This document shows positions 1 through 64,000 of a stretch of 64,000 nucleotides of DNA, in pieces. The DNA comes from Candidatus Omnitrophota bacterium (GTDB taxonomy: Bacteria > Omnitrophota > Gorgyraeia > Zapsychrales > Fredricksoniimonadaceae): positions 987-64,986 of the forward strand of contig JADFZK010000010.1 in assembly GCA_015232565.1 (NCBI GenBank), given 5' to 3'. Both the position numbers and the translations under genes were made by a program. The notes beneath the pieces were generated by a model. That model worked only from the letters and a program-made list of their open reading frames with translations, was not told where the DNA came from and did no database searches. Each line of letters begins with the position of its first letter. Position 1 is the stretch's first letter.

Positions 1-492
1 TGTTATCTGCTGTTTAGCCGCCTGTTCCACATTTACCAGGGACTTCCAGTAAGCCGTGAAACCTTCCGACTGATGCCCGGCCTCTTTCTGGATCTCGGAA
101 ATTGCGAAAGGATACAAATGCAGGAGCGCAATGCGGCCGGCCAGAGTTTCGCCAATGCCCTTCATTAAAGCCCATTGCTGTGAACCGGTAAGGATCCATT
201 GCCCGGGAGTTTTATCCGCTTCGATCCTGGCCTTGATGTAGGGCAGAAGTTCGGGGACATTCTGGATCTCGTCAATTATGACCGGAGGAGAGTAGCGCTC
301 CAAAAAACCGCGAGGGTCTTCTGCGGCGTACTGGCGGATGTCCAGCTCATCCAGCAGGACGTACTTGTAGCGGTTGCCCAAACGCCGGGCCAGCGTGGTC
401 TTGCCGGCCCGCCGCGGCCCGCCAATATAAACCGCCGGGAAAGCAGTAACCGCATCAAACAAAGCAGGCTCGAGCAATCTGGTCGTGTACAT
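1..492 (-). CDS. AAA+ ATPase, DUF4143/AAA_14-type (partial; runs off the window start)
   Basis: Minus-strand translation starts at ATG 492..490 and reads MYTTRLLEPALFDAVTAFPAVYIGGPRRAGKTTLARRLG..., which contains a Walker A motif (GPRRAGKT). The frame is open to position 1. It is missing from the ORF track because it has no in-window stop. Confidence 0.75.
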   Translation of the reverse strand, partial: MYTTRLLEPALFDAVTAFPAVYIGGPRRAGKTTLARRLGNRYKYVLLDELDIRQYAAEDPRGFLERYSPPVIIDEIQNVPELLPYIKARIEADKTPGQWILTGSQQWALMKGIGETLAGRIALLHLYPFAISEIQKEAGHQSEGFTAYWKSLVNVEQAAKQQIT

Positions 493-622
493 GCTTGTAA
501 TTATAAAGTAGAACTTTAGTTTGTCAAGAGCAAAAAACCAGCCGCGGCCGACCTTGCCCCAGTCCCCGCCAGGGGATGTCGGATACGAAAATGATTCAAT
601 CTCTCGATCCGCTAAACAAGGA

Positions 623-676
623 CCAAAAAATAACAGCGCGGTATTCAATCCAGGCTGGGATTAAATACCGCGCTGT
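623..676 (-). terminator. Rho-independent terminator downstream of the porin gene
   Basis: There is a perfect 12-bp inverted repeat, acagcgcggtat (633..644) and ataccgcgctgt (665..676). On the minus strand it is followed by TTATTTTTTGG. Confidence 0.6.
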
Positions 677-696
677 TTCTGTGCTGACTAATTCAG

Positions 697-2037
697 TTAG
701 AACTTCAACGTTAAGGATGACATCAAACGATTGGCATCGCCTTCAACATCATCGGTGTATTTGGTCTGAAAATATTGGTACTCCAGGCCCAGCAACAGAT
801 CCTTACTCAGGCTGTATTTCAGATTGGTGTAGTAAGTACGGTTGTAATCCCAAACTGAACTGTTAGACATGGACGGTTGAACGTCCCGGGTAACGTCCTG
901 GCCAGCGCCAAAATTGGTTTCCACTTTTTTGGTTGGCTTTAAGGTCAATTCCACAAAACCGCCGGTGGACTGCACGCCCTTATAACCGTTAACCCCGGTA
1001 GCAGAGCCGCCCTGAAAATCATCAAGCTTGGCGCCGTTGTAACCTTCCGTCTTCAGGGAAAGCCAATCGGTGAACTTAAGCGTTAAGCCGGCGGTAACCG
1101 CCCAGATATCGGCATCGGTAGCGCCAGCGATAACATTACGGCCGTACGCACCGCCCACACCCAGCGTGGTGGCCACTCCGGCCACCTTGGTTTCATAACC
1201 CACGTAACCGGCACCCACCGGCACGCCGCTTTCTTCCTGCTGGGTATCATCGGTATCGATAGCGCCGAATTTGGACGTAAACTTGCCGCCCAGCATCTCG
1301 CCCCAGTTATTCGACACATAAACCATTGGATGACGCGTCCCGATATTTCCGGCGCGATACAGCACGCCGGCATTGATCAGATTAACGCTTAAAGGCGCAA
1401 AGAAATCCCAGTTCTGACCGGCCATCACGCCCCATTTGGCATAATCCAGCTGGGCATACGCCAAACGCAGCCGGGGATTATAAACTGACATGGACGTGGT
1501 AGACGAAGCCGTGCCGCCAGCAAAATCCATCTCGAACTTGCCGCTGACCTTACCGCCGTCCTCCAGATCGGGAGCTTTGAAATTCAACCCGAGGCGCGTG
1601 TCCTGGGCGGTGAAATTAATATCCTGGCCATCGCTGGCCACCCCCGCGATATTCTCGCGCGGAGCGTTAGACATGGACGCGGTGCCGCCCTGATCGGAAT
1701 CCGACCAGGCCGCCACTCCGGAAACAAACCCGTAAAGTTCAATATCCATCTTGGTCTTGAGGAAATTACCGGCGGCGGACAACGGAGCAGCGGGCGCCGC
1801 GGCTGCGGCCACGGACAGGGTCTTGGCTTTTACATCGGCCACTTCGGCGGCTTGCGAAACCTGCGCGCCTTTTAAGGCGCCGACTTCGGCTTTCAGCGCA
1901 GTATTCTCGGCCTCCAGCGCTTCCACACGTTTTAGGATATCTTCCAGCGTAACTTCGGCGCCGGCGGGAAAAGCATACCCGAAAGCGAAAACCGCCGACA
2001 TTATGAGCGCTAACACACCCTTACCTGTTTTTAACAT
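697..2037 (-). CDS. Outer-membrane porin with N-terminal coiled coil (DcaP-like architecture)
   Basis: It has a signal peptide, a coiled-coil segment (LEDILKRVEALEAENTALKAEVGALK), and a Gly/aromatic-rich region with beta-strand periodicity. The C-terminus ends ...SLTLKF with a terminal Phe. Confidence 0.6.
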   Translation of the reverse strand: MLKTGKGVLALIMSAVFAFGYAFPAGAEVTLEDILKRVEALEAENTALKAEVGALKGAQVSQAAEVADVKAKTLSVAAAAAPAAPLSAAGNFLKTKMDIELYGFVSGVAAWSDSDQGGTASMSNAPRENIAGVASDGQDINFTAQDTRLGLNFKAPDLEDGGKVSGKFEMDFAGGTASSTTSMSVYNPRLRLAYAQLDYAKWGVMAGQNWDFFAPLSVNLINAGVLYRAGNIGTRHPMVYVSNNWGEMLGGKFTSKFGAIDTDDTQQEESGVPVGAGYVGYETKVAGVATTLGVGGAYGRNVIAGATDADIWAVTAGLTLKFTDWLSLKTEGYNGAKLDDFQGGSATGVNGYKGVQSTGGFVELTLKPTKKVETNFGAGQDVTRDVQPSMSNSSVWDYNRTYYTNLKYSLSKDLLLGLEYQYFQTKYTDDVEGDANRLMSSLTLKF

Positions 2038-2134
2038 AAGCTTCTCCCCTGGTTTTTTACCGCTGGATATAAAATACAGTAAAAGAAGTATACAGCAGGC
2101 CTGACCCCAAGGTAAAGCAGGAAGGCAAGAATCT

Positions 2135-2317
2135 TTACTTCATGCCCAGCTTTTGCAAAAGCCACATCATCGGGCACCAGTTGGTAAAAGCCGATTGTAA
2201 AAGATTAAGCGCAATGAAAGCGGTGAACCACAGCCAAAGCGGGCTCACCAGATGCGCCAGCAACAGGCTGACCAAAAGAAACGTTCCGGCGATACCACGC
2301 AACATGCGCTCGATCAT
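2135..2317 (-). CDS. DUF2892/YgaP-like small inner-membrane protein
   Basis: This 60-aa protein has two TM segments and an MIERMLRGIAG...NWCP pattern typical of DUF2892. It is translationally coupled (ATGA) to the upstream RND gene. Confidence 0.45.
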   Translation of the reverse strand: MIERMLRGIAGTFLLVSLLLAHLVSPLWLWFTAFIALNLLQSAFTNWCPMMWLLQKLGMK

Positions 2318-5300
2318 AAAGCACCCCCCTTTGGTTTCATCATCATATAGTAGATCACCGGTATTGCGGTGCGCGACAACAACGTGGATGCCACTTCACC
2401 GGCTATTAACGCCAGCGCCAGACCCTGGAAGATCGGGTCGAACAAAATGACCGACGCGCCCACCACCACCGCGGCGGCGGTTAAAAGCATGGGCCGAAAC
2501 CGCTTGGCCCCGGCATCCACCACCGCTTCTTCCAGCGACATGCCTTCCCGGCGGCGCAGTTCGATAAAATCCACCAGGATGATAGCGTTGCGCACCACTA
2601 TCCCGGCCCCGGCGATCATGCCGATCATGGACGTGGCGGTAAAGAAAGTGCCGGTCATCCAATGGGCGGGCAGTATGCCGATCAGCGTCAGCGGAATAGG
2701 GAACATGATGATCAGCGGGGTCTTGAAAGACTGGAACCACCCGACGACCAAAGCGTATATCAAGAGCAAGACGATCGCAAAAGCGATCCCCAGGTCGCGA
2801 AAGACCTCGTAGGTCACCTGCCACTCGCCGTCCCATTTTACCGACCACCGCTCCCCGCCTTCCGGCATGGCCGTGAATAACTGATCCACCTGCTTCTGCT
2901 CACCGCCGGGCGGGACCAAAGCCGCGATCCGCGGCTTGAGGCTCAGGATAGCATAGACCGGGCTTTCCAGGCTGCCCTGCACATCGCCGGTAACATAGGC
3001 CACCCGTAAAAGGTTCTTATGATAAAGCACGGGATCGCGAAACCCTTCCTCCACGGTCACCAGGTCGCGCAAAGGGATCCGGTTGCCATAGCGGGACAAT
3101 ACCGCAACCTCCAGCACTCCGTCGAGCGACTGGCGTTTCTCGGCCGGCAGGCGCAAAACTATCTCGACGGGCTCGTTCTCACCGGACAAATGCGCCACAT
3201 CCGCGGCATTGCCTTTCAGGCTTTCGGCTACCAGGCCGGCGATAACTCCCGGAGACACGCCGTTAAGGGAAGCCAGGCGGGTGTTGATCCTTAAACGGTA
3301 AAGCTTTTCGGGCCGGGCGTTGAACGTATCGACATCGGTCACGTTATTATCGGACCGGAAAAGTTTTTCGATATCCTCGGCCAGCTGACGGCGGCCGGCC
3401 TCGGTGGGGCCGTAAACTTCGGTTACCAGCGTAGACAATACCGGCGGCCCCGGAGGCACTTCGGCCACCTGCACCCGGGCGCTGTATTTGGCCGCGATCG
3501 CGTGGATCTGCGGACGCACCGCCACTGCTATCGCATGGCTCTGGCGCTTACGTTCATCCTTACCCGCCAAATTAACCTGCAGATCCGCCTGCCAGGGGCT
3601 GGAACGCAGAAAATAATGCCGCACCAGGCCATTGAAATTATACGGAGCGCTGGCCCCGACATAGGCCTCGATATCACGCACTTCCGGAACAGTCTTGAGG
3701 TAATCGGCCATTTCATTGATAGCCCGGGCAGTCACCTGGACCGGGGTGCCTTCCGGCATATTAAGCACCACCTGGAATTCATTCTTGTTATCAAAAGGCA
3801 GCATCTTCACCTTAACCGCCTTAAGCGGCACCAGCAGGATGGACAAAAACAAAAGCCCGCCCATCGCCAAAAGGAAGTTCTTGCGCACCCGGGGCTTTTC
3901 AATAAGCGGTTTCATATACCAGCGGTATAACCGGGTGAGCCAGTCTTCCCGCTCGCCGTCCACATGCTCCTTAAGCGCCCCTTTTTGATGCGCCCCGCCG
4001 AGGATCCGGCACGCCGCCCAGGGTGTGGCCACAAAAGCCACCATCATGGATATAAGCATGGCCAGACTGGCGCCAATGGGGATCGGTCGCATATACGGAC
4101 CCATCAGCCCGCTGACAAACGCCATCGGCAGGATGGCCGCGATAACCGTTAAAGTGGCCAGGATAAGCGGGCCTTGCACCTCATTTACCGCGTCGATCGC
4201 GACCAGCAGGATATCCCGCCCGCGGTTTTTGGCCATGCGCAAATGCCGCACAATATTTTCCACGTCGACGATAGGGTCGTCCACCAGGATGCCGATCGAA
4301 AAGATCAGAGCAAAAAGAGTAATGCGATTAAGAGTGAACCCCATAAAGTAAAAACCGGCCAGGGTCAGCGCCAGCGTCATCGGAATAGCCACCGCCACCA
4401 CCCCCGCCTCACGCCAGCCAAGAACAAAACCGATGAGCACACTGACGCCCAGGACCGCCAGGGCCATATGGAAAAGCAATTCGTTGGATTTTTCCTCGGC
4501 GGTGTGCCCGTAATCGCGCGTTACGGTATATTCCACACCCGCCGGAATAACTCCGCCGCGCAAACCCTCCACCTTCTTTAATATCCTGCCGCATAACTGC
4601 GCGGCATTGGTGCCCTTGCGCTTGGAGACCGCCAGGGTGGCCGCCGCAAAAGGCCCCTTGTCCGCCACCGGCGAGTTTACGCCAAAGCGGATATTCACCG
4701 CACGGTCTTCCTGGTCCGGCCCGTCTACCACCCGCGCCACGTCCTTTAAATACACTTCGCCGCCCTGGCTCACGCCCACCACCAAATTCTCCAGGTCGCT
4801 TTTGGAACGAAAGAAAGCATCCGCTTCCACAAAGATCAGGTCCCGGTCGCCCTCGAGCTTGCCGGCCGCCTGCTTAACATTAGCGCGTTGGATAATAAGG
4901 GCGATCTCGGCCGGGTCAAGGATCCGCTCCCTGAGCCGGGCTCCGTCGAGCTCTACCCGGAACTGGCGCAAACGGCCGCCGGTTATCAGCGTTTCGGAAA
5001 CGTCCGGGATCGCCGCCACTTCATTCTGCACGTTGGAGACCACCTTGCGCAGGGCCACTTCGTCCAGCCGGGCCGCATGAAATGTCAAGGCCAGCACCGG
5101 CACATCGTCGATAGACCGCACTTTAATAAAAGGCTGAGTGCCGCCTTTGGCCAGCGAATCCAGGTTGGCATTCACCTTGCTGTAAAGCTTGATCAGGCTT
5201 CTTTCCACATCCTCGCCCACCTTGAAACGCACCGTGATAACGGCGCCTTCCGGGCGGATCATGGAATATATATATTCCACGCCGTTGATCTCCCAGAGCC

Positions 5301-5532
5301 GGCGCTCGCCCACGTTCACCACCCGCCGCTCCACCTCCTCGGTGCTGGCGCCGGGATAAGACACGAATATATCGAACATCGGCACGCTGATCTGCGGCTC
5401 TTCCTCGCGCGGCAGGTTAAGCACCGCCAGCAGGCCGATGACCACCGAGAAAATAATGATCAGGGGCGTAACCTTGGAACGGGCAAAAGCCCCGATCACT
5501 TTACCGATAAAACCGCTTTCCGAAGGCTCCAT
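2314..5532 (-). CDS. RND efflux transporter permease (AcrB/CzcA superfamily)
   Basis: The protein is about 1070 aa with 12 TM segments and two large periplasmic loops, the classic RND layout. The likely start is MEPSESGFIGK at 5532, preceded by a GAGGA Shine-Dalgarno site. The ORF-track start at 5592 would overlap the upstream gene. Confidence 0.9.
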   Translation of the reverse strand: MEPSESGFIGKVIGAFARSKVTPLIIIFSVVIGLLAVLNLPREEEPQISVPMFDIFVSYPGASTEEVERRVVNVGERRLWEINGVEYIYSMIRPEGAVITVRFKVGEDVERSLIKLYSKVNANLDSLAKGGTQPFIKVRSIDDVPVLALTFHAARLDEVALRKVVSNVQNEVAAIPDVSETLITGGRLRQFRVELDGARLRERILDPAEIALIIQRANVKQAAGKLEGDRDLIFVEADAFFRSKSDLENLVVGVSQGGEVYLKDVARVVDGPDQEDRAVNIRFGVNSPVADKGPFAAATLAVSKRKGTNAAQLCGRILKKVEGLRGGVIPAGVEYTVTRDYGHTAEEKSNELLFHMALAVLGVSVLIGFVLGWREAGVVAVAIPMTLALTLAGFYFMGFTLNRITLFALIFSIGILVDDPIVDVENIVRHLRMAKNRGRDILLVAIDAVNEVQGPLILATLTVIAAILPMAFVSGLMGPYMRPIPIGASLAMLISMMVAFVATPWAACRILGGAHQKGALKEHVDGEREDWLTRLYRWYMKPLIEKPRVRKNFLLAMGGLLFLSILLVPLKAVKVKMLPFDNKNEFQVVLNMPEGTPVQVTARAINEMADYLKTVPEVRDIEAYVGASAPYNFNGLVRHYFLRSSPWQADLQVNLAGKDERKRQSHAIAVAVRPQIHAIAAKYSARVQVAEVPPGPPVLSTLVTEVYGPTEAGRRQLAEDIEKLFRSDNNVTDVDTFNARPEKLYRLRINTRLASLNGVSPGVIAGLVAESLKGNAADVAHLSGENEPVEIVLRLPAEKRQSLDGVLEVAVLSRYGNRIPLRDLVTVEEGFRDPVLYHKNLLRVAYVTGDVQGSLESPVYAILSLKPRIAALVPPGGEQKQVDQLFTAMPEGGERWSVKWDGEWQVTYEVFRDLGIAFAIVLLLIYALVVGWFQSFKTPLIIMFPIPLTLIGILPAHWMTGTFFTATSMIGMIAGAGIVVRNAIILVDFIELRRREGMSLEEAVVDAGAKRFRPMLLTAAAVVVGASVILFDPIFQGLALALIAGEVASTLLSRTAIPVIYYMMMKPKGGAL

Positions 5533-5542
5533 AGAATTATCC

Positions 5543-6919
5543 TCAGTTCCCGTTGGTGATCCCGGCCGAGACCGCTTTAATCCCGTCGGCATTCAGCTGA
5601 CCGCTTAAGAACAACAAACGCGCCCGGGACGTGATCAAGCCCCAGCGCATTTCCGCCAGCGCGCTGGCCGCACTCAGCCGGGCATCGCGCGCATCTTCCA
5701 GATCGGTGATCGATTTCCGACCCTCGCTGTACAACGGCAGTAACATTTCAACCGCCCGGGCGGAGTCTTCGGCCATAGCCAGCACTACCGGATAATTAGC
5801 TTGTAACGCTTCGTAACGCGCGTTTTCCCGCGCCAGGTCGCTGGCGGCCGTATCCCGCAGGGCCTGCTGTTGTGCCAAAGCCAGCTCCAGCAAAGCGCTG
5901 GCTTCCTTTATACGGCCGGAACGGGCCGGGTCAAATAATGGCAAATCAGCCACCACCCCCAGCGCTGCGTTATTACCTCCCCGATCACCCAGGTCACGGC
6001 GATTATTAGTGCCATCGGCCGTTAAAGTAACGGTGGGCAGGATACTATCGCGAGCGCGTAAAACCTCTTCCCGCCGGGCATTTACCCGCGCCGCCAGCGC
6101 CACAAAGTCCGGTCGCGTTTCCTGGGCCTGGGCCAGCAAGTCCGCCGCCGGCACCCCGGCCGGTTCGGCCTTACCGGCTGACAGCGGCAAAGTAAATTCA
6201 CTGGCCAACGGAGCACCTCTCATAATATTCAGCAACAACCGCATACTCTTCACCTGACGGGTCAGCTCGTTGCGCGCCTGGCTAAAGCGTCCCGCACGGA
6301 CCCGGGCGGCATAAAAATCGGCCCCCAACACCAGGCCCTTGTCCTTAAGGTCCTGGGCCTTTTTAAGATCCTCGCCCGACGCGCTCACAGCTTCCTCGGC
6401 AATAACCAGCATTTGTTCCAGGGCCAGGGCGCCGGAATAAGCATCGTGCGCCAGCAGGAAGGCCTCCATAACCACGAATTTCTCGTCGGCCTGTGCGGCC
6501 TTGACCTGTTCACGGGCCGCACGCGCCGTGCGCACCGTGCGCATGGCGTCGAACAAGGGCCAGCGCAAATGTACCCCGCCCTGCAGGTCACGCTGATGGC
6601 GCGGAGTGTTTAAACGATTTAATTCGAAATCGGATTGGCTAAACCGCTCCTGACGCAACAACATGCCAAACACATTTACCGGATCATCGCTTTCGCTAAA
6701 CCCGGCCGTCACCGACAGGCTGGGCCAGAACCCGGCCGAGGCCTGCATTTTGCGCGCCCAGCTCAATTCCACCTCGGCCGCGGCCGAACGCAATCCGGGA
6801 TTATGCTCCACGACCTGCTGATAAAATTGATCAAAAGCCAACGACGGCGCCTCGGCGGCTTGCGCCCCGGCGGCCGCCAAAATGGTAACCAGCATCAGAC
6901 AAAATGATCGTATTCGCAT
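5543..6919 (-). CDS. TolC-like outer membrane efflux protein (OMF)
   Basis: It has a signal peptide and two repeated alpha-helical/coiled-coil halves typical of the OEP family. The start is refined to MRIRSFC at 6919, preceded by GGAGGA. Confidence 0.8.
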   Translation of the reverse strand: MRIRSFCLMLVTILAAAGAQAAEAPSLAFDQFYQQVVEHNPGLRSAAAEVELSWARKMQASAGFWPSLSVTAGFSESDDPVNVFGMLLRQERFSQSDFELNRLNTPRHQRDLQGGVHLRWPLFDAMRTVRTARAAREQVKAAQADEKFVVMEAFLLAHDAYSGALALEQMLVIAEEAVSASGEDLKKAQDLKDKGLVLGADFYAARVRAGRFSQARNELTRQVKSMRLLLNIMRGAPLASEFTLPLSAGKAEPAGVPAADLLAQAQETRPDFVALAARVNARREEVLRARDSILPTVTLTADGTNNRRDLGDRGGNNAALGVVADLPLFDPARSGRIKEASALLELALAQQQALRDTAASDLARENARYEALQANYPVVLAMAEDSARAVEMLLPLYSEGRKSITDLEDARDARLSAASALAEMRWGLITSRARLLFLSGQLNADGIKAVSAGITNGN

Positions 6920-6936
6920 AGCTATCCTCCGGTCAT

Positions 6937-7290
6937 TCAAATTTTAACTTGATAAACATAGGCCGCAACTGTTTCCACACAACCCAGGCAAGACAATTTA
7001 TGGCCGGCCCGGATCTCGCGGCATTTAGTGGAACCGGCCCGTTCCCGCAGGGCGCTTTCGCATTCTTTTATAATGGAAGACGGCGCTTTATCCAACAGAA
7101 ACCGGGCGGCGTAAAGAGAGCCGCATTCGCCCTCCGGCGCCCGGCCGCCGCCGTGCCCGGCAAAACGCGCGACCGTATCATCACTATAACTGAATTTGTC
7201 CTTGAAAGCATTTATTATAGTTTGCGCACAGTTCAGTTTGGCGTGGCCGTCTTTACCTGCATAATGGGCCCGGGCTTTTTCTATAGACAT
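6937..7290 (-). CDS. C_GCAxxG_C_C family putative redox-active protein
   Basis: The motifs NCAQTI, GGG...GECGSL, GSTKCREI and SCLGCV match the C_GCAxxG_C_C signature layout. Confidence 0.7.
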   Translation of the reverse strand: MSIEKARAHYAGKDGHAKLNCAQTIINAFKDKFSYSDDTVARFAGHGGGRAPEGECGSLYAARFLLDKAPSSIIKECESALRERAGSTKCREIRAGHKLSCLGCVETVAAYVYQVKI

Positions 7291-7302
7291 AAAGTTACCT
7301 CC

Positions 7303-7620
7303 TTATATTCTTTGGCTGCCGGCCCTTTCGCGCGCCAGCAAACGTGGGCAGTTTATCTTGATAGTTTTGCCCTTCACCAGCGCTTCGGCGATCTTGGCAT
7401 GCGCGCGCGCCACAGTATTCCCGAAAGTCTGGCGGGAAACCTTCATGCGCCGGGCGGCGTCGGCCTGATACAAGCCTTCCAGGTCGGCCAGGCGTACCGC
7501 TTCCAGCTCGTCCACCTCCAGCGCCACCTCTTGCCTAACGTCATCCGCGACGCCTTGCGGCTGGAAATAGAAAGCCTTAAGGTCCAAACAGATCTTGCGC
7601 TCCTTGCGCGGCCGGGGCAT
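7303..7620 (-). CDS. UPF0251/DUF134 DNA-binding protein
   Basis: The N-terminus MPRPRKERKI...YFQPQG and a C-terminal sigma-70 region-4-like HTH (VSRQTFGNTVARAHAKIAEAL) fit the family. The start is refined to MPRPRK, preceded by GGAGGGGAAG. Confidence 0.75.
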   Translation of the reverse strand: MPRPRKERKICLDLKAFYFQPQGVADDVRQEVALEVDELEAVRLADLEGLYQADAARRMKVSRQTFGNTVARAHAKIAEALVKGKTIKINCPRLLARERAGSQRI

Positions 7621-7650
7621 TATCTTCCCCTCCGCACAATTAATTGCCAC

Positions 7651-7826
7651 CCACTAATTATTAGCATATGCCAATAATAAAAGCTTTGGCCTGGAATGTC
7701 AAGGATGAAAATTCTACATTGATATTGGAAATATAATGTGTCCCGGTTTTCATGAACAGGAAACTTGACACCAGATTGAAACACTATTAGAATGTCAAAA
7801 TTGTTTAATAACAATAACGCGGATAA
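7651..7826. promoter_or_regulatory. AT-rich divergent intergenic region with repeated TGACA/ATGTCAA half-sites
   Basis: The region contains ggaatgtcaagg, cttgacaccag and gaatgtcaaaatt, i.e. TTGACAC...ATGTCAA palindromic arrangements. It lies between the divergent UPF0251 gene and the HTH regulator gene. Confidence 0.3.
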
Positions 7827-8414
7827 ATGATTTTTATGAAAGAATTTCTTTCCACGACCGAAGCTTCGAAGCTGTGCCAGGTGAACCGGCTTACCGTTAT
7901 CAACTGGGCCAACAAAGGGATCATACCGACGCACAAGACCCCTGGCGGCCACCGGCGCATCCTGAAAGACGACCTGCAAAAATTCATGAAGGAACACGGC
8001 ATGGACGCGGGCGGCTCGGAACTGGCTTCACCGGAAACCAGCTTTCGCTGGTGCTGGGACTACCACAAGGACGAGAAGTTCAAGAACCATAAATGCCGCG
8101 GCTGTCTGGTGCACCTGACCAACGCTAAAAAGTGCTACATGTTGCGCGAGAAAGTCGGGCATAAACGTATCTTTTGTAAAAACAACTGCGACGCCTGCCA
8201 GTACCGCAAGGACTACCTGGACAACTTTCAATGGTGCTGGGAGTTCCATCGCGAGAACGGCGCCTCCGGCCACAAGTGCACGGAATGCGTGGTCTTTCAA
8301 TCCGGAATCAAGAAATGCTACATCCTCCGCGAGGAAACCGGGCACAAAAAGATCTTCTGTAAAGCCGACTGCCAGGACTGCGATTATTATAAGAGAGTGG
8401 CGACCCAGCGCTGA
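7827..8414 (+). CDS. Excisionase/MerR-type HTH (HTH_17) regulator fused to two tandem Cys-rich repeats
   Basis: The N-terminus LSTTEASKLCQVNRLTVINWANKGIIPTHKTPGGHRRI is an HTH_17 domain. It is followed by two ~58-aa repeats, each of the form F.WCW.[FY]H..(7)HKC..C...(9)KCY.LRE..GHK.IFCK..C..C. Confidence 0.6.
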   Translation: MIFMKEFLSTTEASKLCQVNRLTVINWANKGIIPTHKTPGGHRRILKDDLQKFMKEHGMDAGGSELASPETSFRWCWDYHKDEKFKNHKCRGCLVHLTNAKKCYMLREKVGHKRIFCKNNCDACQYRKDYLDNFQWCWEFHRENGASGHKCTECVVFQSGIKKCYILREETGHKKIFCKADCQDCDYYKRVATQR

Positions 8415-8416
8415 AA

Positions 8417-8453
8417 GCCCCCTCCCCACACTCCGTTCGGCAGCGGGGGAGGG
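8417..8453. terminator. GC-rich hairpin between convergent genes
   Basis: The stem pairs ccccctcccc with gggggaggg around a 17-nt loop. The U-tract is weak. Confidence 0.3.
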
Positions 8454-8661
8454 CAATTATCAACAACGTTCCAAAACTGCCGGCTAAACTTTACTCCTTT
8501 TCCTCGTCCGACTTGTGCGCTACTTTACCGCTCAGGTACGCCACCGTACCGCCTACCAAAGCAAAAGCGCCTATTACAAAACACATTCCACAGAACATAA
8601 CTATCCCCCTTTTTGTTAACCCGTTAATTTAGTCCACTGGCCCGAAACCCTTCGCGCCCGG

Positions 8662-9288
8662 TCATTTCCGCCCGGTGATCAAGAACACACTGAAGACCCT
8701 TTCCTGCCCTTCGGCATCCGCCTTGCAGATCTGCGTGGCCTTGGAACAAGAAACCTCCCGAAAGCCGACCACCTCAAGCAAACGCACCAGTTGCACCCGG
8801 TCAAAACCAAGATGGAACACCCCGTCGTGGGAATCATGAAACCGCCCATCCTCCACATCCAGGTCCGCCAGGGCCAGGTGCCCGCCGTCTTCCAGGACTT
8901 TGTAAAACTGCTCCACCAGCATCCGGGTATCCTTCACATGATGCAAAGTCATACTGCTCATAACCAGATGATAACTTCCGGACAAACGCTCGTTCAGCGT
9001 AAGGTCCAGCAAATACGCCTTCATATTGCCGCCGCCGTGCTGGCGGGCCTTGGCCAGAAATACATCCAGCATACCCTTTGAAGTATCTACCCCCGTAACC
9101 GAACGCACCAGAGGGCGAATGTTAAACGACAAAAGCCCGGTGCCACAACCAAAATCGAGGACATCCATTCCCTCTTTTAAGCCCACCTGCCGCATTATTG
9201 CCGCGGCCACTTCTTTCGCCAGATTCGTCCTGAGGGGTGAATCATCCCAGGACTGGGCGTCTTTATCAAAATCCCGCACTTTCGTCAT
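8662..9288 (-). CDS. Class I SAM-dependent methyltransferase
   Basis: It has the motif-I sequence VLDFGCGTGLL and the overall Methyltransf_11/25 layout. Confidence 0.85.
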   Translation of the reverse strand: MTKVRDFDKDAQSWDDSPLRTNLAKEVAAAIMRQVGLKEGMDVLDFGCGTGLLSFNIRPLVRSVTGVDTSKGMLDVFLAKARQHGGGNMKAYLLDLTLNERLSGSYHLVMSSMTLHHVKDTRMLVEQFYKVLEDGGHLALADLDVEDGRFHDSHDGVFHLGFDRVQLVRLLEVVGFREVSCSKATQICKADAEGQERVFSVFLITGRK

Positions 9289-9427
9289 ACCTCACTACCC
9301 CTTAAAATCTTAAGAAACGTTAAACGTACTGCATAAGTTTCAACACCAAATCCGTCTACTACACACAGCATCTTCATGAACCACTTCAAACCAGTGCCGC
9401 CGGCACCGGTCATACAGGCGCGGTCGC

Positions 9428-10336
9428 TCAGGTGAGGGTATAAGGATTGCCGGTATTTAGCGCCGCCGGAATAAACGGATTCGCCCCCGCCCCGCCCTGG
9501 CCGGCATTAGGCGTACCGCTATTCAGCAAGGCCAGCGCCCGATTGATCGGCGTGGCATAACCGATACCCATATAGTTGTTCTCGGTAGCGCCGGCGGAGT
9601 TATTCACCCCCACCACCTCGCCCTTGATATTCACCAGCGGGCCGCCGCACGAACCCGGATAGATATTGATGTTCGTACGGAACTTGTTACTAAACTGCAG
9701 TCCAGCTACCGTGTAGGAATAATTATTATCGATGATCATGCCCGTCGCCATCAGGTTGCCGGTGCCGAAAGCATTGCCGGTGGCAAACACAATATCGCCG
9801 CGGTCCACCAGGTCGGAATTGCCAAATATGCCGACAGACTGAAAGTCCACATTGTTGGTTACCTGCAAGACCACCAGGTCACTGGCCGCGTCCCGCCGGC
9901 AAACTGCCACCGGATAACGCACCGGTTGAGCCCCGCTGGTCGCCACGAACAAATCACCGCCGCCCTGCACAATGTGCGCATTGGTCAAAACTATTTGCCG
10001 GGAAATGATCACGCCCGAACCCAGCAACTGCGGCTGGGCCTGGCCGGCCAGGTTAACATAAATGCTGACGGTGATGCGGTTCATGACATCCGCCACCTGG
10101 TTATAGGTATTCTCCAAAGCCCCGGTATTCATACCCGGCGCGGCTCCGGCCATGATCTGCCCGCCGCCCTGAGCCGGCGCAATAGCCACCGGTCCCGGTA
10201 CGGCTGTAACGGCCTGCCCCTGGGGGCCCGCCGCCGCGGCCTTGGGCCTGGACGAACAAGCCACCACCGCCAAAAGCACCAGCACACCCCCCGCCCAAAG
10301 CCATAATATTTTTTGTGAATCGTCTTTCTTCATCAC
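9428..10336 (-). CDS. Membrane-anchored trypsin-like (S1C/HtrA-type, no PDZ) protease paralog with Cys at the nucleophile position
   Basis: His is at LTNAHIV and Asp at ASDLVVLQ. At the position aligning with the canonical nucleophile motif GNSGGPL the sequence reads PGSCGGPLVN. The paralog at 15966..16892 has GSSGGPL there. Confidence 0.7.
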   Translation of the reverse strand: MMKKDDSQKILWLWAGGVLVLLAVVACSSRPKAAAAGPQGQAVTAVPGPVAIAPAQGGGQIMAGAAPGMNTGALENTYNQVADVMNRITVSIYVNLAGQAQPQLLGSGVIISRQIVLTNAHIVQGGGDLFVATSGAQPVRYPVAVCRRDAASDLVVLQVTNNVDFQSVGIFGNSDLVDRGDIVFATGNAFGTGNLMATGMIIDNNYSYTVAGLQFSNKFRTNINIYPGSCGGPLVNIKGEVVGVNNSAGATENNYMGIGYATPINRALALLNSGTPNAGQGGAGANPFIPAALNTGNPYTLT

Positions 10337-10373
10337 CGCGCCCCCTTTTGGTTACTCTTGACTGACCAATCTT

Positions 10374-12296
10374 TTAGACCCTAACCAGCCTTCGGCCCTT
10401 GCCTTCGCGGACAGTGACCCCCTGCTCATCAAAATACTCCAGTATTGGCACCGCCTGGTTACGGGAAAAACCGGTAACCTGCCGGAACGCTCCCAACTCC
10501 ACCACCGGACATTTCTCAAACAAAACTTTAAGCTTTTTAAGGCCGGCATTCACCTCGGCCGCCGACAGCAAATAATGATCCGCCGCCACCACCAGCCCCT
10601 CCTCGATCAACAGCCGCACCAGGAACTGCATTTCCTGGTCGGTAGCATTCAACCGGGCCTGCAGGGGCGCATACGGCGCCACGCCGTGTTCCGCGCCCAG
10701 CACCGCTTTTAAGATCAGCTCCTTCTGCACCTCCTGCCGGGCGCTCAACTCCGGGCTGTAGCCTCTTAAAGCCAGAACATTCTTCTCGACCACAATACGT
10801 TCACTATCCAGAAAAAGCGCCCGGATCCCGTCCCAACAAGCCGGATCCAGCCCCAGTGCGGAGCAGGCCTGCGCGCCGGGCATACCGCGGGCCGCCTTAT
10901 TGTCTTTATGATAACGGGCCAGTACGGCCGCCAGTTTCTCCTCCAGTTCCGCCACCCGATCAGCGGCAATCCACTGTGCCGGACCGACCGGCCGAAGAAC
11001 CCCGGCTTCCACCTTGGCAGCGACAATAGCCCGGCTGTTAACATTACCCGCCAACCCGGGCAGCACGCTGGAGTCAATGATCGTAAAACAACCCGCCAAA
11101 AGCTCGCTTTGAAACGGATCCTGCCCGGCGGCCGCCTGCCGCGCCCGTTCCAGCCTTTCCGGCGTCAAATAGGCCTTCTTCCGGCGCGGATCCACATTAC
11201 AGCTCAGGATCACCCCGCCGGCAATAGTCGCCGCCGGAGAAAGTGTGCGCAAAAGGAACCGGTCGCCCGCCGCCACCACCATCGGCTCGCCGGACTCCAC
11301 CTGCATGAACCCCTCCTCGCCGGGGCCCAGCGTATTGCGCCCCGTCAACAAACCCCACACCACCCGGGTAAACGTGCCGCAACAAAAACGCATTTCCTGC
11401 CGACGCTTGATGACCGCCGATTCATGCACATTGCGGACCGCCAGCACCAGCGCACCGGTCTCCTTAAAAACACCCGGTGCCGCCAGCGTCATACCGCGCT
11501 TGATGGCCGACGCCTTTATATCCCGGATAGTAATGGCCGAACAGGTATGCGCCTCGGCCTCCCGGGCATCATAACCATATTTCTGCACCGCCCGGCAAGC
11601 CGTGGCCACCGGGCCGGGAAAAAGTTCCAGCTTATCCCCCACCGCACAGCGCCCCGACAAAGGTATCCCGGTAACCACCGTTCCCACGCCCGGCGGAGAA
11701 AAAACCCGCTCGATATCCATGCGGAACGCCCGTTCGGCCGCCGGCGCCCGGGACACCACGCCCACCAGGCGCTCGATCTCCCGGCGCACATCCTCCAGGC
11801 CCTCGCCCGTCCGGTTGGACAGCAAAACCACCCGGGCCGGGCCAAAACCGTTGGCCGCCAGAAAAGCCGCCACCGCTTCTTTAACTTCCTGCTGCCGGGC
11901 AGACGTTACCAGGTCGATCTTGGTGATCACCGCCATTACTTGCGGCGCACCCAGCAAACTGACGATCTTTAAATGCTCGACCGTTTGCGGCATAATGCCG
12001 TCGTCGGCAGCCACTACCAGCACCAGCACATCAATAGCCGACGCCCCGGCCACCATGTTCTTGATAAAATCTTCATGCCCCGGCACATCAATAATACCCA
12101 CCATCCGCTCGCCCGAAAGCCGGCAGGGCGCAAAGCCCAGATCGATGCTCATCCCCCGCTGTTTTTCCTCGGGCAGGCAGTCGGTATCGCAACCGGTCAA
12201 CAATTTAACCAGCGCGGTCTTGCCGTGATCCACATGCCCGGCAGTGCCCACCATTACCGGCACGACCCTTAATTCCTGTTGACCCGGCACGCTCAT
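10374..12296 (-). CDS. selB: Selenocysteine-specific elongation factor SelB
   Basis: The GTP-binding motifs GTAGHVDHGKT and DVPGHEDF are present. A long C-terminal extension with winged-helix-like repeats follows. The gene is adjacent to selA and tRNA-Sec. Confidence 0.9.
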   Translation of the reverse strand: MSVPGQQELRVVPVMVGTAGHVDHGKTALVKLLTGCDTDCLPEEKQRGMSIDLGFAPCRLSGERMVGIIDVPGHEDFIKNMVAGASAIDVLVLVVAADDGIMPQTVEHLKIVSLLGAPQVMAVITKIDLVTSARQQEVKEAVAAFLAANGFGPARVVLLSNRTGEGLEDVRREIERLVGVVSRAPAAERAFRMDIERVFSPPGVGTVVTGIPLSGRCAVGDKLELFPGPVATACRAVQKYGYDAREAEAHTCSAITIRDIKASAIKRGMTLAAPGVFKETGALVLAVRNVHESAVIKRRQEMRFCCGTFTRVVWGLLTGRNTLGPGEEGFMQVESGEPMVVAAGDRFLLRTLSPAATIAGGVILSCNVDPRRKKAYLTPERLERARQAAAGQDPFQSELLAGCFTIIDSSVLPGLAGNVNSRAIVAAKVEAGVLRPVGPAQWIAADRVAELEEKLAAVLARYHKDNKAARGMPGAQACSALGLDPACWDGIRALFLDSERIVVEKNVLALRGYSPELSARQEVQKELILKAVLGAEHGVAPYAPLQARLNATDQEMQFLVRLLIEEGLVVAADHYLLSAAEVNAGLKKLKVLFEKCPVVELGAFRQVTGFSRNQAVPILEYFDEQGVTVREGKGRRLVRV

Positions 12297-13687
12297 TACA
12301 GCTCTCCCCTGGCCAGGCACTGCAATTGCCGGGCCACCACCAGCTCTTCGCCCGCAAACAAGGTGCGCATATCAAAATATAAAGCGTTAGCCTTGACCCG
12401 GCAGAACACCGAAGGCAAGCCGGCCCTGAGATATTCCGCCGCCGCTTCCACTCCCGGCAAGCCGGCTTCGGCCTGAGCAAAACTGACCCGCACCACCCGG
12501 GTGGGTATGCCCTCATCGGGCAAGGACCCGCTGCCAACATACGCCACATCATCTTCCACCACCGCCGTAACCCCGGGCTCGGCGGCCAGGGCCCGCACAA
12601 GGACCGCCGCCCGCGCATCCAGCTCCGGGCGGGACACACTTAACATCTGGTAGAAAGGCAAAGCCTCGCGGTAAGTGTCATTTACAAAATGCAATAAGGT
12701 GGCCTCCAGCGCCGCCAGGGTAAGCTTGCACACCCGGAACATCCGCGCAAAAGGATTCCGGCGTATGCGCTCGATATATTCTTTTTTACCGCAAATGATC
12801 CCCGACTGGGGGCCGCAGATCAGTTTGTCGCCGCTAAAACACACCACTGCCGCTCCGGCGGATAACGAGGCCCGCACCAGCGGCTCATCGGCCAGGCCAA
12901 AGCCCGACAGCGGCACCAGCGACCCACTGCCGATATCGTCTATTACCGGCAGGCCCTTCTGCCGCCCCAGCCCGCACAGGCCGGCGATATCCGGCACGCC
13001 GGCAAAACCGCGCACCCGGAAATTGGAAGTATGCACATGGATCAAGGCGCCGGTATTCTCGTTGATCGCCCGCTCATAATCATGCAAATGCGTGCGGTTG
13101 GTGGTGCCGACCTCGCGCATGCTGACCTGGCTTTGGGCCATCACATCCGGCATGCGGAATTCTCCGCCGATCTCAATAAGCTGGCCGCGGCTGATGATCA
13201 CCTGCCGGCCTGCCGCCAGGGTATTAAGCACCAGCATGGTAGCCGCCGCGTTATTGTTCACCACCGTTGCGGCCTCACAACCGGTCAGCTCGACCAGCAA
13301 CCGCTCCACTTTTTCCTCACGCAAAGAACGTTTCCCGGAAGCCAGCCCGGTCTGCAGGACCGAATAGGCCCCCATCCCGCCCAGCGCCGCCACCGCCTCC
13401 CGGCATAATGGAGAACGCCCCAGCCCGGTGTGCAGTAAAACGCCGGCCGCATTTACCGCCGCACGCCCCTCGGGAGCCGCCAGGCGCGTGAGCCGCTTGC
13501 GCAAACCGGCGGCCAGTTCACCATCCCCGGGAATACCGGCCAACGCCCCCGCATTTATCCGGGCGCGCAGGCCATCGAGCAAAGCGCGCAATTCCAGCTT
13601 GACCGCGCCATTGCCAAATTCCCGGCCCAGCGCGCGCACCGCATCGAGTTCCAATAATGCGGACACTGCCGGGATCTGCTTTAATAA
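12296..13687 (-). CDS. selA: L-seryl-tRNA(Sec) selenium transferase SelA (start uncertain, probably non-ATG)
   Basis: The motifs VVNNNAAA, LIEIGGEFRMPDVM, EVGTTNRTH and SFSGDKL are SelA signatures, including the PLP-lysine region. The first 41 codons of the listed ORF (12296..13810) overlap tRNA-Sec, so the real start must lie at or below 13687. A GTG at 13669 is one candidate. Confidence 0.85.
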   Translation of the reverse strand, partial: LLKQIPAVSALLELDAVRALGREFGNGAVKLELRALLDGLRARINAGALAGIPGDGELAAGLRKRLTRLAAPEGRAAVNAAGVLLHTGLGRSPLCREAVAALGGMGAYSVLQTGLASGKRSLREEKVERLLVELTGCEAATVVNNNAAATMLVLNTLAAGRQVIISRGQLIEIGGEFRMPDVMAQSQVSMREVGTTNRTHLHDYERAINENTGALIHVHTSNFRVRGFAGVPDIAGLCGLGRQKGLPVIDDIGSGSLVPLSGFGLADEPLVRASLSAGAAVVCFSGDKLICGPQSGIICGKKEYIERIRRNPFARMFRVCKLTLAALEATLLHFVNDTYREALPFYQMLSVSRPELDARAAVLVRALAAEPGVTAVVEDDVAYVGSGSLPDEGIPTRVVRVSFAQAEAGLPGVEAAAEYLRAGLPSVFCRVKANALYFDMRTLFAGEELVVARQLQCLARGEL

Positions 13688-13782
13688 TGGCGGAGGTGTA
13701 TGGGAATCGAACCCACCAGGGGCTTTATCAGCCCCGCGACAGTTTTGAAGACTGCGAGCATCACCAGACACTGAACACCTCC
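13688..13782 (-). tRNA. selC: tRNA-Sec (selenocysteine, anticodon UCA)
   Basis: The minus-strand sequence is GGAGGTGT...CTTCAAAAC...GGTTCGATTCC...ACACCTCCGCCA. It has an 8-bp acceptor stem, a TCA anticodon, a long variable arm, a G discriminator and CCA, and is 95 nt long. Confidence 0.85.
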
Positions 13783-13922
13783 ACAATGTGCCAATTCTCC
13801 GGTCCCACAATGGCCGGGAGAAGTTAATTTATACCAACTGAATAATTTGTTCCGTTACGCTTATACCGCACTGCTGATACCCCGGCTTGAGCGCCATTCC
13901 CGATGGCGCGCAAATTGGTCGT

Positions 13923-14252
13923 TCACCTGCCGTTGATCCGGTTTATCAGGTCCCCCGGCTGGATCCCGGCCCGTGCGGCCGCCGAACCCGGCTCTACCGA
14001 CACCACCGTACCCTTGCCCTCCAGGACCACACCCATCGGTAAAGTAAGCGTATTGGACCGCAAGGCCACCATCTGCATGGCTGAGCCCGCCGTGCTATTT
14101 ACTGGCGTGACCGGTATACCGGCCAACGGCCTTTGCGCCGCCGGCAGGCCAGCCGGACGCTGGGACACCACCCCGAACACCAGCAACAAAACCACCAGAA
14201 AAATGATCGCGTTCACTCTATGCGCTTCCAGGTAATCGAATATTTCTTTCAT
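13923..14252 (-). CDS. Small membrane-anchored PDZ-domain protein
   Basis: The likely start is MKEIFDYL. It has one TM segment (AIIFLVVLLLVFGVV) and a PDZ-like C-terminus (GVVLEGKGTVVSVEPGSAAARAGIQPGDLINRING). Confidence 0.55.
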   Translation of the reverse strand: MKEIFDYLEAHRVNAIIFLVVLLLVFGVVSQRPAGLPAAQRPLAGIPVTPVNSTAGSAMQMVALRSNTLTLPMGVVLEGKGTVVSVEPGSAAARAGIQPGDLINRINGR

Positions 14253-14292
14253 AGGATCTTTCTGGCCGCCCAGGCCGCTGATTAAATTATCC

Positions 14293-14763
14293 TCACTTAA
14301 CCGTGAACGTCTTGGAGAAACCCGTCGGCCCGCCGGACTCGGTGAGCTGTCCGCTGTTATATTTGGTAAGCGCCTCCTGCACATTATTGGCCAGGCCGCC
14401 GAACACCTTGACCCCCCGGCGCATCAAATGCTCAAAAGGCTCGGGCCCCACATTCTTGGCGATCACCACCCCCACCCGCTCGCGCACCAGCAGGCGGGCC
14501 ACATGCAAACCCGCCTCATGGGTGGTATTTACAAAACGATTGGCCACAAAGATCGCCGTATTATGCTTGAAATCATAGACCGCAAAATAGGGCGCCCGCG
14601 AGAACACCGGCGATACCGGCGACAACAGCGAAGGCTCATCGGCCGGCACGGCCACCACATAAGGGAACACATGCGGCCGGAACGACAAAAGCATTACCGG
14701 GCTGAACAGCAGAAAAACGATCGGGATCAGAAAGTGATACCAGCTCAGTTTGATCGGCCCCAT
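14293..14763 (-). CDS. Membrane-anchored NifX/NafY-like (dinitrogenase FeMo-cofactor-binding domain, PF02579-type) protein
   Basis: One TM segment is followed by YVVAVPADEPSLLSPVSPVFSRAPYFAVYD...GVVIAKNVGPEPFEHLMRRGVKVF. This matches the HFGRAP.F.IYD...GIG..A...L...GI.V pattern. The start is refined to MGPIKL at 14763, giving a TAATG overlap with the upstream gene. Confidence 0.6.
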   Translation of the reverse strand: MGPIKLSWYHFLIPIVFLLFSPVMLLSFRPHVFPYVVAVPADEPSLLSPVSPVFSRAPYFAVYDFKHNTAIFVANRFVNTTHEAGLHVARLLVRERVGVVIAKNVGPEPFEHLMRRGVKVFGGLANNVQEALTKYNSGQLTESGGPTGFSKTFTVK

Positions 14764-15650
14764 TATTTCCCCCCGCGTGTGGTCTTTTTTAACGCCAGCT
14801 CTCTTTGCGGCAGGGCGCTGACCAGTTTTATGTGCTTGCAATCCGTACACTCCAGGCAACGGATACAATCCTTCATGTTCGGATCCTCATATACCTTCAT
14901 GCCTTCGGGGCATTTCTTCTGGCAAAGGTTGCACTCGGTACACCCGTCATCAACCTTGAGTTTCATAATGCTGACTTTATTGAAGAACGACCAGAACAGC
15001 CCCATCGGGCAAATGTACTGGCAGAACGGGCGCTTGGAAACCACGAACAGCCACAGCACCACTCCCAATATCGCCAGCTTCAGCGCGAACAACCAGCCCA
15101 CCGAACCCGGCTCAATTGTCGGCGCGCCAGTAGTAGGATTGATCGGATTCCATAATATCCACGGAATACCGGCAGTCACCGTGCCTACCGGGCACAATTT
15201 GGAGAACCAGTGCTCGGTAGTCAGGAACGGCAGGATAATTATGAAAATGATCAACATGATCCACGGCAAAACGCCCCAGTAATACGGTATGTCGATCTTG
15301 ACCGACTTGATCTTGTAAACCATTTCCTGGAACAGCCCCACCGGGCAAACCCAGCCGCAAACCATGCGGCCCACCAGTAATCCCACGATCATCAAATGCC
15401 CCACCAGAAAAAACGGAAACTGGTGGATAGCCGAATAGTGTTGCATGACCCCCAACGGGCAGGCGAAAGCCGCCGTGGGGCAAGAGTGGCAATACAGGAA
15501 CGGCAGGCACACGCTCTTGAACAGCCCCGTATAGATCTGGTTCTGGTAGATCACCGCCACGTAAACATTGGTAATGATCAGCCCGAAGAACTGGGTGGCC
15601 CGCCTAAAAGGATGTAACAGATTCATAATACGCCCATTAATGGTTAACAA
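14763..15650 (-). CDS. NapH/MauN-type polyferredoxin membrane protein (4Fe-4S)
   Basis: It has multiple TM helices with CxxxCP motifs (CHSCP, CGWVCPVG, CPVG, CPMG). The C-terminus carries two Cx2Cx2Cx3CP ferredoxin motifs (CTECNLCQKKCP and CIRCLECTDC). Confidence 0.7.
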   Translation of the reverse strand: MLTINGRIMNLLHPFRRATQFFGLIITNVYVAVIYQNQIYTGLFKSVCLPFLYCHSCPTAAFACPLGVMQHYSAIHQFPFFLVGHLMIVGLLVGRMVCGWVCPVGLFQEMVYKIKSVKIDIPYYWGVLPWIMLIIFIIILPFLTTEHWFSKLCPVGTVTAGIPWILWNPINPTTGAPTIEPGSVGWLFALKLAILGVVLWLFVVSKRPFCQYICPMGLFWSFFNKVSIMKLKVDDGCTECNLCQKKCPEGMKVYEDPNMKDCIRCLECTDCKHIKLVSALPQRELALKKTTRGGK

Positions 15651-15726
15651 TACTCCGCCCTTGACCGCCTTGACCCGCCCGGGGCACCCGGCCCCGCACG
15701 GCTCACTGAATGCCGATACACGACAG

Positions 15727-15879
15727 TCAGAGCGTGGATGAAGTCTGATAATCCTCGAAAGGATTGCCCAGCATTATCCCGATCACCGACAGTACCACCC
15801 CCACCGCCAGCACGATCCAGAACATCCGGCCGTCATCGGGCCCGATCAGCAACATGATCTTTTTTAGCTTGTCACCCAT
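15727..15879 (-). CDS. Small (50 aa) membrane protein, not in the ORF track
   Basis: It is preceded by a GAGGGG Shine-Dalgarno site. The translation is MGDKLKKIMLLIGPDDGRMFWIVLAVGVVLSVIGIMLGNPFEDYQTSSTL, and it fills the gap between coupled genes. Confidence 0.35.
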   Translation of the reverse strand: MGDKLKKIMLLIGPDDGRMFWIVLAVGVVLSVIGIMLGNPFEDYQTSSTL

Positions 15880-15965
15880 AACACCCCTCGTAAAACCGTT
15901 CCCCGTTCCGCTTTTCCCTAACCGCTTTTACCAGTGCACACGGCACCGGATCAAATTGGCGCCCC

Positions 15966-16892
15966 TCAGGCCACCGGCAAGGCGAACTGTTTATCGGCCA
16001 GCGCACCTCCCGGATACTGGCCGCCAGCCAGCACCGCGCTATCGGCCGCCGGCACACCGCTCTTTTGCAAAAGCGCCAGCGCCCGATTGATCGGCATGGC
16101 AAAACTTATGCCTGTGAACTTGCCCTGCGGGTTATACACCGCCGTATTAATACCCACGATATCGCCGTTGATGTTCGCCAGAGGCCCGCCGCTGGACCCG
16201 GGATAAGTGTAGGACTCCGTACGGATCATATTGTGATAGGTCATCCCGCCCACCGAGAACGATTGCGTACGGTCGCACACCACGCCGGTGGTAAAAACAT
16301 TCCCCGAACCAAACGCATTACCCATGGCAAAGACCAGGTCGCCGGCGCTCACGTTATCGGAATTCCCCAGGTCGGCCGACGGCAGAACCGTAAGCGTATC
16401 GATCTTCATCAAAGCCAGGTCATTGGCCTTATCCGACAGCACCATACTGGCCGCATAAGTCATTTCGGTATTAGTCGGAGTATAAACCGTCACCTGGATG
16501 TCCGTGGCACCGCCCACCACATGATAATTGGTAAGCATATACTGGTCGGCGATGATCACGCCCGAGCCGCTCACCTGCTCCGGCACCCCGTTGATGACCT
16601 TGCCGCCGGTGATGCGGGCGCAAATATGGTTCATATTATGCGCGATGTTGTTATACACCTTCTCCAGCGAAGCCGCCGACAGCGTGGGCGCGCCGCTGGT
16701 GTAAACCGGGTGCTTATAACCGATCCAGTGTTCGGCCATCTCGATCTGGAACATATGCCAGGCCATATTAAAATTGGCCACTATCGCCACCGGAACAATT
16801 ATGCCCGTCAAAAAAATTATCCAGACCGACAATTGCACATTGTCGCTAATATTAAACCAAGCCTTATTCGGTTGCTCTTTAGGGGATATCAT
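15966..16892 (-). CDS. Membrane-anchored trypsin-like serine protease (HtrA-type catalytic domain, no PDZ)
   Basis: The real start is MISPKEQ... at 16892, which makes an ATGA overlap with the upstream ATPase gene. His is at LTNYHVV, Asp at ANDLALMK, and the nucleophile motif reads GSSGGPLAN. Confidence 0.8.
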   Translation of the reverse strand: MISPKEQPNKAWFNISDNVQLSVWIIFLTGIIVPVAIVANFNMAWHMFQIEMAEHWIGYKHPVYTSGAPTLSAASLEKVYNNIAHNMNHICARITGGKVINGVPEQVSGSGVIIADQYMLTNYHVVGGATDIQVTVYTPTNTEMTYAASMVLSDKANDLALMKIDTLTVLPSADLGNSDNVSAGDLVFAMGNAFGSGNVFTTGVVCDRTQSFSVGGMTYHNMIRTESYTYPGSSGGPLANINGDIVGINTAVYNPQGKFTGISFAMPINRALALLQKSGVPAADSAVLAGGQYPGGALADKQFALPVA

Positions 16893-17716
16893 TGGACCGC
16901 CTCCAGGAATTTGCCTACCTCGGCCGAGGCGCCCGCCGTGCGCCGCGCCTGCCCGCAGGCGATCAGCGCGGCACCCCGCGCCGCGGTCATCTGCGGCGCT
17001 TCCGCAATGATCACGTTCCGGTCGAGCGCGTCGGAAAGCGCCCGCGCCATGCCCGGGATCAAGGCCACCCCTCCGGTAAAGACCACCGGGCCGTTTACCC
17101 GGCCGGCCAGCATGGCCACAATGCGCCGGGCCACCGAATGCTGTACCCCGGCCGCCAGATTGGCCGGCGCCTCTTCCGCGGCCAGCAGGCCCACGATCTC
17201 GGTCTCGGCAAAAACCGCGCACATACTGCTGATGATCGACGGACACGCCGCTTTTTCGGCCATTGCTCCCAGATCCTTAAGTCCAGTTTCCAGCCGCACC
17301 GCCACGATCTCCAGGAACCGCCCGGTTCCAGCCGCACACCGGTCATTCATCACAAAATCATAAACCAGTCCCCGTTCGTCGAGCCGGATCACTTTACTGT
17401 CCTGCCCGCCGATATCTATAATGGTGCGCGCGTTCGGCACCTGCGCTATCACGCCATAAGCCTGGCAGGTAATTTCGGTCACCGCGGCATCCGCCCATTC
17501 GACGGCACTGCGCCCGTAGCCAGTAGCGATCACCCGGGAAACATCCTCGCGCCCCAGGCCCGCCTGGCCCAGAACCTGTTTAAAAAGATCATGCGCCAGG
17601 GCCGCCTGCCGCACCCCCTGGTCGCAGATCCCGGAGGCGATCAACTGCCCAAGACCCTCATCGATGACCACCACCTTGATAGTGCGCGAACCCACATCCA
17701 CTCCGGCATATAACAT
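16889..17716 (-). CDS. BadF/BadG/BcrA/BcrD-type ATPase (HgdC-like activator of 2-hydroxyacyl-CoA dehydratase-type enzymes)
   Basis: The motifs GVDVGSRTIK, TGYGR, IIDIGGQDSKVI, FVMNDRCAAGTGRFLE, CAVFAETEIV and FTGGVAL give near-collinear motif conservation with HgdC. Confidence 0.85.
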   Translation of the reverse strand: MLYAGVDVGSRTIKVVVIDEGLGQLIASGICDQGVRQAALAHDLFKQVLGQAGLGREDVSRVIATGYGRSAVEWADAAVTEITCQAYGVIAQVPNARTIIDIGGQDSKVIRLDERGLVYDFVMNDRCAAGTGRFLEIVAVRLETGLKDLGAMAEKAACPSIISSMCAVFAETEIVGLLAAEEAPANLAAGVQHSVARRIVAMLAGRVNGPVVFTGGVALIPGMARALSDALDRNVIIAEAPQMTAARGAALIACGQARRTAGASAEVGKFLEAVQ

Positions 17717-17719
17717 AAA

Positions 17720-19138
17720 CTACCGCTCTTTCCTTTGGTTCCTGACAGTTTCTACCAATGCTTCCAGCCGCGTCCGCAAAGTCCCCTGCAAAGGGTCACA
17801 GACCGAGGGCACTTCTATCTCCAGCACCGGACAATTCCCGGCCGCCGTCACTATTTCCCGAATAACTTCGCCCTCCAGGGCGCAGTGACTGGCCCCGGGG
17901 ATACGGGAAATTATCAAAGCCTCCGAACCAAAAGCGCGCATATCGCGCTGAATGCGTTGCGCCCGTTCCTGGGCCGTACCCGCCATCGGATCGGCCAGCG
18001 CCACGCGCGCCAGGGCTTCCAAAGGCGGAATATCATCCGGTATCTGGTCCAGGGCATGGGTAAACAAATAATCCGTCCCGCAGATCCGCCCGCCGCACTC
18101 CTCCAGCAGGTTCATAGCTTTCAGGTCGGCCACCGGGTTAACCCAGAACACCCGCACTGCGTCCCGGCCATGAAACCCCACCCCCCGCCCGGTCCGCTCC
18201 CGGACCGTGGCCAGTAACTCCTCCAACACCACCAGCGTTTCGGCGCGATCGGAACAATAATGCAAGGCCAGCATCTCGGCCACCAGCAACTCCAGGGCCG
18301 GCAAAGGCGCCAGCCCGGCGGTAAATACTGCTCGGCGCAATTCCGCCAGGCAAGACCGCACTTTATTGGCCTGATGGATACTGGCCGCCAGCATCCGGTC
18401 GGTCAGCTTGACATTGCACTGCATGGTAAAACCTGTTATTACGCGCGCCAGCTCGGCCTGGACAAAAGCCACCTGCCCGGCACCGGCCCGCGCACCGCCC
18501 GGCAATAACGCCGCTTTCTCACCCGGCTCAGGTTCCCGCCGTTGAGGCAGTTCCCACCACAATACCGGATGCCCCAGGCCTTCCACCCGCTGGGCGATCG
18601 CCGAAAAATCATCACAAGTCGCGCCCACACTGCAAACCAGCAGGTCCGGCCGCGGAAAATGCTCCCCGGAAACAAAAGCCCCCAGCATGGCGCGAACCGG
18701 ACAAAACGACTCGTCCACTCCCAGGCGGTCAGCGATCGCCAGCAAACCGGCATTGTCTTCCAGCAAACACGGCAGCCACCACGCTCCGTCCGGATAAAAC
18801 GCCACCAGATCCGGATAAGCGCAGGCAATGACCGGCACCGTACCCAGGTCTTTCATGGCCCCGATCAGTGTTTTACCGGCCAACCGGGCCTGGCGCAAAC
18901 GATCTTCCTCGGTCAGCAAAAAGTTCCACAGTTTAAGCGCCGCAAAAGAATTGTCGAACTGCAGCCGGGCCAGGCGCGTATTCCCGCTCCGCACATGCCG
19001 CCCCAGCAAACCGCCATAACCGGCGTCCCGGGGTTCCAATGACCCCGCGCGCTCGTAAGCCTCGTCCCATTCCTCCAGCGTGATCTGCCGTGGAACCGCT
19101 ACCGGGCCCAGCGCCCGCTCTGCCAGGCAAAGGCTCAC
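17720..19138 (-). CDS. 2-hydroxyacyl-CoA dehydratase / DCCP-like subunit (HGD-D family)
   Basis: Cysteine ligand-type motifs FCPVRAMLG, VGATCDDF and GASHCALE are present. The gene is coupled to the activator ATPase gene. Confidence 0.65.
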   Translation of the reverse strand: MSLCLAERALGPVAVPRQITLEEWDEAYERAGSLEPRDAGYGGLLGRHVRSGNTRLARLQFDNSFAALKLWNFLLTEEDRLRQARLAGKTLIGAMKDLGTVPVIACAYPDLVAFYPDGAWWLPCLLEDNAGLLAIADRLGVDESFCPVRAMLGAFVSGEHFPRPDLLVCSVGATCDDFSAIAQRVEGLGHPVLWWELPQRREPEPGEKAALLPGGARAGAGQVAFVQAELARVITGFTMQCNVKLTDRMLAASIHQANKVRSCLAELRRAVFTAGLAPLPALELLVAEMLALHYCSDRAETLVVLEELLATVRERTGRGVGFHGRDAVRVFWVNPVADLKAMNLLEECGGRICGTDYLFTHALDQIPDDIPPLEALARVALADPMAGTAQERAQRIQRDMRAFGSEALIISRIPGASHCALEGEVIREIVTAAGNCPVLEIEVPSVCDPLQGTLRTRLEALVETVRNQRKER

Positions 19139-20202
19139 CGTAAACCCTCCATAAAAGCCCCGATACGATTTCGGACACGCTCGTTCATTCTTCCGCCGTC
19201 CAACTCAATATCCAGCAACGGCACCTCCAGCGCCGCGCGAAAACGCTCGGCTTCTGCATGCCATTTATCGCACCACAAGTGGCGCACAAAAACCACCCCG
19301 CGCACTTGCCGGGACCGGACCGCTTTTTCCATCCAGGCGAAGATCCCGCTGTTCGGCCGCTGAAAAACATCGGGGATCGCGCGAAAATACGCTTCCGTCA
19401 ACACGCCGGTCGGGTCCTCCTTGATGCGCCGCAAATCAAGCCGCGCCGGAAAAGCCCGCTCTCCCGACTCGGTGCCGTTAAAGACCACTTCGGCGCCATG
19501 ATCGGCAAAAACATCAAACAAGTCGAACTGGCGCGCGGTTAAAGGCCCGCCGATAAAACCCACCGGGACCGAGCCCGCATACGGCCGCCCGCAAGCCAGG
19601 CCGGCGAAATTCTCGTCCCGCACCTTGCCGTTCTCGCCAAAAAACTGCAATTCACGCGCAAAATCACCAGCCGACAGATCGTTCTGGCGCGCCAACACCA
19701 TCCGGCGGTTAATATCGTATTCCAACAGTATCGACACCAGGCGCTCCGGCTCCACCCGTTTACCGCCCAGCGTTACACAAAAACGGCCCAGCCGCTCCAG
19801 CTCGGCGGCATATAACGCGCTAACCTCGGGCGTGCCGCAGGTGGACGGCACATTCATCAGAAAACACGGCACCTTAGTACGCAAATTTATCAGATCGGCT
19901 CCCCGGCGCATCTGGTCGCAAGTAGTTACCAGCACTACTCCCAGGACCTGGGGATCGCTTACGGCCTCGTTAATGAACCCGCGCATATATGCGCAAACCC
20001 CGGACTCCACACTCACCGGCGGCGCACCCGAGCCGCCACAAAAAGCACTGCCGCCGGAAGTCATCCGCCACGGCACCAGGCCATGCGCCGCTATCCATTC
20101 CGCCGGCACAAAAGGACTGGTAAAGATGATCTTTTTTCCCCGCCGCAAAGCCGTACCCGGACTATCCATGGTTGCACCCCTGGCGGCCTTTAACAGTCTC
20201 AA
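19135..20202 (-). CDS. HGD-D family subunit (smaller paralog)
   Basis: The motifs GVCAYMRGF, VTTCDQMRR and HLWCDKW are present. It overlaps both neighbours. Confidence 0.6.
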   Translation of the reverse strand: MRLLKAARGATMDSPGTALRRGKKIIFTSPFVPAEWIAAHGLVPWRMTSGGSAFCGGSGAPPVSVESGVCAYMRGFINEAVSDPQVLGVVLVTTCDQMRRGADLINLRTKVPCFLMNVPSTCGTPEVSALYAAELERLGRFCVTLGGKRVEPERLVSILLEYDINRRMVLARQNDLSAGDFARELQFFGENGKVRDENFAGLACGRPYAGSVPVGFIGGPLTARQFDLFDVFADHGAEVVFNGTESGERAFPARLDLRRIKEDPTGVLTEAYFRAIPDVFQRPNSGIFAWMEKAVRSRQVRGVVFVRHLWCDKWHAEAERFRAALEVPLLDIELDGGRMNERVRNRIGAFMEGLR

Positions 20203-21361
20203 ACAACGATTGCACCCGCAAACTCAACCGGGCGTTATCGGAGGGCGAATAATCTGTCTCGATCTTCAGGTAAGGCATTCTCAGCTTGTCCTCGGCCAGC
20301 GCCTTAACGGCCTGGGCTTCTATATCGTAAGTCAGGCAGGTCCGCCAGACCACTTCGATCACACACTCCGCCCGGTATTCCCCGGCCAGAGCCTCCAGCC
20401 GCTCCAACCGCCGGTCGTTAGGCGTCATCACCGAACAGGGCAAATGAAAATATTTCGCCGCTAGCGCCCGTAACAGGTCCGGGGCATCAATGTCAATATC
20501 TTCCAGCACCGGCTTCTCGCCGGAACAGCTCTCCTGGCACACCACCAGCCCGCCATTATCCTCGATCAGGCCCAGCACGCGCTCGGCGCCGTGCGGCAAA
20601 GGCACGCCCGTCAGCAAAACCCGCACGCGCTTACCGGCCGCCGGCTTTATTTCCCGTCCGGCCAACCAGGCCGCGGCTTTGGAATACTGCTCGTGATCTT
20701 GCGGCAAACCGGCGATCAGGCTTCTCATCCCCAGCAATTCACGCCCGGTCAACGGCGGGCAAGCGCTTTGCATCAACCCGGCCAGCTCCCGCTTAAGGCG
20801 GCGGTCGCGATTCATTACCACGACGGCTTCTTTAAGCTTCTCATCCGTGATCTCAACCGCAAAACGTGCTTCCAGTTCTTTCCGCAACTTTCTCAGCTCG
20901 GCCACCCAATGCTCAAAAGCATCGGCATCGCGGGATTTTTGCGGCAATTCCAGCACATACATCGGATGCCGCTGGCCCAGCAATTCATACATTTTCTTTT
21001 TTCCGTCACAAGTGGTCTCCGCCACCACCAGACTGGCCATTTCCAGGAACGGATTGGCTTTTTCCAGGCTGTACCCAAAAGTCGACTTGATCAACGGACA
21101 AAGATTGGCCGGCAAAACCCGCTCCGCCGGCTCTACCATTTCCGCCGACCCGCCGCATAAGCACACCGGCACGCCACCCGCGGCCATGATCAGCTCCCGG
21201 GGGGTGAATTCACACATGATCCCCACGACCGGCGCCCCCTGGCTTTTACGCAATCGGGCATACGCCAGGCAATTCTGCACTTGGCCGGCAAAATGCTCCA
21301 GCGGACCGCCGTCCTGCGCCCGCGCCACCACCTGATCTTTTGTTCCGCAACATCCGGCCAT
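20162..21361 (-). CDS. HGD-D family subunit
   Basis: The motifs VGIMCEFTPRELIMAAG, ETTCDGKKKMYELL, CQESCSG and WRTCLTYD are present. Confidence 0.65.
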   Translation of the reverse strand: MAGCCGTKDQVVARAQDGGPLEHFAGQVQNCLAYARLRKSQGAPVVGIMCEFTPRELIMAAGGVPVCLCGGSAEMVEPAERVLPANLCPLIKSTFGYSLEKANPFLEMASLVVAETTCDGKKKMYELLGQRHPMYVLELPQKSRDADAFEHWVAELRKLRKELEARFAVEITDEKLKEAVVVMNRDRRLKRELAGLMQSACPPLTGRELLGMRSLIAGLPQDHEQYSKAAAWLAGREIKPAAGKRVRVLLTGVPLPHGAERVLGLIEDNGGLVVCQESCSGEKPVLEDIDIDAPDLLRALAAKYFHLPCSVMTPNDRRLERLEALAGEYRAECVIEVVWRTCLTYDIEAQAVKALAEDKLRMPYLKIETDYSPSDNARLSLRVQSLFETVKGRQGCNHG

Positions 21362-21390
21362 CCAGCACTCTTTCTTTACACCAGCCCCGG

Positions 21391-22983
21391 TTAACTTTTA
21401 GCAGCCTTGTCCCGGCAGGCCTGAAGGCACTCGCCATAGAACATTTTGACCGGCGCCCCGCCCACCAGGACCGCGCACCACATAACCTCGTCGAGCTCGG
21501 CGGGCGTAATGCCCATGGCCAAAGCTTTAGCGTAATGCAAATTAAAACAACCATGACAGCGCTGGAGCAAAACCAGCGCGAACAAGATCAATTCTTTGGC
21601 CCTTTTATCTATCACCCCGCTCGCCGTTACACTGGCCACCAGGTCGCCAAATGCCTTGGCCGATCCATTAGCCGTCGAAGCTAACCCTGCCGAAGCCGCG
21701 CCTTCCGCCATGCCCGTACAGCAGCACGCCGGCTCTTTATGCCCATCCTGTTTTTTATCCCCGCTCATTGCGCCCTCGCTTTTAGTCATCACCAGTTCAA
21801 TAGCCCCGCACCGGGCCGCCACCACTTCGCCTATCACCGCCGCGCCGGCACCGCGCGCTTTAAGTTCGCTCACCAACTCGCCCAAACGCGCCAGCGGTAC
21901 AGCTATCATCAGGCCGCCCGAAGTCTCGGCGCCCAATCCCAAATATTTATATTCATTGCCCACATCGGCGTCAGCGCATAATTCTGCGCCCACGAACTCC
22001 GCGTTACGCTCGCTGGCCCCGGATATAACCCCGGCCCGTAACAGGTCCAGCGCTCCGGAAAAGGCCGGCAAAGCATCCGCGTAGACCCGGGCCGCGGTGC
22101 CGGAATGACGCATCATGCGCAATAAATGCCCGAACAACCCAAACCCGGTTATGTCGGTGCAAGCCGAAACGCCCACCTTGACCATTGCCGCGGCGGCTTC
22201 CTTATTAAGAAGCATCATGGACTGTTCAGCCTCCAGTAACCCGGCCGCATGCTCCCGCCCTAACTGGCGCGCAAAAGTCAGGACCCCGGTGCCCAGCGGC
22301 TTGGTAAGCACCAGCACATCGCCCGGCCGGGCCGTTTCCAGGGCAACCGCCGCACCGTTCAAGATCTCCCCGGTGATGGCGAACCCCAGCTTGACCTCGG
22401 TATCTTTAATGCTATGCCCGCCCAGCAAAGCGCAGCCGGCGCTGGCCAGTGTTTCCATAGCGCCTTTTAACATCAGGAACATGATCTCTTTATCGTGAGT
22501 TTCTACCGGGAACGCCAGAATGCTCAGCGCAGTACGCGGCACCGCGCCCATGGCATAAATATCAGAAAGGCAATTGGCGGCGCAGATCTTGCCGAAGGTT
22601 AACGGGTCATCTACGCAAGGAGTGAAAACATCCACCGTCTGGACCAGCGTGGTGCCGGCATTGATCCGGTAAACACCGGCGTCATCCGCGGCGGCCAGGC
22701 CGGAAAGTACAGCGGGATCATCGACCGCCGGAAGGCGCGCCAGCAAGCCCTCCAGGTCGGCCGCCGGGATCTTGGAGGCGCAACCCGCGCTTGCGCTCAT
22801 GGCGGTCAGCTTGACACTGGCAATATCCACCGGAGTCGGCCGCTCGCCGGCACAAGGGCACAGGTCACATTCCAACAAGCTCGCGCACGGACAGGCCTGC
22901 TGGACATCACAAATGCAATGCCCCAGCGCCCTGGAACGCCCCATAACCCGGGCGCGAATCGTGTGTTTATTGTTTTCTGCCAT
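21391..22983 (-). CDS. selD: Selenide, water dikinase (SelD, Cys type) with Cys-rich N-terminal extension and C-terminal AhpD/CMD-like domain
   Basis: The SelD core includes MSASAGCASKIP, which aligns with the active-site GCGCK, and a PurM-like fold. The N-terminal ~55 aa are Cys-rich (HCICD..CPC..CDLCPC). The C-terminal ~110 aa carry an AhpD-like CxxC-type motif (LQRCHGCFNLHYAKALAMG). Confidence 0.8.
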   Translation of the reverse strand: MAENNKHTIRARVMGRSRALGHCICDVQQACPCASLLECDLCPCAGERPTPVDIASVKLTAMSASAGCASKIPAADLEGLLARLPAVDDPAVLSGLAAADDAGVYRINAGTTLVQTVDVFTPCVDDPLTFGKICAANCLSDIYAMGAVPRTALSILAFPVETHDKEIMFLMLKGAMETLASAGCALLGGHSIKDTEVKLGFAITGEILNGAAVALETARPGDVLVLTKPLGTGVLTFARQLGREHAAGLLEAEQSMMLLNKEAAAAMVKVGVSACTDITGFGLFGHLLRMMRHSGTAARVYADALPAFSGALDLLRAGVISGASERNAEFVGAELCADADVGNEYKYLGLGAETSGGLMIAVPLARLGELVSELKARGAGAAVIGEVVAARCGAIELVMTKSEGAMSGDKKQDGHKEPACCCTGMAEGAASAGLASTANGSAKAFGDLVASVTASGVIDKRAKELILFALVLLQRCHGCFNLHYAKALAMGITPAELDEVMWCAVLVGGAPVKMFYGECLQACRDKAAKS

Positions 22984-23123
22984 GACCGGGCCGTTCTTTC
23001 GTCGGCGTGCCTTGACAGGCCCGCAATTAAACAGTATGATGTTTTACAATATATCGATTTTTAACAATTTACCATGGAATTATACATTACCTTTTTCACA
23101 ACGCAAGGACTTTCTACTGCCAT
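22984..23123. promoter_or_regulatory. AT-rich divergent promoter region between selD and the YceI-like gene
   Basis: A locally AT-rich stretch (ttaaacagtatgatgttttacaatatatcgatttttaacaattt) lies between divergent start codons. Confidence 0.4.
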
Positions 23124-23708
23124 ATGAAGACTTACAACCAGACCACGGCGGCTTGTTATATTTACACTTTCAAGAAGGGCCTGCTCTCTGCTTTGGCCCA
23201 TGACCTGAAGATCCAAGTTTTTAAGTTTGAGATAAAAACCACTGGCAGTACGAAGGATACCGCGGACTGGAAAAACATTGAGGCCAGGTTTGATGCCGCC
23301 AGCCTACGCACTGTTTGCGCCATGAAGGACGGCGCGCGCTCTCCGGCAAAACTGTCGGATCAAGACAAGCGCGATATTGACCGGAACATCATTAATGCGG
23401 TTTTACACTCGCAGGAATTTCCCGGCATCACCTTTCGCTCCAGCAGTATTACCCGGCGAAAATCCGGCGTGGTTATCAAAGGCGCACTGACCATTTGCGG
23501 CCAAACCCGCACCATTACTCTCCCGGTCCAGGAATTAAATACCTGTTATCGCTCCGAACTGGTCATCGACCAGCGCGACTTTGGCATCCAGCCCTTCAGC
23601 GCCTTAATGGGAGCAATGCAAATTAAGCCGGAGATCATCGTGCGGATCGAGCTGGGTAAGGTTACGGCGAAGGCACCGCTATCGGAGCATTGTCCGACAG
23701 ACCCATAA
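23124..23708 (+). CDS. YceI-like periplasmic/lipid-binding domain protein
   Basis: ITFRSSSI...GVVIKGALTICGQTRTITLPV resembles the conserved core of the YceI family. The 3' end overlaps the convergent giant gene by 47 nt. Confidence 0.5.
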   Translation: MKTYNQTTAACYIYTFKKGLLSALAHDLKIQVFKFEIKTTGSTKDTADWKNIEARFDAASLRTVCAMKDGARSPAKLSDQDKRDIDRNIINAVLHSQEFPGITFRSSSITRRKSGVVIKGALTICGQTRTITLPVQELNTCYRSELVIDQRDFGIQPFSALMGAMQIKPEIIVRIELGKVTAKAPLSEHCPTDP

Positions 23709-26700
23709 ACTCTGGCAAGGCCACCAGCAATGGACTGATATCAACAATTATCGGCGCAAGGCCCACAGAACTTTGTAATTGCCGGATCATCGCCGGATCA
23801 AGATCAAATTTAACGCCTGGCCCTTCACCCTCCAACCGGAGATCGAGCTTGTCCCGGGCCAGATCAATACCGCCCACCTCGTCAATGAGCCCTACGGCTG
23901 GTGCACCCGCCATCGAGCTGTCAAACGGGACAAGATAAGCCTTGGCCGCACCAGTTGAATCCAGGTAGTACTTCCCACCCAGATAGCCGCCGATCTTGTC
24001 CAGGCCGTAATCCACTTCCTGTTTTCCATACCGGTTTTCAACAAAACCTCCCGAACCAAAATACTTCCCATGCCCCGGCTGGCCGATAAGAAAGCGCCTT
24101 GCGCCAATATGTTGGGCGAATTGCCGTGCATACTCGACCATGCCACTGCCCACCGCGTTCATTAAAGGCTCGATGCGCTCATAATCAGCATTGATCTCCA
24201 GGTTCTGGATCACCAGGCTGCCGTCCGTGGCGATATACAACCACGCCGCGGCCATGGTCTTTTGCGTATCTTCATCAATGACCTCAAGGACATTCAGCCC
24301 TTCATCGATCAGCCGGTCCATCATCGCATCCGGATATTGATTGGAATTCATCCCCAAACAGCAATTGGTAAAATCCCCGATAAACAAATCGTGCCCAGGA
24401 TTACGCAGGATCGGCCTGACCAAAAAATGCCGACGCTGTTTCCCAAGATCCTTTTGATATTCCGGATTATCCATCCTCGCCTGGAGCGTGGCAATACGCT
24501 CGCCCAAATGCGTGACCATTTCCAGCAGAGGAACATTGTGCTGAACATTCTCTGCTGAAACCAGCCTGCTCTGTATTGCTAACAGCATTTTCAGATTAGT
24601 ACGCTCCGCGATCGCCGAAACGATATCGCGCTTCTTTGCAGCGCCCACCACCCTAATGGCTGACACCAGCCCCCGAGGATCCCTAACAGCCGCCAGGCCG
24701 CTCTGTTTTAAGAACTGCATCAACGCCTCACGCTGGTCAGGCTCCAGCTCAGCATTCAATGTATTCACAATGTAATTCGCCACCACCCCGGCATCAGCCA
24801 CCGGGTCGTACTCTTGCATGGAATTCTCATGATACAGAAAAGCCCCTTCCGGCATTCTGCTGTTTCCGGCTCTGCCTAACCAGCGCTCAACATCGATCCC
24901 CGCACCAGCCAGAGCCTCACGCACCAACTTGTTGTGCTGTGCGATCAACTTTCCCTGTTCATTCGCCTGCTCGGTGTCTTCTATAAAAACCCAGAACCGC
25001 CCCTGCAACATGGCCGCTACCAACGCCCGAAACCGCTCATATTTCTCCGGCGTATTTCCCTTTATAAATAACAAAGCATCCCGGATCCGGGAAAGATAAG
25101 GCATATATAAACTTTGCCCCGCCTCCGCCGAAACTGCTTCGGCGGGAACTTCAAGATAACTGGCGAGCTCACCCATGAACAAGCCCTCCAGGTGCTTCGC
25201 CAGATCCGTAACGCTCATTGGCTCTGACAGGGCGTTGAGTATTTCTACGCAACGCCGGCCTTTCCCCAGATCAATAAACCCCGCCATCGTGTTAATGACT
25301 TTAAATAATGTCGTCATATCTACCCGAAAAGCCTTTCGCGAAATCTTTTCGTGCTCCACCCGCATTCGTTCCAGCACACCGCGCAAAGCCTGCATAGCCG
25401 CCCCATTGCGCAGAAAACTTTGTTTGCTTCCCAGAAACCTGACCACTACCGGCACGCCACCATTATTCTTCAGGGAAGCAGTAATATATTGCGCGCCTTG
25501 TCCGGGCAAAAAAGCCTCCAAAGCGCCCACCAGCGGCAGATATTCCCTCTGAAACACATCTCGGCTGATCTGGCGATCCTCGGAGGATCCTTTGTTCGCT
25601 TCATCCAAAGCCGACACAACATCCGTTAGCAAAGCGTCTTCACGCTCCACGCTCGGCACATCGAGACCAGACACCCAATCAAGAACATATGCATTGCCGA
25701 GCACCAAAAGCCCCCGGCGATCCCAGAACTCATACTGCTTTATTGCTTCAGGCCCCGTCTGGCCTTGCTCAACCATTCTCAGGCAAAGCGCTCCTAGTGC
25801 ATTTACAATAGCGCATTGTACAACCATCCTGGCACTCTTCAGTCGGAATTCCAGATCACCGATTGTCATTCGACCCTGCTCAACCTCCCTTATGTAAAGC
25901 AGGGTCAACGCATTCCCGATATTACGCAACGCCTCTGAATCATACTCGACCTTCTCAAGCGCCTCCATATCAACAATTGCCATCTTCCCGAGCTTGATGC
26001 GAAGCGTGTTTAGCGCATTCCTGAACGCAGGCTCTATAAGTGAATCATTGGCGCTCTTTTCCGCACGAGCCTCAAAAGCCTCCATTGTCATTTGCCCTTG
26101 TTCCACCCTCCTCAGGTAAAGCGTCCCCAGCGTAAGCGCAATCGCACACCGCACATTTACCGCTTCAATTTTATACTCGGACTCCAAAGCCTCTATAGTC
26201 AATTTTTCTTGCTCAACCAGGCTTATGTACAGAGCGATCAACGCCTCATGGTTCGCCAGCCTTAACTCTGAATCACCCAGTGTCCTCAGACGACTCTCCA
26301 GACCATCTTTGGTCCATCGGCCTTGCTCGATCAAATGCAAATAGATCAACACCAACCCATTCATGATCGCCCTGCGCACCTTCCAATCTTCTTCCGTCAT
26401 TAAGCGTAATTCTAAAGCCTCCTTGGTCGTCTGACCCTGCACCACCATCTTTAAGTAAAGCGAGCCCGAACCCTTTATGATCTGCGGCACTACATCCAGA
26501 TTTGGCTCACGCTTCAGGAAAGCCTCCATAACCTCCGCTGACACTTGTCCTTGTTCGAGCTTCCTTAAGTAAAGCTTACCCAGCAATTCAAGCGCTTGCT
26601 GAAGACTTTGATTGCCTTCTACCGCCCTCCAACGGTTTTCAAACATATCCAAGGTCATCCGGCCTTGCTCGACCATCTTCTCGTCAAACATTAGCACCAC

Positions 26701-28419
26701 ATCAACAAGCGCACGCTCCACTGCGGAATCATGCTCTTTATTAATACGGGCCCTTAAAACATCCAAAGAGATCGCCCGGCCTTGCTTGACCATCCTCGAA
26801 TATAGCAAGCCCAGCGCATGCACAACCGCTTGCCGCCCATATCGATTGTCAACCTCCAGGCGAGCCTCTAATGCGCCAATCGTCATTGTTCCTTCTTCAA
26901 CCATATTTAAATAGTGCACACCCAACGCATTCACGACAACGTGCCGCAAATACACATTCTCCAGGCGAGCTTCTAATGTGCCGATCGTGATTTCGTTTTG
27001 CTCGACACTCTTCACATAATGAAGGCCCAACACGTTCTCGATCGCGTCCTTCACGGCCTGACCCCCACTAGCACTCATCAGGCGGGCCTCTAAAGAATCT
27101 ATTGTCAACAGGCCTTTCTCGACCATCTTTGAATAAATTGCAGTCAGCACAGCCACCAATGCTTTGTTCACAAGCGAATACGCTCTGTTTGGCTGAGACT
27201 CCAGGGCGATCAGTTTCTTAAAGAAATTTTCCGTTTTATCAGGACGGGCTGTTTGTCCGGCGTCAACATTCATCTGCGCACCATCTATCATTGCCATATC
27301 TATTTTCACAACGACCATGGTATGGCTAGACGAACCTGCATCAAATTTAGCGCGATCCCTGGTTGTACGATAAACCAGCGGATCAACAATACCGGAGAAA
27401 CCCACGCCCCCGGAGAAATACTTCCGCGGGACCGCTTGCTGAGCGGCCGGATCAAGATCGTCCTTTATATAATTGAATGAACCCTTCCTGAACGCCTCAA
27501 CATATTGAGCCCAAATCTGCTCCTTCTCCTTCCTGTTCTCAATATCCACGCCGCCAGTCTTCCTTTGGTCAACATAGGCCCCGCCAAAGACGGTCTCCCT
27601 GACCTTGTCTTTATACCAAACCGCCAGGATCAGCGCAGAATAGACCTGACGTAATTGCGCAAAGTTTTTGCCTTCGTTGATCTCATTTTCAAGTATCGGG
27701 ATCACTACTTCGCGTAGGATGTTTTTGGCGATTTCGTTTGGGGCAATTGTGGGGTTTGGCGTTGAGGTAGAGACCTGGGTTGCAAAATAATCCGTTTCGA
27801 GCATTACTTTTAGGCGGCTTTTTATTACATAGGCCGCCTTTTGGTTTTCGTACACTACTGCTTTTTCCGGTACGATCCATACTTTGTTGAAGGTATCGAG
27901 CGGGATATCGGTGGTGCCGTATTTGGCATATACGGCCTTATAGACCCGGGCCCAGAAAGCCCTGCCGATTTCTCCTTCCGGATAAATAACCGATGCCGTA
28001 ACCTGCTTAAGCAGATAATCCTGGGCCAAAACATCACGCCCCATCTCCGTAACACCAAAAGCCTCCGGGACAATACGCTCGCGCTCGTATGGAGAAAGGT
28101 TTACCCAAAGATCTTTCTCGGGAACAGTGACCGAAGTCAGGAAGTACTTTATCAGGCGGGACGATTCCGCTCTCAACTCCTCGGCCGATGCACTGGAATC
28201 GCCTTGATCAAGTATAAATTCCAAACGGAACGGATTTTCTCTATCAACCTTAATACCTTTTAACAAAGGCGCCTGGAAGGCCGAGCTCAAACCCACCATC
28301 TGGCCGGGCGCGGGCAAAAGAACACTCTCCGCACGAACACCTGTTGCGGTTAGCAGAAAACAGATCAAGGTAACAAAAGCCACCCACTTACGCACGCACA
28401 CCCCCCCTACAACTGCCAC
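23662..28419 (-). CDS. Giant (1585 aa) secreted protein with about 11 tandem ~37-aa alpha-helical repeats (HEAT/PBS-lyase-like?)
   Basis: It has a signal peptide. A central array of repeats follows the form [VR].AI.NALG.LYLR.VEQG.MT.EALEARL. The C-terminal domain is Gly/Tyr-rich (GHGKYFGSGGFVENRYGKQEVDYGLDKIGGYLGGKYYLD). Confidence 0.6.
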   Translation of the reverse strand: MAVVGGVCVRKWVAFVTLICFLLTATGVRAESVLLPAPGQMVGLSSAFQAPLLKGIKVDRENPFRLEFILDQGDSSASAEELRAESSRLIKYFLTSVTVPEKDLWVNLSPYERERIVPEAFGVTEMGRDVLAQDYLLKQVTASVIYPEGEIGRAFWARVYKAVYAKYGTTDIPLDTFNKVWIVPEKAVVYENQKAAYVIKSRLKVMLETDYFATQVSTSTPNPTIAPNEIAKNILREVVIPILENEINEGKNFAQLRQVYSALILAVWYKDKVRETVFGGAYVDQRKTGGVDIENRKEKEQIWAQYVEAFRKGSFNYIKDDLDPAAQQAVPRKYFSGGVGFSGIVDPLVYRTTRDRAKFDAGSSSHTMVVVKIDMAMIDGAQMNVDAGQTARPDKTENFFKKLIALESQPNRAYSLVNKALVAVLTAIYSKMVEKGLLTIDSLEARLMSASGGQAVKDAIENVLGLHYVKSVEQNEITIGTLEARLENVYLRHVVVNALGVHYLNMVEEGTMTIGALEARLEVDNRYGRQAVVHALGLLYSRMVKQGRAISLDVLRARINKEHDSAVERALVDVVLMFDEKMVEQGRMTLDMFENRWRAVEGNQSLQQALELLGKLYLRKLEQGQVSAEVMEAFLKREPNLDVVPQIIKGSGSLYLKMVVQGQTTKEALELRLMTEEDWKVRRAIMNGLVLIYLHLIEQGRWTKDGLESRLRTLGDSELRLANHEALIALYISLVEQEKLTIEALESEYKIEAVNVRCAIALTLGTLYLRRVEQGQMTMEAFEARAEKSANDSLIEPAFRNALNTLRIKLGKMAIVDMEALEKVEYDSEALRNIGNALTLLYIREVEQGRMTIGDLEFRLKSARMVVQCAIVNALGALCLRMVEQGQTGPEAIKQYEFWDRRGLLVLGNAYVLDWVSGLDVPSVEREDALLTDVVSALDEANKGSSEDRQISRDVFQREYLPLVGALEAFLPGQGAQYITASLKNNGGVPVVVRFLGSKQSFLRNGAAMQALRGVLERMRVEHEKISRKAFRVDMTTLFKVINTMAGFIDLGKGRRCVEILNALSEPMSVTDLAKHLEGLFMGELASYLEVPAEAVSAEAGQSLYMPYLSRIRDALLFIKGNTPEKYERFRALVAAMLQGRFWVFIEDTEQANEQGKLIAQHNKLVREALAGAGIDVERWLGRAGNSRMPEGAFLYHENSMQEYDPVADAGVVANYIVNTLNAELEPDQREALMQFLKQSGLAAVRDPRGLVSAIRVVGAAKKRDIVSAIAERTNLKMLLAIQSRLVSAENVQHNVPLLEMVTHLGERIATLQARMDNPEYQKDLGKQRRHFLVRPILRNPGHDLFIGDFTNCCLGMNSNQYPDAMMDRLIDEGLNVLEVIDEDTQKTMAAAWLYIATDGSLVIQNLEINADYERIEPLMNAVGSGMVEYARQFAQHIGARRFLIGQPGHGKYFGSGGFVENRYGKQEVDYGLDKIGGYLGGKYYLDSTGAAKAYLVPFDSSMAGAPAVGLIDEVGGIDLARDKLDLRLEGEGPGVKFDLDPAMIRQLQSSVGLAPIIVDISPLLVALPEFMGLSDNAPIAVPSP

Positions 28420-28557
28420 TACAAAGCTGTCGACCCAAATACCCAGCCACTACAAGTATTTACTATATTGTTGGGAAAACAAGGGGGGCACGGCCAAAAA
28501 CGGGAAAGCGTTTTCTTCTCGACGAGAGGCGGAAAAAATACTTAAAATATCCAGCAA

Positions 28558-29478
28558 TTATTTCAACTTACCGCGGATATGCACCAGGCATTTGCGGCAT
28601 TTGTCTTTTTTGTCGGCGGCGCGGCCCTGCATCTGGCCGTCGCACCAGGTATGATCGATCTCCCAGCACTTGGCCCCATGATTGGGAAAGGAAGGGCACT
28701 GCACCTGGCGTTCGGGCGGGCAATTAAGGATCTCCCAGCAGTTGGATTTCATGGTCGTCGCGCAATAAACCTTCAGATCGCCGGTGTGTTTGCGCATGTC
28801 CCCGATCAGGCGGTCCCAGGCTTCCTTGCTTTCCAGATCCTTGGGTAAAGGCCGCCGCTCGATCCGTTCCAGGAACATTTCCACCTTGCGGCAATGATCC
28901 CGCAGGGCATCGAGCAAATGTTTGGTGCGCACATTTACTTCATCATCAGGCATGGCATCGCGCCATACCTCAAAGCCGCCCAGCACACGGCCTTTCTTGT
29001 CGATCAACGGCCCCGCCGAAACCACTATCGCATGCTCACGGCCCATGCGGTCGTTCACTTTCACCCTCTTGCCCACCACCGACTTACGCGTCTTCATGGC
29101 CTGCTTGATAGCGCAATGCCGCTCACAAAGGTCGCTGTTAAAGATCTGCGCGCAATTTACCTTGCCCACTGCATCGTTGAGCTTTAATCCGGTGAATTCC
29201 AGGCAAGCCGGGTTCATGAACTGGATCTTCATGTCCTTGTCGACCACAAAAAACGGGTAGGTGGAAGCGCGCAGGATGCTAACGGCAAATGCGGCCATAT
29301 CCTCAAATTCACCGAAAGCCTTGGTTTTGGATGACAGGAAATCCAGGAAATCGTTCTGGGCTCCGTCTTCTTTAGGCTCGACGACCTTTTTACTGCCATG
29401 CGAGGCTTCGGTAGTCTTTAAGGGCTGTTTAAACTCCCTGAGCTCACCCAGGATCCTGGCCATGCGATCGAAATTCAT
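28558..29478 (-). CDS. PAS-domain protein with C-terminal Cys-rich (8 Cys) putative metal/redox-sensing module
   Basis: The PAS-like core is FFVVDKDMKIQFMNPACLEFTGL...GKVNCAQIF. The C-terminus reads NCWEILNCP..(5)C..(8)CWEIDHTWCDG..(12)CRKC. Confidence 0.55.
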   Translation of the reverse strand: MNFDRMARILGELREFKQPLKTTEASHGSKKVVEPKEDGAQNDFLDFLSSKTKAFGEFEDMAAFAVSILRASTYPFFVVDKDMKIQFMNPACLEFTGLKLNDAVGKVNCAQIFNSDLCERHCAIKQAMKTRKSVVGKRVKVNDRMGREHAIVVSAGPLIDKKGRVLGGFEVWRDAMPDDEVNVRTKHLLDALRDHCRKVEMFLERIERRPLPKDLESKEAWDRLIGDMRKHTGDLKVYCATTMKSNCWEILNCPPERQVQCPSFPNHGAKCWEIDHTWCDGQMQGRAADKKDKCRKCLVHIRGKLK

Positions 29479-30386
29479 TATCCGCCTCCCAAGTCAGTAT
29501 AAAGATCCACTGTGTCAATTTCCGCAAACGCGCCCGTAAGCGCGGCCCGCACAGCGCCCGTTCGCTCCAGCTCCTCGGCTACCAGAATGCCCGTCGGCCC
29601 CTGTAAAGTGATCCCCAGCCAAAACTTCTTGCCGACCCGCCGGAACTTGATATTGCGCACGCTGTAGGGCGCAAAGTCCCGGGCCACCAGCACTTCGATC
29701 CGCCGCCGGAACCCGGAATCCGGCACCTGGTCGAGCACCGCCTGCAGATTGCTGGTCCAGTGCCCCAGGGCATCTTTGACGATAATCGCCCCCACTATTA
29801 AAGCCGCAAACTTGTCGCAAATCGCGAACGCCGGCCCGATCTGCGCCACCAAGATCGCCACGATCACCGCGCCCGACGAGAAAAGATCCGCCCCGGCATG
29901 ACAGCCATTAGCCACCAATCCCGGGCTATCCAGCCGGGTGCCGGCACAAAAATTATAACGGTACATCATATACGTCAAGAAAGCCGACACTACCACGATC
30001 GGGAGCGCCATAATATCCGGCTGGACAAACTCCCGCCGGAAGATCGCCAGCAAATTTGACAACACAATATATAACCCCAGGCCGATGAGCACACTAAAAG
30101 CAGACAGCGCGGCAATGAACTCGGCTTTGGCATAACCAAAAGGAAAACGCTCGTCCGACTGCCGGCCGGAAAAAACCAGGCTGATCATAATAAGGATACT
30201 GGTAGCCACACAAGACAAGGACTGCAAGCCGTCCGCGATCAGCCCGGAACTGTTGGTAAATACCCCGCCCGCCAGCTTGAGTCCCGACATCACCACATTG
30301 CCGGCCACCGTCCACATAAGGATCTTTTTGGAACAACTCCGGCAGACACCCAGATCTTCCGACGGGCACATTGGCTGTTCGCTCAT
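29478..30386 (-). CDS. mamB: Cation diffusion facilitator (CDF) transporter, MamB-like (N-terminal CxxC)
   Basis: It has the CDF signature FGYAKAEF, six TM segments, a C-terminal cytoplasmic domain, and an N-terminal CRSCS motif like the CxxC at the MamB N-terminus. Confidence 0.65.
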   Translation of the reverse strand: MSEQPMCPSEDLGVCRSCSKKILMWTVAGNVVMSGLKLAGGVFTNSSGLIADGLQSLSCVATSILIMISLVFSGRQSDERFPFGYAKAEFIAALSAFSVLIGLGLYIVLSNLLAIFRREFVQPDIMALPIVVVSAFLTYMMYRYNFCAGTRLDSPGLVANGCHAGADLFSSGAVIVAILVAQIGPAFAICDKFAALIVGAIIVKDALGHWTSNLQAVLDQVPDSGFRRRIEVLVARDFAPYSVRNIKFRRVGKKFWLGITLQGPTGILVAEELERTGAVRAALTGAFAEIDTVDLYTDLGGG

Positions 30387-31273
30387 GCCGGCTCCTTTTG
30401 CACAAAACCCACCAAAAGCTCATGCGGCACCGTGAACTTTTTATGCAAAAGCTCCCGCACCTTGCGGCCCTGCGCCACCGCTTCTTTCATGGAAGACTCC
30501 CCGGCCACCTGCAGGGTCACCATGATCTCCAGCAAATGCCCCGACCGGCTGACCCGTAAGGCCGCCAGCCCGACCGCCGGCCGGATACGCAGGATCAAGG
30601 CCCGCACCTGACCCACGGTCTGCGGATCGCCCGACGCATCCATCAAACCCTTAAACGCCGACTTCAAAAAAGTGCAGCCGTAAATGATCAAAAAGAACGC
30701 GGTCAGGATCGCACAGGCGTAATCCAGCAAGGAAGAACCGTTCCGCGCTATGATCACCGCAACAACTGTCATAATGGAAAGCAAAAAGTCTGCATTCAGC
30801 AAAAATGAAACTTCCCGGGCATCGATCTCCGGAACATTCCGGCCCGCCGACCGGATCCACCACATGAGCCCCAGGCTGGCCAATGCCGTGGCCAGCGCCA
30901 CCCCCGCCGCCAGCATTTGCGGCGGATAAAGCGTATGAAAGAAAACCATATGCCCGATCGAGAACAAAAGCGCACTGGTGCTCAGGGTAATTATCATGGA
31001 CGTCCCCAGGACAATGATAAATTCCAGCTTGTCCGGATTAAAATACATCCGGCCCGCGCGCCCGGGATGCGAACGCCCGATCCGCACCAGGCTCACTACC
31101 GCGATAAACACCCCGAACAACGCAAATATACCCGCCACCAGCAGACACTTGGAACCGGCGATCACGCCGAACACCACCTTGAGCGCTCCGGAGGCCAGGA
31201 AGAAATAGAACAGCGCGTAAGCCGTTAATTCTTTCTGCTCTTTTACAGCGTCGAAACTCTTCTTTATCATCAC
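30383..31273 (-). CDS. mamM: Cation diffusion facilitator transporter, MamM-like
   Basis: It has CDF topology and is ATGA-coupled to the preceding CDF gene. It lacks an N-terminal CxxC. Confidence 0.55.
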   Translation of the reverse strand: MMIKKSFDAVKEQKELTAYALFYFFLASGALKVVFGVIAGSKCLLVAGIFALFGVFIAVVSLVRIGRSHPGRAGRMYFNPDKLEFIIVLGTSMIITLSTSALLFSIGHMVFFHTLYPPQMLAAGVALATALASLGLMWWIRSAGRNVPEIDAREVSFLLNADFLLSIMTVVAVIIARNGSSLLDYACAILTAFFLIIYGCTFLKSAFKGLMDASGDPQTVGQVRALILRIRPAVGLAALRVSRSGHLLEIMVTLQVAGESSMKEAVAQGRKVRELLHKKFTVPHELLVGFVQKEPA

Positions 31274-31298
31274 CCGTTCCTTGTATTAAATTGCGCCA

Positions 31299-32042
31299 TT
31301 AGGGCGCGGCTTGTAACCCCAGGATAGTATGGCAATTGGAACACACACCCCGAAAATTATGCGGCACCTGCGCGGTAGCCGCGGGAATAGCAATGTCGGG
31401 ATTAACCACATGGCAGTTCTCGCATACCCCGCGGAACTGGTGCAGCATCTGGGCATCACGAAATATCGGCGGCGGGCTTAAAGGCTGAACAGCCGCCACT
31501 CTTTGCAAACCGGTATTGCCCTGCACCGGCACCCGCAACATTCCCTGGCAGCGCGGACAGCGCGTATAACCGCGGTTCCAGTAGTTAGCGTCGTTAAAAA
31601 CAAAATTGCACTGCGGGCAACGTAAAGCTCCGGCGTTCTGGCCGGCCCCGGCTCCTAACCCCAACCCCATACCCATACCCGGCTGTCGGCCGGGAACCGG
31701 GCACGGCACCCAGGCCGCGGGCTGGGCGCAACCCGGCGTAAAACCCACCTGCTGGGCACACCCGGGAGCAAACGCCACCGGTAACGCACCCGTCGCCGGC
31801 GCCGGTGCGCCCGGAAAACACTGGGTCACTGTAGGACAAGTGGCACAGGCCGGCGGCACATATGCCGCCTGCTGGCCAGCGGCCGTACCCGCGCCAACCG
31901 GCTGTCCGGGCAATGGCACATCGCCGCCCTTGAACATGGCCACGCAAAACAACGTGACCAGTAAGGTGACCGTAATGCCCGCGATCCAGACATTCTTTGC
32001 ATTGGTCGTCGTACAACTTGTGCCGTCTTTATCGTGCTCCAT
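31299..32042 (-). CDS. mamT: Membrane-anchored double-magnetochrome c-type cytochrome (MamT-like) with zinc ribbon and Gly/Leu repeats
   Basis: One TM segment is followed by a GMGMGLGLGAGAG stretch and a zinc ribbon (RCPQCN...RCPRCQ). The C-terminus has two P..H..RG.C..CH motifs (PPIFRDAQMLHQFRGVCENCHVV and VPHNFRGVCSNCHTI). Confidence 0.7.
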   Translation of the reverse strand: MEHDKDGTSCTTTNAKNVWIAGITVTLLVTLFCVAMFKGGDVPLPGQPVGAGTAAGQQAAYVPPACATCPTVTQCFPGAPAPATGALPVAFAPGCAQQVGFTPGCAQPAAWVPCPVPGRQPGMGMGLGLGAGAGQNAGALRCPQCNFVFNDANYWNRGYTRCPRCQGMLRVPVQGNTGLQRVAAVQPLSPPPIFRDAQMLHQFRGVCENCHVVNPDIAIPAATAQVPHNFRGVCSNCHTILGLQAAP

Positions 32043-32075
32043 AGAACGATCCCTTTCGTTGCCTTTATGCCGGAT

Positions 32076-32522
32076 TTATATTCCGCCTGGACGGATACCC
32101 ACCCGGCCGTAAACCAGCGTTTGCTTGCCTGCCCGCTCTACCGTAAACGTTACCCGTTCATTGATCCCGGTGGTGCGGATCAAATACTGAGACTGGTCCT
32201 GGCTTATTACGCTCGCGCCATTCCAGCGTTGCAAAACATCGCCCTCGCGCAAACCCGCGCTCTCGGCGGGCGACCCCTTGAAGACCCGCGAGACCAGAAC
32301 GCCATTGGCCGCCATCAGGTCATACTGGCGCCGCACATCGGCCGTCAGCTCGATGGTCTCAACCCCCAGCCACAGCCGGGGGTCCACAGTCCGGAACCGG
32401 AAGTTCCACCCGTCAGCAAAAACCATCACCAGATAAACCACCGCCACCAGCACCAGGCCCGCGGCCATATTGATGATAGTGGCCTTGGAGCCCTCCTTGC
32501 TATACCGCCCGGACTGACTCAT
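32076..32522 (-). CDS. Small membrane-anchored PDZ-domain protein
   Basis: One TM segment is followed by a PDZ domain (GVLVSRVFKGSPAESAGLREGDVLQRWNG). Confidence 0.55.
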   Translation of the reverse strand: MSQSGRYSKEGSKATIINMAAGLVLVAVVYLVMVFADGWNFRFRTVDPRLWLGVETIELTADVRRQYDLMAANGVLVSRVFKGSPAESAGLREGDVLQRWNGASVISQDQSQYLIRTTGINERVTFTVERAGKQTLVYGRVGIRPGGI

Positions 32523-33361
32523 GGCTTCTTCCCCTCGGGACTTTTCGCGCCGATCCGAACTTTAACGCTATCGCACTTTAAACAATTAAAACAGCGCACA
32601 CACACCGAACTGCCGGGATCGTCGCTGATATTAATATCCACCGGACAAACCTCGCGGCATTTCTGGCAGTCCCGGCATTTCCCGGGGTCCACATCAAGCT
32701 GTAACAGGCTGTGCCGGTTAAAGAATCCGAATATCGCCCCCAGCGGGCACGCCAGCTTGCAGAACGGGCGCTTGGCAAAAACAAAAAAACCTACGAACAA
32801 GACCGCGATCAAAACCTTGATCACGAAAAGAAAACCCAGAGTGGAAGTGGCTACCGCCGGCTCACCGTAAACCGGAATGACCGGATTCCACAAGACCCAC
32901 GGAAAAGCCGCTTGCAATGTTCCCATCGGGCATAATTTAGAGAACGAAGTCTCCTGAGTTACCAGCGGGAACAGCACCACCAGCAAAGCCAGCACCAGAT
33001 AACGCGAAACCGCCAGTTTGAGAGGAATATGGATCTTGATACTTTTGATTTTGTACAACAAGTCCTGCATGAACCCGAAAGGGCACAACCAGCCGCAAGC
33101 CAGACTGCCCACTGTCACTCCGATAGCCGTCAGGTAACCTGCCACCAGGTAGGGGAACTTATGGATGGTCATAAAATGCTGGATGGTCCCGATGGGGCAG
33201 GAGAAGAACGCCGACGGACAACTGTGGCAATTTAAGAACGGCACGCACGCGCTTTTAAGCGGGCCCTGATAAACCTGCCGGGTCTTGAAGAACCCCAGAT
33301 ACAGGTTCGACAAAACCAGCGTGCACCACTGCACCGTTTCCCTTAATCTTTGCAGATCCAT
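32519..33361 (-). CDS. NapH/MauN-type polyferredoxin membrane protein (paralog of 14763..15650)
   Basis: The start is refined to MDLQRL at 33361 by alignment with the paralog. It has CHSCP, CGWLCPFG, CPMG and CPLG motifs. The C-terminus carries CRDCQKCREVCP and CVRCFNCLKC. Confidence 0.65.
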   Translation of the reverse strand: MDLQRLRETVQWCTLVLSNLYLGFFKTRQVYQGPLKSACVPFLNCHSCPSAFFSCPIGTIQHFMTIHKFPYLVAGYLTAIGVTVGSLACGWLCPFGFMQDLLYKIKSIKIHIPLKLAVSRYLVLALLVVLFPLVTQETSFSKLCPMGTLQAAFPWVLWNPVIPVYGEPAVATSTLGFLFVIKVLIAVLFVGFFVFAKRPFCKLACPLGAIFGFFNRHSLLQLDVDPGKCRDCQKCREVCPVDINISDDPGSSVCVRCFNCLKCDSVKVRIGAKSPEGKKP

Positions 33362-33365
33362 AAAC

Positions 33366-33497
33366 CTACTCCAGTCCAATGCAGGCCATACACATGGTCG
33401 CGCCGTTATTTTGCGTTTCCAGCGCATCGTTAGCGCTGTCGCCGATAAGGAATAAAATAAAGACCACAAAAAGAACCAGTATCACTTTTTTACCCAT
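33366..33497 (-). CDS. Small (43 aa) signal-peptide/membrane peptide, not in the ORF track
   Basis: It is preceded by a GGGAGG Shine-Dalgarno site. The translation is MGKKVILVLFVVFILFLIGDSANDALETQNNGATMCMACIGLE. Its stop lies 3 nt before the refined NapH-like start. Confidence 0.3.
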   Translation of the reverse strand: MGKKVILVLFVVFILFLIGDSANDALETQNNGATMCMACIGLE

Positions 33498-33528
33498 CCC
33501 CAACCTCCCGGTTCACACCCGCCAAATT

Positions 33529-33882
33529 TTATTGCGCTTCAATCCAGGTCATATGTTCCTTACACCGCGGACAGACCGGAAAACCCATCTGACCGCAGGC
33601 CGGGCACACAAAGTTGCCGGCGAACCCGTTCCAGAACATAGCCACCTTGCAAGTGGGGCACATCGGCACGCCCTTCGAACCGCATTTAGGGCATACCGCG
33701 TTAACATTGTGCTGAATAACTTTCATAACCACGTTATTACGGATCAAAGCCCGCGCCGACAAGGACTGAAACTTGCCGACCGCGTAAGCGGTATATACCG
33801 ACAAGAACACCACCAGCAAGGCCCCGGTGATAATAAGCCGGCCGCGATCCTGTTCATTAATGCCCGACTTTAACTGCGCCAT
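33529..33882 (-). CDS. Membrane-anchored double zinc-ribbon protein
   Basis: One TM segment is followed by CPKCG..(6)CPTC and CPACG..(6)CPRC. Confidence 0.5.
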   Translation of the reverse strand: MAQLKSGINEQDRGRLIITGALLVVFLSVYTAYAVGKFQSLSARALIRNNVVMKVIQHNVNAVCPKCGSKGVPMCPTCKVAMFWNGFAGNFVCPACGQMGFPVCPRCKEHMTWIEAQ

Positions 33883-34592
33883 TAAAATACCCTCACTTTC
33901 GGGCTGACCAGCCCGGCATCCAGCGGGGACGCCACCGCCACCACCTCATGCATGGCGCCATTGCACTTCGGGCAAGCAGCCGGCATTTTCCCGCCGGCAG
34001 CCGTCTCCGACAAACGATAATTGCAGTCAAAGCAAATATAAAACTTCCCCTGCACAATACGTCCCAGGTTCGCCTGGGTATCAAAAGAATTACAGGCCAC
34101 CGCCTTCTTGCTGTTGGTAATACCAAAATGCGCCGGCACATTTTCAGCCGTCAATTTAGTCAGGCCATCCGGGAAATCATTCAAAGCTTGCCAGGCGGTA
34201 CCATGGATATCGGTATACACTTCGACCCGCGCCGCGTCGAAAACCCGGAACGGCTCAAAGCCCACGTTATTACCCAACACCACATCCACATTCATCGCGG
34301 CCAGCATTTGTGCCGAGCGCAAGCCGGCGGCGTGCTGGCTGTCCATGAATTTGTTCGGCACAGCCTTATAGGTCTTCTTGGCGCGGTCACAAATAATATA
34401 GAACGGCGCCCGCCCGAAAAGATAAGATACCGGGCTGGTTATATCCTTGCCCGTAGCCGCGATCGCCACAATGACCGCCTTGCGGCCGGTAAGCACCAGC
34501 GGATTACTTTGCTCCCAGGTCATTTGCCCGATCACCGCCCCCAGGGCGGCAAGAAAGATCAACAGGAACAAGAGCTCTTTATTTTTGATCAT
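33882..34592 (-). CDS. Membrane-anchored NifX/NafY-like domain protein with C-terminal zinc ribbon
   Basis: It has a signal/TM segment, then KAVIVAIAATGKDITSPVSYLFGRAPFYIICD...VVLGNNVGFEPFRVFDAARVEVY, a PF02579-type pattern. The C-terminal zinc ribbon is CFDCNY...CPKCNG. Confidence 0.6.
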   Translation of the reverse strand: MIKNKELLFLLIFLAALGAVIGQMTWEQSNPLVLTGRKAVIVAIAATGKDITSPVSYLFGRAPFYIICDRAKKTYKAVPNKFMDSQHAAGLRSAQMLAAMNVDVVLGNNVGFEPFRVFDAARVEVYTDIHGTAWQALNDFPDGLTKLTAENVPAHFGITNSKKAVACNSFDTQANLGRIVQGKFYICFDCNYRLSETAAGGKMPAACPKCNGAMHEVVAVASPLDAGLVSPKVRVF

Positions 34593-34764
34593 TTTATAAT
34601 TATGTCTTTTTGTAGATTTTCACAATGAGTATACAATTTTAACATTTCAGACCAAAAAAAATTACGTCCGCCTTAACAGTCTCACAACGATTCACAACCA
34701 CTCATGAAACCCAAATCATTACCTCATATGCCATGAACCCGAAACCCGCCGGTTGCAGTGTTGC

Positions 34765-35150
34765 GGCGCAAAGGTAAAGCCTTTTGGCTCGCTGATGATC
34801 CTTTCCGCCGCGTTCATAGAATTTAGAGCACCGCTACGGATAAACCAACCCTCATTATACAATCCGACGGGGTTTGAGTCGGATGGCAATAGTTGTAAAA
34901 GATCCAACGCGTTAGACATACCCTCCGCGCTGCTCTAAATTCATGAACCCGGATAATGCACCAACACATAAACGACATGCACCCAGCCGGGTAACCTTGG
35001 CTAACATAAAACTCTCAAATCGTTGGCCAAGCTTGAGTTTTATGAGCCAACCCTTCGGGCGGATTTTTCTATTGAAAAATCCGGGATTAACGCCCTTGTA
35101 AACACAGTGGCGGGGATCATATGCGAGCCAAAAGGCTTTACCTTTGCGCC
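34765..35150. repeat. Non-coding element bounded by perfect 28-bp terminal inverted repeats, with internal hairpins (MITE-like or structured RNA)
   Basis: ggcgcaaaggtaaagccttttggctcgc at 34765..34792 is the exact reverse complement of 35123..35150. There is a second internal near-inverted pair (aatttagagcaccgc / gcgctgctctaaatt) and a hairpin at about 34995..35050. No convincing ORF is present. Confidence 0.5.
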
Positions 35151-35221
35151 TTGCAGGTGCGCCCACGCCTGTTTTCTACCAGCAACTCATGCCAATCATG
35201 CCACCACTAAACACTTTTGTT

Positions 35222-35932
35222 CTATTTAATAGGCAAAAAGCCTTCCATCTCGCCTTCACCGACCCACAGCACGGCCTGTTTTTTGCGCGTACTGCGCAAA
35301 TAAGTGATCTTGTAATTCTTCTCCGGCGGCACCGCGGCCAGCATAGCCTTGAACTGCTTGAAGCTGGTAATATCTTTGGCGTTAAAAGACAGCAGAATAT
35401 CTCCCGGTTGCAACATCGCCTTGGCCGCCCAGGAATTGCCCATGACGCCGGTGATCTTAACCTTGCCCGCGCCCACTTCTACCGCCTCCACGCCCATTAT
35501 CTTAACCAACTCCGGCGCCGCCTGCCCCGGCTCAATAGCCGGCGCTCCGGTCATAGCTGCGGCCATGGCACCGGGCTGTAACATCATTCCCGAACCACCA
35601 TAAACTTGCGGCTGACCCTGTCCGGCATAATAACCTTGCCCACCACCCTGGCCCGCATAAAAGCCCTGGCCGCCACCCTGCCCGGCATAATACCCCTGAC
35701 CCGCCCCTTGCGCGGGATAATAACCCTGCGCCCCGCCGGCGGGAGCGCCAGCCGCAACCGGACAAACAAAACCCGGAGTATTCAAAGCGGCCTGCTTAAA
35801 CATATCGGCGGTCTGCACCTCATGAAAAGCATCCTGCGCCGTATCCTGCACCGTGTTATTATTAACCGCGGCAATTACCAGCACCACCAGAAAAGTGATC
35901 CCGCAGATCATAATGATATTTTCTTTGCTCAT
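35222..35932 (-). CDS. Membrane-anchored protein with (A)GQGGGQG[YF]Y tandem repeats and a C-terminal PDZ domain
   Basis: One TM segment is followed by GAQGYYPAQGAGQGYYAGQGGGQGFYAGQGGGQGYYAGQGQPQVY. The PDZ domain reads VKITGVMGNSWAAKAMLQPGDILLSFN. Confidence 0.55.
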   Translation of the reverse strand: MSKENIIMICGITFLVVLVIAAVNNNTVQDTAQDAFHEVQTADMFKQAALNTPGFVCPVAAGAPAGGAQGYYPAQGAGQGYYAGQGGGQGFYAGQGGGQGYYAGQGQPQVYGGSGMMLQPGAMAAAMTGAPAIEPGQAAPELVKIMGVEAVEVGAGKVKITGVMGNSWAAKAMLQPGDILLSFNAKDITSFKQFKAMLAAVPPEKNYKITYLRSTRKKQAVLWVGEGEMEGFLPIK

Positions 35933-35962
35933 GAGCTTCCCCTAGGTTTTCCAACAGCCGGG

Positions 35963-37003
35963 TTATACCAGAAACAGTTTTATCGCCAGCACAATAAGTA
36001 TCACTACAAACAAATAAAGCGTGATCTTGGTGTTCAGCTTGGGCGCAATGCGCGCCCCGGCTTGCGCACCAACAATAACGCCAATCCCCATCCACACCGC
36101 TTCCGCATAGCAAACATTACCCAGAAAAACATGCGGCAGCAACGCGATAGCGCAGGTCAACAATGTTACAAAGTGACTGGTCGCAGTAGCGATATGCGAA
36201 GGGTACCTTAACAAAAAGATCAGGATCGGCACCTGAAAAACCCCGCCGCCAATGCCTAAGAAACCGCAGAAGAAACCCAAAGCCAGGTTTAAAGATACGC
36301 CCAGCTTATCGTTAGCAAAGAAATCGTACTTGACGCCAAAAGCGTCCATGAACTTCACCCGGCGGAAGCCGCCCGCTTTGGCTTCTTTTAACAAAGTCTT
36401 GGTTTGCGCCGCGGTTTTATCCAGCCGGCCAATACTGAAGATCGTATAAAACGACAGAAATACCAGGAAAACACCGAAGATAATATTGAAGAACGAAAGA
36501 TTTATCAAATGGTGGGTAAAGCTGGAAATAAGCGCACCCGGCATGGCCGCCAGCGTGAACTTTAACCCGCCCTTATAATCGATCCGTTTCTGCAGGGAAT
36601 ACCCCAAACAGCCCGAACCCGCATTCAGGAATACTATGAATAACGAGGTGGCCACCAGCAACTCGTTCTCCCAGCCGTAAAAGAACACCAGCAAAGGCAG
36701 AATGATCGGACCGCCGCCAATACCCACGATAGTGCCATAACAACCAATAGCAAAACCGGTGAACAAAAGCACCCACCAGGCCGGCAGGTCGGCAGGTACT
36801 GCCGCGCCCGGCATGCCCGGCTGAACGCCCACCGCTCCGGCGGCGCCATTCAGCGCCACCTGCATGGTCGACAAGGTTTGCGGCGCCGGCTTGTTAGACG
36901 AGCTGAACATCGCCACCAGGATCACGATCATCAGGACGAGCGCCGCGCCGATCTTGGCGTAGCTCTTCCAGTCGTGTTGCACTTCGTCGTTCATTTGGAA
37001 CAT
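35963..37003 (-). CDS. TauE/SafE (DUF81) family membrane transporter
   Basis: It has two repeated 4-TM halves with GxGGG motifs (VGIGGGPIILPLL and LGIGGGVFQVPIL). Confidence 0.75.
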   Translation of the reverse strand: MFQMNDEVQHDWKSYAKIGAALVLMIVILVAMFSSSNKPAPQTLSTMQVALNGAAGAVGVQPGMPGAAVPADLPAWWVLLFTGFAIGCYGTIVGIGGGPIILPLLVFFYGWENELLVATSLFIVFLNAGSGCLGYSLQKRIDYKGGLKFTLAAMPGALISSFTHHLINLSFFNIIFGVFLVFLSFYTIFSIGRLDKTAAQTKTLLKEAKAGGFRRVKFMDAFGVKYDFFANDKLGVSLNLALGFFCGFLGIGGGVFQVPILIFLLRYPSHIATATSHFVTLLTCAIALLPHVFLGNVCYAEAVWMGIGVIVGAQAGARIAPKLNTKITLYLFVVILIVLAIKLFLV

Positions 37004-37021
37004 ACAGACCTCATTACCCGA

Positions 37022-38824
37022 TTACGGGAGCAGACTTAAAAAGATGATATAAAAAGACGCGAGCACAAGGACCACAATAGCGAACGGAATACCCCGGCGG
37101 CTATAACTGGCAAACGATAAACCTTCCTTGTTCTTGAGGTCTTTCCCCATTTCCTCTACCAGCGTTTGCGAAACCACCCCGGCGCTGGCGCCCGAAATAC
37201 AAGCGCACGCCCCGGCGATCGAGCCCAGGTTGAGCGCCCACCACACCACATCGGTAAAATCCGCAAAGCCCGAATGCATAACTATCGGCACCAGAAAAGC
37301 GGTGGCCGGCCCGGCATTCATCAGGGCGGTAAAGATCGCCATGGTGAGCATCAGCAAAATAGGATACAGGATCTTGTTGCCCATGGACAGCGTGACCAAA
37401 GTATCCGACACCACTTTAAGGAGCCCCGAATACAAAGCGCCGCCCACGATCAAAAACAAAGCAATAAAGAACAGCATGTCCGTGAGGCTGATCTTCTTGA
37501 TGACTTCCCGCGCCTTGTGATTCTCGAGCGCCAGCAAAAGAAAACCGCCGCCCAGCGCGATAGGCGCCAAACGCACTTTAAAGAACGGCAGCACCAAGAA
37601 AGCCACCAGCACACAACCTAAAACGATCAAAACCCGCTTGATCCGCGGCCAATCCATCTTCATAGCCGACAGCTCGTCTTCCACCTGAGCCAGGAAAGCC
37701 TTCTCCAGCTTGATGGAACGGTGCTTCTCTTTATGGCGGAATTCGGTGTACCACATGAACCACAGGAAAACGCCCAACAGGATAGCGCAGATCGGCCCCA
37801 TGACAATAAGGAAATCCAGGAAAGACAAACCGGCGGAAGACGCCATTAACATGTTGGAAAAATCCCCCACCGGAGTCATATTGCCGCCGATAACCGAGGA
37901 AATAAGTTCGGATACGATCACCGGGATCGGGTCAAAATTAAGCCCCCGCGCCACATAAATGGTTATGGGAATAACCACCAGAATGATCGAAATATTATTA
38001 ACAAACGCTGACGCCACCGCGGTCACCACGCACAGGGCAAAGACCACTTTCATAGTATTGGCCTTGAACATCACCACTATTTTCTTGGCACAGAATTCAA
38101 AAACCCGCAAGTCTTCGAGAAAAATAGTAAAAATGCTCATGCCCATAAAAATGAAGATCGGGCTCATATGAATAGCATCGAACGCTTCGGTCTGGTTATA
38201 AAAACCAAACGCCGTCCCCGCCAAAAGCATCAGCACCGCGCCCAGCGTAACGCATACTGTACGATTGAATAAATTAAGGAAGAGCATGGCAAAAGTGATC
38301 GCCACGATAACCAGCACCACCAGAATATTCCGGCCGCTGGGTCCGAACAGGTCGACCCCGGCATTCATGGGCAGGCGCTCGCTCATGGTAAGCTTGCCAC
38401 CATTGCGCATGATCACAAAAGTCACTTTATCGCCCGGCTTGTTCTGCGACATTAAAAACGCCAGATGGCTGGCCGACTGGATATCGACATTATTGTACTT
38501 AAGGATCACATCGCCGCGGCGAATATCGATCAGCCGCCGGGCCGCGCCTTTGGGCACATTGTTAACCAGCACGCCCGCCACCACCGGCAGGTTGAATTCC
38601 TTGGCAATGACCGGGTTAACCGTAATGCCGTCAAACTCGATAGCGCTCGAACCGCCCGATTGCGCCAAACGCGGCGTACCGCGCTGGGGCATCTGCCGGC
38701 TGTCAATAAACAACGCCGCCAGGACGATCACCACCACCAAAGCAATGGCCGTTTCCATGAACGGAAAGCTCTTTATGCGCTTCAAGCCGTCTTCCTGCAT
38801 TGACCTTCTGATATTTAACGCCAT
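37022..38824 (-). CDS. PDZ-domain fused to ArsB/NhaD-superfamily ion permease (MamN-like transporter?)
   Basis: An N-terminal TM segment is followed by a PDZ domain (AGVLVNNVPKGAARRLIDIRRGDVIL). A ~450-aa polytopic permease follows, with two repeated halves typical of the ArsB/NhaD/CitMHS fold. Confidence 0.6.
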   Translation of the reverse strand: MALNIRRSMQEDGLKRIKSFPFMETAIALVVVIVLAALFIDSRQMPQRGTPRLAQSGGSSAIEFDGITVNPVIAKEFNLPVVAGVLVNNVPKGAARRLIDIRRGDVILKYNNVDIQSASHLAFLMSQNKPGDKVTFVIMRNGGKLTMSERLPMNAGVDLFGPSGRNILVVLVIVAITFAMLFLNLFNRTVCVTLGAVLMLLAGTAFGFYNQTEAFDAIHMSPIFIFMGMSIFTIFLEDLRVFEFCAKKIVVMFKANTMKVVFALCVVTAVASAFVNNISIILVVIPITIYVARGLNFDPIPVIVSELISSVIGGNMTPVGDFSNMLMASSAGLSFLDFLIVMGPICAILLGVFLWFMWYTEFRHKEKHRSIKLEKAFLAQVEDELSAMKMDWPRIKRVLIVLGCVLVAFLVLPFFKVRLAPIALGGGFLLLALENHKAREVIKKISLTDMLFFIALFLIVGGALYSGLLKVVSDTLVTLSMGNKILYPILLMLTMAIFTALMNAGPATAFLVPIVMHSGFADFTDVVWWALNLGSIAGACACISGASAGVVSQTLVEEMGKDLKNKEGLSFASYSRRGIPFAIVVLVLASFYIIFLSLLP

Positions 38825-38902
38825 GATACTGATCCCCGGTTATTAACCTTGGTTCCGGGCCGGAATAACCCCGGCCCCTGCACTTGCTCTTTATGAAACA
38901 AA

Positions 38903-39709
38903 CTACTTTACGACCTCATTAGCAATAACATTACCCATCGGGCCGCTTTTCAGCCCGGTGACCTGCCGCTCCACCTGCTCACGATTGCCGGCGTTCGAAA
39001 GGCCCGGCTCGCGATAATCGATAATGGTATTCTTGTCGAGGTCGTTATCCACAATCGCGTAATGGAACATGCTCTCCCGATACCCGAACACGAAAGCATA
39101 GATACAACCGGGCACTTCTTTCACCGCGGCGTGGAAAATACTGGCCGCCTTGTTATATTCCATCCGGCTGTCGGCAATACGGTTCTCGCTGATGATCAGG
39201 GCGTTCATCAAATCCTGGAAATTGGTACTCAGCTTGAGGTCGGGATACGCTTCCGCCACGGCCAGCAGTTTGGTCATCGAACTCTTGAAAGCCTCGGGCT
39301 TCATTTTGCTGAAATCGTCTATGCCGATGTTCTTGAGCACGTCCACCATCATTTCCGACTTGCCGGCATTGCCCGTGCGCGAATCGGCCATGTATTTGTA
39401 CAGGATCCGTTCATGCTCGGCATAAGCCAGCACCATCCGGGCCAGGTTGGCCGCCAGGTTCCGTTTGCGCTGGAGCTGGACCTCGATCTGATGCTGTTCC
39501 ATGTCGGTAAAACGCGACAGGTTAATGAACTTGTTGTAATAATAGATCCCAGGCAGAATGATAACCACTGCAATGACCACCGCCCATACGCCCTCCCGGC
39601 TTTGCAGGTTCTTAAAATCGATCTTCTGCCACCAGTGCCGGCCGACCGGCTTAAGCTCGCCGAGCTCGCTGGGGAAAAGGCGTTTTATTGAATCCGTTAC
39701 CATACTCAT
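38903..39709 (-). CDS. mamQ: LemA family protein (MamQ-like)
   Basis: An N-terminal TM segment is followed by the LemA core QHQIEVQLQRKRNLAANLARMVLAYAEHER. Confidence 0.7.
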   Translation of the reverse strand: MSMVTDSIKRLFPSELGELKPVGRHWWQKIDFKNLQSREGVWAVVIAVVIILPGIYYYNKFINLSRFTDMEQHQIEVQLQRKRNLAANLARMVLAYAEHERILYKYMADSRTGNAGKSEMMVDVLKNIGIDDFSKMKPEAFKSSMTKLLAVAEAYPDLKLSTNFQDLMNALIISENRIADSRMEYNKAASIFHAAVKEVPGCIYAFVFGYRESMFHYAIVDNDLDKNTIIDYREPGLSNAGNREQVERQVTGLKSGPMGNVIANEVVK

Positions 39710-39770
39710 GACTGGTCTCCCGTTGCACTCAAACCCGCCAGGGGCCGCCTGGCCCGCCGGTTAAACGATC

Positions 39771-40586
39771 TTAATGGCCGGAACGCTTCTGGCCGCGCTC
39801 GAGATCCATGGCTTTCTTGAAACAAACAATAGCGTCGTTATGGTTACCGTTGCTCTCGTATAAAAACCCGAGGGCCTGATAATACACCGCCTGACGCGGC
39901 TCCAGGTCGATAGCCTTCTTGTAGAACTTCTTGGCCTCTTCCACATTCTCGGTCTTCTCGTAGCAGGTGCCCAGGTGATAATAACTGTCGGCATGCTCCT
40001 CGTTGACCTCAATGGCCTTCAGCAGATAAGGGATCGCTTCGGCATACTCTTCCTGCGAAACCAGGCAATCGCCCAGCTCGGTGATAATATTGATGTCGCT
40101 CTTCTCAATCTTCTCGGCCTTCTTCAGGTACTCGACCGCTTCCTTGCACTCATCCATGTTCTTGTGGCACATGGCGAGCATATAAAGGATATCGGCATCT
40201 TCGGAGTTTTCCTCTTCGTAGTGCAGGAAATAATTAAGGGCTTTTTCGAAATCACCCTTTTCAAAATATTTGTAACCCTGCTCCTTGTTGAAAGAAGCCT
40301 TGGTCTGTTCAGGCGCCACAAAAACACTCTGATAGGCGTTCGTCAGGCCGTTGATAATGCGCTCGGCGGTAGACAGCGTTACATTAGCGGCCACCTTTAA
40401 CTGCTGGTCAAAGCCAGGCGCCTTGGGCGCTTTGGATCTTCTGGCGCGGGCGTGATGATGCGGCTTTTTCTCCGCCGCCGCCGCCTCATTACCCTCGACC
40501 AGCGACGCTTCATCGATATCCGCCGAAGCATTCTCTGCCTTCTCGATCTCTTCGTGATGCCTTTTATGTTTCTTAAGCTCTTCCAT
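39771..40586 (-). CDS. mamA: TPR-repeat protein (MamA-like)
   Basis: There are about 5 TPR units (e.g. AEAIPYLLKAIEVNEEHADSYYHLGTCYEKTENVEEAKKFYKKAIDLEP). It sits among the CDF, LemA and magnetochrome genes. Confidence 0.65.
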   Translation of the reverse strand: MEELKKHKRHHEEIEKAENASADIDEASLVEGNEAAAAEKKPHHHARARRSKAPKAPGFDQQLKVAANVTLSTAERIINGLTNAYQSVFVAPEQTKASFNKEQGYKYFEKGDFEKALNYFLHYEEENSEDADILYMLAMCHKNMDECKEAVEYLKKAEKIEKSDINIITELGDCLVSQEEYAEAIPYLLKAIEVNEEHADSYYHLGTCYEKTENVEEAKKFYKKAIDLEPRQAVYYQALGFLYESNGNHNDAIVCFKKAMDLERGQKRSGH

Positions 40587-40617
40587 GTTCCCCTCCTGTT
40601 AACCTAATTGAAAATAT

Positions 40618-41526
40618 TTATTTCCGGGCCGCCTGGGCCAAAGCTTTCGGCGTTATGTTCTCTTTACATGTAAACGCCACCGTAACGTCCTTGATCTGCG
40701 TATATTTCCGCATTAAAGCCTGCCGCACTTCCCGCGCAATAGCATGGCCTTCCTGCACCGTGTTACGCGGATCGATAATGATCTCCATATCCACCCAGGC
40801 ATGCTGACCCACCCGACGGGCATGCACATAATTAACGCCCTGGACCTGGCGGTATTTCAATACTTCGGCCTCGATCACCTTTTCCTTGTCGCCGGGCAGG
40901 GCTTCATCGATCAAATTCTTGAACGATTGCAAGCCCAGGGTGACCGCCGACTTGCCGATCATCAACCCCACAAAGATCGCGGCCAGCGCGTCGATGATGG
41001 GAAACCCGATATTGGCCGCAAAGACCCCGAACAAAACCGCGATGCTGGAGAGCATATCGGAACGGTTCTCCTGGGCATTGGCGATCATGGCCGGCGAGTT
41101 CAGCTTTTTGCCCACGCAAAAACCATACGATGACAGGATGAAGTTCGCCAGAATCGCCACCAAAGCGGCAAAGAACGCCGCCATGTGCGGCGGATGTATT
41201 TGGCCGCTCACAATAACCCCGATCGCGTCGATCAAAATCATGCAGGCTATACCAAAAAGCAAAATATAAGCAAAAACCGCGCCCAGGAACTCCGACTTGC
41301 CCAGCCCCCAGGGATATTTCTTGTCGTCCTTGTGGCTCGACAGGCGGACGGTGATGATGACCATCAAAGTCGTGGCTACGTCCGTACCGCTGTGAAAACC
41401 GTCGGCCACCAGGCCTTTGGAATTGGCCGCGTAACCGATATAGATCTGAAATATCGCCAGCGTAAGGTTCCCCATTAAGACGATCCAGGGAACGATCTTG
41501 CCGCATTTAACACATTTTTCTTGCAT
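40618..41526 (-). CDS. mamB: CDF transporter, MamB-like (N-terminal CxxC)
   Basis: The N-terminus MQEKCVKCGK and the motifs HSGTDV and AQENRSDM match the CDF layout. A C-terminal cytoplasmic domain is present. Confidence 0.7.
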   Translation of the reverse strand: MQEKCVKCGKIVPWIVLMGNLTLAIFQIYIGYAANSKGLVADGFHSGTDVATTLMVIITVRLSSHKDDKKYPWGLGKSEFLGAVFAYILLFGIACMILIDAIGVIVSGQIHPPHMAAFFAALVAILANFILSSYGFCVGKKLNSPAMIANAQENRSDMLSSIAVLFGVFAANIGFPIIDALAAIFVGLMIGKSAVTLGLQSFKNLIDEALPGDKEKVIEAEVLKYRQVQGVNYVHARRVGQHAWVDMEIIIDPRNTVQEGHAIAREVRQALMRKYTQIKDVTVAFTCKENITPKALAQAARK

Positions 41527-41575
41527 GCCTGAAACCTTACCTTAAATAAATCGTCAGCGCCAAAGCCTGTTACCC

Positions 41576-42472
41576 TCAGGTATCCGCTGGCACATCCTGG
41601 ATAAAAATATTGCCGATGTATTTGTCTTCACTGCGCAACAAAGCCCGCACCGACTGGTTTATGTGCTTGGCTTCCAGCACGCTGATCTCCGGGCTGAGCT
41701 GTAAACCGATATCCAGGACGATCTGCCGGCCGGTCTGGCGCGCCCGCACATGCTTGATACGCACAATACCTTTGATCGTAACGATACTGCGCCGCAATTT
41801 CTCCAGATAATCCTCGGGCAGATTGGTGTCCATGATACCCTTCAGGCCCGACTTCAAGATCCCGAAACTGGCATGCAGAACGTGCACGCACTCAAAGATC
41901 GCGATAGCCGGATCCACCCAGTGCAGCCCCATGCGCGTAACCACTACACCGATAGCCACCAGCAAAGAAGAAATAACGTCGATCTTGTTATGCTCGGCAT
42001 GCGCTTTGAGCGACGGGCTGTTAAGCTCTTCACCGCTGCAACGCGAAAATTTGTAAATAAAAGCGCTGATGACCGCGCTCAGGATCGCCACGAAGAACAC
42101 CACCGAGTGCTGGACCACGAACGTGCGCTTGGCTATGACAATGAACGAACTTAAGATCAGCGCCAGCGTGCCGAGGATCATGATGACGCTCATCACTACC
42201 TGGGCGATGAACTCGATCTTGCCGTAGCCGTAAGGATAACGGTGATCGGCCGGCTTCTTGGAATACTTGACGCCTATAATTACAACGATCGAAGAAAAAA
42301 CATCGCTCAGATTGCAAAGGCCGCTGCCAATAAGCGCGCGACTGCGCCCCATGAACCCCACGAAAAGCTTGAAAGCCGCCAGGAACAGGTTCGCCAGGAT
42401 GCCGGCGAAGATCGTTTTGCGCGCACAACCTTCGCACTTCTCCGAACTTTTTTTCTTCGGCTCAGGCCTCAT
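41576..42472 (-). CDS. CDF transporter (MamB/MamM-like paralog)
   Basis: It has the N-terminal motif CEGC, the CDF signature YPYGYGKIEF, a six-TM topology and a C-terminal cytoplasmic domain. Confidence 0.65.
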   Translation of the reverse strand: MRPEPKKKSSEKCEGCARKTIFAGILANLFLAAFKLFVGFMGRSRALIGSGLCNLSDVFSSIVVIIGVKYSKKPADHRYPYGYGKIEFIAQVVMSVIMILGTLALILSSFIVIAKRTFVVQHSVVFFVAILSAVISAFIYKFSRCSGEELNSPSLKAHAEHNKIDVISSLLVAIGVVVTRMGLHWVDPAIAIFECVHVLHASFGILKSGLKGIMDTNLPEDYLEKLRRSIVTIKGIVRIKHVRARQTGRQIVLDIGLQLSPEISVLEAKHINQSVRALLRSEDKYIGNIFIQDVPADT

Positions 42473-42737
42473 CTTCGAACAGCTCCCCGTCGTCTTCCTT
42501 GGCCTCTAAAGCCTGACGCTTCTTGCGCATCTTGGAACCGAAATGCACCATTACCCAGAACATATTCGACAAACCCAGCAAGTAGGAAATAGCGATAATG
42601 ATTATCAACCCGCACTGGCGCCCCTTAAAGAACGGGATCCAGATCCGGACCGGTTCCAGGTTCTCGAAAATGAACATCCCCATAAAAAGGAGAAACAACA
42701 AAACAGCAATGATCTTGAGTATCAGTTTTATTTTCAT
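42462..42737 (-). CDS. Small two-TM membrane protein (LapA/DUF1049-like; MamI/MamL-type candidate)
   Basis: The 91-aa protein has two hydrophobic helices and a charged C-terminal tail. It overlaps both neighbours. Confidence 0.4.
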   Translation of the reverse strand: MKIKLILKIIAVLLFLLFMGMFIFENLEPVRIWIPFFKGRQCGLIIIIAISYLLGLSNMFWVMVHFGSKMRKKRQALEAKEDDGELFEDEA

Positions 42738-43954
42738 ATCGCCGGCTTTAATATCAGGTGACAGTTCTTACATTTTCCCCGGTATTCGTGCGGCGCCACC
42801 GCCCCTTTGGTGATGGGCGGAGGATTAGGCAGGATATCGCCGGCATCCGTCGGCAACTGGCCGCCGGTTATCATGATGATATGGCACGCGGTACACGGCT
42901 TGCTCCGGTTGCGATGCGGGCTTAAAGCACCCGGCGTTATGGGCTGGGCCGCTTCGTTCTGGGAAAAACCAATGGTACGGGTGGAAACGAACGTAAACTC
43001 CATTAACTGCCCTCTCCGCGACACCTGCACATCGGCCTTACGGCGGTTCTTGACCCGGCGCGTAGCCTCGGTGAACGCCACCAGGTCCGGCGTGGCGTAA
43101 TTCTCCACCGCCACCACCATATCGCCGGCCAAAATACCGGACTCGGCAGATTCCAGCGAGATCTCATCGACCAGCAAACCCTTTTGATGGGGCGGGATCT
43201 TGTATTCGGTAGCCAGTTCCGGCGTCAGCGGTATAAGCTCCATGCCCAGCCAATGACCTTCAATAAGTTCTTTCTGCGCAGCGCCCTGTTCTTTGGGTGA
43301 AGGCAAAACGACCGACGGCACCGCAGGGGCATTCGCCGGGTTCATGGCCGCGGCCTCGGCGGTTTCAGCCGGCGCCCGGTTACCCATTGCTCCGGCCGGC
43401 GCAAAAGCCACCGGGCTTAAAGGCTGGCCGGCATCGGGCGCGGTAACAGCCTGCGCCATCGCGGTCGGACCTGCGGCCACCGGCGAGGAAACAACGCCGG
43501 TAGTGCCGGGGTCAATATTCAAAGCTTTCTTGAGCTTGTCGTGCAAGCCAACCATGTGCTCCATGGTAATAAAAAGCGGCTGGCCATTGCGCAGAATATC
43601 CAGCAGAACGCCCTGCTCCAGGCTGGTGACCTTGGTGACCTTAAGGAAATCCGCCAGATTGGCCACCTTCCGGTTATTGATCCCCTTGATCAGGTCGCCA
43701 CTACGCACCCCCGCCGTATAAGCCGGGTCTTCACACCAATCCACCACCACCCCGGTCTCGTCCTTAGGGATGGCGAACTCCATTTGCAAAGCGGAGGTCG
43801 GATTAGACACCGTCATGCCGCCCCACTCGGCGTCGCCGGCCCCGATGTGCATCAGCGCGGCCACTATCAGCAAACCCACCACGATCAGCAGGGTCAGCAG
43901 AATATTCCGCTTCCATCTTTTATTGCGATATTGGCTTAATTCAGCGTCGATCAT
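42734..43954 (-). CDS. mamP: Membrane-anchored two-PDZ, double-magnetochrome c-type cytochrome (MamP/MamE-like without a protease domain)
   Basis: One TM segment is followed by PDZ1 (GVRSGDLIKGINNRKV) and PDZ2 (GILAGDMVVAVENYATPDLVAF). The C-terminus has PHRNRSKPCTACHII and PHEYRGKCKNCHLI. Confidence 0.7.
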   Translation of the reverse strand: MIDAELSQYRNKRWKRNILLTLLIVVGLLIVAALMHIGAGDAEWGGMTVSNPTSALQMEFAIPKDETGVVVDWCEDPAYTAGVRSGDLIKGINNRKVANLADFLKVTKVTSLEQGVLLDILRNGQPLFITMEHMVGLHDKLKKALNIDPGTTGVVSSPVAAGPTAMAQAVTAPDAGQPLSPVAFAPAGAMGNRAPAETAEAAAMNPANAPAVPSVVLPSPKEQGAAQKELIEGHWLGMELIPLTPELATEYKIPPHQKGLLVDEISLESAESGILAGDMVVAVENYATPDLVAFTEATRRVKNRRKADVQVSRRGQLMEFTFVSTRTIGFSQNEAAQPITPGALSPHRNRSKPCTACHIIMITGGQLPTDAGDILPNPPPITKGAVAPHEYRGKCKNCHLILKPAI

Positions 43955-43966
43955 AGATCCGTTCTG

Positions 43967-44230
43967 CTATTCTTGGGCGATCGTTTTGGGGTTAAGCTCG
44001 ATCCGTTCAATACCGATATTACATTCCTTACAAACCCACAGGTCCCTTTTCGCCGTACTCATATATATCCCGATCAACAAAAGCGGTACGCCCAGCACCG
44101 CGCCGATCCAGAATAAAGTTGCCAGCACGCCGGCCACGATCAGAAAACCGGCCACTTTCCGGTTATAGCGGGGACCTGAATAAAGCTGCATTACGCCGTT
44201 ACAATGTGAACAAACTATGGGTTTGGCCAT
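43967..44230 (-). CDS. Small zinc-ribbon membrane protein
   Basis: The motifs CSHCNG and CKECN flank one TM helix. Confidence 0.4.
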   Translation of the reverse strand: MAKPIVCSHCNGVMQLYSGPRYNRKVAGFLIVAGVLATLFWIGAVLGVPLLLIGIYMSTAKRDLWVCKECNIGIERIELNPKTIAQE

Positions 44231-44247
44231 GATCTTTCCTTCCGAAT

Positions 44248-44508
44248 TTAATCCTGATTGGCGATAAGAGCATCGATCGCTTTTTCTTTTTCCACATCAA
44301 TAACCACCGGCGCATTGTCGGCCCGCTCAACCGGAACAGGCGCCTGAGGCCGCGTTGTTCTGGTAACTGCCGCCGGCTGGGCCGCTTTCCTGCCTACCGG
44401 CTCGACGGAGTCCACCTTGGCAGGCTTCTTCCCCGTGAGCGACAAACCCACACCCACCGCCGCCGCTATAGCCGTAAAAGCCCAGATCGAAAATGGTTCC
44501 ATAGCCAA
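44248..44508 (-). CDS. Small single-TM protein with Pro/Ala-rich tail
   Basis: This 86-aa protein has an N-terminal TM segment (FSIWAFTAIAAAVGVGLSL). Confidence 0.35.
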   Translation of the reverse strand: MAMEPFSIWAFTAIAAAVGVGLSLTGKKPAKVDSVEPVGRKAAQPAAVTRTTRPQAPVPVERADNAPVVIDVEKEKAIDALIANQD

Positions 44509-44570
44509 ATCTCCTTATATTTCCTGCGCCCGGAACGGCCAACACCTGCCGCCAGGCCGCACCGATCGTT

Positions 44571-46181
44571 TTACTTAATAGCCATATGCGCCACGTTCGG
44601 ATCCTGCGCGGCGTTATTTTGCGCCTGATTAACCTGCGCCTGGTAATTCGGGAACTGATTGTTGGGCATAGCATTCGCATTATTAACCGCACCCGCCGTC
44701 GGCGCTATTTGATGGCAATTCGAACATACCCCGCGATAATTATGCGGCAGTGAAGCGTTAGCGGGGATCGTGATATCCGGATTGACCACATGGCAGTTCT
44801 CGCACACTCCCCGGAACTGGTGGAGCATGGCGGCATCCCGGAAGATCGGCGGCGCATTACCCAGCCCGGCGGGCCCCGGCGCGGCATTCATCGCCCCGCC
44901 ATTTTGGGCCAGAGCCACCCGCGCGGCCGAAGCCGTGCGCTTCATGATCTGCCCGCAATTCGGGCAACGCGGAAATTCATTGGCGCCCTGCTGGGAATGC
45001 ATCAGCCAGTTACAATTGGGGCACTGGAACGTGCCCATCATATCGGGATTCGGGCTGAAGAAATTAGCCTGCTGGGCCGGCACTTCCGGCGCCTCAACAA
45101 AAGGATTTACGATCTTGTTCGGATTATACATATCCAGCGCCATCTGGCCGCCGCAATTGGGGCACGGGGGAAAAGCGTTGCCCTGGCGCGCCGCCTTCAT
45201 ACGCCAGTTGCACGTGGGGCACACAAAAGCCTGCTGGCCCCAGTTAAACAAACCCACCTGTTGCATTTGATTCGGCACCAGGCAATTAGGCTGGTTCATG
45301 ATCTGCATACCATAGTTCATGCCCTGGGCATTCTGCATACCCTGGCCAAAACCCGCTCCCGCTCCACCCTGGAGCATGCCGCCCTGAACCCTGGCCGGCA
45401 AAGGACACGGCACCTGGTTCATGCCCATGCCCTGTTGCACCGGAGCGCCCATCGGCATGCCCTGGTTCATACCGCCCTGCGGCATCTGGCCCGGCAGAGG
45501 ACACGGCACCTGATTCATGTTCATGCCCTGGCCTTGGGCCCGCATATTTTGCATCCCCACATCCGCCGGAATGCCCTGCGGCATCATATTCGACACCATC
45601 GGACAATTGGGCCCGATGCACGGCGGCATTCCCGGAGCCATAGCTCCCGGAGCTTGCGCCGGATTATTAGGCAACGGCGCTGCTGATATCCTTGCCTGGC
45701 GGTACAAAGAAATAACTTTCTGCGCCCGGCCCTGATACCCGCCGAAAACCCGGATGCCAAACTGCAGTAAAACATTGTAGGTCTGCTGATCCACACTGCC
45801 CACGATAACCGCTTCCTCGCCTTTACCGGCGATCAGATAGGTCAGCTGGGTGTTGGGCTGTTGCCCGAGGTACGGGTTCTTGATAACTTCCAAAAGCTTT
45901 TTGCTCAGGGGATTGACCACCAAAAAATACCGCGCTTCAGGTAAAGTGGGCGCCACCGTGGACGCCAGCGAGCGGCCATTGGCCGCGATCACGATCTTGC
46001 CGCAAGCCGGATTGCCCCGCGCCGCGTTCTGCGCTTCGGAAGAAAACAGTGCGTAAACCCCCACGATCAAGATCAGAATGATCGCGCCGAAAATAAAAAT
46101 TGTGTTAAGGTCGGCGCTCTGAAACCGGGCCTTGATATCATCCAAAGTGATCTTAACCAGCTTTTGCGGCGTTTTAACCAT
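44571..46181 (-). CDS. Multidomain membrane protein with NifX-like domain, Met/Gln/Gly-rich linker, two zinc ribbons and two C-terminal magnetochrome CXXCH motifs
   Basis: A TM segment is followed by KIVIAANGRSLASTVAPTLPEARYFLVVN...AVIVGSVDQQTYNVLLQFGIRVF, which is PF02579-like. Next come an M/Q/G/P-rich low-complexity region and two zinc ribbons (CPTCNW...CPNCGG and CPNCNW...CPNCGQ). The C-terminus has PPIFRDAAMLHQFRGVCENCHVV and LPHNYRGVCSNCHQI. Confidence 0.65.
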   Translation of the reverse strand: MVKTPQKLVKITLDDIKARFQSADLNTIFIFGAIILILIVGVYALFSSEAQNAARGNPACGKIVIAANGRSLASTVAPTLPEARYFLVVNPLSKKLLEVIKNPYLGQQPNTQLTYLIAGKGEEAVIVGSVDQQTYNVLLQFGIRVFGGYQGRAQKVISLYRQARISAAPLPNNPAQAPGAMAPGMPPCIGPNCPMVSNMMPQGIPADVGMQNMRAQGQGMNMNQVPCPLPGQMPQGGMNQGMPMGAPVQQGMGMNQVPCPLPARVQGGMLQGGAGAGFGQGMQNAQGMNYGMQIMNQPNCLVPNQMQQVGLFNWGQQAFVCPTCNWRMKAARQGNAFPPCPNCGGQMALDMYNPNKIVNPFVEAPEVPAQQANFFSPNPDMMGTFQCPNCNWLMHSQQGANEFPRCPNCGQIMKRTASAARVALAQNGGAMNAAPGPAGLGNAPPIFRDAAMLHQFRGVCENCHVVNPDITIPANASLPHNYRGVCSNCHQIAPTAGAVNNANAMPNNQFPNYQAQVNQAQNNAAQDPNVAHMAIK

Positions 46182-46250
46182 GTGAACTCCGTCGTTATTT
46201 TAATAATTACCAACCACCGGCACAACTGCAAGACTTGATACAAAATCGGC

Positions 46251-46844
46251 TTATCTGACCACCGGGCCGTACTGGAAAGCCTGGCCCAAAAGCGGCGAGC
46301 CTAACTGCCAACTGCCTTTATTCGGCCCCATCAGGGGGCCATATTTATAAGCGAAGGGAATACTGATGTATGTGTTCTCGCCGTTCCGAAAAATATCCAG
46401 CAAGATCCCGCCGGTGAACCGGGAGCCGTTCGCCACCTTGATAAACTCGCCCTGCGTAGGTACCGCCCGGCGGCTGATAGAAACAATAACGTCCCCGGTC
46501 TTAACCCCGTACTTTAAGGCTTCCTGGGTACCCTCGCTGATAACGAACATCCCGCGGATCCGGGCCGGGATCTTGAATTCTTTCCTGATGACTTTGGAAA
46601 GCTCGGCGACCTCCATACCCAGCCAGATCATACTGCCGCCCGGCTTTATGACTACCGGCGTAACCGCTTCCCGGGCCTCGGCCGCTTCCGGCAAAACTTC
46701 CGCCGCCCGCAAAGAAGCCACCAGCCAGGAAAACCCTATAACCACCGCCAGCACAATACCGCCCAAAACGAGCGGCTTATGCCGCGCAAACTCGACCGAG
46801 CGCTGGACTATTTTCTGCAGTGGGGTCTGAACTTTATGTTTCAT
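46251..46844 (-). CDS. Membrane-anchored PDZ-domain protein
   Basis: One TM segment is followed by a PDZ domain (GMFVISEGTQEALKYGVKTGDVIVSISRRAV). Confidence 0.5.
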   Translation of the reverse strand: MKHKVQTPLQKIVQRSVEFARHKPLVLGGIVLAVVIGFSWLVASLRAAEVLPEAAEAREAVTPVVIKPGGSMIWLGMEVAELSKVIRKEFKIPARIRGMFVISEGTQEALKYGVKTGDVIVSISRRAVPTQGEFIKVANGSRFTGGILLDIFRNGENTYISIPFAYKYGPLMGPNKGSWQLGSPLLGQAFQYGPVVR

Positions 46845-48214
46845 TGTAATTTAACCAGGACCTCGTCGGCCTTGCCATTGCGCAACAAGCGCACGTTCAC
46901 ATTGTCGCCCGCCTTGAAATGGGTGACCACTTTGGGTATGTCGCCGGTCTCGGTAATTTCCACTCCCGCTACGGACAGGATAATATCCCCGCGCATGATC
47001 CCCGCAATAGCCGCCGGCGAACCATCAAGAATGCGGTTCACCAGCACGCCCTTGCCGACGGGTATGCCATACTGCTTGGCAATAATGGAATCCACCGCCA
47101 TGACCTCGATACCAAAATGCACCGGCACCGGGCCTTGCTGAAGGTGGCTGAATTTGGTAAGCGCCACGTTCACCAGGCCTTTTTTATCCAGAGGCACGGC
47201 GTAGCTCTTGCCCAAATTGGCCGAAAGGAAATCTTTGCAATTATTAATGGGGATCGCGAACCCCGTACCGCTGAAAACACCCGTCGGCGCATAGATCGCT
47301 GTATTGATACCGATGACCTCGCCTTTCATGTTCACCAAGGGCCCGCCGGAAGAACCGCGGTTGATGGAAGCATCGGTCTGAAAAAGATCCTTGTAACGCA
47401 CACCGTCGATCACCATGGATTTGCGATTGCCGCTGATTATGCCGCTGGTCACCGTTTGCTCGATGCCGAACGGACTGCCCACCGCCACCACATAATCGCC
47501 CACCTGGGTCCAGCTGGAGTCACCGATCTTGGCCTCCACAAACGGCCCGTCGGTAGTTTTAAGCTTTAACAAGGCCAGGTCCGCATTGGCATCCTGCGCC
47601 ACGATCTCGGCCGGATAATCGCGGGCCGGAGTGCCGAACACCGTCACCATTACATCGGTGGCGTCCTGGGTAACGTGATAATTGGTCAGGATATAACCGC
47701 GATCGTCGACGAACACGCCGGAGCCGATCTTTTCGTAACCTTTGTTGGCAATAAATTTGTCGATCACGCCGTCAAAGGGCGGCACGAACTTGAGGTTCTG
47801 CGCATCGACCACCGGCTGGCGCGCCGCCCGCGGGATACGCCGGGCATGGATATCGCACACCGTCGGAATAATGGAATTTACCGCGTCCTTGAGAGAATCC
47901 TGAAACCCGCCGCCATTCACCTGCGCGGCCACCAGCTGCATGCCGCCGTTAGGCGTAGCCTTGGTAAGCCCCGCCCGCTGAAGGTTAGGATCCACGGCCA
48001 TGGCCGCCGGCATAACATTCCTGGGAAAAGACGGCTCCCCCACCATGGAGGTAACAGCCTTGGGCACATTGGGAGTTTCGAATTCGACGGGGGTAAAGAT
48101 CTCCTGCCTTTTAAGCACCACCCACAGCACCGACATTACCGAAACGCCCACCAGCCCCAGGATCCAGGGTCGGATAGACTGATTACAAAATTCGTCATTA
48201 TGATCGTCTGGCAT
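46841..48214 (-). CDS. mamE: HtrA/DegP-family serine protease with C-terminal PDZ domain, membrane-anchored (MamE/MamO-like)
   Basis: His is at LTNYHVT, Asp at ADLALLKL, and the nucleophile motif reads GSSGGPLVN. The PDZ domain is GVLVNRILDGSPAAIAGIMRGDIILSVAG. An N-terminal TM segment is present. Confidence 0.8.
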   Translation of the reverse strand: MPDDHNDEFCNQSIRPWILGLVGVSVMSVLWVVLKRQEIFTPVEFETPNVPKAVTSMVGEPSFPRNVMPAAMAVDPNLQRAGLTKATPNGGMQLVAAQVNGGGFQDSLKDAVNSIIPTVCDIHARRIPRAARQPVVDAQNLKFVPPFDGVIDKFIANKGYEKIGSGVFVDDRGYILTNYHVTQDATDVMVTVFGTPARDYPAEIVAQDANADLALLKLKTTDGPFVEAKIGDSSWTQVGDYVVAVGSPFGIEQTVTSGIISGNRKSMVIDGVRYKDLFQTDASINRGSSGGPLVNMKGEVIGINTAIYAPTGVFSGTGFAIPINNCKDFLSANLGKSYAVPLDKKGLVNVALTKFSHLQQGPVPVHFGIEVMAVDSIIAKQYGIPVGKGVLVNRILDGSPAAIAGIMRGDIILSVAGVEITETGDIPKVVTHFKAGDNVNVRLLRNGKADEVLVKLQ

Positions 48215-48228
48215 TCAAAAACCCCGCG

Positions 48229-48450
48229 TTAAAATAATACCTTGGCTGAACCGGTGGTATCCGCTATTACCGGAGCCGGAACGGTTTGCACCGCGCTCCG
48301 GGGCGCCTTATGTACGCGCTTCTTGGCCCGGCGCCGGGCCGCGCTGTCCTTGGTCTCAAAAAAGACCGCGCCCGCAATGACCACGCAAACCACCACGATC
48401 ACCATGAACCCGAACCACGGACTAAAACATTTTTCGCTCTTGCCAAACAT
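48229..48450 (-). CDS. Small single-TM protein with basic tail (MamL-type candidate)
   Basis: This 73-aa protein has one TM segment (FGFMVIVVVCVVIAGAVFF) followed by RRRAKKRVHK. Confidence 0.35.
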   Translation of the reverse strand: MFGKSEKCFSPWFGFMVIVVVCVVIAGAVFFETKDSAARRRAKKRVHKAPRSAVQTVPAPVIADTTGSAKVLF

Positions 48451-48505
48451 GGCTCACCCGTTTTTTACCGATTGATCAAAGCCGCTACGTTCAAGTCCTG
48501 AAAAA

Positions 48506-48676
48506 TCACTTCTTCTCTTTGAGGAATTTCAAACCAGTATTAAGAGCCACCAGACCGCCAATGAAAATAGCCAAAGGCATGGCGCCGCGCAGAAAATCGC
48601 CGAAATTATCCCACCAGCCAATGATACCGATAATGCCCAGAACTGCCGCGATCGAACCACCAATAATATGAACCAT
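48506..48676 (-). CDS. Small (56 aa) two-TM protein, MamI-like candidate; below the ORF-track size cutoff
   Basis: It is preceded by a GGAGAAACAC Shine-Dalgarno site before the ATG. The translation is MVHIIGGSIAAVLGIIGIIGWWDNFGDFLRGAMPLAIFIGGLVALNTGLKFLKEKK. It fills a gap between coupled genes. Confidence 0.4.
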   Translation of the reverse strand: MVHIIGGSIAAVLGIIGIIGWWDNFGDFLRGAMPLAIFIGGLVALNTGLKFLKEKK

Positions 48677-48723
48677 GTGTTTCTCCTTCCCTTACGAGTT
48701 AATGAAACCCTGCCCACTGTATT

Positions 48724-49128
48724 TTAAACGTGTTCTACCGGATGAACTTTATGCCCCAACGCGGCAATATATTTACCGGAAAGAAAAGCGCCCTGTTTCA
48801 CAATATTGCCAAACTTGTGTTTCTGCTTCTCCAGGAATTGCCCAACCGCTACCGGCTCCTTGGCCCGCGCACCAAGCTCCAGCAAAGCCGCAGCCGCGGG
48901 TTCAACCGGAACCGCAGACGAAACCGCACCCGCTGAAAAATCAGCAGGTTGATCATTAACATGACTTTTTTGGAGAAGTTCCAGAACAGCGGTGCGGGGT
49001 ATACGCTGATGGCCGCCCAGAGTAGCTTCGGAACGCAGCTTGTTCTTCTTGACCCAGTTAAGGACCGTGAAGCGGGTGACGTGAAATATTTTGGCAGTTT
49101 CAGAAGTAGTTAAATAATCTGTCTGCAT
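48724..49128 (-). CDS. Excisionase/MerR-type HTH (HTH_17) regulator, first gene of the biomineralization operon
   Basis: LTTSETAKIFHVTRFTVLNWVKKNKL...GGHQRIP is the same HTH_17 type as the N-terminus of 7827..8414. Confidence 0.6.
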   Translation of the reverse strand: MQTDYLTTSETAKIFHVTRFTVLNWVKKNKLRSEATLGGHQRIPRTAVLELLQKSHVNDQPADFSAGAVSSAVPVEPAAAALLELGARAKEPVAVGQFLEKQKHKFGNIVKQGAFLSGKYIAALGHKVHPVEHV

Positions 49129-49361
49129 TTAAGCTTGGGTCCTAACTCTTTATGAAGTATGAAATTATGTATGTGCTAAATTTACCCGAACAACGAATTT
49201 ATAAAGTATAAATTGCAATATTTAAAAGGCAACAATTTTTGCTGTTTTTGAATTTTGTAAAGTATATATATTCAATAAAAACAAGTCAAGAAAAGTTTTA
49301 AACAGAATTGATTTTTAAAGGCAGGATTGTTGAAATCGTTGAACTTCGGGCGGAGAGCGGA
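49129..49361. promoter_or_regulatory. Strongly AT-rich promoter region upstream of the long minus-strand operon
   Basis: About 200 bp are much more AT-rich than the flanks (taaattgcaatatttaaaaggcaacaatttttgctgtttttgaattttgtaaagtatatatattcaataaaaac). Confidence 0.5.
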
Positions 49362-50198
49362 TCAGAGAAAAGCGTTGGTGCGGTAAAAAGCCAGGCGGCC
49401 TTCAACATTTTCCACGATCAAAGCTTCAACATTTTTTTGTGCGCGGACAAACTCGATTCCCCGGGCGCCACCCATTACACAAAGAGCGGTAGACATTTCG
49501 TTAGCGGCTTGAGTGGAATCCGCAATGACCGTAACACTGGCCGCACCGGTTTGCGGATAACCACTGCGGGGGTCAATAATGTGCGCGTATTTCTGGCCAT
49601 TGATCAAGGCAAACTTTTCGTAATTCCCGGAAGTGGAGACCCCGCGCCCGTTTAACTCTATATCCTGCAAGACCTTTTCTTTGTGAAAAGGGTCCTGCAC
49701 TCCAACCTTCCAGGCATATTCACCCTTGTTCAAACCGCGGGCAAAGATCTCGCCGCCGCCATCAACCATAAAATGTTCCACCCCGGCTTCTTCCATAATA
49801 GCGGCCACCTCATCACAGAAGTATCCGGAAGCCGGCGAACCCAGATCGATCATCAGGCCTTTTTTCATAAAAAACACCTGATCCGGCGCTACGAAACGTA
49901 AATTCTGATAGCCGACTTTGGCTTTGGCGATATTAATGGTGTCCGGATCCGGAAGGCGGTTATTGACTGCGGCTTCCTGCCACAGCTTGACCAGCGGGAA
50001 AATGGTCATATCGTAAGCGCCGTTGGTCAAACGGGCGTATTCCATGGAACGCGAAAGTATCTTGTAAAGATCCGCCTGGACCCGCACGCCTTCAAAACCC
50101 AGGGCGTTAAGCCAGGCCAGGTTACCCTCCTTCAGACCGGCATGAACATTAATGTTCTGCTGAATATTCTCGGCTTTTTGCCAGCAGGCGCGGGACAC
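49362..50198 (-). CDS. ApbE-family FAD:protein FMN transferase, apparently N-terminally truncated
   Basis: The core motifs AYDMTIFPLVKLW, GLMIDLGSPASGY, HFMVDGGGEI and VSTSGNYE are present. An in-frame stop lies 7 codons upstream of the first Met. No signal peptide or first beta-hairpin is present. A repeat element lies ~115 bp upstream. Confidence 0.6.
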   Translation of the reverse strand: MSRACWQKAENIQQNINVHAGLKEGNLAWLNALGFEGVRVQADLYKILSRSMEYARLTNGAYDMTIFPLVKLWQEAAVNNRLPDPDTINIAKAKVGYQNLRFVAPDQVFFMKKGLMIDLGSPASGYFCDEVAAIMEEAGVEHFMVDGGGEIFARGLNKGEYAWKVGVQDPFHKEKVLQDIELNGRGVSTSGNYEKFALINGQKYAHIIDPRSGYPQTGAASVTVIADSTQAANEMSTALCVMGGARGIEFVRAQKNVEALIVENVEGRLAFYRTNAFL

Positions 50199-50312
50199 CC
50201 CGGCAATATCGATCCCCGGCTTATAAAAACAATGGATCCAGACAGTAGTCCCAAAGTAAGGCCGGATCTCATAATATTCGGTTAAAAATGTTGAAATTGT
50301 TGAATCCTTCCG

Positions 50313-50466
50313 CTAGTGTGGTGATTCACATATCTCTTTACATTTGAATCACCACACTGGAGCAATGGAGCAATCGAAAATGGAGAAATATTAAAACATT
50401 TGGCTCCATTGCGGTCTATTTTCGATTTTCCAATGCTCTTCAAATGTAAAGAAGCGTCAGACACAC
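50313..50466. repeat. 154-bp imperfect-palindromic repeat element, copy 1
   Basis: It has a 13-bp stem hairpin (gtgtggtgattca N16 tgaatcaccacac) plus an extended imperfect palindrome. It is more than 95% identical to 57919..58072. Confidence 0.75.
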
Positions 50467-50539
50467 AACTCTAAATAATACATGTTTAGCGAATAGAGAG
50501 ATTGAATCATTTTCGCTAAATATATACACTAAACAAGCG

Positions 50540-51307
50540 CTAATATCTTAAATATTTGCGACACAGGCCGGTTAAATACAGCGGAACCGTGAATATGCCA
50601 ATGAAAGATTCCATGACCGCTACGATCTTGGTAAAACCTACCGGAGACATGTTCTCGGGGCCCACCTTGGTATAACTGGTAAAGCTGAAATATATAGCCT
50701 GAATCAGGCTGGGCTCAACTATCACTCCATCCCGGCTCAAATGCCCGTAGGTATAAAAAATCGCGCAGATCAATATGAAAACCAAACCAAACCCTACCGT
50801 ACGATGCGGCCGCTCACCATAGCCCCATAATAAGGAAGCGAAGGTTAAGGAGATCAGGGGTATTATCCGCTTGCTGAAGAACTGCAGGTTAAAACCAATA
50901 CCCACATTGTCCTTGGTCTTTTTGGTGCGGAACAGATCCTGGATCAAAAACTGCCGGTAAGCCTCCTTGGACTTGAACAGGCACTCGGAAAGTGAAGTAT
51001 TATCATGATCGCGCTCATAGGCAATAGCGGCATACTTGTAAAGCATAGCCGAATATTCCAGGTCCCGGGAAGCCTCGGCCTCCAGAGCCGCTTCCTCATA
51101 TAGTGAAGCCACGCGATGATAAGTTTTTTCTCCCAGGATCAGAGCCCGGCTGCTGGCCGCGGCCGCCAGGCAAATAGCCGCCCGGTCATGCTTTTCCTGC
51201 CGCTGAAAAGCCTTGGCGGCTTGCAAATAACGCTCGCCGGCTTCCGCGTACTTCTCTTCACCCAGCAATTCGTGGGCTTCCTGTTCCAGGGTCTTGCGCT
51301 CGGGCAT
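50540..51307 (-). CDS. Ion-channel-like membrane protein (Ion_trans_2-type pore region) with N-terminal helical cytoplasmic domain
   Basis: The C-terminal AIYFSFTSYTKVGPENMSPVGFTKIVAVMESFIGIFTVPLYLTGL resembles a 2-TM pore module with a degenerate selectivity filter. Confidence 0.4.
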   Translation of the reverse strand: MPERKTLEQEAHELLGEEKYAEAGERYLQAAKAFQRQEKHDRAAICLAAAASSRALILGEKTYHRVASLYEEAALEAEASRDLEYSAMLYKYAAIAYERDHDNTSLSECLFKSKEAYRQFLIQDLFRTKKTKDNVGIGFNLQFFSKRIIPLISLTFASLLWGYGERPHRTVGFGLVFILICAIFYTYGHLSRDGVIVEPSLIQAIYFSFTSYTKVGPENMSPVGFTKIVAVMESFIGIFTVPLYLTGLCRKYLRY

Positions 51308-51309
51308 AC

Positions 51310-51642
51310 TTAAAAACTCCTTAAAGCCTCTTGATGGCTTTCGAACATTTTGAACAGCTTGTGGACCTTGGTGATCTCAAAAACATTCACGATCTTTTTG
51401 TTCACATGGCACAGGCACATACGGCCATTAACCTTGCCCAGGTTCTGGCACACCTCGATCAAAGCGGCAATGCCCGAACTGTCAATGAACGGCACCTTGG
51501 CAAAATCTATAAGCACCTTGGCATTCCGCTCTTTTAAAATGGGCTTGAAGGTTTCCTTGAACTTGTGGGCGCTTTCCATATTAAGCTCACCCTCCAGCAC
51601 AATAAGCCGGATATCATTGATCTTTTCGAATTTAATGTCCAC
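51310..51642 (-). CDS. STAS-domain anti-sigma-factor antagonist (SpoIIAA/RsbV-like)
   Basis: This 110-aa protein has the motifs IDFAKVPFIDSSGIAALIE, with the conserved phosphorylatable Ser in the DSSG context. Confidence 0.8.
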   Translation of the reverse strand: MDIKFEKINDIRLIVLEGELNMESAHKFKETFKPILKERNAKVLIDFAKVPFIDSSGIAALIEVCQNLGKVNGRMCLCHVNKKIVNVFEITKVHKLFKMFESHQEALRSF

Positions 51643-52051
51643 CGGATCGGTCTCCTGTTAATGGCATAACCATTTTAATAGTGCGGCCGCCATTGGAAAA
51701 ATCTACCGCACCCATGGTCTGCCGGATCAAATATATTCCCCGGCCATGATTCTTGCCTATATTCTCCGGAGCGGTAGGATCGGGCACCGCGCCGGGGTCA
51801 AACCCCTGGCCCTGATCGGTAATTTCCACGGCCAGGCAGCGGGGATCGGCCGCTATCTTAACCCACACCGCCAAATGCTTGTTACATTTATTGCCATGCT
51901 TGATGGCGTTTATCAACGCCTCCTGCAAACACAACTTCAGGCCGAATACCTGATCGTCATTGAGCCCCAGCGGCCGCAAACGCCGCAGCCACGCCTCAAT
52001 AAAAACAGGCGCCCGGTCGGGATCGGAAGGCAGTTTTTCCTCAATTAGCAT
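51632..52051 (-). CDS. Anti-sigma regulatory factor Ser/Thr kinase (RsbW/SpoIIAB-like, HATPase_c)
   Basis: The motifs EALINAIKHGN and GRGIYLI fit a GHKL ATPase fold. The gene overlaps the STAS gene. Confidence 0.75.
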   Translation of the reverse strand: MLIEEKLPSDPDRAPVFIEAWLRRLRPLGLNDDQVFGLKLCLQEALINAIKHGNKCNKHLAVWVKIAADPRCLAVEITDQGQGFDPGAVPDPTAPENIGKNHGRGIYLIRQTMGAVDFSNGGRTIKMVMPLTGDRSGGH

Positions 52052-53951
52052 CTGGGCTCATTTTGATCTTGACCGCCACCAGGGTAATGTCGTCCTGTTG
52101 TTTTAATTTACCGCGGAACCGGATCACGTCCTGCGCGATCGCCTGCACCAGCTGATGCGCATCCATTTCCCGCCGGGCTTCGACGAAAGCACTTAAACGC
52201 TCCAGGCCGTACATCTCGCCTTTACTGTTGGCCGCCTCGGTAACGCCGTCCGTATAATAAATAAAGATATCCTGCGGGTCAAATTTTTTCTCCCCGCCCG
52301 AATAAACACCATTCATCATCCCTAACGGCAGGCCGTCCTCCACATCCAGGCTCACTCCGGGCCGGCCCCGGCCAAAATATAAAACCGGCATATGCCCGCC
52401 ATTGGCATACTGCATTACCCGGCGCTGCAGGTCGAAACGGGAATAAAAAACGGTCACAAAACGGTCCGAGGTGTGCTCGCGCACGATCTTCTCGTTAAGA
52501 TCCCACAAAGCTTTTTCCGGCCGCACCCCCGGTTGGGCAAAAAACTTGAACGAACTCACCGCCATGGCCATAAAAAGGCTGGCGGGGAAACCCTTGCCCA
52601 TAACGTCGCCGATCATCACGCCCAGATCATTCGCACCCGAAGAATTAACATCATACAGATCGCCGCCCACTTCCCGGGCGGTGAGCATGAGTGCGCCAAC
52701 ATCAACACCGGCGATCGCGGGCAATTCCGCCGGCAAGAAACTGTCCTGGATCTGTTTTGCCAGCCGAAACTCATTGTCCAGGACGATCTTTTCCTTAAAA
52801 TGCAAGACCGACCGGTACAACAGGCCCACCACATAAAGGGCCGCACAAACCACCAGCGGATAAAAAACATCGATCCACAGCCCCAGCTTGTTAAAGAGCA
52901 TATAGGCGATCACCAGAAAGATCGCGGCCACTTCCAGCAGGATACCGAAAGCCAGCGCCGGTGAAACCTTAACACAAGCCAGGACAACCAGGGCGCAAAG
53001 CCCAAAAAGGATGCCCAGGTTCTGCCAGCGCGATGCGCGGGTAATAAATTTGCCATTAACCAGGGAATTAAAGATGTCGGCGTGAATGCCAATGGAAGGA
53101 TACAAAGGCTCCAGCGGACTGGGATGCATATCGGTGGTCCCGTCGGCGGTCAGGCCCACCAGGCAAACCTTGCCCTTAAAGACCGCCAGGTCCAGCCGGG
53201 GCTTACCCGCCGCCGCGGCAGCTGCGGCCGGGGTGGACTGAGCCGCATAAGACTGTAAAATGTCGGCATAAGAATAATGTGCAAAAGAATCCGCCCAGGG
53301 GCCGGCAAAATTAACCAGCAAATTGCCCTGCTCATCGAGAGGCACCTTCCGAACGGGGGCCTGGCGCTGGAGAAAATCCAGCCCTACCTGATACGCCAGC
53401 GACGGATACTGCCGGCCCTGATAATCCACGAATAAAGGCACCCGGCGGAACTTGCCGTCGCTGTCGGGAATAACATTTATATAGCCCGTCCCGCGAGCCG
53501 CACGCGCCAGCTTTTCCTGGTTCTGCGCGGCCAGCCGCACCGCCTTGGGCACAGCACTGTCGGAGCTATCGGCCAACTCAAAAACATAGGGTAGATACAC
53601 ATTGCCGGCCAGGCGCATGGCCAGGCGAAACTCGTCGTCGCCGCGCTGGGGCTCGCTAAAAAACATGTCGAACACCACCGCCCGGGCGCCGGCGCGGGAA
53701 AGCGCCTCCACCAGTTTGGCGTGATACCCGCGGTCCAGCGGGAAAAGCCCCAGGGATTTGATCGTATCGTTATCGATCTCGACAATAACCACCTGGTCAG
53801 TGCGCTCGATAGCCGGGCGCAAACGGAAGCGCAGGTCCAGCGCATCGAGCTCGTTCTTCTCGAACACCCGGAAATACGATCCGCCCCATAAAGCCAGGGC
53901 AACCAGGACCAGAAGCAGGACCAGTAATTTTTCTTTGTAGTGGTTTATCAT
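52041..53951 (-). CDS. CHASE2-sensor PP2C/SpoIIE-type phosphatase (RsbU-like partner-switching input)
   Basis: The N-terminus has a periplasmic CHASE2-like region with TM segments. The C-terminal PP2C domain includes GGDLYDV and GDVMGKG. Confidence 0.75.
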   Translation of the reverse strand: MINHYKEKLLVLLLVLVALALWGGSYFRVFEKNELDALDLRFRLRPAIERTDQVVIVEIDNDTIKSLGLFPLDRGYHAKLVEALSRAGARAVVFDMFFSEPQRGDDEFRLAMRLAGNVYLPYVFELADSSDSAVPKAVRLAAQNQEKLARAARGTGYINVIPDSDGKFRRVPLFVDYQGRQYPSLAYQVGLDFLQRQAPVRKVPLDEQGNLLVNFAGPWADSFAHYSYADILQSYAAQSTPAAAAAAAGKPRLDLAVFKGKVCLVGLTADGTTDMHPSPLEPLYPSIGIHADIFNSLVNGKFITRASRWQNLGILFGLCALVVLACVKVSPALAFGILLEVAAIFLVIAYMLFNKLGLWIDVFYPLVVCAALYVVGLLYRSVLHFKEKIVLDNEFRLAKQIQDSFLPAELPAIAGVDVGALMLTAREVGGDLYDVNSSGANDLGVMIGDVMGKGFPASLFMAMAVSSFKFFAQPGVRPEKALWDLNEKIVREHTSDRFVTVFYSRFDLQRRVMQYANGGHMPVLYFGRGRPGVSLDVEDGLPLGMMNGVYSGGEKKFDPQDIFIYYTDGVTEAANSKGEMYGLERLSAFVEARREMDAHQLVQAIAQDVIRFRGKLKQQDDITLVAVKIKMSPDAN

Positions 53952-53960
53952 AAAGGCGCG

Positions 53961-55031
53961 TTACGCAGCGGTTTGAACATACTCGGAATAGCTCACGTCC
54001 TTCAAGCTGACGAAAACCGCCATAGCCTTAACCAGCTTTAACTGCCGGTATTCTTCCTGGGTGATCTCCACATGGAGGCGCTCGCCGGTATCGGCCTTGA
54101 GGTTAACCTTGACCAGCGTGCCGGCGGGATTAATGAACTCCACCACCGCCTTGAGCGAAGTGCCCTTGCCGGGCCCGCGCGAAAGCCGGAACTGGTTGGG
54201 GCGCACATACAGCTTGGCCGCCTTGGGCTGGTCCACCGAAAGGCCCGGCACTTCCAGCGCCGTGTCGCCGATGATCGCCTTGCCCTCGGCCAGCCGGCAG
54301 TGAAAGAAATTAACATTGCCCAGGAAGTTCAGGACGAAAGCATTGACCGGATTATGATAAACGTCCTCCGGCGTGCCCACCTGCTCGATGCGCCCCTGGT
54401 TCATGACCACAATGCGGTCGGCCACCTCCAGCGCTTCTTCCTGGTCGTGCGTAACAAATAAAGTGGTAATGTGCGATTCGTCGTGGAAACGCCTCAGCCA
54501 CAGGCGCAGTTCCTTGCGCACCTGCGCGTCCAGCGAACCAAAAGGCTCGTCCAGCAAAAGCACGCGCGGCTTGACCGCCAAAGCCCGGGCCAGGGCGATC
54601 CTCTGCCTTTGCCCGCCGGACAATTGCCAGGGATAACGGTCCACCACCCACTCCAGCTGGATAAGCTTGAGCAGTTCCGTAACCTTCTCGCGGATCTTTT
54701 GCTCCGACGGCCTAACCGGCCGCGGCTGGACCCGCAAGCCGAAAGCGATATTCTCAAAGACCGTCATATGCCGAAAAAGCGCGTAGTGCTGGAACACAAA
54801 ACCCACTCCGCGATCCTTCACCTTCTGATCGCGGGCGTCCTGGCCGCTAAAAAGCACCTGGCCGGCATCATGAAAATCGAGCCCCGCCACGATGCGCAAT
54901 AGCGAGGTCTTGCCCGAACCCGAAGGCCCCAGCAAAGCCAACAGTTCGCCGTTCTCTACCTTAAGGCTGACATTATTCAACGCCTTGAACTGGCCAAAAT
55001 TCTTGTGGATATTCCTGACTTCGATGCTCAT
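53961..55031 (-). CDS. cysA: Sulfate/thiosulfate ABC transporter ATP-binding protein
   Basis: Walker A is GPSGSGKT and the ABC signature is LSGGQRQR. The C-terminus has a TOBE domain. Confidence 0.9.
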
Positions 55032-55852
55032 GCCGTATGCCCCCGACGGATAACCGCCTCAATAACAGTTTTAGCGACCAGCGTAACAATGGCCAGCAAC
55101 ACCAGAATGGATGCCGCCGCAAAAGCCGCGGCCGACTGGTATTCATTATACAATATCTCCACGTGCAAAGGCAGGGTATTGGTGAGCCCCCGGATATGTC
55201 CGGAAACCACCGACACCGCGCCGAATTCGCCCATAGCGCGCGCATTGCACAAAATAATGCCGTAAAGGATACCCCAGCGGATATTCGGCACCGAGACCAT
55301 CCAGAAAGTCTTCCAGCCGCTGGCCCCCAAAGTAAGCGCCGCTTCTTCCTCCTCGTTACCCTGCGAGCGCATTACCGGAATAAGCTCGCGCGCCACCATC
55401 GGGAACGTTACGAATATCGTCGCCAGGATTATACCCGGCAAAGCAAAGATCACGTGGATATTATGCGCCCTCAGCCACGGCCCCAAAGCGCCCTGGGCGC
55501 CAAAGATCAAAACGAAGATCAGCCCGGCGATCACCGGCGAGACCGAAAGCGGCAGGTCAATAAGCGAGAGCAAAAGGTCCCGGCCTTTAAAATCGAACTT
55601 GGCAATGGCCCAGGAAGCCGCCACGCCAAACACCAGATTCAACGGCACCGCCACCAGCGCCGTTATGACCGTCAGGCGCATAGCCGCCAAAGCATCCGGA
55701 TGCGCCAGCGCCTGCAAATACACCACCCAGCCCTTGGAAAAAGCATGATAAAAAACACAGATCAGCGGCAGGACAATAAAAAGGCCAAAGAATCCCAGCG
55801 CGATCCCAATGAACAATCTCCTGATAACAACCGGTTCGGTGCGTGTGTTCAT
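55028..55852 (-). CDS. cysW: Sulfate ABC transporter permease CysW
   Basis: It has the ABC permease fold with an EAA-like loop and is ATGA-coupled to cysA. Confidence 0.85.
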
Positions 55853-55859
55853 GCCAGGC

Positions 55860-56699
55860 TCAAACCTTTCCCAGATTCTTCGAGGTCAACCATTGAAAAT
55901 AATTCGCCGCCGCCAGCAGGACAAAAGAGATCAACAGCATGCCGATGGCAATGGCCGTTGCACCCGCGTAATCGTATTGTTCCAGTTTGGTCATAATAAG
56001 CAAAGGCGCGATCTCGGTCTTCAGGGGCATATTCCCGGCAATAAAGATGACCGACCCGTATTCCCCGATCGCCCGGGCAAAAGCCAGCGTTACCCCGGTC
56101 AGCAAGGCCGGAAAAATAACCGGTAGAATAACCAGCCGCACAGTCTGCCAGCGGTCCGCGCCCAGCGAAGCGGCGGCTTCCTCGATCTGCGGGTCGAGGT
56201 CTTCCAGCACCGGCTGAACAGTGCGCACCACAAAAGGCAACCCAATAAAAGTTAAAGCCACCGTGATCCCGAACGGCGAAAAAGCGCCCTTGATACCCAG
56301 CACATTCAGGAATTGCCCGATCCAGCCGGTGGGCGCGTACAATTCGGTAAGCGTAATGCCCGCCACCGCCGTAGGCAAAGCCAGCGGGAAATCCACCAGG
56401 GCATCCACTATGCGCTTGCCCGGAAAAGAATAGCGCACCAGCACCCACGCCACAATGGAACCGAACACCGCATTCACGCACGCGCTGGCAAAAGCCGTCC
56501 CGAAACTTAACCGGTAAGCCGCCAGGGTCCTGTCGGCCGTGATCACGCTCCAGAACTGCGCCATTCCGAGCGACGAGCTCTTGATAAATAGCATGGCCAA
56601 CGGAATGAGCACGATCAGGCTCAAATAGAATATCGTAAAACCCAGGGATAAAGAAAACCCCGGCAGGATGCTTTTCTTGACGAAACCCGGCTTCATAAA
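55860..56699 (-). CDS. cysT: Sulfate ABC transporter permease CysT/CysU
   Basis: It is an ABC permease. The start is refined to MKPGFV at 56699 to avoid overlapping sbp. Confidence 0.85.
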   Translation of the reverse strand, partial: FMKPGFVKKSILPGFSLSLGFTIFYLSLIVLIPLAMLFIKSSSLGMAQFWSVITADRTLAAYRLSFGTAFASACVNAVFGSIVAWVLVRYSFPGKRIVDALVDFPLALPTAVAGITLTELYAPTGWIGQFLNVLGIKGAFSPFGITVALTFIGLPFVVRTVQPVLEDLDPQIEEAAASLGADRWQTVRLVILPVIFPALLTGVTLAFARAIGEYGSVIFIAGNMPLKTEIAPLLIMTKLEQYDYAGATAIAIGMLLISFVLLAAANYFQWLTSKNLGKV

Positions 56700-56703
56700 A
56701 GAA

Positions 56704-57726
56704 TCATTTCTTTTGATAGATCTGGTCGAAGACGCCATTGTCCGCAAAATGCGTTTGCTGGGCCTTCTGCCAGCCGCCGAAAACCGCGTCTATCGTTATA
56801 AGCTCGATCTGTTTGAATTGCCCGGCATATTTCTGCACCACCTCCGCCAGGCGCGGGCGATAATGATTCTGCGCCGCGATCTCCTGGCCTTCGGGAGTAT
56901 AAAGATATTCCAGGTACGCCTGGGCTAACGAACGGGTGCCATGCCGGTCCACATTACCATCCACCAAGGCTACTGCCGGTTCGGCCAGGATGCTCAGTGA
57001 AGGCGCCACGATCTCATACCCGTCGGCGGAGAACTGGTTCACCACCAGGTACGCCTCGTTCTCCCAGGCCAGCAGGACATCGCCGATCTTGCGTTCCACA
57101 AAAGTAGTGGTCGACCCGCGCGCGCCGGAATCGAGCACCGGCACATTCTTGTACAGCGCGGCCACAAATTCCCGGGCCTTGGCCTCGTCATTGTTAAAGT
57201 TCTTAAGCGCATATCCCCACGCCGCGAGGTAATTCCAGCGCGCCCCGCCGGAGGTTTTGGGGTTGGGAGTAATCACACTGACCCCGGGCTTTACCAGGTC
57301 GTTCCAATCCTTGATCTGCAAAGGATTGCCCTTGCGCACCACAAAAACAATAGTCGAGGTGTACGGCGCGCTGTTGTCCGGCAAGCGCGTCTGCCAATCC
57401 ACCGGCAGAAGGCCGGAATTCTTCGCTATAGCGTCAATGTCGTAGGCCAGGGCCAGGGTGACCACATCGGCCTCCAGGCCGTCGATCACCGAGCGGGCCT
57501 GTTTGCCGCTGCCGCCATGCGACTGCTGGACCGTAACCGCCGCACCGGTTTTTTTCTGCCAGAAATCCGTAAAAGATTTATTGAAAGCCTGGTAAAGCTC
57601 CCGGGTAGGATCATAAGAAACATTCAGCAAAGCCAAGCCGCCTTCCGCCCGCGCCGGCGCCGCAAAAGAAGCCCCCCCGACCACCAGCACCGCCGCCACC
57701 AGCACTCCCAGCCATTTTACGTTCAT
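56704..57726 (-). CDS. sbp: Periplasmic sulfate-binding protein
   Basis: It is near-collinear with E. coli Sbp: [66 protein letters not shown] and [20 protein letters not shown]. Confidence 0.95.
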
Positions 57727-57918
57727 ACCCGCCCTTTCTGGTTATAAAACATCAGCTCCACCACTCCGCCGCCATACTGTACAAAATATTTTAACAATTT
57801 TATTCCTTTAATCATAACTGTCCAGCCAAATAAAGTTCCGGCCACTCCCCAAGCCGCCCCAACGCTCTTAATTTTTCATTTTGAATTGTAGTGCAAGTGG
57901 CAAGCAAATATCGGAAGG

Positions 57919-58072
57919 CTAGTGTGGTGATACACATATCTCTTTACATTTGAATCACCACACTGGAGCAATGGAGCAATCGAAAATGGAGAAATAATTA
58001 AACATTTGGCTCCATTGCGGTCTATTTTCGATTTTCCAATGCTCTTCAAATGTAAAGAAGCGTCAGACACAC
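57919..58072. repeat. 154-bp imperfect-palindromic repeat element, copy 2 (direct orientation relative to copy 1)
   Basis: It is near-identical to 50313..50466. The mismatches are gattcacat vs gatacacat and aaatattaaaac vs aaataattaaac. Confidence 0.75.
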
Positions 58073-58075
58073 TAC

Positions 58076-58122
58076 ACTAGTGTGGTGATTCATGATTTTC
58101 TTAACATTTGAATCGCCGCACT
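58076..58122. repeat. Degenerate third copy of the hairpin module
   Basis: ctagtgtggtgattcatgattttcttaacatttgaatcgccgcac retains the stem arms with 2 mismatches. Confidence 0.5.
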
Positions 58123-58214
58123 GGAACTGGCTATTGCAATAAAAAAACCGAACAAACTTAAACGGGCTATGCTACAAGAACAATTGTCCAATTTTGATCA
58201 GACCATTACCTGGT

Positions 58215-58901
58215 CTATAACAAGTTGAATCGATACCCGATCCCCGGCTCGTTAACAATACGCTTTGGCTGTGCCGGATCTTCTTCGATCTTTTGCCGGA
58301 GATGATTGAGGTAAACACGAACGGAGTTAAGCTTCTCTTCGTTATCGGTCGCCCAGACATCCCTCAGGATCTGGCGCATTGTAAGGACGCGGCCAGCATT
58401 CTTGCTAAACAAGGTCAGCAGTCCATATTCGATCGACGTAAGCTTAAGCGGCTGTCCATTAAGCGTAGACACTCGCGTATTAAACTCCAGCCTGAGTCCC
58501 GCATTATCAAAAACCTCGTCAATAATGCCCGGCGTGGTCTTGCGCCGAAGCACTGCCTGAAGGCGCGCCGTCAGCTCGACCGCCGAGAACGGCTTGGTCA
58601 CATAGTCATCCGCGCCATTCTCGAGGCACCTGACCTTCACCTCTTCCTGCCCCCGGACAGAAACCATAATAACAGCCACATCACTGATCTCCCGGATCCG
58701 CAAAAGAACCTCTGAACCCTCCATGTCCGGCAAGCCCATGTCCAGCAACACGGCGTTAGGCTTTTTATAAACAAGCTCGGAAAGCCCCTCTCTGCCGGTA
58801 CCGGCAGAGATCATGGAGTATCCGGCATGAGTCAGAATGACCCGGAACAGTTTCTGGATCTGCGGCTCATCATCAATGACCAAAACCAGCCCTTTGGACA
58901 T
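58215..58901 (-). CDS. kdpE: OmpR-family response regulator KdpE
   Basis: A receiver domain (LVIDDEPQI...LLDMGLPDMEG) is followed by a winged-helix domain. It lies immediately downstream of kdpD. Confidence 0.85.
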   Translation of the reverse strand: MSKGLVLVIDDEPQIQKLFRVILTHAGYSMISAGTGREGLSELVYKKPNAVLLDMGLPDMEGSEVLLRIREISDVAVIMVSVRGQEEVKVRCLENGADDYVTKPFSAVELTARLQAVLRRKTTPGIIDEVFDNAGLRLEFNTRVSTLNGQPLKLTSIEYGLLTLFSKNAGRVLTMRQILRDVWATDNEEKLNSVRVYLNHLRQKIEEDPAQPKRIVNEPGIGYRFNLL

Positions 58902-58903
58902 CT

Positions 58904-61588
58904 TTATGCCCTCTCTTTATCAATGACAGGCAATGATACAGACATCATAAACCCGCGCGGAGACAAGTTCGCGGCCTCAACACTGCCATTGTTCAGTTCA
59001 ATGAACCGCCTGGAAATGGACAACCCCAACCCCAGGCCGCCCTTCCTCGTCTGAGACCCGCGATAAAACTTATCGAAGATCCTGGCCAGGACATCCCTGG
59101 GGATGCCGCCGCCCTGATCTATGATGTTGATCAGGACCTTCTGGTTCAAGGCATTAACCTTTACATCAACATCACCTTGCGCAGGGCCATGGGTCAGCGC
59201 ATTATTGATCATATTCTTCAAGGCCTGGGTCAGCATATAGAAATCCACCTGAACAACCAGCGGCTCATGCGGGCATTCAACCTTCACCCTGTTCCTGTTG
59301 CTGCCGATCACCGCCTGCTTGACCGCTTCGGATACAACATCCTTCACATCACACAAAGCGTAATTGGGCTTAAAGTTCCCCGTGTCCAGCCTGGTCAGGT
59401 CCAGGACAGCATCAACACTGTTAGTTAACCGCAAACTGGCCAACCGGCTTTCCTCCAACAACTCCAGGGCATCCTTTGGCCATTCATGATACAACAACAG
59501 CGCATCCAGGTACCCGGCAATGATCGTCAGCGGCGTCTTGAGTTCATGCGACAAATTATCCAGAAGGGCGCTCTGCAATTTTTGGGTATCTTCCTTCATC
59601 CTTGCCTCACGGGAGATCCGCAACAGCCCATCCTTCTCCAACATCAGCGTCATGAGCGCCGTGAACGACTCCAGCAAGGTCCTTTCTGCCAGATCCAGGC
59701 GGGCATTGTCTGCCAATTTAATAACAAGCACGGCCCGTACGATGCCGGATGAAATGAGCGGTAAATACATGAGAGGCTGTTGCGGCAAGGTATCACTGAA
59801 GCGTCCGGCTGATTTCTTGTTGGCAATAACCCAGTGAAGCAAGCCTTTCTGCTCATCCGTCAGGCTGATCTGATCTCCCAGCACCCCGTCAAAGACCGGT
59901 TCCCCGGCATCATTAGCCATAACGACAGAACTATTCGAATGACAAAGCACATTGATCTGCCCCGTCCCCACCCGCATGGCCTGCGGCAAATCAACCGTAG
60001 CCGCCAACGCGCGCGTTAACGCATACAATGCTTCCGAACGAACACGCTGGCGGCGCTCGATCTCTCGCTGATGCCTTAACTGCGAGGTGATGTGCCCCAT
60101 CATAAGCGCAACCACAAAGAACATCGCCAGCATCGCCACGTCATAATGATTGTGGATCATGAATGTAAACCTGGGGGCAATAAAAATATAATCCCACCCC
60201 AGGGCACACAACAATGCCAGCATGAACGACGCGCTGCGCCCCAAAAACACTCCGCTCAAGGCCACTACCAGTAAATAAACCAGCCCCAGGGTCTGGTACC
60301 CGGCAAAAGGGCTCAACACCCACGCAACGGCCGTAGCCACTGCGAACATACCCAGGCTTAACCCATATTCCAAAGGCTTCACCTGTGGCACGACCGGAGG
60401 TTTCCTGGCCGGGAAAGGGGCCTCCGAGGAAGAAAGCCGGACAACATGAACATCGATCTGATCGCTGAGATCAACCAGCCGGTCTGTCAACGTTGGCTTG
60501 CCCAGCCAGCGCTGCCAGGGCTTTAAGGAAGACTTGCCGACAATAATCTGGGTGGCTTGCTCCTTCCGGGCCGTATCAACGATCACCCGCGCCAGGTCAT
60601 CACCCTCCTTATGGACAACCTCCGCCCCCAAAACACGCGCCAGGGTCAAATTCTTGAGGACCCGGTCTTTCTCCTCCTCACCTAACGGCATGGAACCTTC
60701 AACGTGCAATGCGACCCAGGAAGCATCCAGCATCCCGGCCCAGCGGCGGGTCATGCGAATAAGCGATTCGGAGAACGGCGTGGCCCCGACAGCCACCAGG
60801 ATCCGCTCGCCGCTCTGACAAGATCCGGACAACCCCCGGGCCGACATCAGCGAACGCAAATTCCGGTTTACATGGGCCGCCGTTAACCGCAAGGCCATCT
60901 CCCGAAGGGCGGTCAGGTTCTCGGTCTTAAAAAAATTATCAGCCGCATCTTGCGCGCGATCAGCAACATAAACCCTGCCTTCGGCCAGGCGCTTGCGCAG
61001 TGCCTGCGGAGAAAGATCGACCAGGGCGATCTCGAACGCCTCATCGAGAATAGTGTCCGGGACGGTTTCGCCGACAACGATCCGGGTCACGGCATGAATA
61101 TCTTCCCGGTGGCTTTCCACATGCTGGACATTGAGTGTTGTAAAAACATCGATCCCGGCAGACAACAGCTCCAGGACATCCTGATAACGCTTGGGATGAC
61201 GGCTTCCGGGGACGTTGGAATGGGCCAGCTCATCAACTATTACCAGCTGAGGACGGACTTTCAGGATCTCATCGATGTCCATTTCCTCGAATGACCGGTC
61301 CCGATACGAAACAAGCTTGACTGGTATCCGGTCCAGGCCCTGGGTAAGTGCTTCGGTCTCAACGCGCCCATGTGTATAAACGATCCCGATCACAACACGC
61401 AAGCCATCCGCTTGACGCTGACGCGCCTCCTGCAACATGGCATAAGTCTTCCCCACACCAGGGCACATCCCGAAGAAGATCTTGAGCTTGCCCCGCTGGG
61501 CGTCCTCGTTGTGAATGTTCAATAACAGCGCATCCGGATTAGGCCTATCCATGCCGTATATCTTACTTTCATCCGCCATATTTGGCAC
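58904..61588 (-). CDS. kdpD: Sensor histidine kinase KdpD
   Basis: The KdpD N-terminal domain (GMCPGVGKTYAML) is followed by a Usp domain, four TM segments, a GAF-like region, HisKA (SHELKTPL) and HATPase_c. Confidence 0.9.
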   Translation of the reverse strand: MPNMADESKIYGMDRPNPDALLLNIHNEDAQRGKLKIFFGMCPGVGKTYAMLQEARQRQADGLRVVIGIVYTHGRVETEALTQGLDRIPVKLVSYRDRSFEEMDIDEILKVRPQLVIVDELAHSNVPGSRHPKRYQDVLELLSAGIDVFTTLNVQHVESHREDIHAVTRIVVGETVPDTILDEAFEIALVDLSPQALRKRLAEGRVYVADRAQDAADNFFKTENLTALREMALRLTAAHVNRNLRSLMSARGLSGSCQSGERILVAVGATPFSESLIRMTRRWAGMLDASWVALHVEGSMPLGEEEKDRVLKNLTLARVLGAEVVHKEGDDLARVIVDTARKEQATQIIVGKSSLKPWQRWLGKPTLTDRLVDLSDQIDVHVVRLSSSEAPFPARKPPVVPQVKPLEYGLSLGMFAVATAVAWVLSPFAGYQTLGLVYLLVVALSGVFLGRSASFMLALLCALGWDYIFIAPRFTFMIHNHYDVAMLAMFFVVALMMGHITSQLRHQREIERRQRVRSEALYALTRALAATVDLPQAMRVGTGQINVLCHSNSSVVMANDAGEPVFDGVLGDQISLTDEQKGLLHWVIANKKSAGRFSDTLPQQPLMYLPLISSGIVRAVLVIKLADNARLDLAERTLLESFTALMTLMLEKDGLLRISREARMKEDTQKLQSALLDNLSHELKTPLTIIAGYLDALLLYHEWPKDALELLEESRLASLRLTNSVDAVLDLTRLDTGNFKPNYALCDVKDVVSEAVKQAVIGSNRNRVKVECPHEPLVVQVDFYMLTQALKNMINNALTHGPAQGDVDVKVNALNQKVLINIIDQGGGIPRDVLARIFDKFYRGSQTRKGGLGLGLSISRRFIELNNGSVEAANLSPRGFMMSVSLPVIDKERA

Positions 61589-61619
61589 TCATTTCTTGCT
61601 GCAAAGAAATTCAAAACAC

Positions 61620-62222
61620 TTAAGGTTGCGAAGCTGGCTTGAGCCCGTCTAACGCCAGATTAACCTTAAGGACATTAACGACAGGCTCCCCCAATAATCC
61701 CAAGAAACGCCCACTCATGTTCCGGCCGACGACCTGCCTTACAGCCGCTTCCGGCAACTTCCTTAACCCGGCAACACGCGCAAGCTGATAATTCACTCCC
61801 GCCAGGCTCAAGTGCGGATCTAGGCCGCTCGCCGAAGCCGTTACCAGATCAACAGGGACTAAAGCCTGATTGCCCGGATCAACAGCTTTAAGCACAAGTA
61901 TCCTTGCCTTGACCGAAGCGGCCAAGGCCGGATTAGACGGCCCCAGATTAGAGCCAGATGATGCCGAGGCATTGTACGCCGGAGTTGTTGCCGAAAGCCT
62001 GCCCCAGAAATACTTTGGGTCATCAAAATTCTGCCCGATCAATGTGGAGCCGACACACTGCCCGCCACCCGGACAGATCAGGCTGCCGTTAGCTTGTTTG
62101 TGAAAAAACACCTGCGCCATACCGGTAACGATCAGTGGATAAACGCCTCCGGTGATCACGGTTAACACAATGAAGATCATTATTGCCGGACGGATCTGCT
62201 CGCGAAACATATTCACCCCCAT
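61620..62222 (-). CDS. kdpC: K+-transporting ATPase subunit KdpC
   Basis: The N-terminal TM segment and the PLIVTG and ASGLDPHLS motifs are present. Confidence 0.85.
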   Translation of the reverse strand: MGVNMFREQIRPAIMIFIVLTVITGGVYPLIVTGMAQVFFHKQANGSLICPGGGQCVGSTLIGQNFDDPKYFWGRLSATTPAYNASASSGSNLGPSNPALAASVKARILVLKAVDPGNQALVPVDLVTASASGLDPHLSLAGVNYQLARVAGLRKLPEAAVRQVVGRNMSGRFLGLLGEPVVNVLKVNLALDGLKPASQP

Positions 62223-64000
62223 TTATGACAAATGTAAAATTACCAGGATCATGTCGATCAATTTAATGCCCACAAACGGCGTTACCAGTCCGCCCAGCCC
62301 ATAGATCAGGAGATTATCCCTCAACAAACGGCTCGCCGGCATAGGCCTGTAGGGCACGCCAAATAATGACAGCGGAATAAGAAAGATAATGATCAGCGCG
62401 TTAAATATAACCGCCGACAATACCGCGCTTTGCGGCGTTGCCAGGTGCATGATGTTAAGCGCATTCAAGGCCGGATAAGTCCCCGCAAACGCGGCCGGAA
62501 TGATGGCAAAATATTTCGACACATCATTAAAGATGCTGAAGGTTGTTAAAGACCCGCGCGTCATAAGAAGTTGTTTGCCGATCTCAACGATTTCAATCAG
62601 CTTGGTCGGGTTCGAATCCAGGTCCACCATATTCCCGGCTTCTTTGGCCGCCTGCGTTCCGGTATGCATGGCAACGGCTACATCGGCTTGTGCCAGGGCC
62701 GGGGCATCATTGGTGCCGTCTCCGGTCATAGCCACCAGCCGGCCGCCGGCCTGCATTTCACGAATAAGCCTCAGCTTGGCTTCCGGCGTTGCCTGGGCAA
62801 GAAAATCATCCATCCCAGCTTCCGCCGCGATAGATGCCGCTGTTAAAGAATTATCTCCCGTGATCATGATTGTCCTGATCCCCATGCGCCGAAGTTCAGC
62901 GAACCGCTCTTTGATCCCCCCCTTGATAATATCCTTAAGCTGGATCACGCCCAGAACACGGCTGTTCTCACAAACCGCCAACGGCGTGCCACCGCTCCTT
63001 GAAATAGTCTCGATCGTTGCTTTCAAGTCCTCCGGGAACACTCCTCCGTGGATCTTGACGTAGTTCTCAATCGCCTCAACAGCGCCCTTCCGGATCTCTC
63101 TCCCGCCCCCAAGATCAACCCCGCTCATCCTGGCCTGGGCGGTGAAAGGGACAAATTTTGCCTCTATACTATTGATCTGCCTTTCCCGGATACCATATTT
63201 CTGTTTTGCCAGTATAACGATACTGCGGCCTTCCGGAGTCTCATCGGACAAAGATGAAAGCTGTGCGGCATCAGCTAACGCCTCAAGGCCAATGCCGCAA
63301 GCAGGATAGAACGCCACTGCCTGACGGTTCCCCAGCGTGATCGTCCCGGTCTTATCAAGAAGAAGAACGTCCACATCCCCGGCGGCTTCCACGGCACGCC
63401 CGGATGTAGCGATAACATTGGCCTGGATCATCCGGTCCATGCCGGCAATACCAATGGCGGGAAGCAAGCCCCCTATAGTCGTTGGAATAAGGCAGACCAG
63501 CAGCGCCACCAATACAGTAACCGAGATCACTTCGCCATGACCGGCCGCAGTAACGCTATAGATCGAGAACGGCAACAGAGTGACCGTAACCAGAAGAAAA
63601 ATGATCGTAAACACGACCAAAAGAATAGTAAGAGCGATCTCGTTCGGGGTTTTCTGCCGCCGGGCCCCTTCCACCATCGCGATCATGTGATCCAGAAAAG
63701 TCTCTCCGGGATTCGCCGTGATCCGCACGACCAGCCAATCAGACAAAACACGTGTGCCGCCAGTGACGGCCGAACGATCGCCGCCGCTTTCCCGAATAAC
63801 GGGCGCACTCTCGCCAGTGATCGCGCTCTCGTCAACCGACGCAACCCCCTCGACAACTTCCCCGTCCATGGGAATAATATCTCCGGCCTCAACCAATACC
63901 ACATCTTCCTTGCGCAAGCTATTTGCCGGAACCGTGGTGCAAACTGAACCACGGGACGGCGTTGACAATTTCTTTGCCGGAGCATCCTTTCTTGTTTTCC
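62223..64000 (-). CDS. kdpB: K+-transporting P-type ATPase subunit KdpB (partial; continues past the window end)
   Basis: The P-type motifs [15 protein letters not shown] and [13 protein letters not shown] are present. The frame is open to position 64000. Confidence 0.9.

What the first reader, a model, noticed from the sequence alone, without database searches (positions are those of the whole stretch)
7827..8414. HTH regulator fused to two tandem ~58-aa Cys/His-rich repeats; related Cys-rich module on a PAS protein at the cluster edge
After the HTH_17 domain this ORF has two copies of F.WCW.[FY]H-x7-HKC..C-x9-KCY.LRE.GHK.IFCK..C..C, about 7 Cys plus 3 His per repeat. The PAS protein at 28558..29478 ends in a different but similar-flavoured NCWEILNC...C...CWEIDHTWCDG...C..C module. 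A second HTH_17 protein without Cys repeats heads the mam operon at 48724..49128. These look like metal (Fe) or redox-sensing transcription factors guarding the locus. I do not recognise the repeat as a named domain.
Basis: seen in the sequence. Interest (0 to 1): 0.6.

Follow-up and report, generated by a model that had tools for sequence, protein, structure and literature searches.

The report
Cysteine-rich DNA-binding protein beside magnetosome genes
A small DNA-binding protein that carries two copies of an undescribed seven-cysteine module sits next to, or inside, the magnetosome gene clusters of uncultured Omnitrophota bacteria, and is the best candidate so far for a cluster-encoded metal or redox switch for magnetosome genes.

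Summary
The ORF is real (7827..8414 +, 195 aa; NCBI MBF0386896.1, "helix-turn-helix domain-containing protein", Candidatus Omnitrophota MAG). It has an HTH_17/excisionase-type DNA-binding domain followed by two 61-aa repeats (49% identical, E 1e-22). All 14 Cys are invariant in 15 orthologue clusters.

The repeat is one unit of a wider, unnamed domain with seven near-invariant Cys. An exhaustive profile search found 216 cluster representatives. Most have HTH_17 plus one copy, often followed by a receiver-like domain. No Pfam, NCBIfam or PDB sequence match was found, and Foldseek found no PDB fold match.

The PAS protein's C-terminal module is the NCBIfam "two-CW domain". Homology with the repeat is unproven (hhalign probability 40%).

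Every orthologous locus with enough flank borders magnetosome genes. Relatives with one or two copies head mam/mad operons in other Omnitrophota. Elsewhere the domain sits by Hmc-like and sat/aprBA/qmo genes or is fused to DsrC.

A 15-nt motif marks the gene's own conserved promoter and the head of the NifB-like-to-MamB operon.

Best reading: a metal- or Fe-S-binding, redox- or iron-responsive regulator linked to the magnetosome cluster. Cofactor and targets are untested.

The parts
7827..8414 (+). Gene for the HTH_17 + 2 x Cys7 protein (195 aa; probable true start at 7836, giving 192 aa). NCBI MBF0386896.1.
7845..7997 (+). HTH_17 / excisionase-type (MerR-like) DNA-binding domain, aa 7-57. The GGHRRI wing motif is invariant.
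8037..8219 (+). Cys7 repeat 1 (aa 71-131): C76, C90, C93, C103, C117, C121, C124. Strongly basic (core net charge +7). The KNHKCRGCLV stretch is invariant in orthologues.
8220..8402 (+). Cys7 repeat 2 (aa 132-192): C137, C151, C154, C164, C178, C182, C185. Near neutral. REET.HKKI is invariant in orthologues.
7765..7793 (+). Sigma-70-like promoter TTGACA-17-TAGAAT of the gene. TTGACA and the -10 region are conserved in orthologous loci.
7790..7804 (+). 15-nt motif GAATGTCAAAATTGT overlapping the -10 and the expected transcription start. Exact copies lie at the same place in L001, L002, L005 and L006. Candidate autoregulatory operator (inferred).
7674..7702 (-). Divergent promoter-like site TTGACA-17-TATTAT for the DUF134 / C_GCAxxG_C_C / OEP / AcrB operon. 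Its -35 carries the second exact GAATGTCAA copy (7694-7702).
8420..8453 (+). GC-rich hairpin just after the stop codon, between the convergent genes. No U tract and a weak z-score (-1.6). Possible terminator.
34633..34647 (-). Second exact copy of the 15-nt motif (AAATGTTAAAATTGT), 41-55 nt upstream of the ATG of the NifB-like gene. That gene heads the operon NifB-like, Fer4_5, PDZ, MamP-like, MamM, MamB, PAS/two-CW.
50286..50300 (+). Third copy of the motif (1 mismatch), in the intergenic region upstream of the ApbE gene. ApbE precedes the second HTH_17 gene and the mam operon.
28558..29478 (-). PAS protein (306 aa) directly downstream of MamB. No DNA-binding domain detected. NCBI MBF0386913.1.
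28579..28743 (-). Two-CW domain (NCBIfam NF045718) of the PAS protein, aa 246-300. It also has seven Cys, with CW after Cys 1 and Cys 4.
48724..49128 (-). Second HTH_17 protein (134 aa, no Cys) at the head of the MamE-to-MamO operon. Its HTH is 33% identical to that of the Cys7 protein. Its tail motif GKYIA is shared with P0019, which carries Cys7 domains.

Best explanation
The gene encodes a DNA-binding protein linked to the magnetosome gene cluster of a magnetotactic Omnitrophota bacterium. It binds DNA through an N-terminal MerR-like HTH_17 domain. It carries two tandem copies of a previously undescribed ~60-aa module with seven invariant cysteines: C[W]-x11-14-CxxC-x9-C[YF]-x12-14-Cx3Cx2C. 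I propose that each module holds a metal centre: an Fe-S cluster and/or a tetrahedral Zn or Fe site. The Cx3Cx2C triad and the CxxC knuckle are the obvious ligand sets. I further propose that the occupancy or oxidation state of these centres reports cellular iron, sulfide or redox status and changes DNA binding or oligomerisation. This would tune transcription from its own promoter and from operon heads in the cluster that carry the RAATGTNAAAATTGT motif. Shown here: the domain architecture, the invariance of the Cys, the wider family, the magnetosome and redox gene neighbourhoods, the conserved promoter, and the motif enrichment. Inferred: metal binding, the signal sensed, operator identity, and the direction of regulation.
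For: HTH_17 scores 45.9 bits. All 14 Cys are invariant in orthologues spanning 50-88% identity. In 139 units from the wider family, six Cys are at 100% and the seventh at 98.6%.

The family has 216 representatives at E<=1e-3. In 126 of 139 scanned members the domain is attached to HTH_17, and it is often followed by a receiver-like domain. This is the position where a signal-input module would sit.

Gene contexts of distant members are redox or sulfur energy metabolism: after an Hmc-like complex operon; between sat and aprBA-qmo; fused to DsrC; and beside CoA-disulfide reductase, ferredoxin, CopZ and AhpC genes.

Magnetosome linkage: the two-repeat orthologues are found only in Omnitrophota MAGs. 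All loci with flank adjoin magnetosome-type genes: the Tryp-SelB-SelA-PDZ-NifB-like-Fer4_5-MamE-like module, or MamB. In L017 and L018 the gene is embedded co-directionally in such an operon. One-repeat relatives head the NifB-like-to-MamB operon in L010 and L020. A two-repeat relative, P0019, is the first gene of a MamI/MamE/MamP/MamM/MamB operon.

The promoter TTGACA-17-TAGAAT is conserved. The 15-nt motif has 3 sites in the window against 0.07 expected, all in promoter-type intergenic regions, plus exact copies in five other loci.

The duplication is old: R1 clusters with R1 and R2 with R2. Tandem copies arose independently elsewhere, as in P0017. This argues that copy number is functional.
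Against: There is no direct evidence of any cofactor. The AF2 single-domain model is only moderately confident (pLDDT 76.8), and its coordinates could not be inspected, so the ligand groupings are guesses.

Seven Cys is an odd number, and the only candidate eighth ligand (His48) is replaced by F or Y in about 15% of units.

In this window the gene is convergent with the cluster, and its upstream neighbour varies between loci. Its targets are therefore not given by operon structure.

The motif was defined after looking at the data. Two of its copies in L022 lie inside coding sequence, and L004, L017, L018 and L020 lack it.

Cys-rich modules in DNA-binding proteins are often purely structural zinc sites.
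Confidence: 0.5

Rival explanations
1. The Cys7 modules are structural zinc sites that act as oligomerisation, protein-protein or extra nucleic-acid-contact modules. On this reading the protein is an architectural, MamR-like or BldC-like DNA-binding factor of the magnetosome cluster and does not sense anything.
For: HTH_17 proteins without an effector domain are already known in magnetosome clusters: MamR is ~72 aa, HTH_17/excisionase-like, and affects crystal number and size (PMC3905215). The window has a Cys-free HTH_17 protein at the head of the mam operon. CxxC knuckles followed by helices in the AF2 model are typical of zinc sites. Copy number varies between 1 and 3, like zinc-finger arrays. 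R1 of the Omnitrophota proteins is strongly basic, with core net charge +3 to +10.
Against: Across the family the module is not basic: median net charge is 0, range -6 to +10. The module sits in the input position between the HTH and a receiver-like domain. Contexts are dominated by redox and Fe-S genes. The MamR and BldC curated thresholds are far from met: 14.7 bits against 100, and 39.2 against 77.
Confidence: 0.3
2. The repeats are divergent copies of the two-CW domain (NCBIfam NF045718), the same module that ends the PAS protein. The locus would then encode two outputs of one sensory domain family.
For: Both modules have seven Cys. Both have an aromatic residue after Cys 1 (CW) and after Cys 4 (CW versus C[YF]; one Cys7 unit has CW). 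Both have identical C3-x9-C4 spacing and end in CxxC. hhalign aligns C1, C3 and C4 of the two profiles (E 2.9e-4, probability 40%). Both occur in the same Omnitrophota clusters.
Against: The NF045718 model gives no hit at E<=1 on the HTH protein. Reciprocal HMM searches of all fetched loci give no cross-hit at E<=10. The Cys spacings differ in both flanks. The two-CW profile I could build was shallow (Neff 2.9).
Confidence: 0.3
3. It is an excisionase or recombination-directionality factor of a mobile element or genomic island that carries the magnetosome genes.
For: TIGR01764 (excisionase-family DNA-binding domain) scores 38.9 bits against a cutoff of 28.8. There is a weak match to the IS607 transposase N-terminus.
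Against: No integrase or transposase is found among the neighbours in the window or in any orthologous locus. The gene is embedded in operons with biomineralisation genes. The same architecture flanks sulfate-reduction genes in other phyla.
Confidence: 0.03

Closest known systems
NCBIfam NF045718 two-CW domain (present on the PAS protein at 28558..29478)
   Same: A small module with seven conserved Cys. An aromatic residue follows Cys 1 and Cys 4, there are nine residues between Cys 3 and Cys 4, and the module ends in CxxC. It is found on signalling proteins of anaerobes and in the same Omnitrophota magnetosome clusters.
   Different: The curated model does not detect the HTH repeats. The spacing before Cys 3 and after Cys 4 differs. 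The repeat has CxxC and Cx3Cx2C where two-CW has CP...CP and C-x14-CxxC. The homology test is inconclusive (hhalign 40%). No paper describing the two-CW domain was found in the library searched.
MamR (HTH_17-type protein of alphaproteobacterial mamAB operons)
   Same: A small HTH_17/excisionase-like DNA-binding protein encoded within a magnetosome gene cluster (PMC3905215). The NCBIfam MamR model weakly matches the HTH of 90 of 139 family members.
   Different: MamR is ~72 aa and has no Cys-rich module. The window protein scores 14.7 bits against a cutoff of 100, so it is not an orthologue.
MerR-family metal and redox sensors (SoxR [2Fe-2S], CueR, ZntR)
   Same: A MerR-type HTH joined to a C-terminal Cys-based metal or cluster site that converts a metal or redox signal into a transcriptional change. 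This comparison rests on general knowledge of the family. It is the mechanism I propose by analogy.
   Different: There is no long coiled-coil dimerisation helix. The Pfam MerR model is below its cutoff (26.4 against 28.2) and MerR_1 scores 13.8 against 21.6. The Cys module is a separate, repeated 60-aa domain rather than a short C-terminal loop.
BldC family (NF033787), small MerR-like HTH proteins without an effector domain
   Same: Same type of HTH (39.2 bits). From memory, BldC oligomerises head-to-tail on direct repeats. This would fit the AT-rich, repeat-like motif at the promoter.
   Different: The score is below the family cutoff of 77 bits. BldC has no Cys-rich extension.
HTH_17 + Cys7 + receiver-like proteins of sulfate reducers and other anaerobes (unnamed; some match NF045717, DVU0259-family receiver)
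   Same: Same HTH and same Cys7 module. These are true homologues of the window protein's repeat.
   Different: They carry one Cys7 copy and a C-terminal (pseudo)receiver or DsrC domain. They flank sat/aprBA/qmo or Hmc-like genes rather than magnetosome genes. They are also uncharacterised.

Membership tests
HTH_17 / excisionase-type DNA-binding domain (PF12728, TIGR01764) | Score above the curated cutoff over the full ~50-aa domain | tested here: met
   PF12728 scores 45.9 bits (cutoff 27), aa 7-57 against profile positions 1-50 of 51. TIGR01764 scores 38.9 bits (cutoff 28.8)..
MerR family proper (PF00376 / PF13411) | Score above cutoff, plus a C-terminal coiled-coil dimerisation and effector region | tested here: not met
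   PF00376 scores 26.4 against a cutoff of 28.2. PF13411 scores 13.8 against 21.6. The sequence after aa 57 is a short linker followed by the Cys7 repeats.
two-CW domain (NCBIfam NF045718) | Match of the HTH protein's repeats to the curated model | tested here: not met
   No hit at E<=1. No cross-hit between the Cys7 and two-CW HMMs at E<=10.
two-CW domain (NCBIfam NF045718) | Remote homology of the repeat to two-CW by profile-profile comparison | tested here: inconclusive
   hhalign gives probability 40%, E 2.9e-4, 32 aligned columns, with Cys 1, 3 and 4 aligned. The two-CW profile was shallow.
two-CW domain (NCBIfam NF045718) | Match of the PAS protein's C-terminal module to the curated model | tested here: met
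   38.0 bits against a cutoff of 35, aa 246-300.
MamR (NF040990) | Equivalog score >= 100 bits | tested here: not met
   14.7 bits for the Cys7 protein and 12.7 bits for the second HTH_17 protein.
BldC family (NF033787) | Subfamily score >= 77 bits | tested here: not met
   39.2 bits.
Excisionase / recombination directionality factor | Adjacent integrase or recombinase, or a mobile-element context | tested here: not met
   None among the annotated neighbours in the window or in loci L001-L007, L010, L017, L020 and L022.
Unnamed HTH_17 + Cys7 family (defined here) | Seven Cys in the pattern C[W]..CxxC-x9-C[YF]..Cx3Cx2C, placed C-terminal to HTH_17 | tested here: met
   Both repeats match the A4 profile (i-E 1.7e-20 and 1.6e-24). 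Cys conservation is shown. 126 of 139 members carry HTH_17.
Fe-S or Zn metalloregulator | Bound metal or cluster, and cofactor-dependent DNA binding | not testable with these tools
   Only sequence conservation and a moderately confident AF2 model are available. No coordinates could be inspected, and there is no solved relative.

The most novel reading that the evidence does not exclude
The Cys7 module is a new Fe-S or metal-cluster sensory domain. It would define a widespread, unrecognised family of HTH_17 regulators in anaerobes. These regulators would control core dissimilatory sulfur and redox operons (sat/aprBA/qmo, Hmc-like, DsrC-linked). In Omnitrophota the family would have been recruited, duplicated in tandem and placed at magnetosome operon heads, making it the first magnetosome-cluster-encoded iron or redox switch for biomineralisation. 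The two-CW domain on the neighbouring PAS protein would be a distant branch of the same sensory superfamily.
Probability: 0.25. Interest if true: 0.8.

Novelty: new variant of a known kind. Interest (0 to 1): 0.55.

Why it matters
Known regulators of magnetosome formation are global factors studied in Magnetospirillum, such as Fur, Fnr, OxyR-like, Crp and NsrR (titles returned). The three magnetotactic-bacteria genomics and gene-network papers I checked do not mention any regulator or HTH protein in Omnitrophota clusters.

A DNA-binding protein with invariant metal-ligand modules recurs at the borders and operon heads of these clusters. With its candidate operator, it gives a concrete and testable handle on how iron and redox status could be coupled to biomineralisation in uncultured lineages.

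Separately, the Cys7 module is a sizeable domain family (216 representatives at 50% clustering). It has no Pfam or NCBIfam model and no solved structure. It sits next to central sulfate-reduction genes, so defining its cofactor would annotate hundreds of "excisionase family" or "hypothetical" proteins.

Tried and rejected
- A word-index homologue search with the 74-aa two-CW segment found no candidates. The two-CW profile therefore had to be built from orthologues of the whole PAS protein and is shallow.
- Full-length AF2 with the 16-sequence alignment gave an unusable model for the Cys region (pLDDT 38-54).
- The single-domain model (pLDDT 76.8) had no Foldseek match in the PDB or BFVD.
- PDB sequence searches with both profiles gave nothing, or only chance hits to beta-microseminoprotein at E ~7.
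- Literature searches for "two-CW domain", "two-CW" and "DVU0259" returned nothing relevant.
- The 9-mer GAATGTCAA is not enriched when one mismatch is allowed (18 against 12 expected). I rely only on the longer 15-nt motif.
- AAAATTGTT alone is not significant (3 against 0.8 expected; 6 of 100 shuffles reach it).
- NF045717 (DVU0259) does not cover the Cys7 module. Eight receiver-like members gave only HTH hits.
- No remnant of a one-repeat gene was found in the 34593-35221 gap by tblastn or blastn, and there was no Rfam match there.
- The excisionase reading was rejected for lack of any recombinase nearby.

Full report
**1. The observation**

The ORF at 7827..8414 (+) exists and encodes 195 aa. 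It is NCBI protein MBF0386896.1, annotated only as "helix-turn-helix domain-containing protein", on a 67,996-bp contig of a Candidatus Omnitrophota MAG.

- Pfam HTH_17 covers aa 7-57 (45.9 bits against a cutoff of 27). The excisionase-family model TIGR01764 also passes.
- After a short linker come two units, aa 71-131 and 132-192. They are 49% identical (E 1e-22).
- Fifteen homologous clusters (50-88% identity, 191-216 aa, same architecture) were found among 5.8 billion proteins. In the alignment all 14 Cys are invariant, as are H88, H149 and H173.
- Most orthologues start at the residue matching the second ATG (7836).

The two other genes it cites are on the minus strand.

**2. What the repeat is**

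No Pfam or NCBIfam model touches it, either in the window protein at E<=1 or in 139 relatives.

A profile of 24 repeat units was searched exhaustively against 1.84 billion representatives. It found 216 proteins at E<=1e-3 and 25 at E<=1e-10.

- Nearly all have ONE copy at about aa 70-130 of a 130-280-aa protein.
- 126 of 139 scanned members carry HTH_17.
- 22 have a recognisable receiver domain, and many more have a receiver-like C-terminus.
- Two are fused to DsrC and two carry PAS domains.
- A few lineages have 2-3 tandem copies: P0016, P0017, P0019, P0020, P0046 and P0088.

In 139 diverse units, six Cys are 100% conserved and the seventh 98.6%. W after Cys 1 is at 98%, and Y or F after Cys 4 at 96%. 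The "GH" His is at only 68% and is replaced by F or Y. The consensus is CWE-x5-G-x5-CxxC-VY-x3-A-x2-C[YF]-x9-GH-x4-Cx3Cx2C-x-YY.

There is no relative in the PDB by sequence. An AF2 model of one unit built with the 139-sequence alignment reached pLDDT 76.8: four short helices, two of them directly after the CxxC knuckles. It has no Foldseek match in the PDB or BFVD. Other fold libraries were unavailable.

This is therefore an unnamed and structurally uncharacterised domain. I call it Cys7 here.

**3. History of the duplication**

R1 units are closest to the R1 units of other orthologues, and R2 to R2. The duplication therefore predates this group.

The two copies have diverged functionally:
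- R1 is strongly basic (core net charge +3 to +10) and has an invariant KNHKCRGCLV stretch.
- R2 is about neutral and has an invariant REET.HKKI stretch.

In P0017, units 1 and 2 are 75% identical, which is an independent and more recent duplication. Across the whole family the core has a median net charge of 0. The module is therefore not a generic basic nucleic-acid finger.

**4. The PAS module**

The PAS protein (28558..29478, minus strand) has PAS at aa 66-174. Its aa 246-300 match the NCBIfam two-CW domain above cutoff. No DNA-binding domain is detected.

Its family is conserved at about 50% identity in Omnitrophota and also in Syntrophales, Riflebacteria and Planctomycetota. In a Syntrophales contig it is not in a magnetosome cluster.

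The two-CW module also has seven Cys, with CW after Cys 1 and Cys 4 and C3-x9-C4 spacing. However, HMM cross-searches give nothing and hhalign gives only 40% probability. "Similar-flavoured" is fair. Homology is unproven.

**5. Genomic setting in the window**

Nearly all genes are on the minus strand.

To the left of the gene, transcribed divergently from a shared 176-bp region, lie DUF134, a C_GCAxxG_C_C redox protein, an outer-membrane efflux protein and an AcrB-type pump.

To the right, convergent with the gene, lie in order:
- a methyltransferase and an HtrA/MamE-like protease;
- SelB and SelA;
- PDZ, NifB-like and NapH-like Fer4_5 genes;
- a MamE-like protease;
- an acyl-CoA-dehydratase-type activase and three double-cubane-reductase-like genes;
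- SelD and a 1585-aa ORF;
- PAS/two-CW, MamB, MamM, a magnetochrome protein, PDZ, Fer4_5 and a NifB-like gene;
- after a gap, PDZ, MamO, MamN, MamQ, MamA, a second MamB/MamM pair, MamP and MamE.

The list ends with the Cys-free HTH_17 protein at 48724..49128. The Cys7 gene and the second HTH_17 gene thus bracket the whole magnetosome region.

**6. Linkage to magnetosome genes elsewhere**

Two-repeat orthologues occur only in three GTDB species genomes, all Omnitrophota MAGs, and in metagenome contigs. One of the MAGs, MBPbin6, was explicitly reported as magnetotactic (PMC5955933).

| Loci | Arrangement |
|---|---|
| L001/2, L004/7, L005, L006, L015 | Convergent with the same protease (SelB-SelA-PDZ-NifB-like-Fer4_5-MamE-like follow wherever the contig extends far enough) |
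| L014, L016 | Convergent with a MamB homologue |
| L017 | Embedded co-directionally in CDF, MamE-like, NifB-like, x, HTH-2xCys7, x, Fer4_5, PDZ ... CDF |
| L018 | Precedes Fer4_5 |

The upstream neighbour varies between loci.

The closest one-repeat relatives (about 47% identity) are the first gene of the operon NifB-like, 116 aa, 45 aa, Fer4_5, PDZ, magnetochrome, MamM, MamB in L010 and L020. These operons are collinear with window 34529 to 28561. In the window that slot is a 630-bp gene-free gap.

In another Omnitrophota MAG, a protein with two spaced Cys7 units (P0019; 31% identical over the whole architecture, E 4e-38) is the first gene of the operon FixC, FixX, MamI, MamE ... MamP ... 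MamM, MamB. Its HTH and its C-terminal tail resemble the window's Cys-free HTH_17 protein.

HTH_17 proteins with 0, 1 or 2 Cys7 units are therefore a recurring, positionally flexible component of Omnitrophota magnetosome clusters.

**7. Context of distant members**

- A three-repeat protein follows an Hmc-like operon with DsrM/K-like, multihaem cytochrome, Fe-S and NrfD subunits.
- A one-repeat, receiver-like protein lies between ATP sulfurylase and aprBA-qmo.
- One member is fused to DsrC.
- Another sits among genes for CoA-disulfide reductase, ferredoxin, a CopZ-like protein, a peroxiredoxin and a P-type ATPase.

These are single examples, not a census. All point to anaerobic redox, sulfur or metal physiology.

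**8. Promoter and candidate operator**

A TTGACA-17-TAGAAT promoter (7765-7793) precedes the gene, and this region is conserved in orthologous loci. It overlaps a 15-nt element, GAATGTCAAAATTGT (7790-7804).

The pattern RAATGTNAAAATTGT has three sites in the window at <=1 mismatch, against 0.07 expected (0 of 100 shuffles reached three):
- the gene's own promoter;
- 34633-34647 (minus strand), 41-55 nt upstream of the NifB-like gene that heads the operon running to MamB and PAS;
- 50286-50300, upstream of ApbE, which precedes the second HTH_17 gene and the mam operon.

Exact copies lie at the equivalent promoter in L001, L002, L005 and L006, and twice within the P0019-headed operon in L022. 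The motif was derived after inspecting the data and is absent from several related loci. It is a lead, not a result.

**9. Mechanism**

Shown:
- a MerR-like HTH;
- two ancient copies of a module whose only universally conserved feature is seven Cys;
- placement of that module where input domains sit in one-component regulators;
- repeated association with magnetosome and redox operons;
- a conserved promoter of its own.

Inferred: each module ligates a metal centre. The CxxC pair and the Cx3Cx2C triad suggest one tetrahedral site plus an Fe-S cluster, or two tetrahedral sites. The state of that centre would control DNA binding or oligomerisation at AT-rich operators, giving autoregulation and control of cluster operons.

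I put this at about 0.5. The main rival (about 0.3) is that the modules are structural zinc sites in an architectural, MamR-like or BldC-like factor. An excisionase role is very unlikely because there is no recombinase anywhere nearby.

**10. Novelty**

No paper in the searched library mentions the two-CW domain or this module. Three genomics and gene-network papers on magnetotactic bacteria do not mention a regulator in Omnitrophota clusters.

The kind of system, an HTH with a Cys-based sensor, is known. The sensory module, its tandem duplication and its magnetosome linkage are new. I therefore class it as a new variant of a known kind.

Noticed in passing
window 34593-35221 (IR arms 34765-34814 / 35101-35150; nested 34819-34834 / 34927-34942): A 630-bp gene-free gap inside the magnetosome cluster carries a 50-nt inverted repeat (84% complementary, 286 nt apart) and a nested 16-nt inverted repeat. 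In the collinear loci L010 and L020 this exact slot holds the one-repeat HTH+Cys7 gene. No remnant of that gene and no Rfam family were found. It may be a MITE-like insertion or deletion scar, or a structured RNA.
   Followed up: partly
window 10374-13810 (SelB, SelA), 21391-22983 (SelD with an AhpD-like C-terminus), 16889-21361 (activase + three double-cubane-reductase-like genes): Selenocysteine machinery and a double-cubane-cluster reductase system with its ATP-dependent activase are interleaved with MamE-like, PDZ, NifB-like and Fer4_5 genes. The arrangement is conserved in other Omnitrophota magnetotactic MAGs (L001, L004, L005, L006). This suggests selenoproteins or a low-potential reductase in this type of magnetosome cluster. 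I did not look for in-frame TGA codons.
   Followed up: partly
window 29478-31273 and 40618-42472; 14293-15650 and 32519-34592: There are two MamB/MamM pairs and two paralogous NifB-like/Fer4_5/PDZ sets (28-45% identity between paralogues). The cluster therefore looks like two or three modules. In L020 the Sel/double-cubane module is absent between PAS and the DUF134 operon.
   Followed up: partly
L020:6906-8000 and L021:8374-9657: The PAS/two-CW protein lies next to or near a CDF transporter fused to a Nitro_FeMo-Co (NifB/NifX-like) domain, both in a magnetotactic Omnitrophota contig and in a non-magnetotactic Syntrophales contig. Its conserved partner may be this transporter rather than the magnetosome genes.
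   Followed up: no
window 2314-7650; L020:9037-12909: The operon DUF134 / (methyltransferase) / C_GCAxxG_C_C / OEP / AcrB borders the magnetosome region in both the window and L020. In L020 a Fur-family gene is adjacent. In the window the methyltransferase lies on the other side of the Cys7 gene, which implies a local rearrangement around it.
   Followed up: partly
L011:4526-9755, L013:4496-5638, L008:2164-8801: Distant HTH+Cys7 proteins sit between sat and aprBA-qmo, are fused to DsrC, or follow an Hmc-like complex operon. This hints at an unrecognised regulator family for dissimilatory sulfur metabolism.
   Followed up: partly
window 23662-28419 (-): A 1585-aa ORF lies between SelD and the PAS/two-CW gene. 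I did not scan it against any family library. Its sequence shows repeated ~45-aa helical units of the form 'G..T...LE.RL'.
   Followed up: no
window 7827 versus 7836: The annotated start (MIFMKE...) is probably 9 nt too far upstream. Ten of 15 orthologues begin at the MKE... methionine.
   Followed up: yes

What the first reader, a model, noticed from the sequence alone, without database searches (positions are those of the whole stretch)
9428..10336. Trypsin-fold protease paralog with Cys in place of the catalytic Ser
Two HtrA-type proteases in the window (15966..16892 and 46841..48214) have the canonical GSSGGPL motif. In this paralog the aligned motif is PGSCGGPL, with His and Asp retained. 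This is either a rare bacterial cysteine-nucleophile chymotrypsin-fold enzyme or a pseudo-protease. In magnetotactic bacteria the HtrA paralog MamO is a catalytically dead protease repurposed for metal binding, so a non-canonical protease next to this cluster is noteworthy.
Basis: seen in the sequence. Interest (0 to 1): 0.55.

Follow-up and report, generated by a model that had tools for sequence, protein, structure and literature searches.

The report
Cysteine-nucleophile HtrA protease beside selenocysteine genes
A small family of membrane-anchored HtrA-type proteases in magnetotactic Omnitrophota has swapped its catalytic serine for cysteine, and its gene always sits directly after the selenocysteine-insertion genes, in a cluster that also encodes a previously undescribed PDZ protein containing selenocysteine.

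Summary
ORF 9428..10336 (-) is an HtrA-like protease domain. Its Cys230 (TGC, 9647..9649) aligns with the nucleophile Ser of GNSGG in solved DegQ/HtrA structures, and His121 and Asp153 are kept. It is not a base-call error. About 40 homologs down to 39% identity keep Cys, His, Asp and the oxyanion-hole glycines, and both TGC and TGT occur. The clade is monophyletic, with one Ser reversion.

The MamO-like pseudoprotease reading is not supported, because the triad is intact and no second histidine is conserved.

The new result is the context. Wherever upstream DNA is available, the gene follows tRNA-Sec/selA/selB directly. The same cluster carries selD, a double-cubane reductase and a NapH-like ferredoxin. 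It also carries a small exported PDZ protein with a conserved in-frame UGA (window 13923..13925). That UGA is present in 26 loci, and no Cys-containing homolog was found.

I read the pair as a split HtrA: a thiol protease plus a selenocysteine PDZ module acting in trans. It is probably an active Cys-His-Asp endopeptidase, and redox gating is possible. Activity and partnership are inferred, not shown. The cluster abuts the magnetosome gene cluster.

The parts
9428..10336 (-). Cys-nucleophile HtrA-like protease. It has an N-terminal TM anchor, a P/A/G/Q-rich linker, a protease domain and a disordered C-terminal tail ending GNPYTLT. There is no PDZ domain.
   Evidence: ORF; Pfam Trypsin_2/Trypsin; alignment to DegQ/HtrA PDB chains. 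AF2 model has pLDDT above 90 in the protease domain, a helix at residues 4-27 and a disordered tail at 276-301. Foldseek top hits are MucD/HtrA/DegS/DegP/MamO.
9647..9649 (-). TGC codon for Cys230, at the nucleophile position (Ser195 in chymotrypsin numbering)
   Evidence: TGC or TGT is found in all Cys-clade loci.
9974..9976 (-). Codon of His121, the catalytic His in LTNAHIV
   Evidence: Invariant in 40/40 family members.
9878..9880 (-). Codon of Asp153, the catalytic Asp in SDLVVL
   Evidence: Invariant in the family.
10374..12320 (-). selB, the selenocysteine-specific elongation factor. It lies 37 nt upstream of the protease gene.
   Evidence: Pfam GTP_EFTU plus SelB winged-helix domains. 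In other loci it is directly adjacent to or overlaps the protease gene. No promoter or terminator signal above background.
12296..13680 (-). selA, the selenocysteine synthase. The listed ORF over-extends into the tRNA, so the true start is approximate.
   Evidence: Pfam SelA, E 1e-121.
13688..13782 (-). tRNA-Sec (selC), anticodon TCA
   Evidence: ARAGORN; Rfam RF01852, 75 bits.
13824..14252 (-). Small TM-anchored PDZ protein with an in-frame UGA (13923..13925) read as selenocysteine: ...GDLINRINGR-U-TTNLRAIG...YSVGIN. It is annotated in databases as a 109-aa truncated ORF.
   Evidence: TGA is present in 26 loci (18 distinct sequences). The 31-37 codons after it are conserved, and differences concentrate at third codon positions. 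All 13 database homologs end at ...ING[RK].
13891..13909 (-). SECIS-like hairpin GCGCCAU-CGGGA-AUGGCGC, starting 14 nt (13 intervening nt) after the UGA codon
   Evidence: The predicted hairpin is present in all six sequences folded. The apical loop CGGG(A/C) is kept in both locus types although it is read as different amino acids. Energy z-scores alone are not significant.
14293..14868 (-). NifX-like protein (Nitro_FeMo-Co domain)
   Evidence: Pfam. Conserved in loci with the type A arrangement.
14763..15650 (-). NapH-like membrane ferredoxin (Fer4_5). It is among the best conserved proteins of the cluster (65-86% identity).
15966..16892 (-). Ser-containing paralog (YPGSSGGPLAN) with the same TM plus protease architecture
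   Evidence: Grouping of the Cys clade with this paralog group and the P0042 group has 100% bootstrap support; the exact branching order is weaker.
16889..21361 (-). BcrAD/BadFG-type ATPase plus three HGD-D / double-cubane-cluster reductase subunits
21391..22983 (-). SelD (selenophosphate synthetase) fused to an AhpD/CMD domain
   Evidence: NCBIfam selD, 305 bits (cutoff 125), plus an AhpD domain.
28558..48214 (-). Core magnetosome gene cluster. It holds MamB/MamM pairs, magnetochrome proteins, MamN-like, a MamO C-terminal-like TauE protein, MamQ/LemA, MamA-like TPR, MamP and MamE.

Best explanation
The ORF encodes a membrane-anchored, extracytoplasmic HtrA-type protease domain. One ancestral Ser-to-Cys change produced a Cys-His-Asp triad with the GxCGG signature, and purifying selection has kept it since.

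It most likely works as a thiol endopeptidase on the chymotrypsin fold, in the manner of viral 3C proteases (inferred).

It has no PDZ domain of its own. It is co-transcribed with tRNA-Sec/selA/selB and always co-occurs with a small exported PDZ protein that carries an obligatory selenocysteine just before the PDZ ligand-groove helix. I therefore read the two as a split HtrA. The PDZ-Sec protein would supply in trans the regulatory or substrate-binding module, possibly by docking the protease's conserved C-terminal tail (GNPY[ST]L[VAT] or ASAQF[VA]) (inferred).

The only conserved chalcogen residues in the pair are the active-site Cys and the Sec. That makes thiol/selenol redox control of proteolysis plausible (speculative).

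The whole module is an accessory of the magnetosome gene cluster of Omnitrophota.
For: Shown:
- Cys230 aligns to the nucleophile Ser of solved HtrA/DegQ chains.
- His, Asp, G227, G230 and P232 are invariant and Cys is present in 39/40 members. TGC and TGT are both used, and neighbouring codons show synonymous divergence.
- The clade is monophyletic (96.5% NJ bootstrap). One nested member carries Ser (TCC), so Ser and Cys are interchangeable at this site, as expected for a nucleophile.
- The AF2 model is confident for an HtrA fold and has a disordered C-tail.
- Synteny selD/double-cubane reductase/BcrAD/Fer4_5/PDZ-Sec/tRNA-Sec/selA/selB/Cys-protease holds in 11 distinct loci from protein look-ups and GTDB genomes. 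In 15 further JGI metagenome loci, selB lies directly upstream wherever upstream DNA is present.
- The gene overlaps selB by 8 nt (L001) and by 4 nt (L014).
- PDZ-Sec has a conserved TGA, a coding signature after it and a hairpin, and no Cys homolog was found.
- The Ser relative P0042 lies inside a magnetosome-like cluster with no sel genes and no PDZ-Sec.
Against: - No activity data exist.
- From general knowledge, engineered Ser-to-Cys swaps in trypsin and subtilisin cripple amidase activity, so activity cannot be assumed from the triad alone.
- An exposed periplasmic thiol is easily oxidised.
- The protease-PDZ partnership rests only on co-occurrence and gene adjacency. No complex model or covariation test was possible.
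- The C-tail motif differs between the two subclades while the PDZ groove hardly changes.
- Three metagenome loci (L031-L033) show no PDZ-Sec in the short downstream DNA available.
- Nearly all known carriers are one lineage (Omnitrophota), so some of the synteny may be inherited rather than selected.
Confidence: 0.6

Rival explanations
1. Redox module rather than protease. The Cys of the protease scaffold and the Sec of the PDZ protein form a selenylsulfide couple. The pair would act as a periplasmic or magnetosome-lumen oxidoreductase or redox sensor, fed with electrons through the NapH-like ferredoxin and the double-cubane reductase. Peptide hydrolysis would be secondary or lost.
For: - Strict co-occurrence with Sec machinery and PDZ-Sec.
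- Mature PDZ-Sec has no conserved Cys, and the protease has only one conserved Cys. They are therefore the only possible conserved S/Se pair.
- PDZ-Sec has no Cys homologs, which suggests demanding selenium chemistry.
- Membrane electron-transfer proteins are conserved in the same cluster.
Against: - His, Asp and the oxyanion-hole glycines have no role in a thiol/selenol couple, yet they are invariant.
- One clade member has Ser at the site.
- There is no CxxU/UxxC-type motif.
- The geometry between a PDZ groove-side residue and a buried active site is unknown.
Confidence: 0.2
2. Pseudoprotease repurposed for metal binding or for activating another protease, as MamO is in Magnetospirillum. The Cys would serve as a metal ligand.
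For: - Location next to a magnetosome cluster.
- Foldseek ranks the MamO protease domain 6th, TM 0.86 on the target.
- From the literature, magnetotactic lineages repeatedly evolved inactive MamE/MamO paralogs (PMC4794232).
- A MamE-like ORF with Cys but degenerate His/Asp exists elsewhere (L023).
Against: - The complete triad and the Gly193-equivalent are kept, whereas MamO and the Desulfobacterota MamE-Nter proteins lose them.
- Only one conserved His is present, so there is no di-His site.
- The NCBIfam MamO model scores 52 bits against a cutoff of 800, and there is no TauE domain.
Confidence: 0.1
3. Assembly or base-call artefact, or a recently decayed pseudogene of an ordinary serine HtrA.
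For: A single-base change separates TGC from TCC or AGC. One relative, P0019, has TCC.
Against: - Cys is present in 39 homologs and in 25 or more independently assembled loci, down to 39% identity.
- The ORFs are intact and the differences fit purifying selection.
- A control scan found 21 TGY matches and 0 TGA matches.
Confidence: 0.01

Closest known systems
HtrA/DegP/DegS family (MEROPS S1C) periplasmic serine proteases
   Same: Same fold and the closest sequence and structure matches. It shares the N-terminal membrane anchor or signal, the TNxH and DLA(L/V) motifs around His and Asp, the GxxGGP L1 loop, and the extracytoplasmic location.
   Different: The nucleophile is Cys, not Ser. There is no PDZ domain in cis; a PDZ protein is encoded separately and contains selenocysteine. 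Scores are far below the curated family cutoffs (112 vs 416 bits for TIGR02037).
MamE / MamO / MamE-Nter proteases of magnetosome gene clusters
   Same: Same superfamily, a genomic neighbourhood next to mam genes, and a TM plus protease architecture like MamE-Nter. Its nearest Ser relatives lie in or beside magnetosome clusters.
   Different: It has no magnetochrome (CXXCH) or PDZ domains, unlike MamE. It has no TauE domain, no di-His site and no degenerate triad, unlike MamO. The MamE model scores 80 bits and the MamO model 52 bits, each against a cutoff of 800.
Viral 3C / 3C-like cysteine proteases (clan PA, cysteine subclan)
   Same: A chymotrypsin fold with a Cys-His-Asp/Glu triad and the GxCGG signature around the nucleophile. 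Picorna-like polyproteins appear among the structural matches. This is what the protein probably works like.
   Different: This is an independent origin inside bacterial HtrA. It is a cellular, membrane-anchored, stand-alone protein and not part of a viral polyprotein. That all curated PA(C) families are viral is my own knowledge and was not tested here.
[quoted passage not shown]
   Same: They show that selenium chemistry and trypsin/PDZ scaffolds have been combined before (PMC2398784, PMC13188914).
   Different: In the GOS trypsin family, Sec replaces a conserved non-nucleophile Cys of COG5640 proteins. In Trx7/PDZ, Sec sits in a CxxU motif of the thioredoxin domain. Here Sec lies inside the PDZ domain itself (ING-R-U-TTN). 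NF041199 is matched only weakly (21.7 bits vs cutoff 300), and the partner protease carries Cys at the nucleophile site.

Membership tests
HtrA/DegP (S1C) serine endopeptidase | Chymotrypsin-fold protease domain of the Trypsin_2 type | tested here: met
   Pfam PF13365, 72.8 bits (cutoff 27.6); Foldseek top hits are HtrA family members, probability 1.0.
HtrA/DegP (S1C) serine endopeptidase | His-Asp-Ser catalytic triad | tested here: not met
   His121 and Asp153 are present. The nucleophile position holds Cys230.
HtrA/DegP (S1C) serine endopeptidase | At least one C-terminal PDZ domain in the same polypeptide | tested here: not met
   No PDZ hit in the protein. The C-terminal 26 residues are disordered in the model.
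HtrA/DegP (S1C) serine endopeptidase | Curated NCBIfam score cutoff (TIGR02037 Do family) | tested here: not met
   112.1 bits against a cutoff of 416.2.
MamE | Protease plus magnetochrome CXXCH plus PDZ domains, and the NF040960 cutoff | tested here: not met
   80.4 bits against 800. There is no CXXCH motif and no PDZ domain; the only conserved Cys is the nucleophile.
MamO-type pseudoprotease | Degenerate triad, non-Gly at position 193, di-His metal site, C-terminal TauE domain | tested here: not met
   The triad and the G227 (Gly193 equivalent) are conserved. Only one His is conserved and there is no TauE domain. The MamO features come from PMC4794232.
Clan PA cysteine peptidases (3C-like) | Cys nucleophile in a GxCGG motif with a His and an acidic residue on the chymotrypsin fold | tested here: met
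   PG[STVFL]CGGPL, His121 and Asp153. Met at sequence level only.
Clan PA cysteine peptidases (3C-like) | Demonstrated thiol-dependent peptidase activity | not testable with these tools
   Needs enzymology.
Clan PA cysteine peptidases (3C-like) | Descent from viral polyprotein proteases | tested here: not met
   The clade nests within bacterial HtrA-like proteins next to Ser paralogs. HtrA structures are the closest matches.
Bacterial selenoprotein (for the partner PDZ protein 13824..14252) | Conserved in-frame UGA with the coding sequence continuing downstream | tested here: met
   26 loci, 18 distinct sequences. After the UGA, third-position differences dominate: 95 vs 44/30, and 318 vs 149/58.
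Bacterial selenoprotein (for the partner PDZ protein 13824..14252) | SECIS hairpin shortly after the UGA | tested here: inconclusive
   A conserved hairpin with a G-rich apical loop is present. Folding z-scores are not significant, and no bacterial SECIS family matched in Rfam.
Bacterial selenoprotein (for the partner PDZ protein 13824..14252) | Sec-insertion machinery in the genome | tested here: met
   tRNA-Sec, selA, selB and selD all lie in the same cluster.
Bacterial selenoprotein (for the partner PDZ protein 13824..14252) | Cys-containing homologs, which are usual for selenoprotein families | tested here: not met
   All 13 homologs found end at the UGA and none has Cys. The search depends on shared 5-residue words, so distant Cys forms could be missed.

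The most novel reading that the evidence does not exclude
A two-component, chalcogen-based HtrA. The selenocysteine of the trans-acting PDZ protein reversibly forms a selenylsulfide with the active-site cysteine, or reduces its oxidised forms. Proteolysis in the periplasm or magnetosome lumen would then be switched by redox potential, coupling magnetite biomineralisation in Omnitrophota to redox state and selenium supply. This would be the first cellular clade of cysteine-nucleophile chymotrypsin-fold proteases and the first PDZ domain with a catalytic or regulatory Sec.
Probability: 0.15. Interest if true: 0.88.

Novelty: new variant of a known kind. Interest (0 to 1): 0.72.

Why it matters
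As far as I know, curated cysteine-nucleophile proteases of the chymotrypsin fold are all viral. A conserved bacterial clade that made the Ser-to-Cys switch inside HtrA would be a natural experiment on nucleophile exchange in this fold.

Its fixed linkage to the selenocysteine machinery, and to a PDZ selenoprotein with no Cys homolog found, defines a new candidate selenoprotein family that gene callers currently truncate. The only conserved sulfur/selenium pair sits in a protease/PDZ couple, which points to redox-controlled proteolysis.

The module abuts the magnetosome gene cluster of uncultured Omnitrophota. In other magnetotactic bacteria, HtrA paralogs (MamE, MamO) control biomineralisation. 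The module therefore gives a concrete, testable candidate for how that control is wired in a deep-branching lineage.

Tried and rejected
- Base-call error: rejected on conservation and on use of both codons.
- Preceding Ser as nucleophile: rejected, because that position is variable.
- MamO-like di-His metal site: no second conserved His.
- Lipoprotein: only the window protein and P0002 have a lipobox-like VVAC/IIAC. Other members have a plain signal anchor.
- Selenocysteine at the nucleophile position in relatives: the degenerate pattern with TGA found 0 matches in JGI metagenome contigs. The TGY control found 21, of which 15 are clade members. Variants with Ser in GGS, or with different flanks, would be missed.
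- Rfam scan around the PDZ gene: only tRNA-Sec.
- Promoter and terminator scan: nothing above shuffled background between selB and the protease.
- Literature searches found no description of a Cys-HtrA clade or of this PDZ selenoprotein. Subscription journals are not covered.
- Searches failed on input format.
- A Biopython bootstrap run timed out. It was replaced by a faster NJ bootstrap.
- No protease-PDZ complex model was attempted. The tool takes one protein per job, and I judged that it would reject a chimeric or Sec-to-Cys sequence.
- The second structure job and the third homolog search were left unused.

Full report
**Observation**

The window is a contig of a 'Candidatus Omnitrophica' MAG. 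The identical protein P0001 comes from a 67,996-bp NCBI contig.

ORF 9428..10336 (-) encodes 302 aa. It has four parts:
- an N-terminal transmembrane helix
- a low-complexity P/A/G/Q linker
- a trypsin-fold domain (Pfam Trypsin_2, E 6e-20)
- a 26-residue tail

The best curated matches are HtrA/DegP-type models, all far below their cutoffs. phmmer alignments to solved DegQ and HtrA chains place Cys230 of YPGSCGGPL opposite the Ser of PGNSGGAL. They also align His121 and Asp153 with the catalytic His and Asp.

**Is it real?**

A search of 5.8 billion protein clusters returned about 45 full-length relatives. In an alignment of these, 39 of the 40 closest (100% down to 39% identity) carry Cys at this column, and all keep His and Asp.

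- The residue before the Cys varies (S/T/V/F/L), so it cannot be the nucleophile.
- The glycines equivalent to chymotrypsin Gly193 and Gly196, and Pro198, are invariant.
- At DNA level both TGC and TGT occur, and flanking codons differ synonymously.
- A profile search of 1.84 billion representatives found 8 Cys-clade clusters (at 50% identity) among the 10 best hits. The remaining hits were almost all Ser-bearing proteins.
- In a neighbour-joining tree the Cys clade is monophyletic (96.5% of 200 bootstraps).
- The Cys clade groups with the window's Ser paralog 15966..16892 and with a further Ser group (100%).
- One nested member, P0019, has Ser (TCC), one base from TGC. It also lies directly downstream of selB.

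A sequencing error and a decayed pseudogene are excluded.

**Structure and the MamO idea**

An AlphaFold2 model built on the family alignment is confident in the protease domain (pLDDT about 90-95). It predicts a TM helix at residues 4-27 and disordered regions at 32-64 and 276-301. Foldseek's best PDB matches are MucD, HtrA, HTRA1, DegS and DegP. The MamO protease domain ranks sixth. Viral matches include HtrA-like proteins and picorna-like polyproteins.

The family has only one conserved His (the catalytic one) and one conserved Cys. MamO's di-His metal site, described in PMC4794232, has no counterpart here.

True magnetosome pseudoproteases appeared in the same search. Desulfobacterota MamE-Nter proteins have His replaced by Q or R and Ser replaced by D or N. 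Decay looks like that. The Omnitrophota clade does not.

**Genomic context: the main new result**

All the genes discussed here lie on the minus strand. Reading in the direction of transcription, the cluster runs:
1. SelD fused to an AhpD domain, 21391..22983
2. three HGD-D / double-cubane reductase subunits and a BcrAD-type ATPase, 16889..21361
3. the Ser paralog, 15966..16892
4. a NapH-like Fer4_5 protein, 14763..15650
5. a NifX-like protein, 14293..14868
6. a small PDZ ORF
7. tRNA-Sec, 13688..13782
8. selA
9. selB, 10374..12320
10. the Cys protease, 37 nt after selB

The same order recurs in every locus that carries a clade member. That covers loci reached through P0007, P0016, P0040, P0025, P0013 and P0022, five GTDB species genomes, and 15 JGI metagenome contigs. 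The GTDB genomes are four Omnitrophota MAGs plus one labelled Deltaproteobacteria; in Cal1bin1 (L012) the contig ends inside selB, so the Cys gene itself is not seen.

Two arrangements exist:
- Type A (the window): the PDZ gene lies upstream of tRNA-Sec.
- Type B: the PDZ gene follows the protease directly, mirroring the protease-PDZ domain order of ordinary HtrA.

The protease gene overlaps selB by 8 nt in L001 and by 4 nt in L014. No promoter or terminator signal above background separates them in the window.

**The PDZ partner is a selenoprotein**

The PDZ ORF stops at TGA in the middle of the domain. The frame continues as ...GDLINRINGR-[UGA]-TTNLRAIG...YSVRYKRNGxNYSV to a second, true stop codon.

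- TGA is present at this position in all 26 loci (18 distinct sequences).
- The 31-37 codons after it are conserved, and differences concentrate at third positions: 95 vs 44/30 in type A, and 318 vs 149/58 in type B.
- A hairpin (GCGCCAU-CGGGA-AUGGCGC in the window, 13891..13909) follows the UGA. Its CGGG(A/C) loop is kept in both arrangements although it is read as different amino acids.
- All 13 database homologs are annotated as ORFs ending ...ING[RK], that is, truncated at the UGA. No Cys-containing homolog was found.
- The Sec lies two residues after the conserved NG, immediately before the helix that lines the PDZ ligand groove.

Published prokaryotic selenoprotein lists contain a trypsin-like family (Sec at a non-nucleophile Cys) and a Trx7/PDZ family (CxxU in the thioredoxin domain). 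They do not contain this protein. NF041199 is matched at only 21.7 bits against a cutoff of 300.

**No selenocysteine at the protease nucleophile**

A degenerate DNA pattern for G-x-U-G-G-P-L-V-N-x-x-G-E found nothing in JGI metagenome contigs. The same pattern with TGY found 21 stretches, 15 of them clade members.

The other hits show that Cys at this position arises sporadically elsewhere:
- a secreted Cys-His-Asp trypsin_2 domain fused to an FGE-sulfatase domain (L019)
- a MamE-like ORF with Cys but degenerate His/Asp (L023)
- a virus-like fragment (L037)

In addition, P0199 is a MamE-like protein encoded beside MamI and MamQ/LemA genes that carries NQGNCGGPL.

**Relation to the magnetosome cluster**

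The core cluster occupies about 28.5-48.2 kb. It holds MamB/M pairs, magnetochrome proteins, MamN-like, MamO-Cter-like, MamQ, MamA-like, MamP and MamE.

- The core cluster contains its own NapH-like / NifX-like / PDZ trio (32076..34592). The trio beside the target is therefore a paralogous module.
- The Ser relative P0042 lies in a magnetosome-like cluster: MamE, MamB/M, MamN-like, then Ser protease, a small ORF, Fer4_5 and a NifX-like protein. That cluster has no sel genes and no PDZ-Sec.
- MamE-like or MamP-like genes flank several type B loci: L011, L021, L025, L027 and L028.
- MBPbin6 and Cal1bin1 are published magnetotactic Omnitrophica genomes (PMC5955933).

The module is thus an accessory of the magnetosome region in this phylum. 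Whether it also occurs in non-magnetotactic Omnitrophota is open.

**Mechanism**

Shown:
- a conserved Cys-His-Asp arrangement with an intact oxyanion hole on an HtrA fold
- export signals on both the protease and the PDZ protein
- operon membership with the Sec machinery
- obligate co-occurrence with a PDZ selenoprotein

Inferred:
- The protein is an active thiol endopeptidase. The GxCGG signature matches viral 3C proteases, the full catalytic apparatus is under selection, and a Ser-bearing member is tolerated.
- PDZ-Sec acts as its PDZ module in trans. This rests on the absence of a PDZ in cis, the type B gene order, and the conserved hydrophobic C-termini GNPY[ST]L[VAT] or ASAQF[VA] on a disordered tail, which are typical of PDZ ligands.

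Speculative:
- The active-site Cys and the Sec are the only conserved chalcogens in the two mature proteins. They may form a selenylsulfide or redox relay that gates proteolysis.

Rivals:
- a pure redox function
- a MamO-like pseudoprotease
- an artefact (excluded)

**Verdict**

The 'rare bacterial cysteine-nucleophile chymotrypsin-fold enzyme' option is the supported one. The surroundings reveal a conserved Cys-protease / Sec-PDZ pair embedded in the selenocysteine operon next to the magnetosome cluster. I found no description of it in the searchable literature.

Noticed in passing
window 13824..14252 (-), UGA at 13923..13925: A small TM-anchored PDZ protein with a conserved in-frame UGA (selenocysteine). 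It is annotated in public records as a 109-aa truncated ORF. 26 loci all have TGA and no Cys homolog was found. It appears to be an undescribed selenoprotein family.
   Followed up: yes
window 21391..22983 (-): SelD (selenophosphate synthetase) fused to a C-terminal AhpD/CMD domain. It has a Cys-rich N-terminus (CICDVQQACPCASLLECDLCPC) and is conserved at about 64% identity in type B loci.
   Followed up: partly
window 16889..21361 (-): Three HGD-D subunits (one matches the curated 'double-cubane-cluster anaerobic reductase' model, 389 bits vs cutoff 350) plus a BcrAD/BadFG ATPase lie between selD and the protease/ferredoxin genes. The substrate is unknown. A role in selenium or iron reduction is conceivable.
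   Followed up: partly
window 32076..34592 (-) and 13824..15650 (-): Two paralogous trios of a NapH-like ferredoxin, a NifX-like (Nitro_FeMo-Co) protein and a PDZ protein. One trio is inside the core magnetosome cluster and the other is beside the sel genes. p536 (44571..46181) also combines Nitro_FeMo-Co, zinc ribbons and magnetochrome.
   Followed up: partly
proteins P0046-P0100 (Desulfamplus, Ca. Magnetomorum MamE-Nter): Desulfobacterota MamE-Nter proteins show fully degenerate triads (His replaced by Q/R, Ser replaced by D/N). This agrees with the pseudoprotease convergence reported in PMC4794232.
   Followed up: partly
L017 2419..4140 (protein P0199): A MamE-like protein (zinc ribbons, protease, PDZ) encoded beside MamI and MamQ/LemA genes carries NQGNCGGPL. 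This is an independent Ser-to-Cys change at the nucleophile in another magnetosome protease, seen in a single contig.
   Followed up: partly
L019 (517-aa ORF, minus strand): A secreted trypsin_2 domain with a Cys-His-Asp arrangement (NPGNCGGPLVN) is fused to an FGE-sulfatase (SUMF1-like) domain. It is unrelated to the Omnitrophota clade.
   Followed up: no
window 23662..28419 (-): A 1585-aa protein with no family match except a faint HEAT repeat lies between the magnetosome cluster and selD. A homolog (53% identity) lies downstream of the module in L008.
   Followed up: no
L001, L008, L013, P0272, P0274 (N-terminal linker of type A PDZ-Sec proteins): Repeated NCLMYPxxPGCP motifs occur in the linker of some PDZ-Sec proteins. 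They are absent from the window's copy and from type B.
   Followed up: no
window 6937..7650 (-): A C_GCAxxG_C_C family protein and a DUF134 protein lie downstream of the module. C_GCAxxG_C_C is listed as a selenoprotein family in some organisms (PMC9312934). The window copy is a plain ORF.
   Followed up: no
L005-L007, L028 (between BcrAD and Fer4_5): Type B loci lack the Ser paralog. They keep a short ORF similar to its N-terminal TM region (38% identity over 42 aa), possibly a remnant.
   Followed up: no

What the first reader, a model, noticed from the sequence alone, without database searches (positions are those of the whole stretch)
10374..22983. Complete selenium-utilisation set (selD, selC, selA, selB) in the same minus-strand run as protease, Fe-S and HGD-like genes, directly abutting the magnetosome-type cluster
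tRNA-Sec, SelA, SelB and a Cys-type SelD are all present. They are interleaved with a trypsin-like protease, a NifX-like/NapH-like module and an HgdC/HGD-D operon, on the same strand with tiny gaps. No obvious selenoprotein gene (in-frame TGA with a SECIS-like hairpin) was identified by eye in the window. The target selenoprotein or selenouridine use therefore remains open. The association of Se metabolism with an iron-biomineralization locus is unusual.
Basis: partly seen in the sequence, partly recalled or inferred. Interest (0 to 1): 0.6.

Follow-up and report, generated by a model that had tools for sequence, protein, structure and literature searches.

The report
Selenoprotein module inside magnetosome gene cluster

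Summary
tRNA-Sec, SelA, SelB and a Cys-type SelD (fused to an AhpD/CMD domain) lie in one minus-strand run. With them are two HtrA/MamE-like proteins, a NapH-like and a NifX-like protein, and an "HGD" block.

The "PDZ ORF" 13923..14384 stops mid-domain at a TGA (13923..13925). The frame continues for 32 codons to TAA 13824..13826, just upstream of tRNA-Sec.

All 33 related loci (22 distinct sequences) and about 25 database cluster representatives have the TGA or truncation at this same column. The downstream codons evolve as coding sequence (pN/pS 0.32). A conserved GC-rich hairpin follows the UGA. No Cys form was found.

The module is syntenic in several Omnitrophota MAGs. It is embedded among mamI/mamE genes in a "Deltaproteobacteria/Syntrophus"-labelled lineage and sits next to a magnetochrome gene in a 37% GC genome.

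The first HGD gene is a double-cubane-cluster reductase (NF040772) with its activase, a family already known to correlate with SelD. The second protease has Cys in place of the catalytic Ser.

The role of selenium in magnetosome formation is inferred, not shown.

The parts
21391..22983 (-). SelD (selenophosphate synthetase). Cys-type, with an N-terminal Cys-rich extension and a C-terminal AhpD/CMD-like domain carrying a CHGC motif.
   Evidence: Pfam AIRS, AIRS_C and CMD. TIGR00476 at 305 bits and the AhpD core domain. A 100% match to a Ca. Omnitrophica MAG protein. The same fusion is found in more than 7000 proteins from many phyla.
20162..21361 (-). Double-cubane-cluster protein (DCCP)-type anaerobic reductase.
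   Evidence: NF040772 at 389 bits, cut-off 350. PDB 7YYL/6ENO at 1e-58, with all seven cluster Cys aligned: C50, C69, C88, C118, C279, C309, C342. This is the only HGD-D paralogue kept in L008, L014, L015, L024, L036 and L039.
19135..20202 (-). Divergent HGD-D family paralogue 2.
   Evidence: PF06050 at 112 bits. NF040772 at only 54 bits. No PDB sequence match. Present only in the main Omnitrophota group.
17720..19138 (-). Divergent HGD-D family paralogue 3.
   Evidence: PF06050 at 114 bits. NF040772 at 49 bits. Weak PDB match to DCCP, 2.8e-5.
16889..17716 (-). ATP-dependent activase (HgdC/DCCP-R type).
   Evidence: PF01869 at 180 bits. TIGR00241 at 237 bits. PDB 4EHT at 2e-55 and 7YYL_E at 3.5e-40.
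15966..16862 (-). Tryp1: membrane-anchored HtrA/MamE-like serine protease domain without a PDZ domain. Catalytic Ser retained (GSSGGPL).
   Evidence: Trypsin_2 at 98 bits. Best NCBIfam hits are the Do family and MamE. Ser codon conserved in all loci. The start was moved to the ATG at 16862 because the long ORF overlaps the activase gene.
15727..15879 (-). Conserved 50-aa single-pass membrane protein.
   Evidence: ORF found. Orthologues at 64-86% identity sit at the same position in L001, L002, L004, L005, L011, L012 and L013. No Pfam hit.
14763..15650 (-). NapH-like membrane polyferredoxin with CX3CP motifs. Paralogue of the magnetosome-cluster copy at 32519..33469 (42% identity).
   Evidence: Fer4_5. 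NapH/MauN family, below cut-off. Paralogy. A NapH-like gene also sits next to tRNA-Sec in the loci without magnetosome genes, L010 and L038.
14293..14763 (-). NifX/NifB-C-like (Nitro_FeMo-Co) domain protein with an N-terminal hydrophobic segment. Paralogue of 33882..34592 (33% identity).
   Evidence: PF02579 at 65 bits. Orthologues are 154-158 aa. Paralogy.
13824..14252 (-). PDZ-Sec selenoprotein gene, 142 aa. It has an N-terminal membrane anchor and a PDZ domain with selenocysteine at residue 110, encoded by the TGA at 13923..13925. The true stop is TAA at 13824..13826.
   Evidence: The frame continues across the TGA with PDZ-like sequence. The TGA is at the same column in all 33 loci, 22 distinct sequences. 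The downstream 32 codons have pN/pS 0.32 and vary at the third position in 26 of 32 codons. Every database homologue ends exactly at ..INRING[RKQSA]. The Pfam PDZ_6 match improves on read-through.
13887..13913 (-). SECIS-like hairpin: UUG-C-GCGCCAU[CGGGA]AUGGCGC-U-CAA. The stem starts 13 nt after the UGA, and the loop lies 20 nt after it.
   Evidence: Folding. On 9 sequences, 93% of cells are paired and 2 pairs show compensatory changes. A further C-G to A-U change is seen in L040. The delta-type loci have a longer 6+8 bp version, at -20 to -31 kcal/mol. No Rfam family matches.
13688..13782 (-). tRNA-Sec (selC).
   Evidence: ARAGORN, anticodon UCA. Rfam RF01852 at 75.1 bits. Found at the same position in L002, L004, L008, L024, L036, L039 and L040.
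12296..13666 (-). SelA (selenocysteine synthase). The start is uncertain: 13666 is the first canonical start after the tRNA.
   Evidence: PF03841 at 407 bits plus Se-cys_synth_N. Sequence read.
10374..12320 (-). SelB (Sec-specific elongation factor).
   Evidence: GTP_EFTU, SelB-wing_2, SelB-wing_3 and the SelB beta-barrel.
9428..10336 (-). Tryp2: exported HtrA/MamE-Nter-like trypsin-fold protein in which the catalytic Ser is replaced by Cys (PGSCGGPL). His and Asp are retained.
   Evidence: Trypsin_2 at 73 bits. A Cys codon (TGC/TGT) at the nucleophile position in every locus found by the motif scan, and in 41 of the 45 closest homologues. It lies directly upstream of PDZ-Sec in the delta-type loci.
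7827..9288 (.). Conserved downstream flank: a SAM methyltransferase (8662..9288, minus strand) and a MerR/HTH_17 regulator (7827..8414, plus strand).
   Evidence: Pfam. Syntenic in L004, L012, L013 and L015.

Best explanation
The region is a conserved, operon-like selenoprotein module that belongs to the magnetosome gene cluster of certain deep-branching magnetotactic bacteria. It carries the whole selenocysteine-insertion machinery together with its own in-cis client.

**The client.** The client is a 142-aa membrane-anchored PDZ-domain protein (13824..14252, minus strand). Its codon 110 is UGA.

**How the recoding most likely works.**
1. SelD makes selenophosphate. Its fused AhpD-like CxxC domain probably handles the selenium substrate.
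2. SelA converts Ser-tRNA-Sec to Sec-tRNA-Sec.
3. SelB binds the GC-rich hairpin that begins 13 nt after the UGA and delivers Sec there.
4. The ribosome therefore completes the PDZ domain instead of stopping.

**What the protein most likely does.** It is exported or anchored outside the cytoplasm, in the periplasm or the magnetosome lumen. There it probably acts with its constant neighbours: an HtrA/MamE-like serine protease domain; a second HtrA-like protein whose nucleophile is Cys; a NapH-like membrane polyferredoxin; and a NifX-like protein. The most likely job is a redox-active or metal-handling selenol, possibly forming a Cys-Sec pair with the Cys-type protease domain, with NapH supplying electrons across the membrane. 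The double-cubane reductase and its activase next to selD are an accessory unit tied to selenium.

**Shown here.** Gene identities; the conserved in-frame UGA; coding constraint downstream of it; the conserved hairpin; synteny and linkage to magnetosome genes across lineages.

**Inferred.** Actual Sec insertion; localisation; the chemistry of the Sec residue; any requirement for selenium in magnetosome formation.

**Confidence by sub-claim.** The stated confidence of 0.8 applies to the core claim: a genuine PDZ selenoprotein with its dedicated sel genes in a conserved module linked to magnetosome genes. A functional role in magnetosome formation is about 0.5-0.6. The Cys-Sec redox-pair chemistry is about 0.2.
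For: **The in-frame UGA is real and conserved**
- The TGA at 13923..13925 interrupts a PDZ domain (Pfam match 2-28 of 54). The frame continues with PDZ-like sequence to a TAA 44 nt before tRNA-Sec.
- The same TGA column is present in all 33 loci examined, 22 distinct sequences. These include genomes of 37% and 55-60% GC.
- Downstream codons are under purifying selection: pS 0.59 against pN 0.19, with the third position variable in 26 of 32 codons.
- All 13 word-search homologues end exactly at this residue. So do about 25 representatives from the search of 1.84 billion proteins. No Cys or other full-length form was found.
- TGA is an ordinary stop for 18 of 45 ORFs in the window, so this is not a recoded genome.
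- In a scan of all in-frame TGAs against the syntenic loci, this is the only one conserved at high flanking identity (67-90%).

**The hairpin is conserved**
- Folding and counts: 93% of cells paired, with compensatory U-A/C-G, C-G/U-A and C-G/A-U changes.

**Synteny and linkage to magnetosome genes**
- Omnitrophota MAGs share the order SelD/CMD-DCCP-activase-Tryp1-50aa-NapH-NifX-PDZSec-tRNASec-SelA-SelB-Tryp2. They are Cal1bin1, MBPbin6, nW3bin14, Ki2-D4_bin-0675, GCA_015233765 and GCA_015232235.
- In the delta-type loci the module lies between magnetosome genes: MamI-MamE-MamQ-TauE...PAS-SelD...PDZSec-124aa-140aa-MamI-MamE.
- In L040 it lies next to FeoB genes and a magnetochrome gene.
- SelA and SelB of all module loci are 61-75% and 52-75% identical to the window. 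Loci without magnetosome genes reach only 44-45% and 35-36%.

**Other module proteins**
- Tryp2 has a Cys nucleophile in 41 of 45 family members. Its nearest outgroup is MamE-Nter of magnetotactic Desulfobacterota.
- DCCP identity is established. A published genome-wide correlation between DCCP and SelD (955 of 970 proteins) is cited from bioRxiv 10.1101/2022.07.06.499078.
Against: - There is no experimental evidence of Sec insertion.
- No Rfam SECIS family matches. The hairpin's folding energy is not unusual for this GC-rich sequence (z-score 0.17). Covariation is modest because the hairpin is also coding sequence.
- No Cys homologue exists to calibrate the role of this position. In paralogous PDZ domains the aligned residue is Asp or Ser, not a redox residue.
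- No Cys lies nearby within the PDZ domain itself.
The position of Sec relative to the peptide groove therefore rests on alignment and general knowledge of PDZ domains.
- The sel genes may also serve other selenoproteins elsewhere in these genomes. That could not be tested from a 64-kb window.
- L039 carries the module without PDZ-Sec and without hallmark magnetosome genes in the 8.5 kb upstream of selD and the short (~0.6 kb) downstream flank held. L040 lacks the DCCP and activase.
- Loci without magnetosome genes also pair sel genes with a NapH-like gene, so part of the association may concern selenium rather than magnetosomes.
Confidence: 0.8

Rival explanations
1. The co-localisation is coincidental. 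This is the genome's ordinary housekeeping sel locus. It serves selenoproteins elsewhere, such as formate dehydrogenase or Hdr, and merely lies next to the magnetosome cluster. On this view the PDZ selenoprotein is one client among many, with no role in magnetosome formation.
For: - The SelD-CMD fusion is widespread in many phyla.
- Loci without magnetosome genes (L010, L038) have selA-selB-selD with a NapH-like neighbour.
- L039 has the module without hallmark magnetosome genes in the 8.5 kb upstream of selD and the short (~0.6 kb) downstream flank held.
- The downstream flank in L004 and L012 is housekeeping: Mla genes and pyruvate kinase.
- The rest of the genome could not be examined.
Against: - The module is linked to magnetosome genes in at least three divergent groups. 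These are the Omnitrophota at 55-60% GC, the delta-type lineage where it lies between mamI/mamE copies, and a 37% GC genome with an adjacent magnetochrome gene.
- The module's own genes have paralogues in the magnetosome cluster (NapH-like, NifX-like, PDZ, MamE-like).
- SelA and SelB of module loci are much closer to each other than to the loci without magnetosome genes.
- In the scan of 185,579 species genomes, PDZ-Sec was found only in five MAGs. Three of them are published magnetotactic MAGs (PMC5955933).
Confidence: 0.25
2. The TGA is a genuine stop. The PDZ ORF would then be a truncated remnant or a naturally short protein. The conserved sequence downstream would reflect something else, such as a promoter or processing signal for tRNA-Sec.
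For: - All gene callers annotate it as a 97-179 aa protein that ends there.
- The hairpin alone is not statistically exceptional.
- tRNA-Sec follows within about 140 nt in the Omnitrophota loci.
Against: - In the delta-type loci the gene is not followed by tRNA-Sec, yet the TGA, the downstream frame and the hairpin are all conserved.
- Downstream substitutions are concentrated at third codon positions, with pN/pS 0.32.
- A second stop always closes the frame 31-37 codons later. The indel between the two types, seen in the codon-level alignment, is 5 codons and keeps the frame.
- A PDZ domain cut after its fourth strand would not fold (general knowledge of PDZ domains).
- The domain match lengthens on read-through.
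Confidence: 0.04
3. The module is chiefly a selenium-acquisition or detoxification unit. On this view SelD-CMD, the DCCP with its activase, NapH-like and NifX-like proteins reduce and traffic selenium species. PDZ-Sec would be a selenium carrier or sensor, not a magnetosome protein.
For: - selD and the DCCP-activase pair are adjacent, and a genome-wide DCCP-SelD correlation has been published.
- NapH-like genes sit next to tRNA-Sec and a candidate CxxU membrane selenoprotein in loci without magnetosome genes.
- The AhpD-like domain on SelD resembles AhpD-type selenoproteins.
Against: - The DCCP and activase are absent from L040, while PDZ-Sec, the proteases, NapH and NifX stay.
- PDZ-Sec always travels with MamE-like protease domains and magnetosome genes.
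- No transporter or known selenite or selenate reductase is in the module.
Confidence: 0.15

Closest known systems
Bacterial selenocysteine-decoding system (selA, selB, selC, selD with a SECIS hairpin just 3' of the UGA, as in E. coli fdhF)
   Same: All four genes are present with family-level scores. The UGA is followed by a stem-loop whose apical loop lies 20 nt (Omnitrophota type) or 35 nt (delta type) after it and contains G residues. From my own knowledge, this fits the bacterial SECIS rule of thumb: 16-37 nt spacing and a G in the loop.
   Different: The client is a PDZ domain rather than an oxidoreductase. The machinery and its client sit in one operon-like run inside or beside a magnetosome gene cluster. 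SelD carries an AhpD/CMD fusion.
Trx7/PDZ domain-containing selenoprotein (NF041199; CxxU motif), the only PDZ entry in current lists of prokaryotic selenoproteins (PMC13188914, PMC9312934)
   Same: It is a bacterial selenoprotein that contains a PDZ domain.
   Different: In that family the Sec lies in a thioredoxin-like domain within a CxxU motif. Here there is no Trx domain, the Sec lies inside the PDZ domain (..INRING-R-U-TTNL..), and no partner Cys is nearby. The score is 21.7 bits against a cut-off of 300.
MamE / MamE-Nter / MamO and HtrA (DegP) proteases of magnetosome clusters
   Same: Tryp1 and Tryp2 have the trypsin fold, and their best named hits are the Do family and MamE. Tryp2's nearest outgroup is MamE-Nter of magnetotactic Desulfobacterota. 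A protease domain plus a separate PDZ protein mirrors the split MamE-Nter/MamE-Cter arrangement.
   Different: Tryp2 has Cys in place of the catalytic Ser, whereas the MamE-Nter relatives have Asp or Asn there. The partner PDZ protein contains Sec. Neither protein has a magnetochrome domain.
Double-cubane cluster protein DCCP with its reductase DCCP-R (PDB 6ENO, 7YYL; NCBIfam NF040772), and its reported link to SelD and the SAO selenoprotein locus (bioRxiv 10.1101/2022.07.06.499078)
   Same: HGD1 passes the NF040772 cut-off, keeps the seven Cys ligands and sits beside an activase. It lies directly next to selD, in line with the published genome-level correlation.
   Different: Here the link is direct gene adjacency within a magnetosome-associated module. 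Two further, very divergent HGD-D paralogues are present in one clade. No SAO genes are present.
Mad6/Mad9-type Fe-S proteins of deep-branching magnetosome clusters (roles as summarised in PMC9840458)
   Same: NapH-like and NifX-like genes occur both in the magnetosome cluster proper (32519..34592) and in the sel module (14293..15650), at 42% and 33% identity.
   Different: I did not test orthology to named mad genes. The sel-module copies are in a different gene order, and NapH-like genes also accompany sel genes in loci without magnetosome genes.

Membership tests
Bacterial Sec-insertion machinery | tRNA-Sec with a UCA anticodon and the Sec-type structure | tested here: met
   ARAGORN. Rfam RF01852 at 75.1 bits against a gathering score of 47.
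Bacterial Sec-insertion machinery | SelA, SelB (EF-Tu-like GTPase plus C-terminal winged helices) and SelD all present | tested here: met
   PF03841 at 407 bits. GTP_EFTU plus SelB-wing_2 and SelB-wing_3. TIGR00476 at 305 bits.
Bacterial selenoprotein gene | An in-frame UGA conserved across orthologues, with coding sequence continuing downstream | tested here: met
   33 of 33 loci have TGA at the same column. pN/pS downstream is 0.32. All database entries are truncated at that column.
Bacterial selenoprotein gene | A SECIS stem-loop immediately 3' of the UGA | tested here: inconclusive
   A conserved hairpin with some compensatory changes sits at a suitable distance. However, no Rfam family matches, and SelB binding cannot be tested here.
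Bacterial selenoprotein gene | Cys-containing homologues at the Sec position (usual, but not obligatory) | tested here: not met
   None was found among the 16 hits of the word search or the best 150 listed of 3787 HMMER hits. Paralogous PDZ domains have Asp, Ser or Thr there.
Bacterial selenoprotein gene | Selenium demonstrated in the protein | not testable with these tools
   This needs 75Se labelling or mass spectrometry.
Trx7/PDZ selenoprotein (NF041199) | Score above the family cut-off, with a thioredoxin-like domain carrying CxxU | tested here: not met
   21.7 bits against a cut-off of 300. No Trx domain.
Double-cubane-cluster reductase (NF040772) | Score at or above the curated cut-off, seven Cys ligands, and an adjacent activase | tested here: met
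   HGD1 scores 389 bits against 350. The seven Cys align to 7YYL. The activase matches TIGR00241 at 237 bits. HGD2 and HGD3 do not qualify, at 54 and 49 bits.
   HadC model 69.8 bits against a cut-off of 700. Benzoyl-CoA reductase models are far below their cut-offs. No CoA-transferase lies in the run.
HtrA/DegP serine protease (for Tryp2) | A catalytic triad of His, Asp and Ser | tested here: not met
   Ser is replaced by Cys (PGSCGGPL) in the window and in 41 of 45 relatives. His (TNAHIV) and Asp (SDLVVL) are present. Tryp1 keeps the Ser.
Magnetosome gene cluster | Clustered mamA, mamB, mamM, mamQ, mamE, mamP and mamO homologues with magnetochrome domains | tested here: met
   The Pfam MCR domain exceeds its cut-off in three proteins. 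The best NCBIfam hits are MamB, MamM, MamA, MamQ, MamE, MamP and MamO, though all are below the equivalog cut-offs. Relatives are published magnetotactic MAGs.

The most novel reading that the evidence does not exclude
Magnetosome formation in deep-branching magnetotactic bacteria (Omnitrophota and a Desulfobacterota-like lineage) may depend on selenium. On this reading the magnetosome gene cluster carries its own selenocysteine-insertion machinery to make one dedicated, invariantly Sec-containing PDZ protein. That protein would work in the magnetosome lumen or periplasm with a Cys-nucleophile MamE-like partner, as a selenol-based redox or iron-handling step. The whole unit would be inherited and transferred together with the magnetosome genes.
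Probability: 0.35. Interest if true: 0.85.

Novelty: new variant of a known kind. Interest (0 to 1): 0.72.

Why it matters
No paper in the searched library links selenocysteine to magnetosome gene clusters. The PDZ-Sec family is also absent from current catalogues of prokaryotic selenoproteins.

If the link is functional, it has four consequences:
- It adds selenium to the elements needed for building this bacterial organelle.
- It suggests a practical reason why these lineages resist cultivation, namely a need for selenium supply.
- It provides a rare selenoprotein family with no Cys counterpart, sitting outside the cytoplasm.
- It offers the most direct gene-neighbourhood evidence so far that double-cubane reductases are tied to SelD.

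It also corrects public annotation: every database entry for this protein is truncated at the UGA.

Tried and rejected
- **Exact look-up of SelD.** The window's SelD was not on record in the contig index. The source was identified through the homologue search instead.
- **Rfam.** A search at a permissive E-value around the UGA found no SECIS family.
- **Structure prediction.** There is therefore no 3D placement of the Sec.
- **In-frame TGA scans.** A crude whole-window list was uninformative. A conservation-filtered scan gave many off-frame artefacts and only one convincing site, at 13923.
- **Other selenium genes.** I looked for selenouridine or Se-cofactor genes (ybbB, yqeB, yqeC) among the window's ORFs by Pfam and found none.
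- **Promoter and terminator scan.** It gave counts at the shuffled expectation, so it neither supports nor contradicts an operon.
- **UGA reassignment.** I considered it and rejected it: TGA ends 18 of 45 ORFs in the window.
- **HGD genes as a selenoprotein.** I considered this. Their frames are intact and carry no conserved in-frame TGA.
- **Cys homologues.** I searched for them with a word-based search and with a full HMMER profile search and found none.

Full report
**1. What is there**

The minus strand between 9428 and 22983 carries a tight run of genes. They are listed here in the direction of transcription.

| Gene | Coordinates | Main evidence |
|---|---|---|
| SelD with a C-terminal AhpD/CMD domain | 21391..22983 | TIGR00476, 305 bits |
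| Three HGD-D family genes | 20162..21361, 19135..20202, 17720..19138 | PF06050 |
| HgdC-type activase | 16889..17716 | PF01869 |
| HtrA/MamE-like protease domain (Tryp1) | 15966..16862 | Trypsin_2 |
| 50-aa membrane protein | 15727..15879 | conserved ORF |
| NapH-like polyferredoxin | 14763..15650 | Fer4_5 |
| NifX-like protein | 14293..14763 | PF02579 |
| PDZ ORF | see section 2 | PDZ_6 |
| tRNA-Sec | 13688..13782 | Rfam 75 bits |
| SelA | 12296..~13666 | PF03841 |
| SelB | 10374..12320 | GTP_EFTU, SelB winged helices |
| Second HtrA-like protein (Tryp2) | 9428..10336 | Trypsin_2 |

Neighbouring genes overlap or are separated by at most 140 nt. The terminator scan found nothing beyond chance.

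Upstream, beyond yceI and a 1585-aa ORF, lies a magnetosome gene cluster at 28558..48214. It contains magnetochrome domains and MamA-, MamB-, MamM-, MamQ-, MamE-, MamP- and MamO-like genes.

**2. The missing selenoprotein**

The PDZ ORF is annotated as ending at 13923, and it stops in the middle of its domain (Pfam PDZ_6 positions 2-28 of 54). The stop codon is TGA. The frame then runs on for 32 codons of PDZ-like sequence (..INRINGR-[TGA]-TTNLRAIGNGAQAGVSAVRYKRNGTNYSVGIN) to a TAA at 13824..13826. That TAA lies 44 nt before tRNA-Sec.

The orthologues from two related Omnitrophota contigs have a TGA at exactly the same place, with a conserved downstream peptide. I then collected more loci in three ways:
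- exact-protein look-ups;
- a scan of species-representative genomes;
- a scan of metagenome contigs.

All 33 loci, comprising 22 distinct sequences, have TGA at this column and a second stop 31-37 codons later.

Nine diverse sequences were compared at the codon level. Synonymous sites downstream of the TGA are nearly saturated (pS 0.59), while non-synonymous change is low (pN 0.19). The third codon position varies in 26 of 32 codons and the second position in 9. The stretch is therefore translated.

Database searches agree:
- In the word-based search of 5.8 billion proteins, all 13 family members end exactly at ..INRINGR/K.
- A profile search of 1.84 billion cluster representatives found about 25 further small family representatives, some under 50% identical. 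Every one ends at ..INRING[R/K/Q/S/A].

No full-length form with Cys or any other residue was seen. TGA is a normal stop for 18 of 45 ORFs in the window. In a conservation-filtered scan, no other in-frame TGA in the syntenic part of the window behaves like this one.

**3. The hairpin**

Thirteen nucleotides after the UGA, the mRNA can form GCGCCAU-[CGGGA]-AUGGCGC, extended by three more pairs.

The delta-type sequences carry a 12-nt insertion and form a longer 6+8 bp hairpin. It has the same CGGGC/A loop, lies 35 nt from the UGA, and has a folding energy of -20 to -31 kcal/mol.

On nine sequences, 93% of cells pair. Sliding the partner columns drops this to 18-51%. Two pairs show changes on both sides. 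The 37% GC locus L040 adds a C-G to A-U change and still keeps the GC-rich stem.

The hairpin is also coding sequence, so covariation is limited. No Rfam family matches. I regard the hairpin as a probable SECIS element, not a proven one.

**4. Conservation of the module and its link to magnetosome genes**

The window is 100% identical in SelD to a protein on a 68-kb contig of a Ca. Omnitrophica MAG.

The same gene order, from SelD through Tryp2, recurs in several Omnitrophota MAGs: Cal1bin1, MBPbin6, nW3bin14, Ki2-D4_bin-0675, GCA_015233765 and GCA_015232235. Cal1bin1 and MBPbin6 are published magnetotactic MAGs (PMC5955933). Wherever upstream flank is available, magnetosome genes directly precede PAS-yceI-selD.

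In a second lineage the order differs. NCBI labels it Syntrophus sp. or Deltaproteobacteria (GCA_037138695.1, JACQYK01), and many JGI sediment contigs belong to it. The order is SelD-DCCP-activase-NapH-tRNASec-SelA-SelB-Tryp2-PDZSec. The module lies between magnetosome genes: MamI-MamE-MamQ-TauE..PAS on one side, and two small genes followed by MamI-MamE on the other.

A third, low-GC genome (L040) has FeoB-Fur-FeoB-FeoA-magnetochrome-PAS-SelD-Tryp1-NapH-NifX-PDZSec-tRNASec-SelA-SelB-Tryp2, without the DCCP or activase.

SelA and SelB in all these loci are 61-75% and 52-75% identical to the window's. The nearest loci without magnetosome genes (L010, L038) reach only 44-45% and 35-36%. The sel genes thus travel with the module.

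One exception is L039. It has the module with a PAS gene in place of PDZ-Sec. No hallmark magnetosome gene lies in the 8.5 kb upstream of selD or the short (~0.6 kb) downstream flank held, only feoAB.

**5. The other genes**

- **HGD block.** The first HGD-D gene is a double-cubane-cluster reductase (NF040772, 389 bits against a cut-off of 350; PDB 6ENO/7YYL, 1e-58; seven Cys ligands aligned). It is not a 2-hydroxyacyl-CoA dehydratase. It is also the only HGD-D paralogue retained outside the main Omnitrophota clade. Haft and Gwadz reported that 955 of 970 strong NF040772 proteins occur in SelD-containing assemblies, and they proposed a link to selenium. The selD-DCCP-activase adjacency seen here fits that proposal.
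- **Tryp2.** It has Cys in place of the catalytic Ser in every locus found by the motif scan and in 41 of the 45 closest homologues. Its nearest outgroup is MamE-Nter of magnetotactic Desulfobacterota, which carries Asp or Asn at that position.
- **NapH-like and NifX-like genes.** They are paralogues (42% and 33% identity) of copies inside the magnetosome cluster.
- **Likely localisation.** PDZ-Sec has an N-terminal anchor in the Omnitrophota type and a signal-peptide-like N-terminus in the delta type. Tryp2 has a lipoprotein-like signal. These features were read directly from the sequences. The client and its protease partners are therefore probably extracytoplasmic.

**6. Mechanism**

The recoding steps follow from established knowledge of the bacterial Sec pathway: SelD, then SelA, then SelB acting at the hairpin. 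Here they are inferred, not demonstrated.

The function of Sec110 is inference. By alignment to solved PDZ domains, it sits right after the strand ..INRING. By my own knowledge of PDZ structure, that places it just before the helix lining the peptide groove.

The PDZ-Sec domain has no Cys of its own, and its constant partner has a Cys nucleophile. I therefore favour a selenol that works with Tryp2, as a redox pair or a metal or peptide-handling site, with NapH-like and NifX-like proteins as the electron or cofactor supply. Confidence in this specific chemistry is low.

**7. Comparison with what is known, and novelty**

The only PDZ entry in current lists of prokaryotic selenoproteins is the Trx7/PDZ family, whose Sec lies in a CxxU motif in the thioredoxin domain. 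The present protein scores 21.7 bits against a cut-off of 300 for that family.

No paper in the searched library connects selenocysteine with magnetosome clusters.

I therefore see three new things:
- a new selenoprotein family;
- a new, conserved composition for a magnetosome gene cluster;
- the first direct gene adjacency between selD and a DCCP that I am aware of.

All three rest on well-known kinds of system.

**8. Verdict**

- The PDZ gene is a selenoprotein: about 0.9.
- The sel module is functionally tied to the magnetosome cluster: about 0.5-0.6.
- The specific chemistry of the Sec residue remains open.

Noticed in passing
window 23662..28419 (-): A 1585-aa ORF with weak HEAT-like repeats and lower GC (49-52%) lies between yceI and the PAS gene of the magnetosome cluster. 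It is absent from L001 and L002, where PAS, yceI and selD are adjacent, so it looks like a lineage-specific insertion.
   Followed up: partly
L038 11202..11552 (-) and L010 12577..12942 (-): In sel loci without magnetosome genes, a 116-121 aa membrane-anchored ORF lies between tRNA-Sec and a NapH-like gene. It ends ..C-P-T-TGA, followed by two codons, a stop, and a 6-7 bp hairpin about 15 nt after the TGA. This is a candidate C-terminal CxxU selenoprotein. It suggests that NapH-like proteins are general partners of membrane selenoproteins.
   Followed up: partly
window 9428..10336 (-); L001-L040 orthologues: The Tryp2 family has Cys in place of the catalytic Ser in 41 of 45 members. The nearest relatives, MamE-Nter proteins of Desulfamplus and Ca. 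Magnetomorum, have Asp or Asn at that position.
   Followed up: yes
window 31299..32042 (-); L040 6091..7029; PDZ-Sec linkers in P0157, P0160, P0168, L002: Short repeats of the type QQVAF..PGC / NCLMYP..PGCP occur in two places: the magnetochrome protein next to the CDF genes, and the variable linker of many PDZ-Sec orthologues. The window's own PDZ-Sec lacks the Cys-containing copies.
   Followed up: no
window 21391..22983 (-): The SelD-AhpD/CMD fusion, with an N-terminal Cys-rich extension, is very widespread: more than 7000 hits in Myxococcota, Armatimonadota, Verrucomicrobiota and others. It is nevertheless annotated simply as SelD. Its CMD domain most resembles AhpD-type selenoprotein families (GSU3128, ArsM_AhpD_UU, MduS).
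   Followed up: partly
window 13660..13810 (-): No canonical start codon lies between the 3' end of tRNA-Sec and SelA's conserved N-terminal motif (LKQIPAVSALL). The first GTG (13666) would cut into that motif. Database gene calls in relatives either overlap the tRNA (492-495 aa) or start just after it.
   Followed up: no
L039 14923..15867: One module variant has a PAS protein with a Cys-rich C-terminus in the position of PDZ-Sec. It has feoAB upstream and no hallmark magnetosome genes in the 8.5 kb upstream of selD or the short (~0.6 kb) downstream flank held. This shows that the module can exist without the PDZ selenoprotein.
   Followed up: partly
window 29478..31273 and 40618..42472 (-): There are two separate pairs of MamB/MamM-like CDF transporter genes. 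There are also two NapH-like/NifX-like/PDZ sets, so parts of the magnetosome gene set are duplicated in this genome.
   Followed up: no
window 53961..57726 (-): A CysPTWA-type sulfate/thiosulfate ABC transporter operon lies a few kb beyond the magnetosome cluster. In L002 and L003, CysN/APS-kinase and sulfite-reductase-like genes lie upstream of the magnetosome genes. Whether this matters for selenate uptake is unknown.
   Followed up: no
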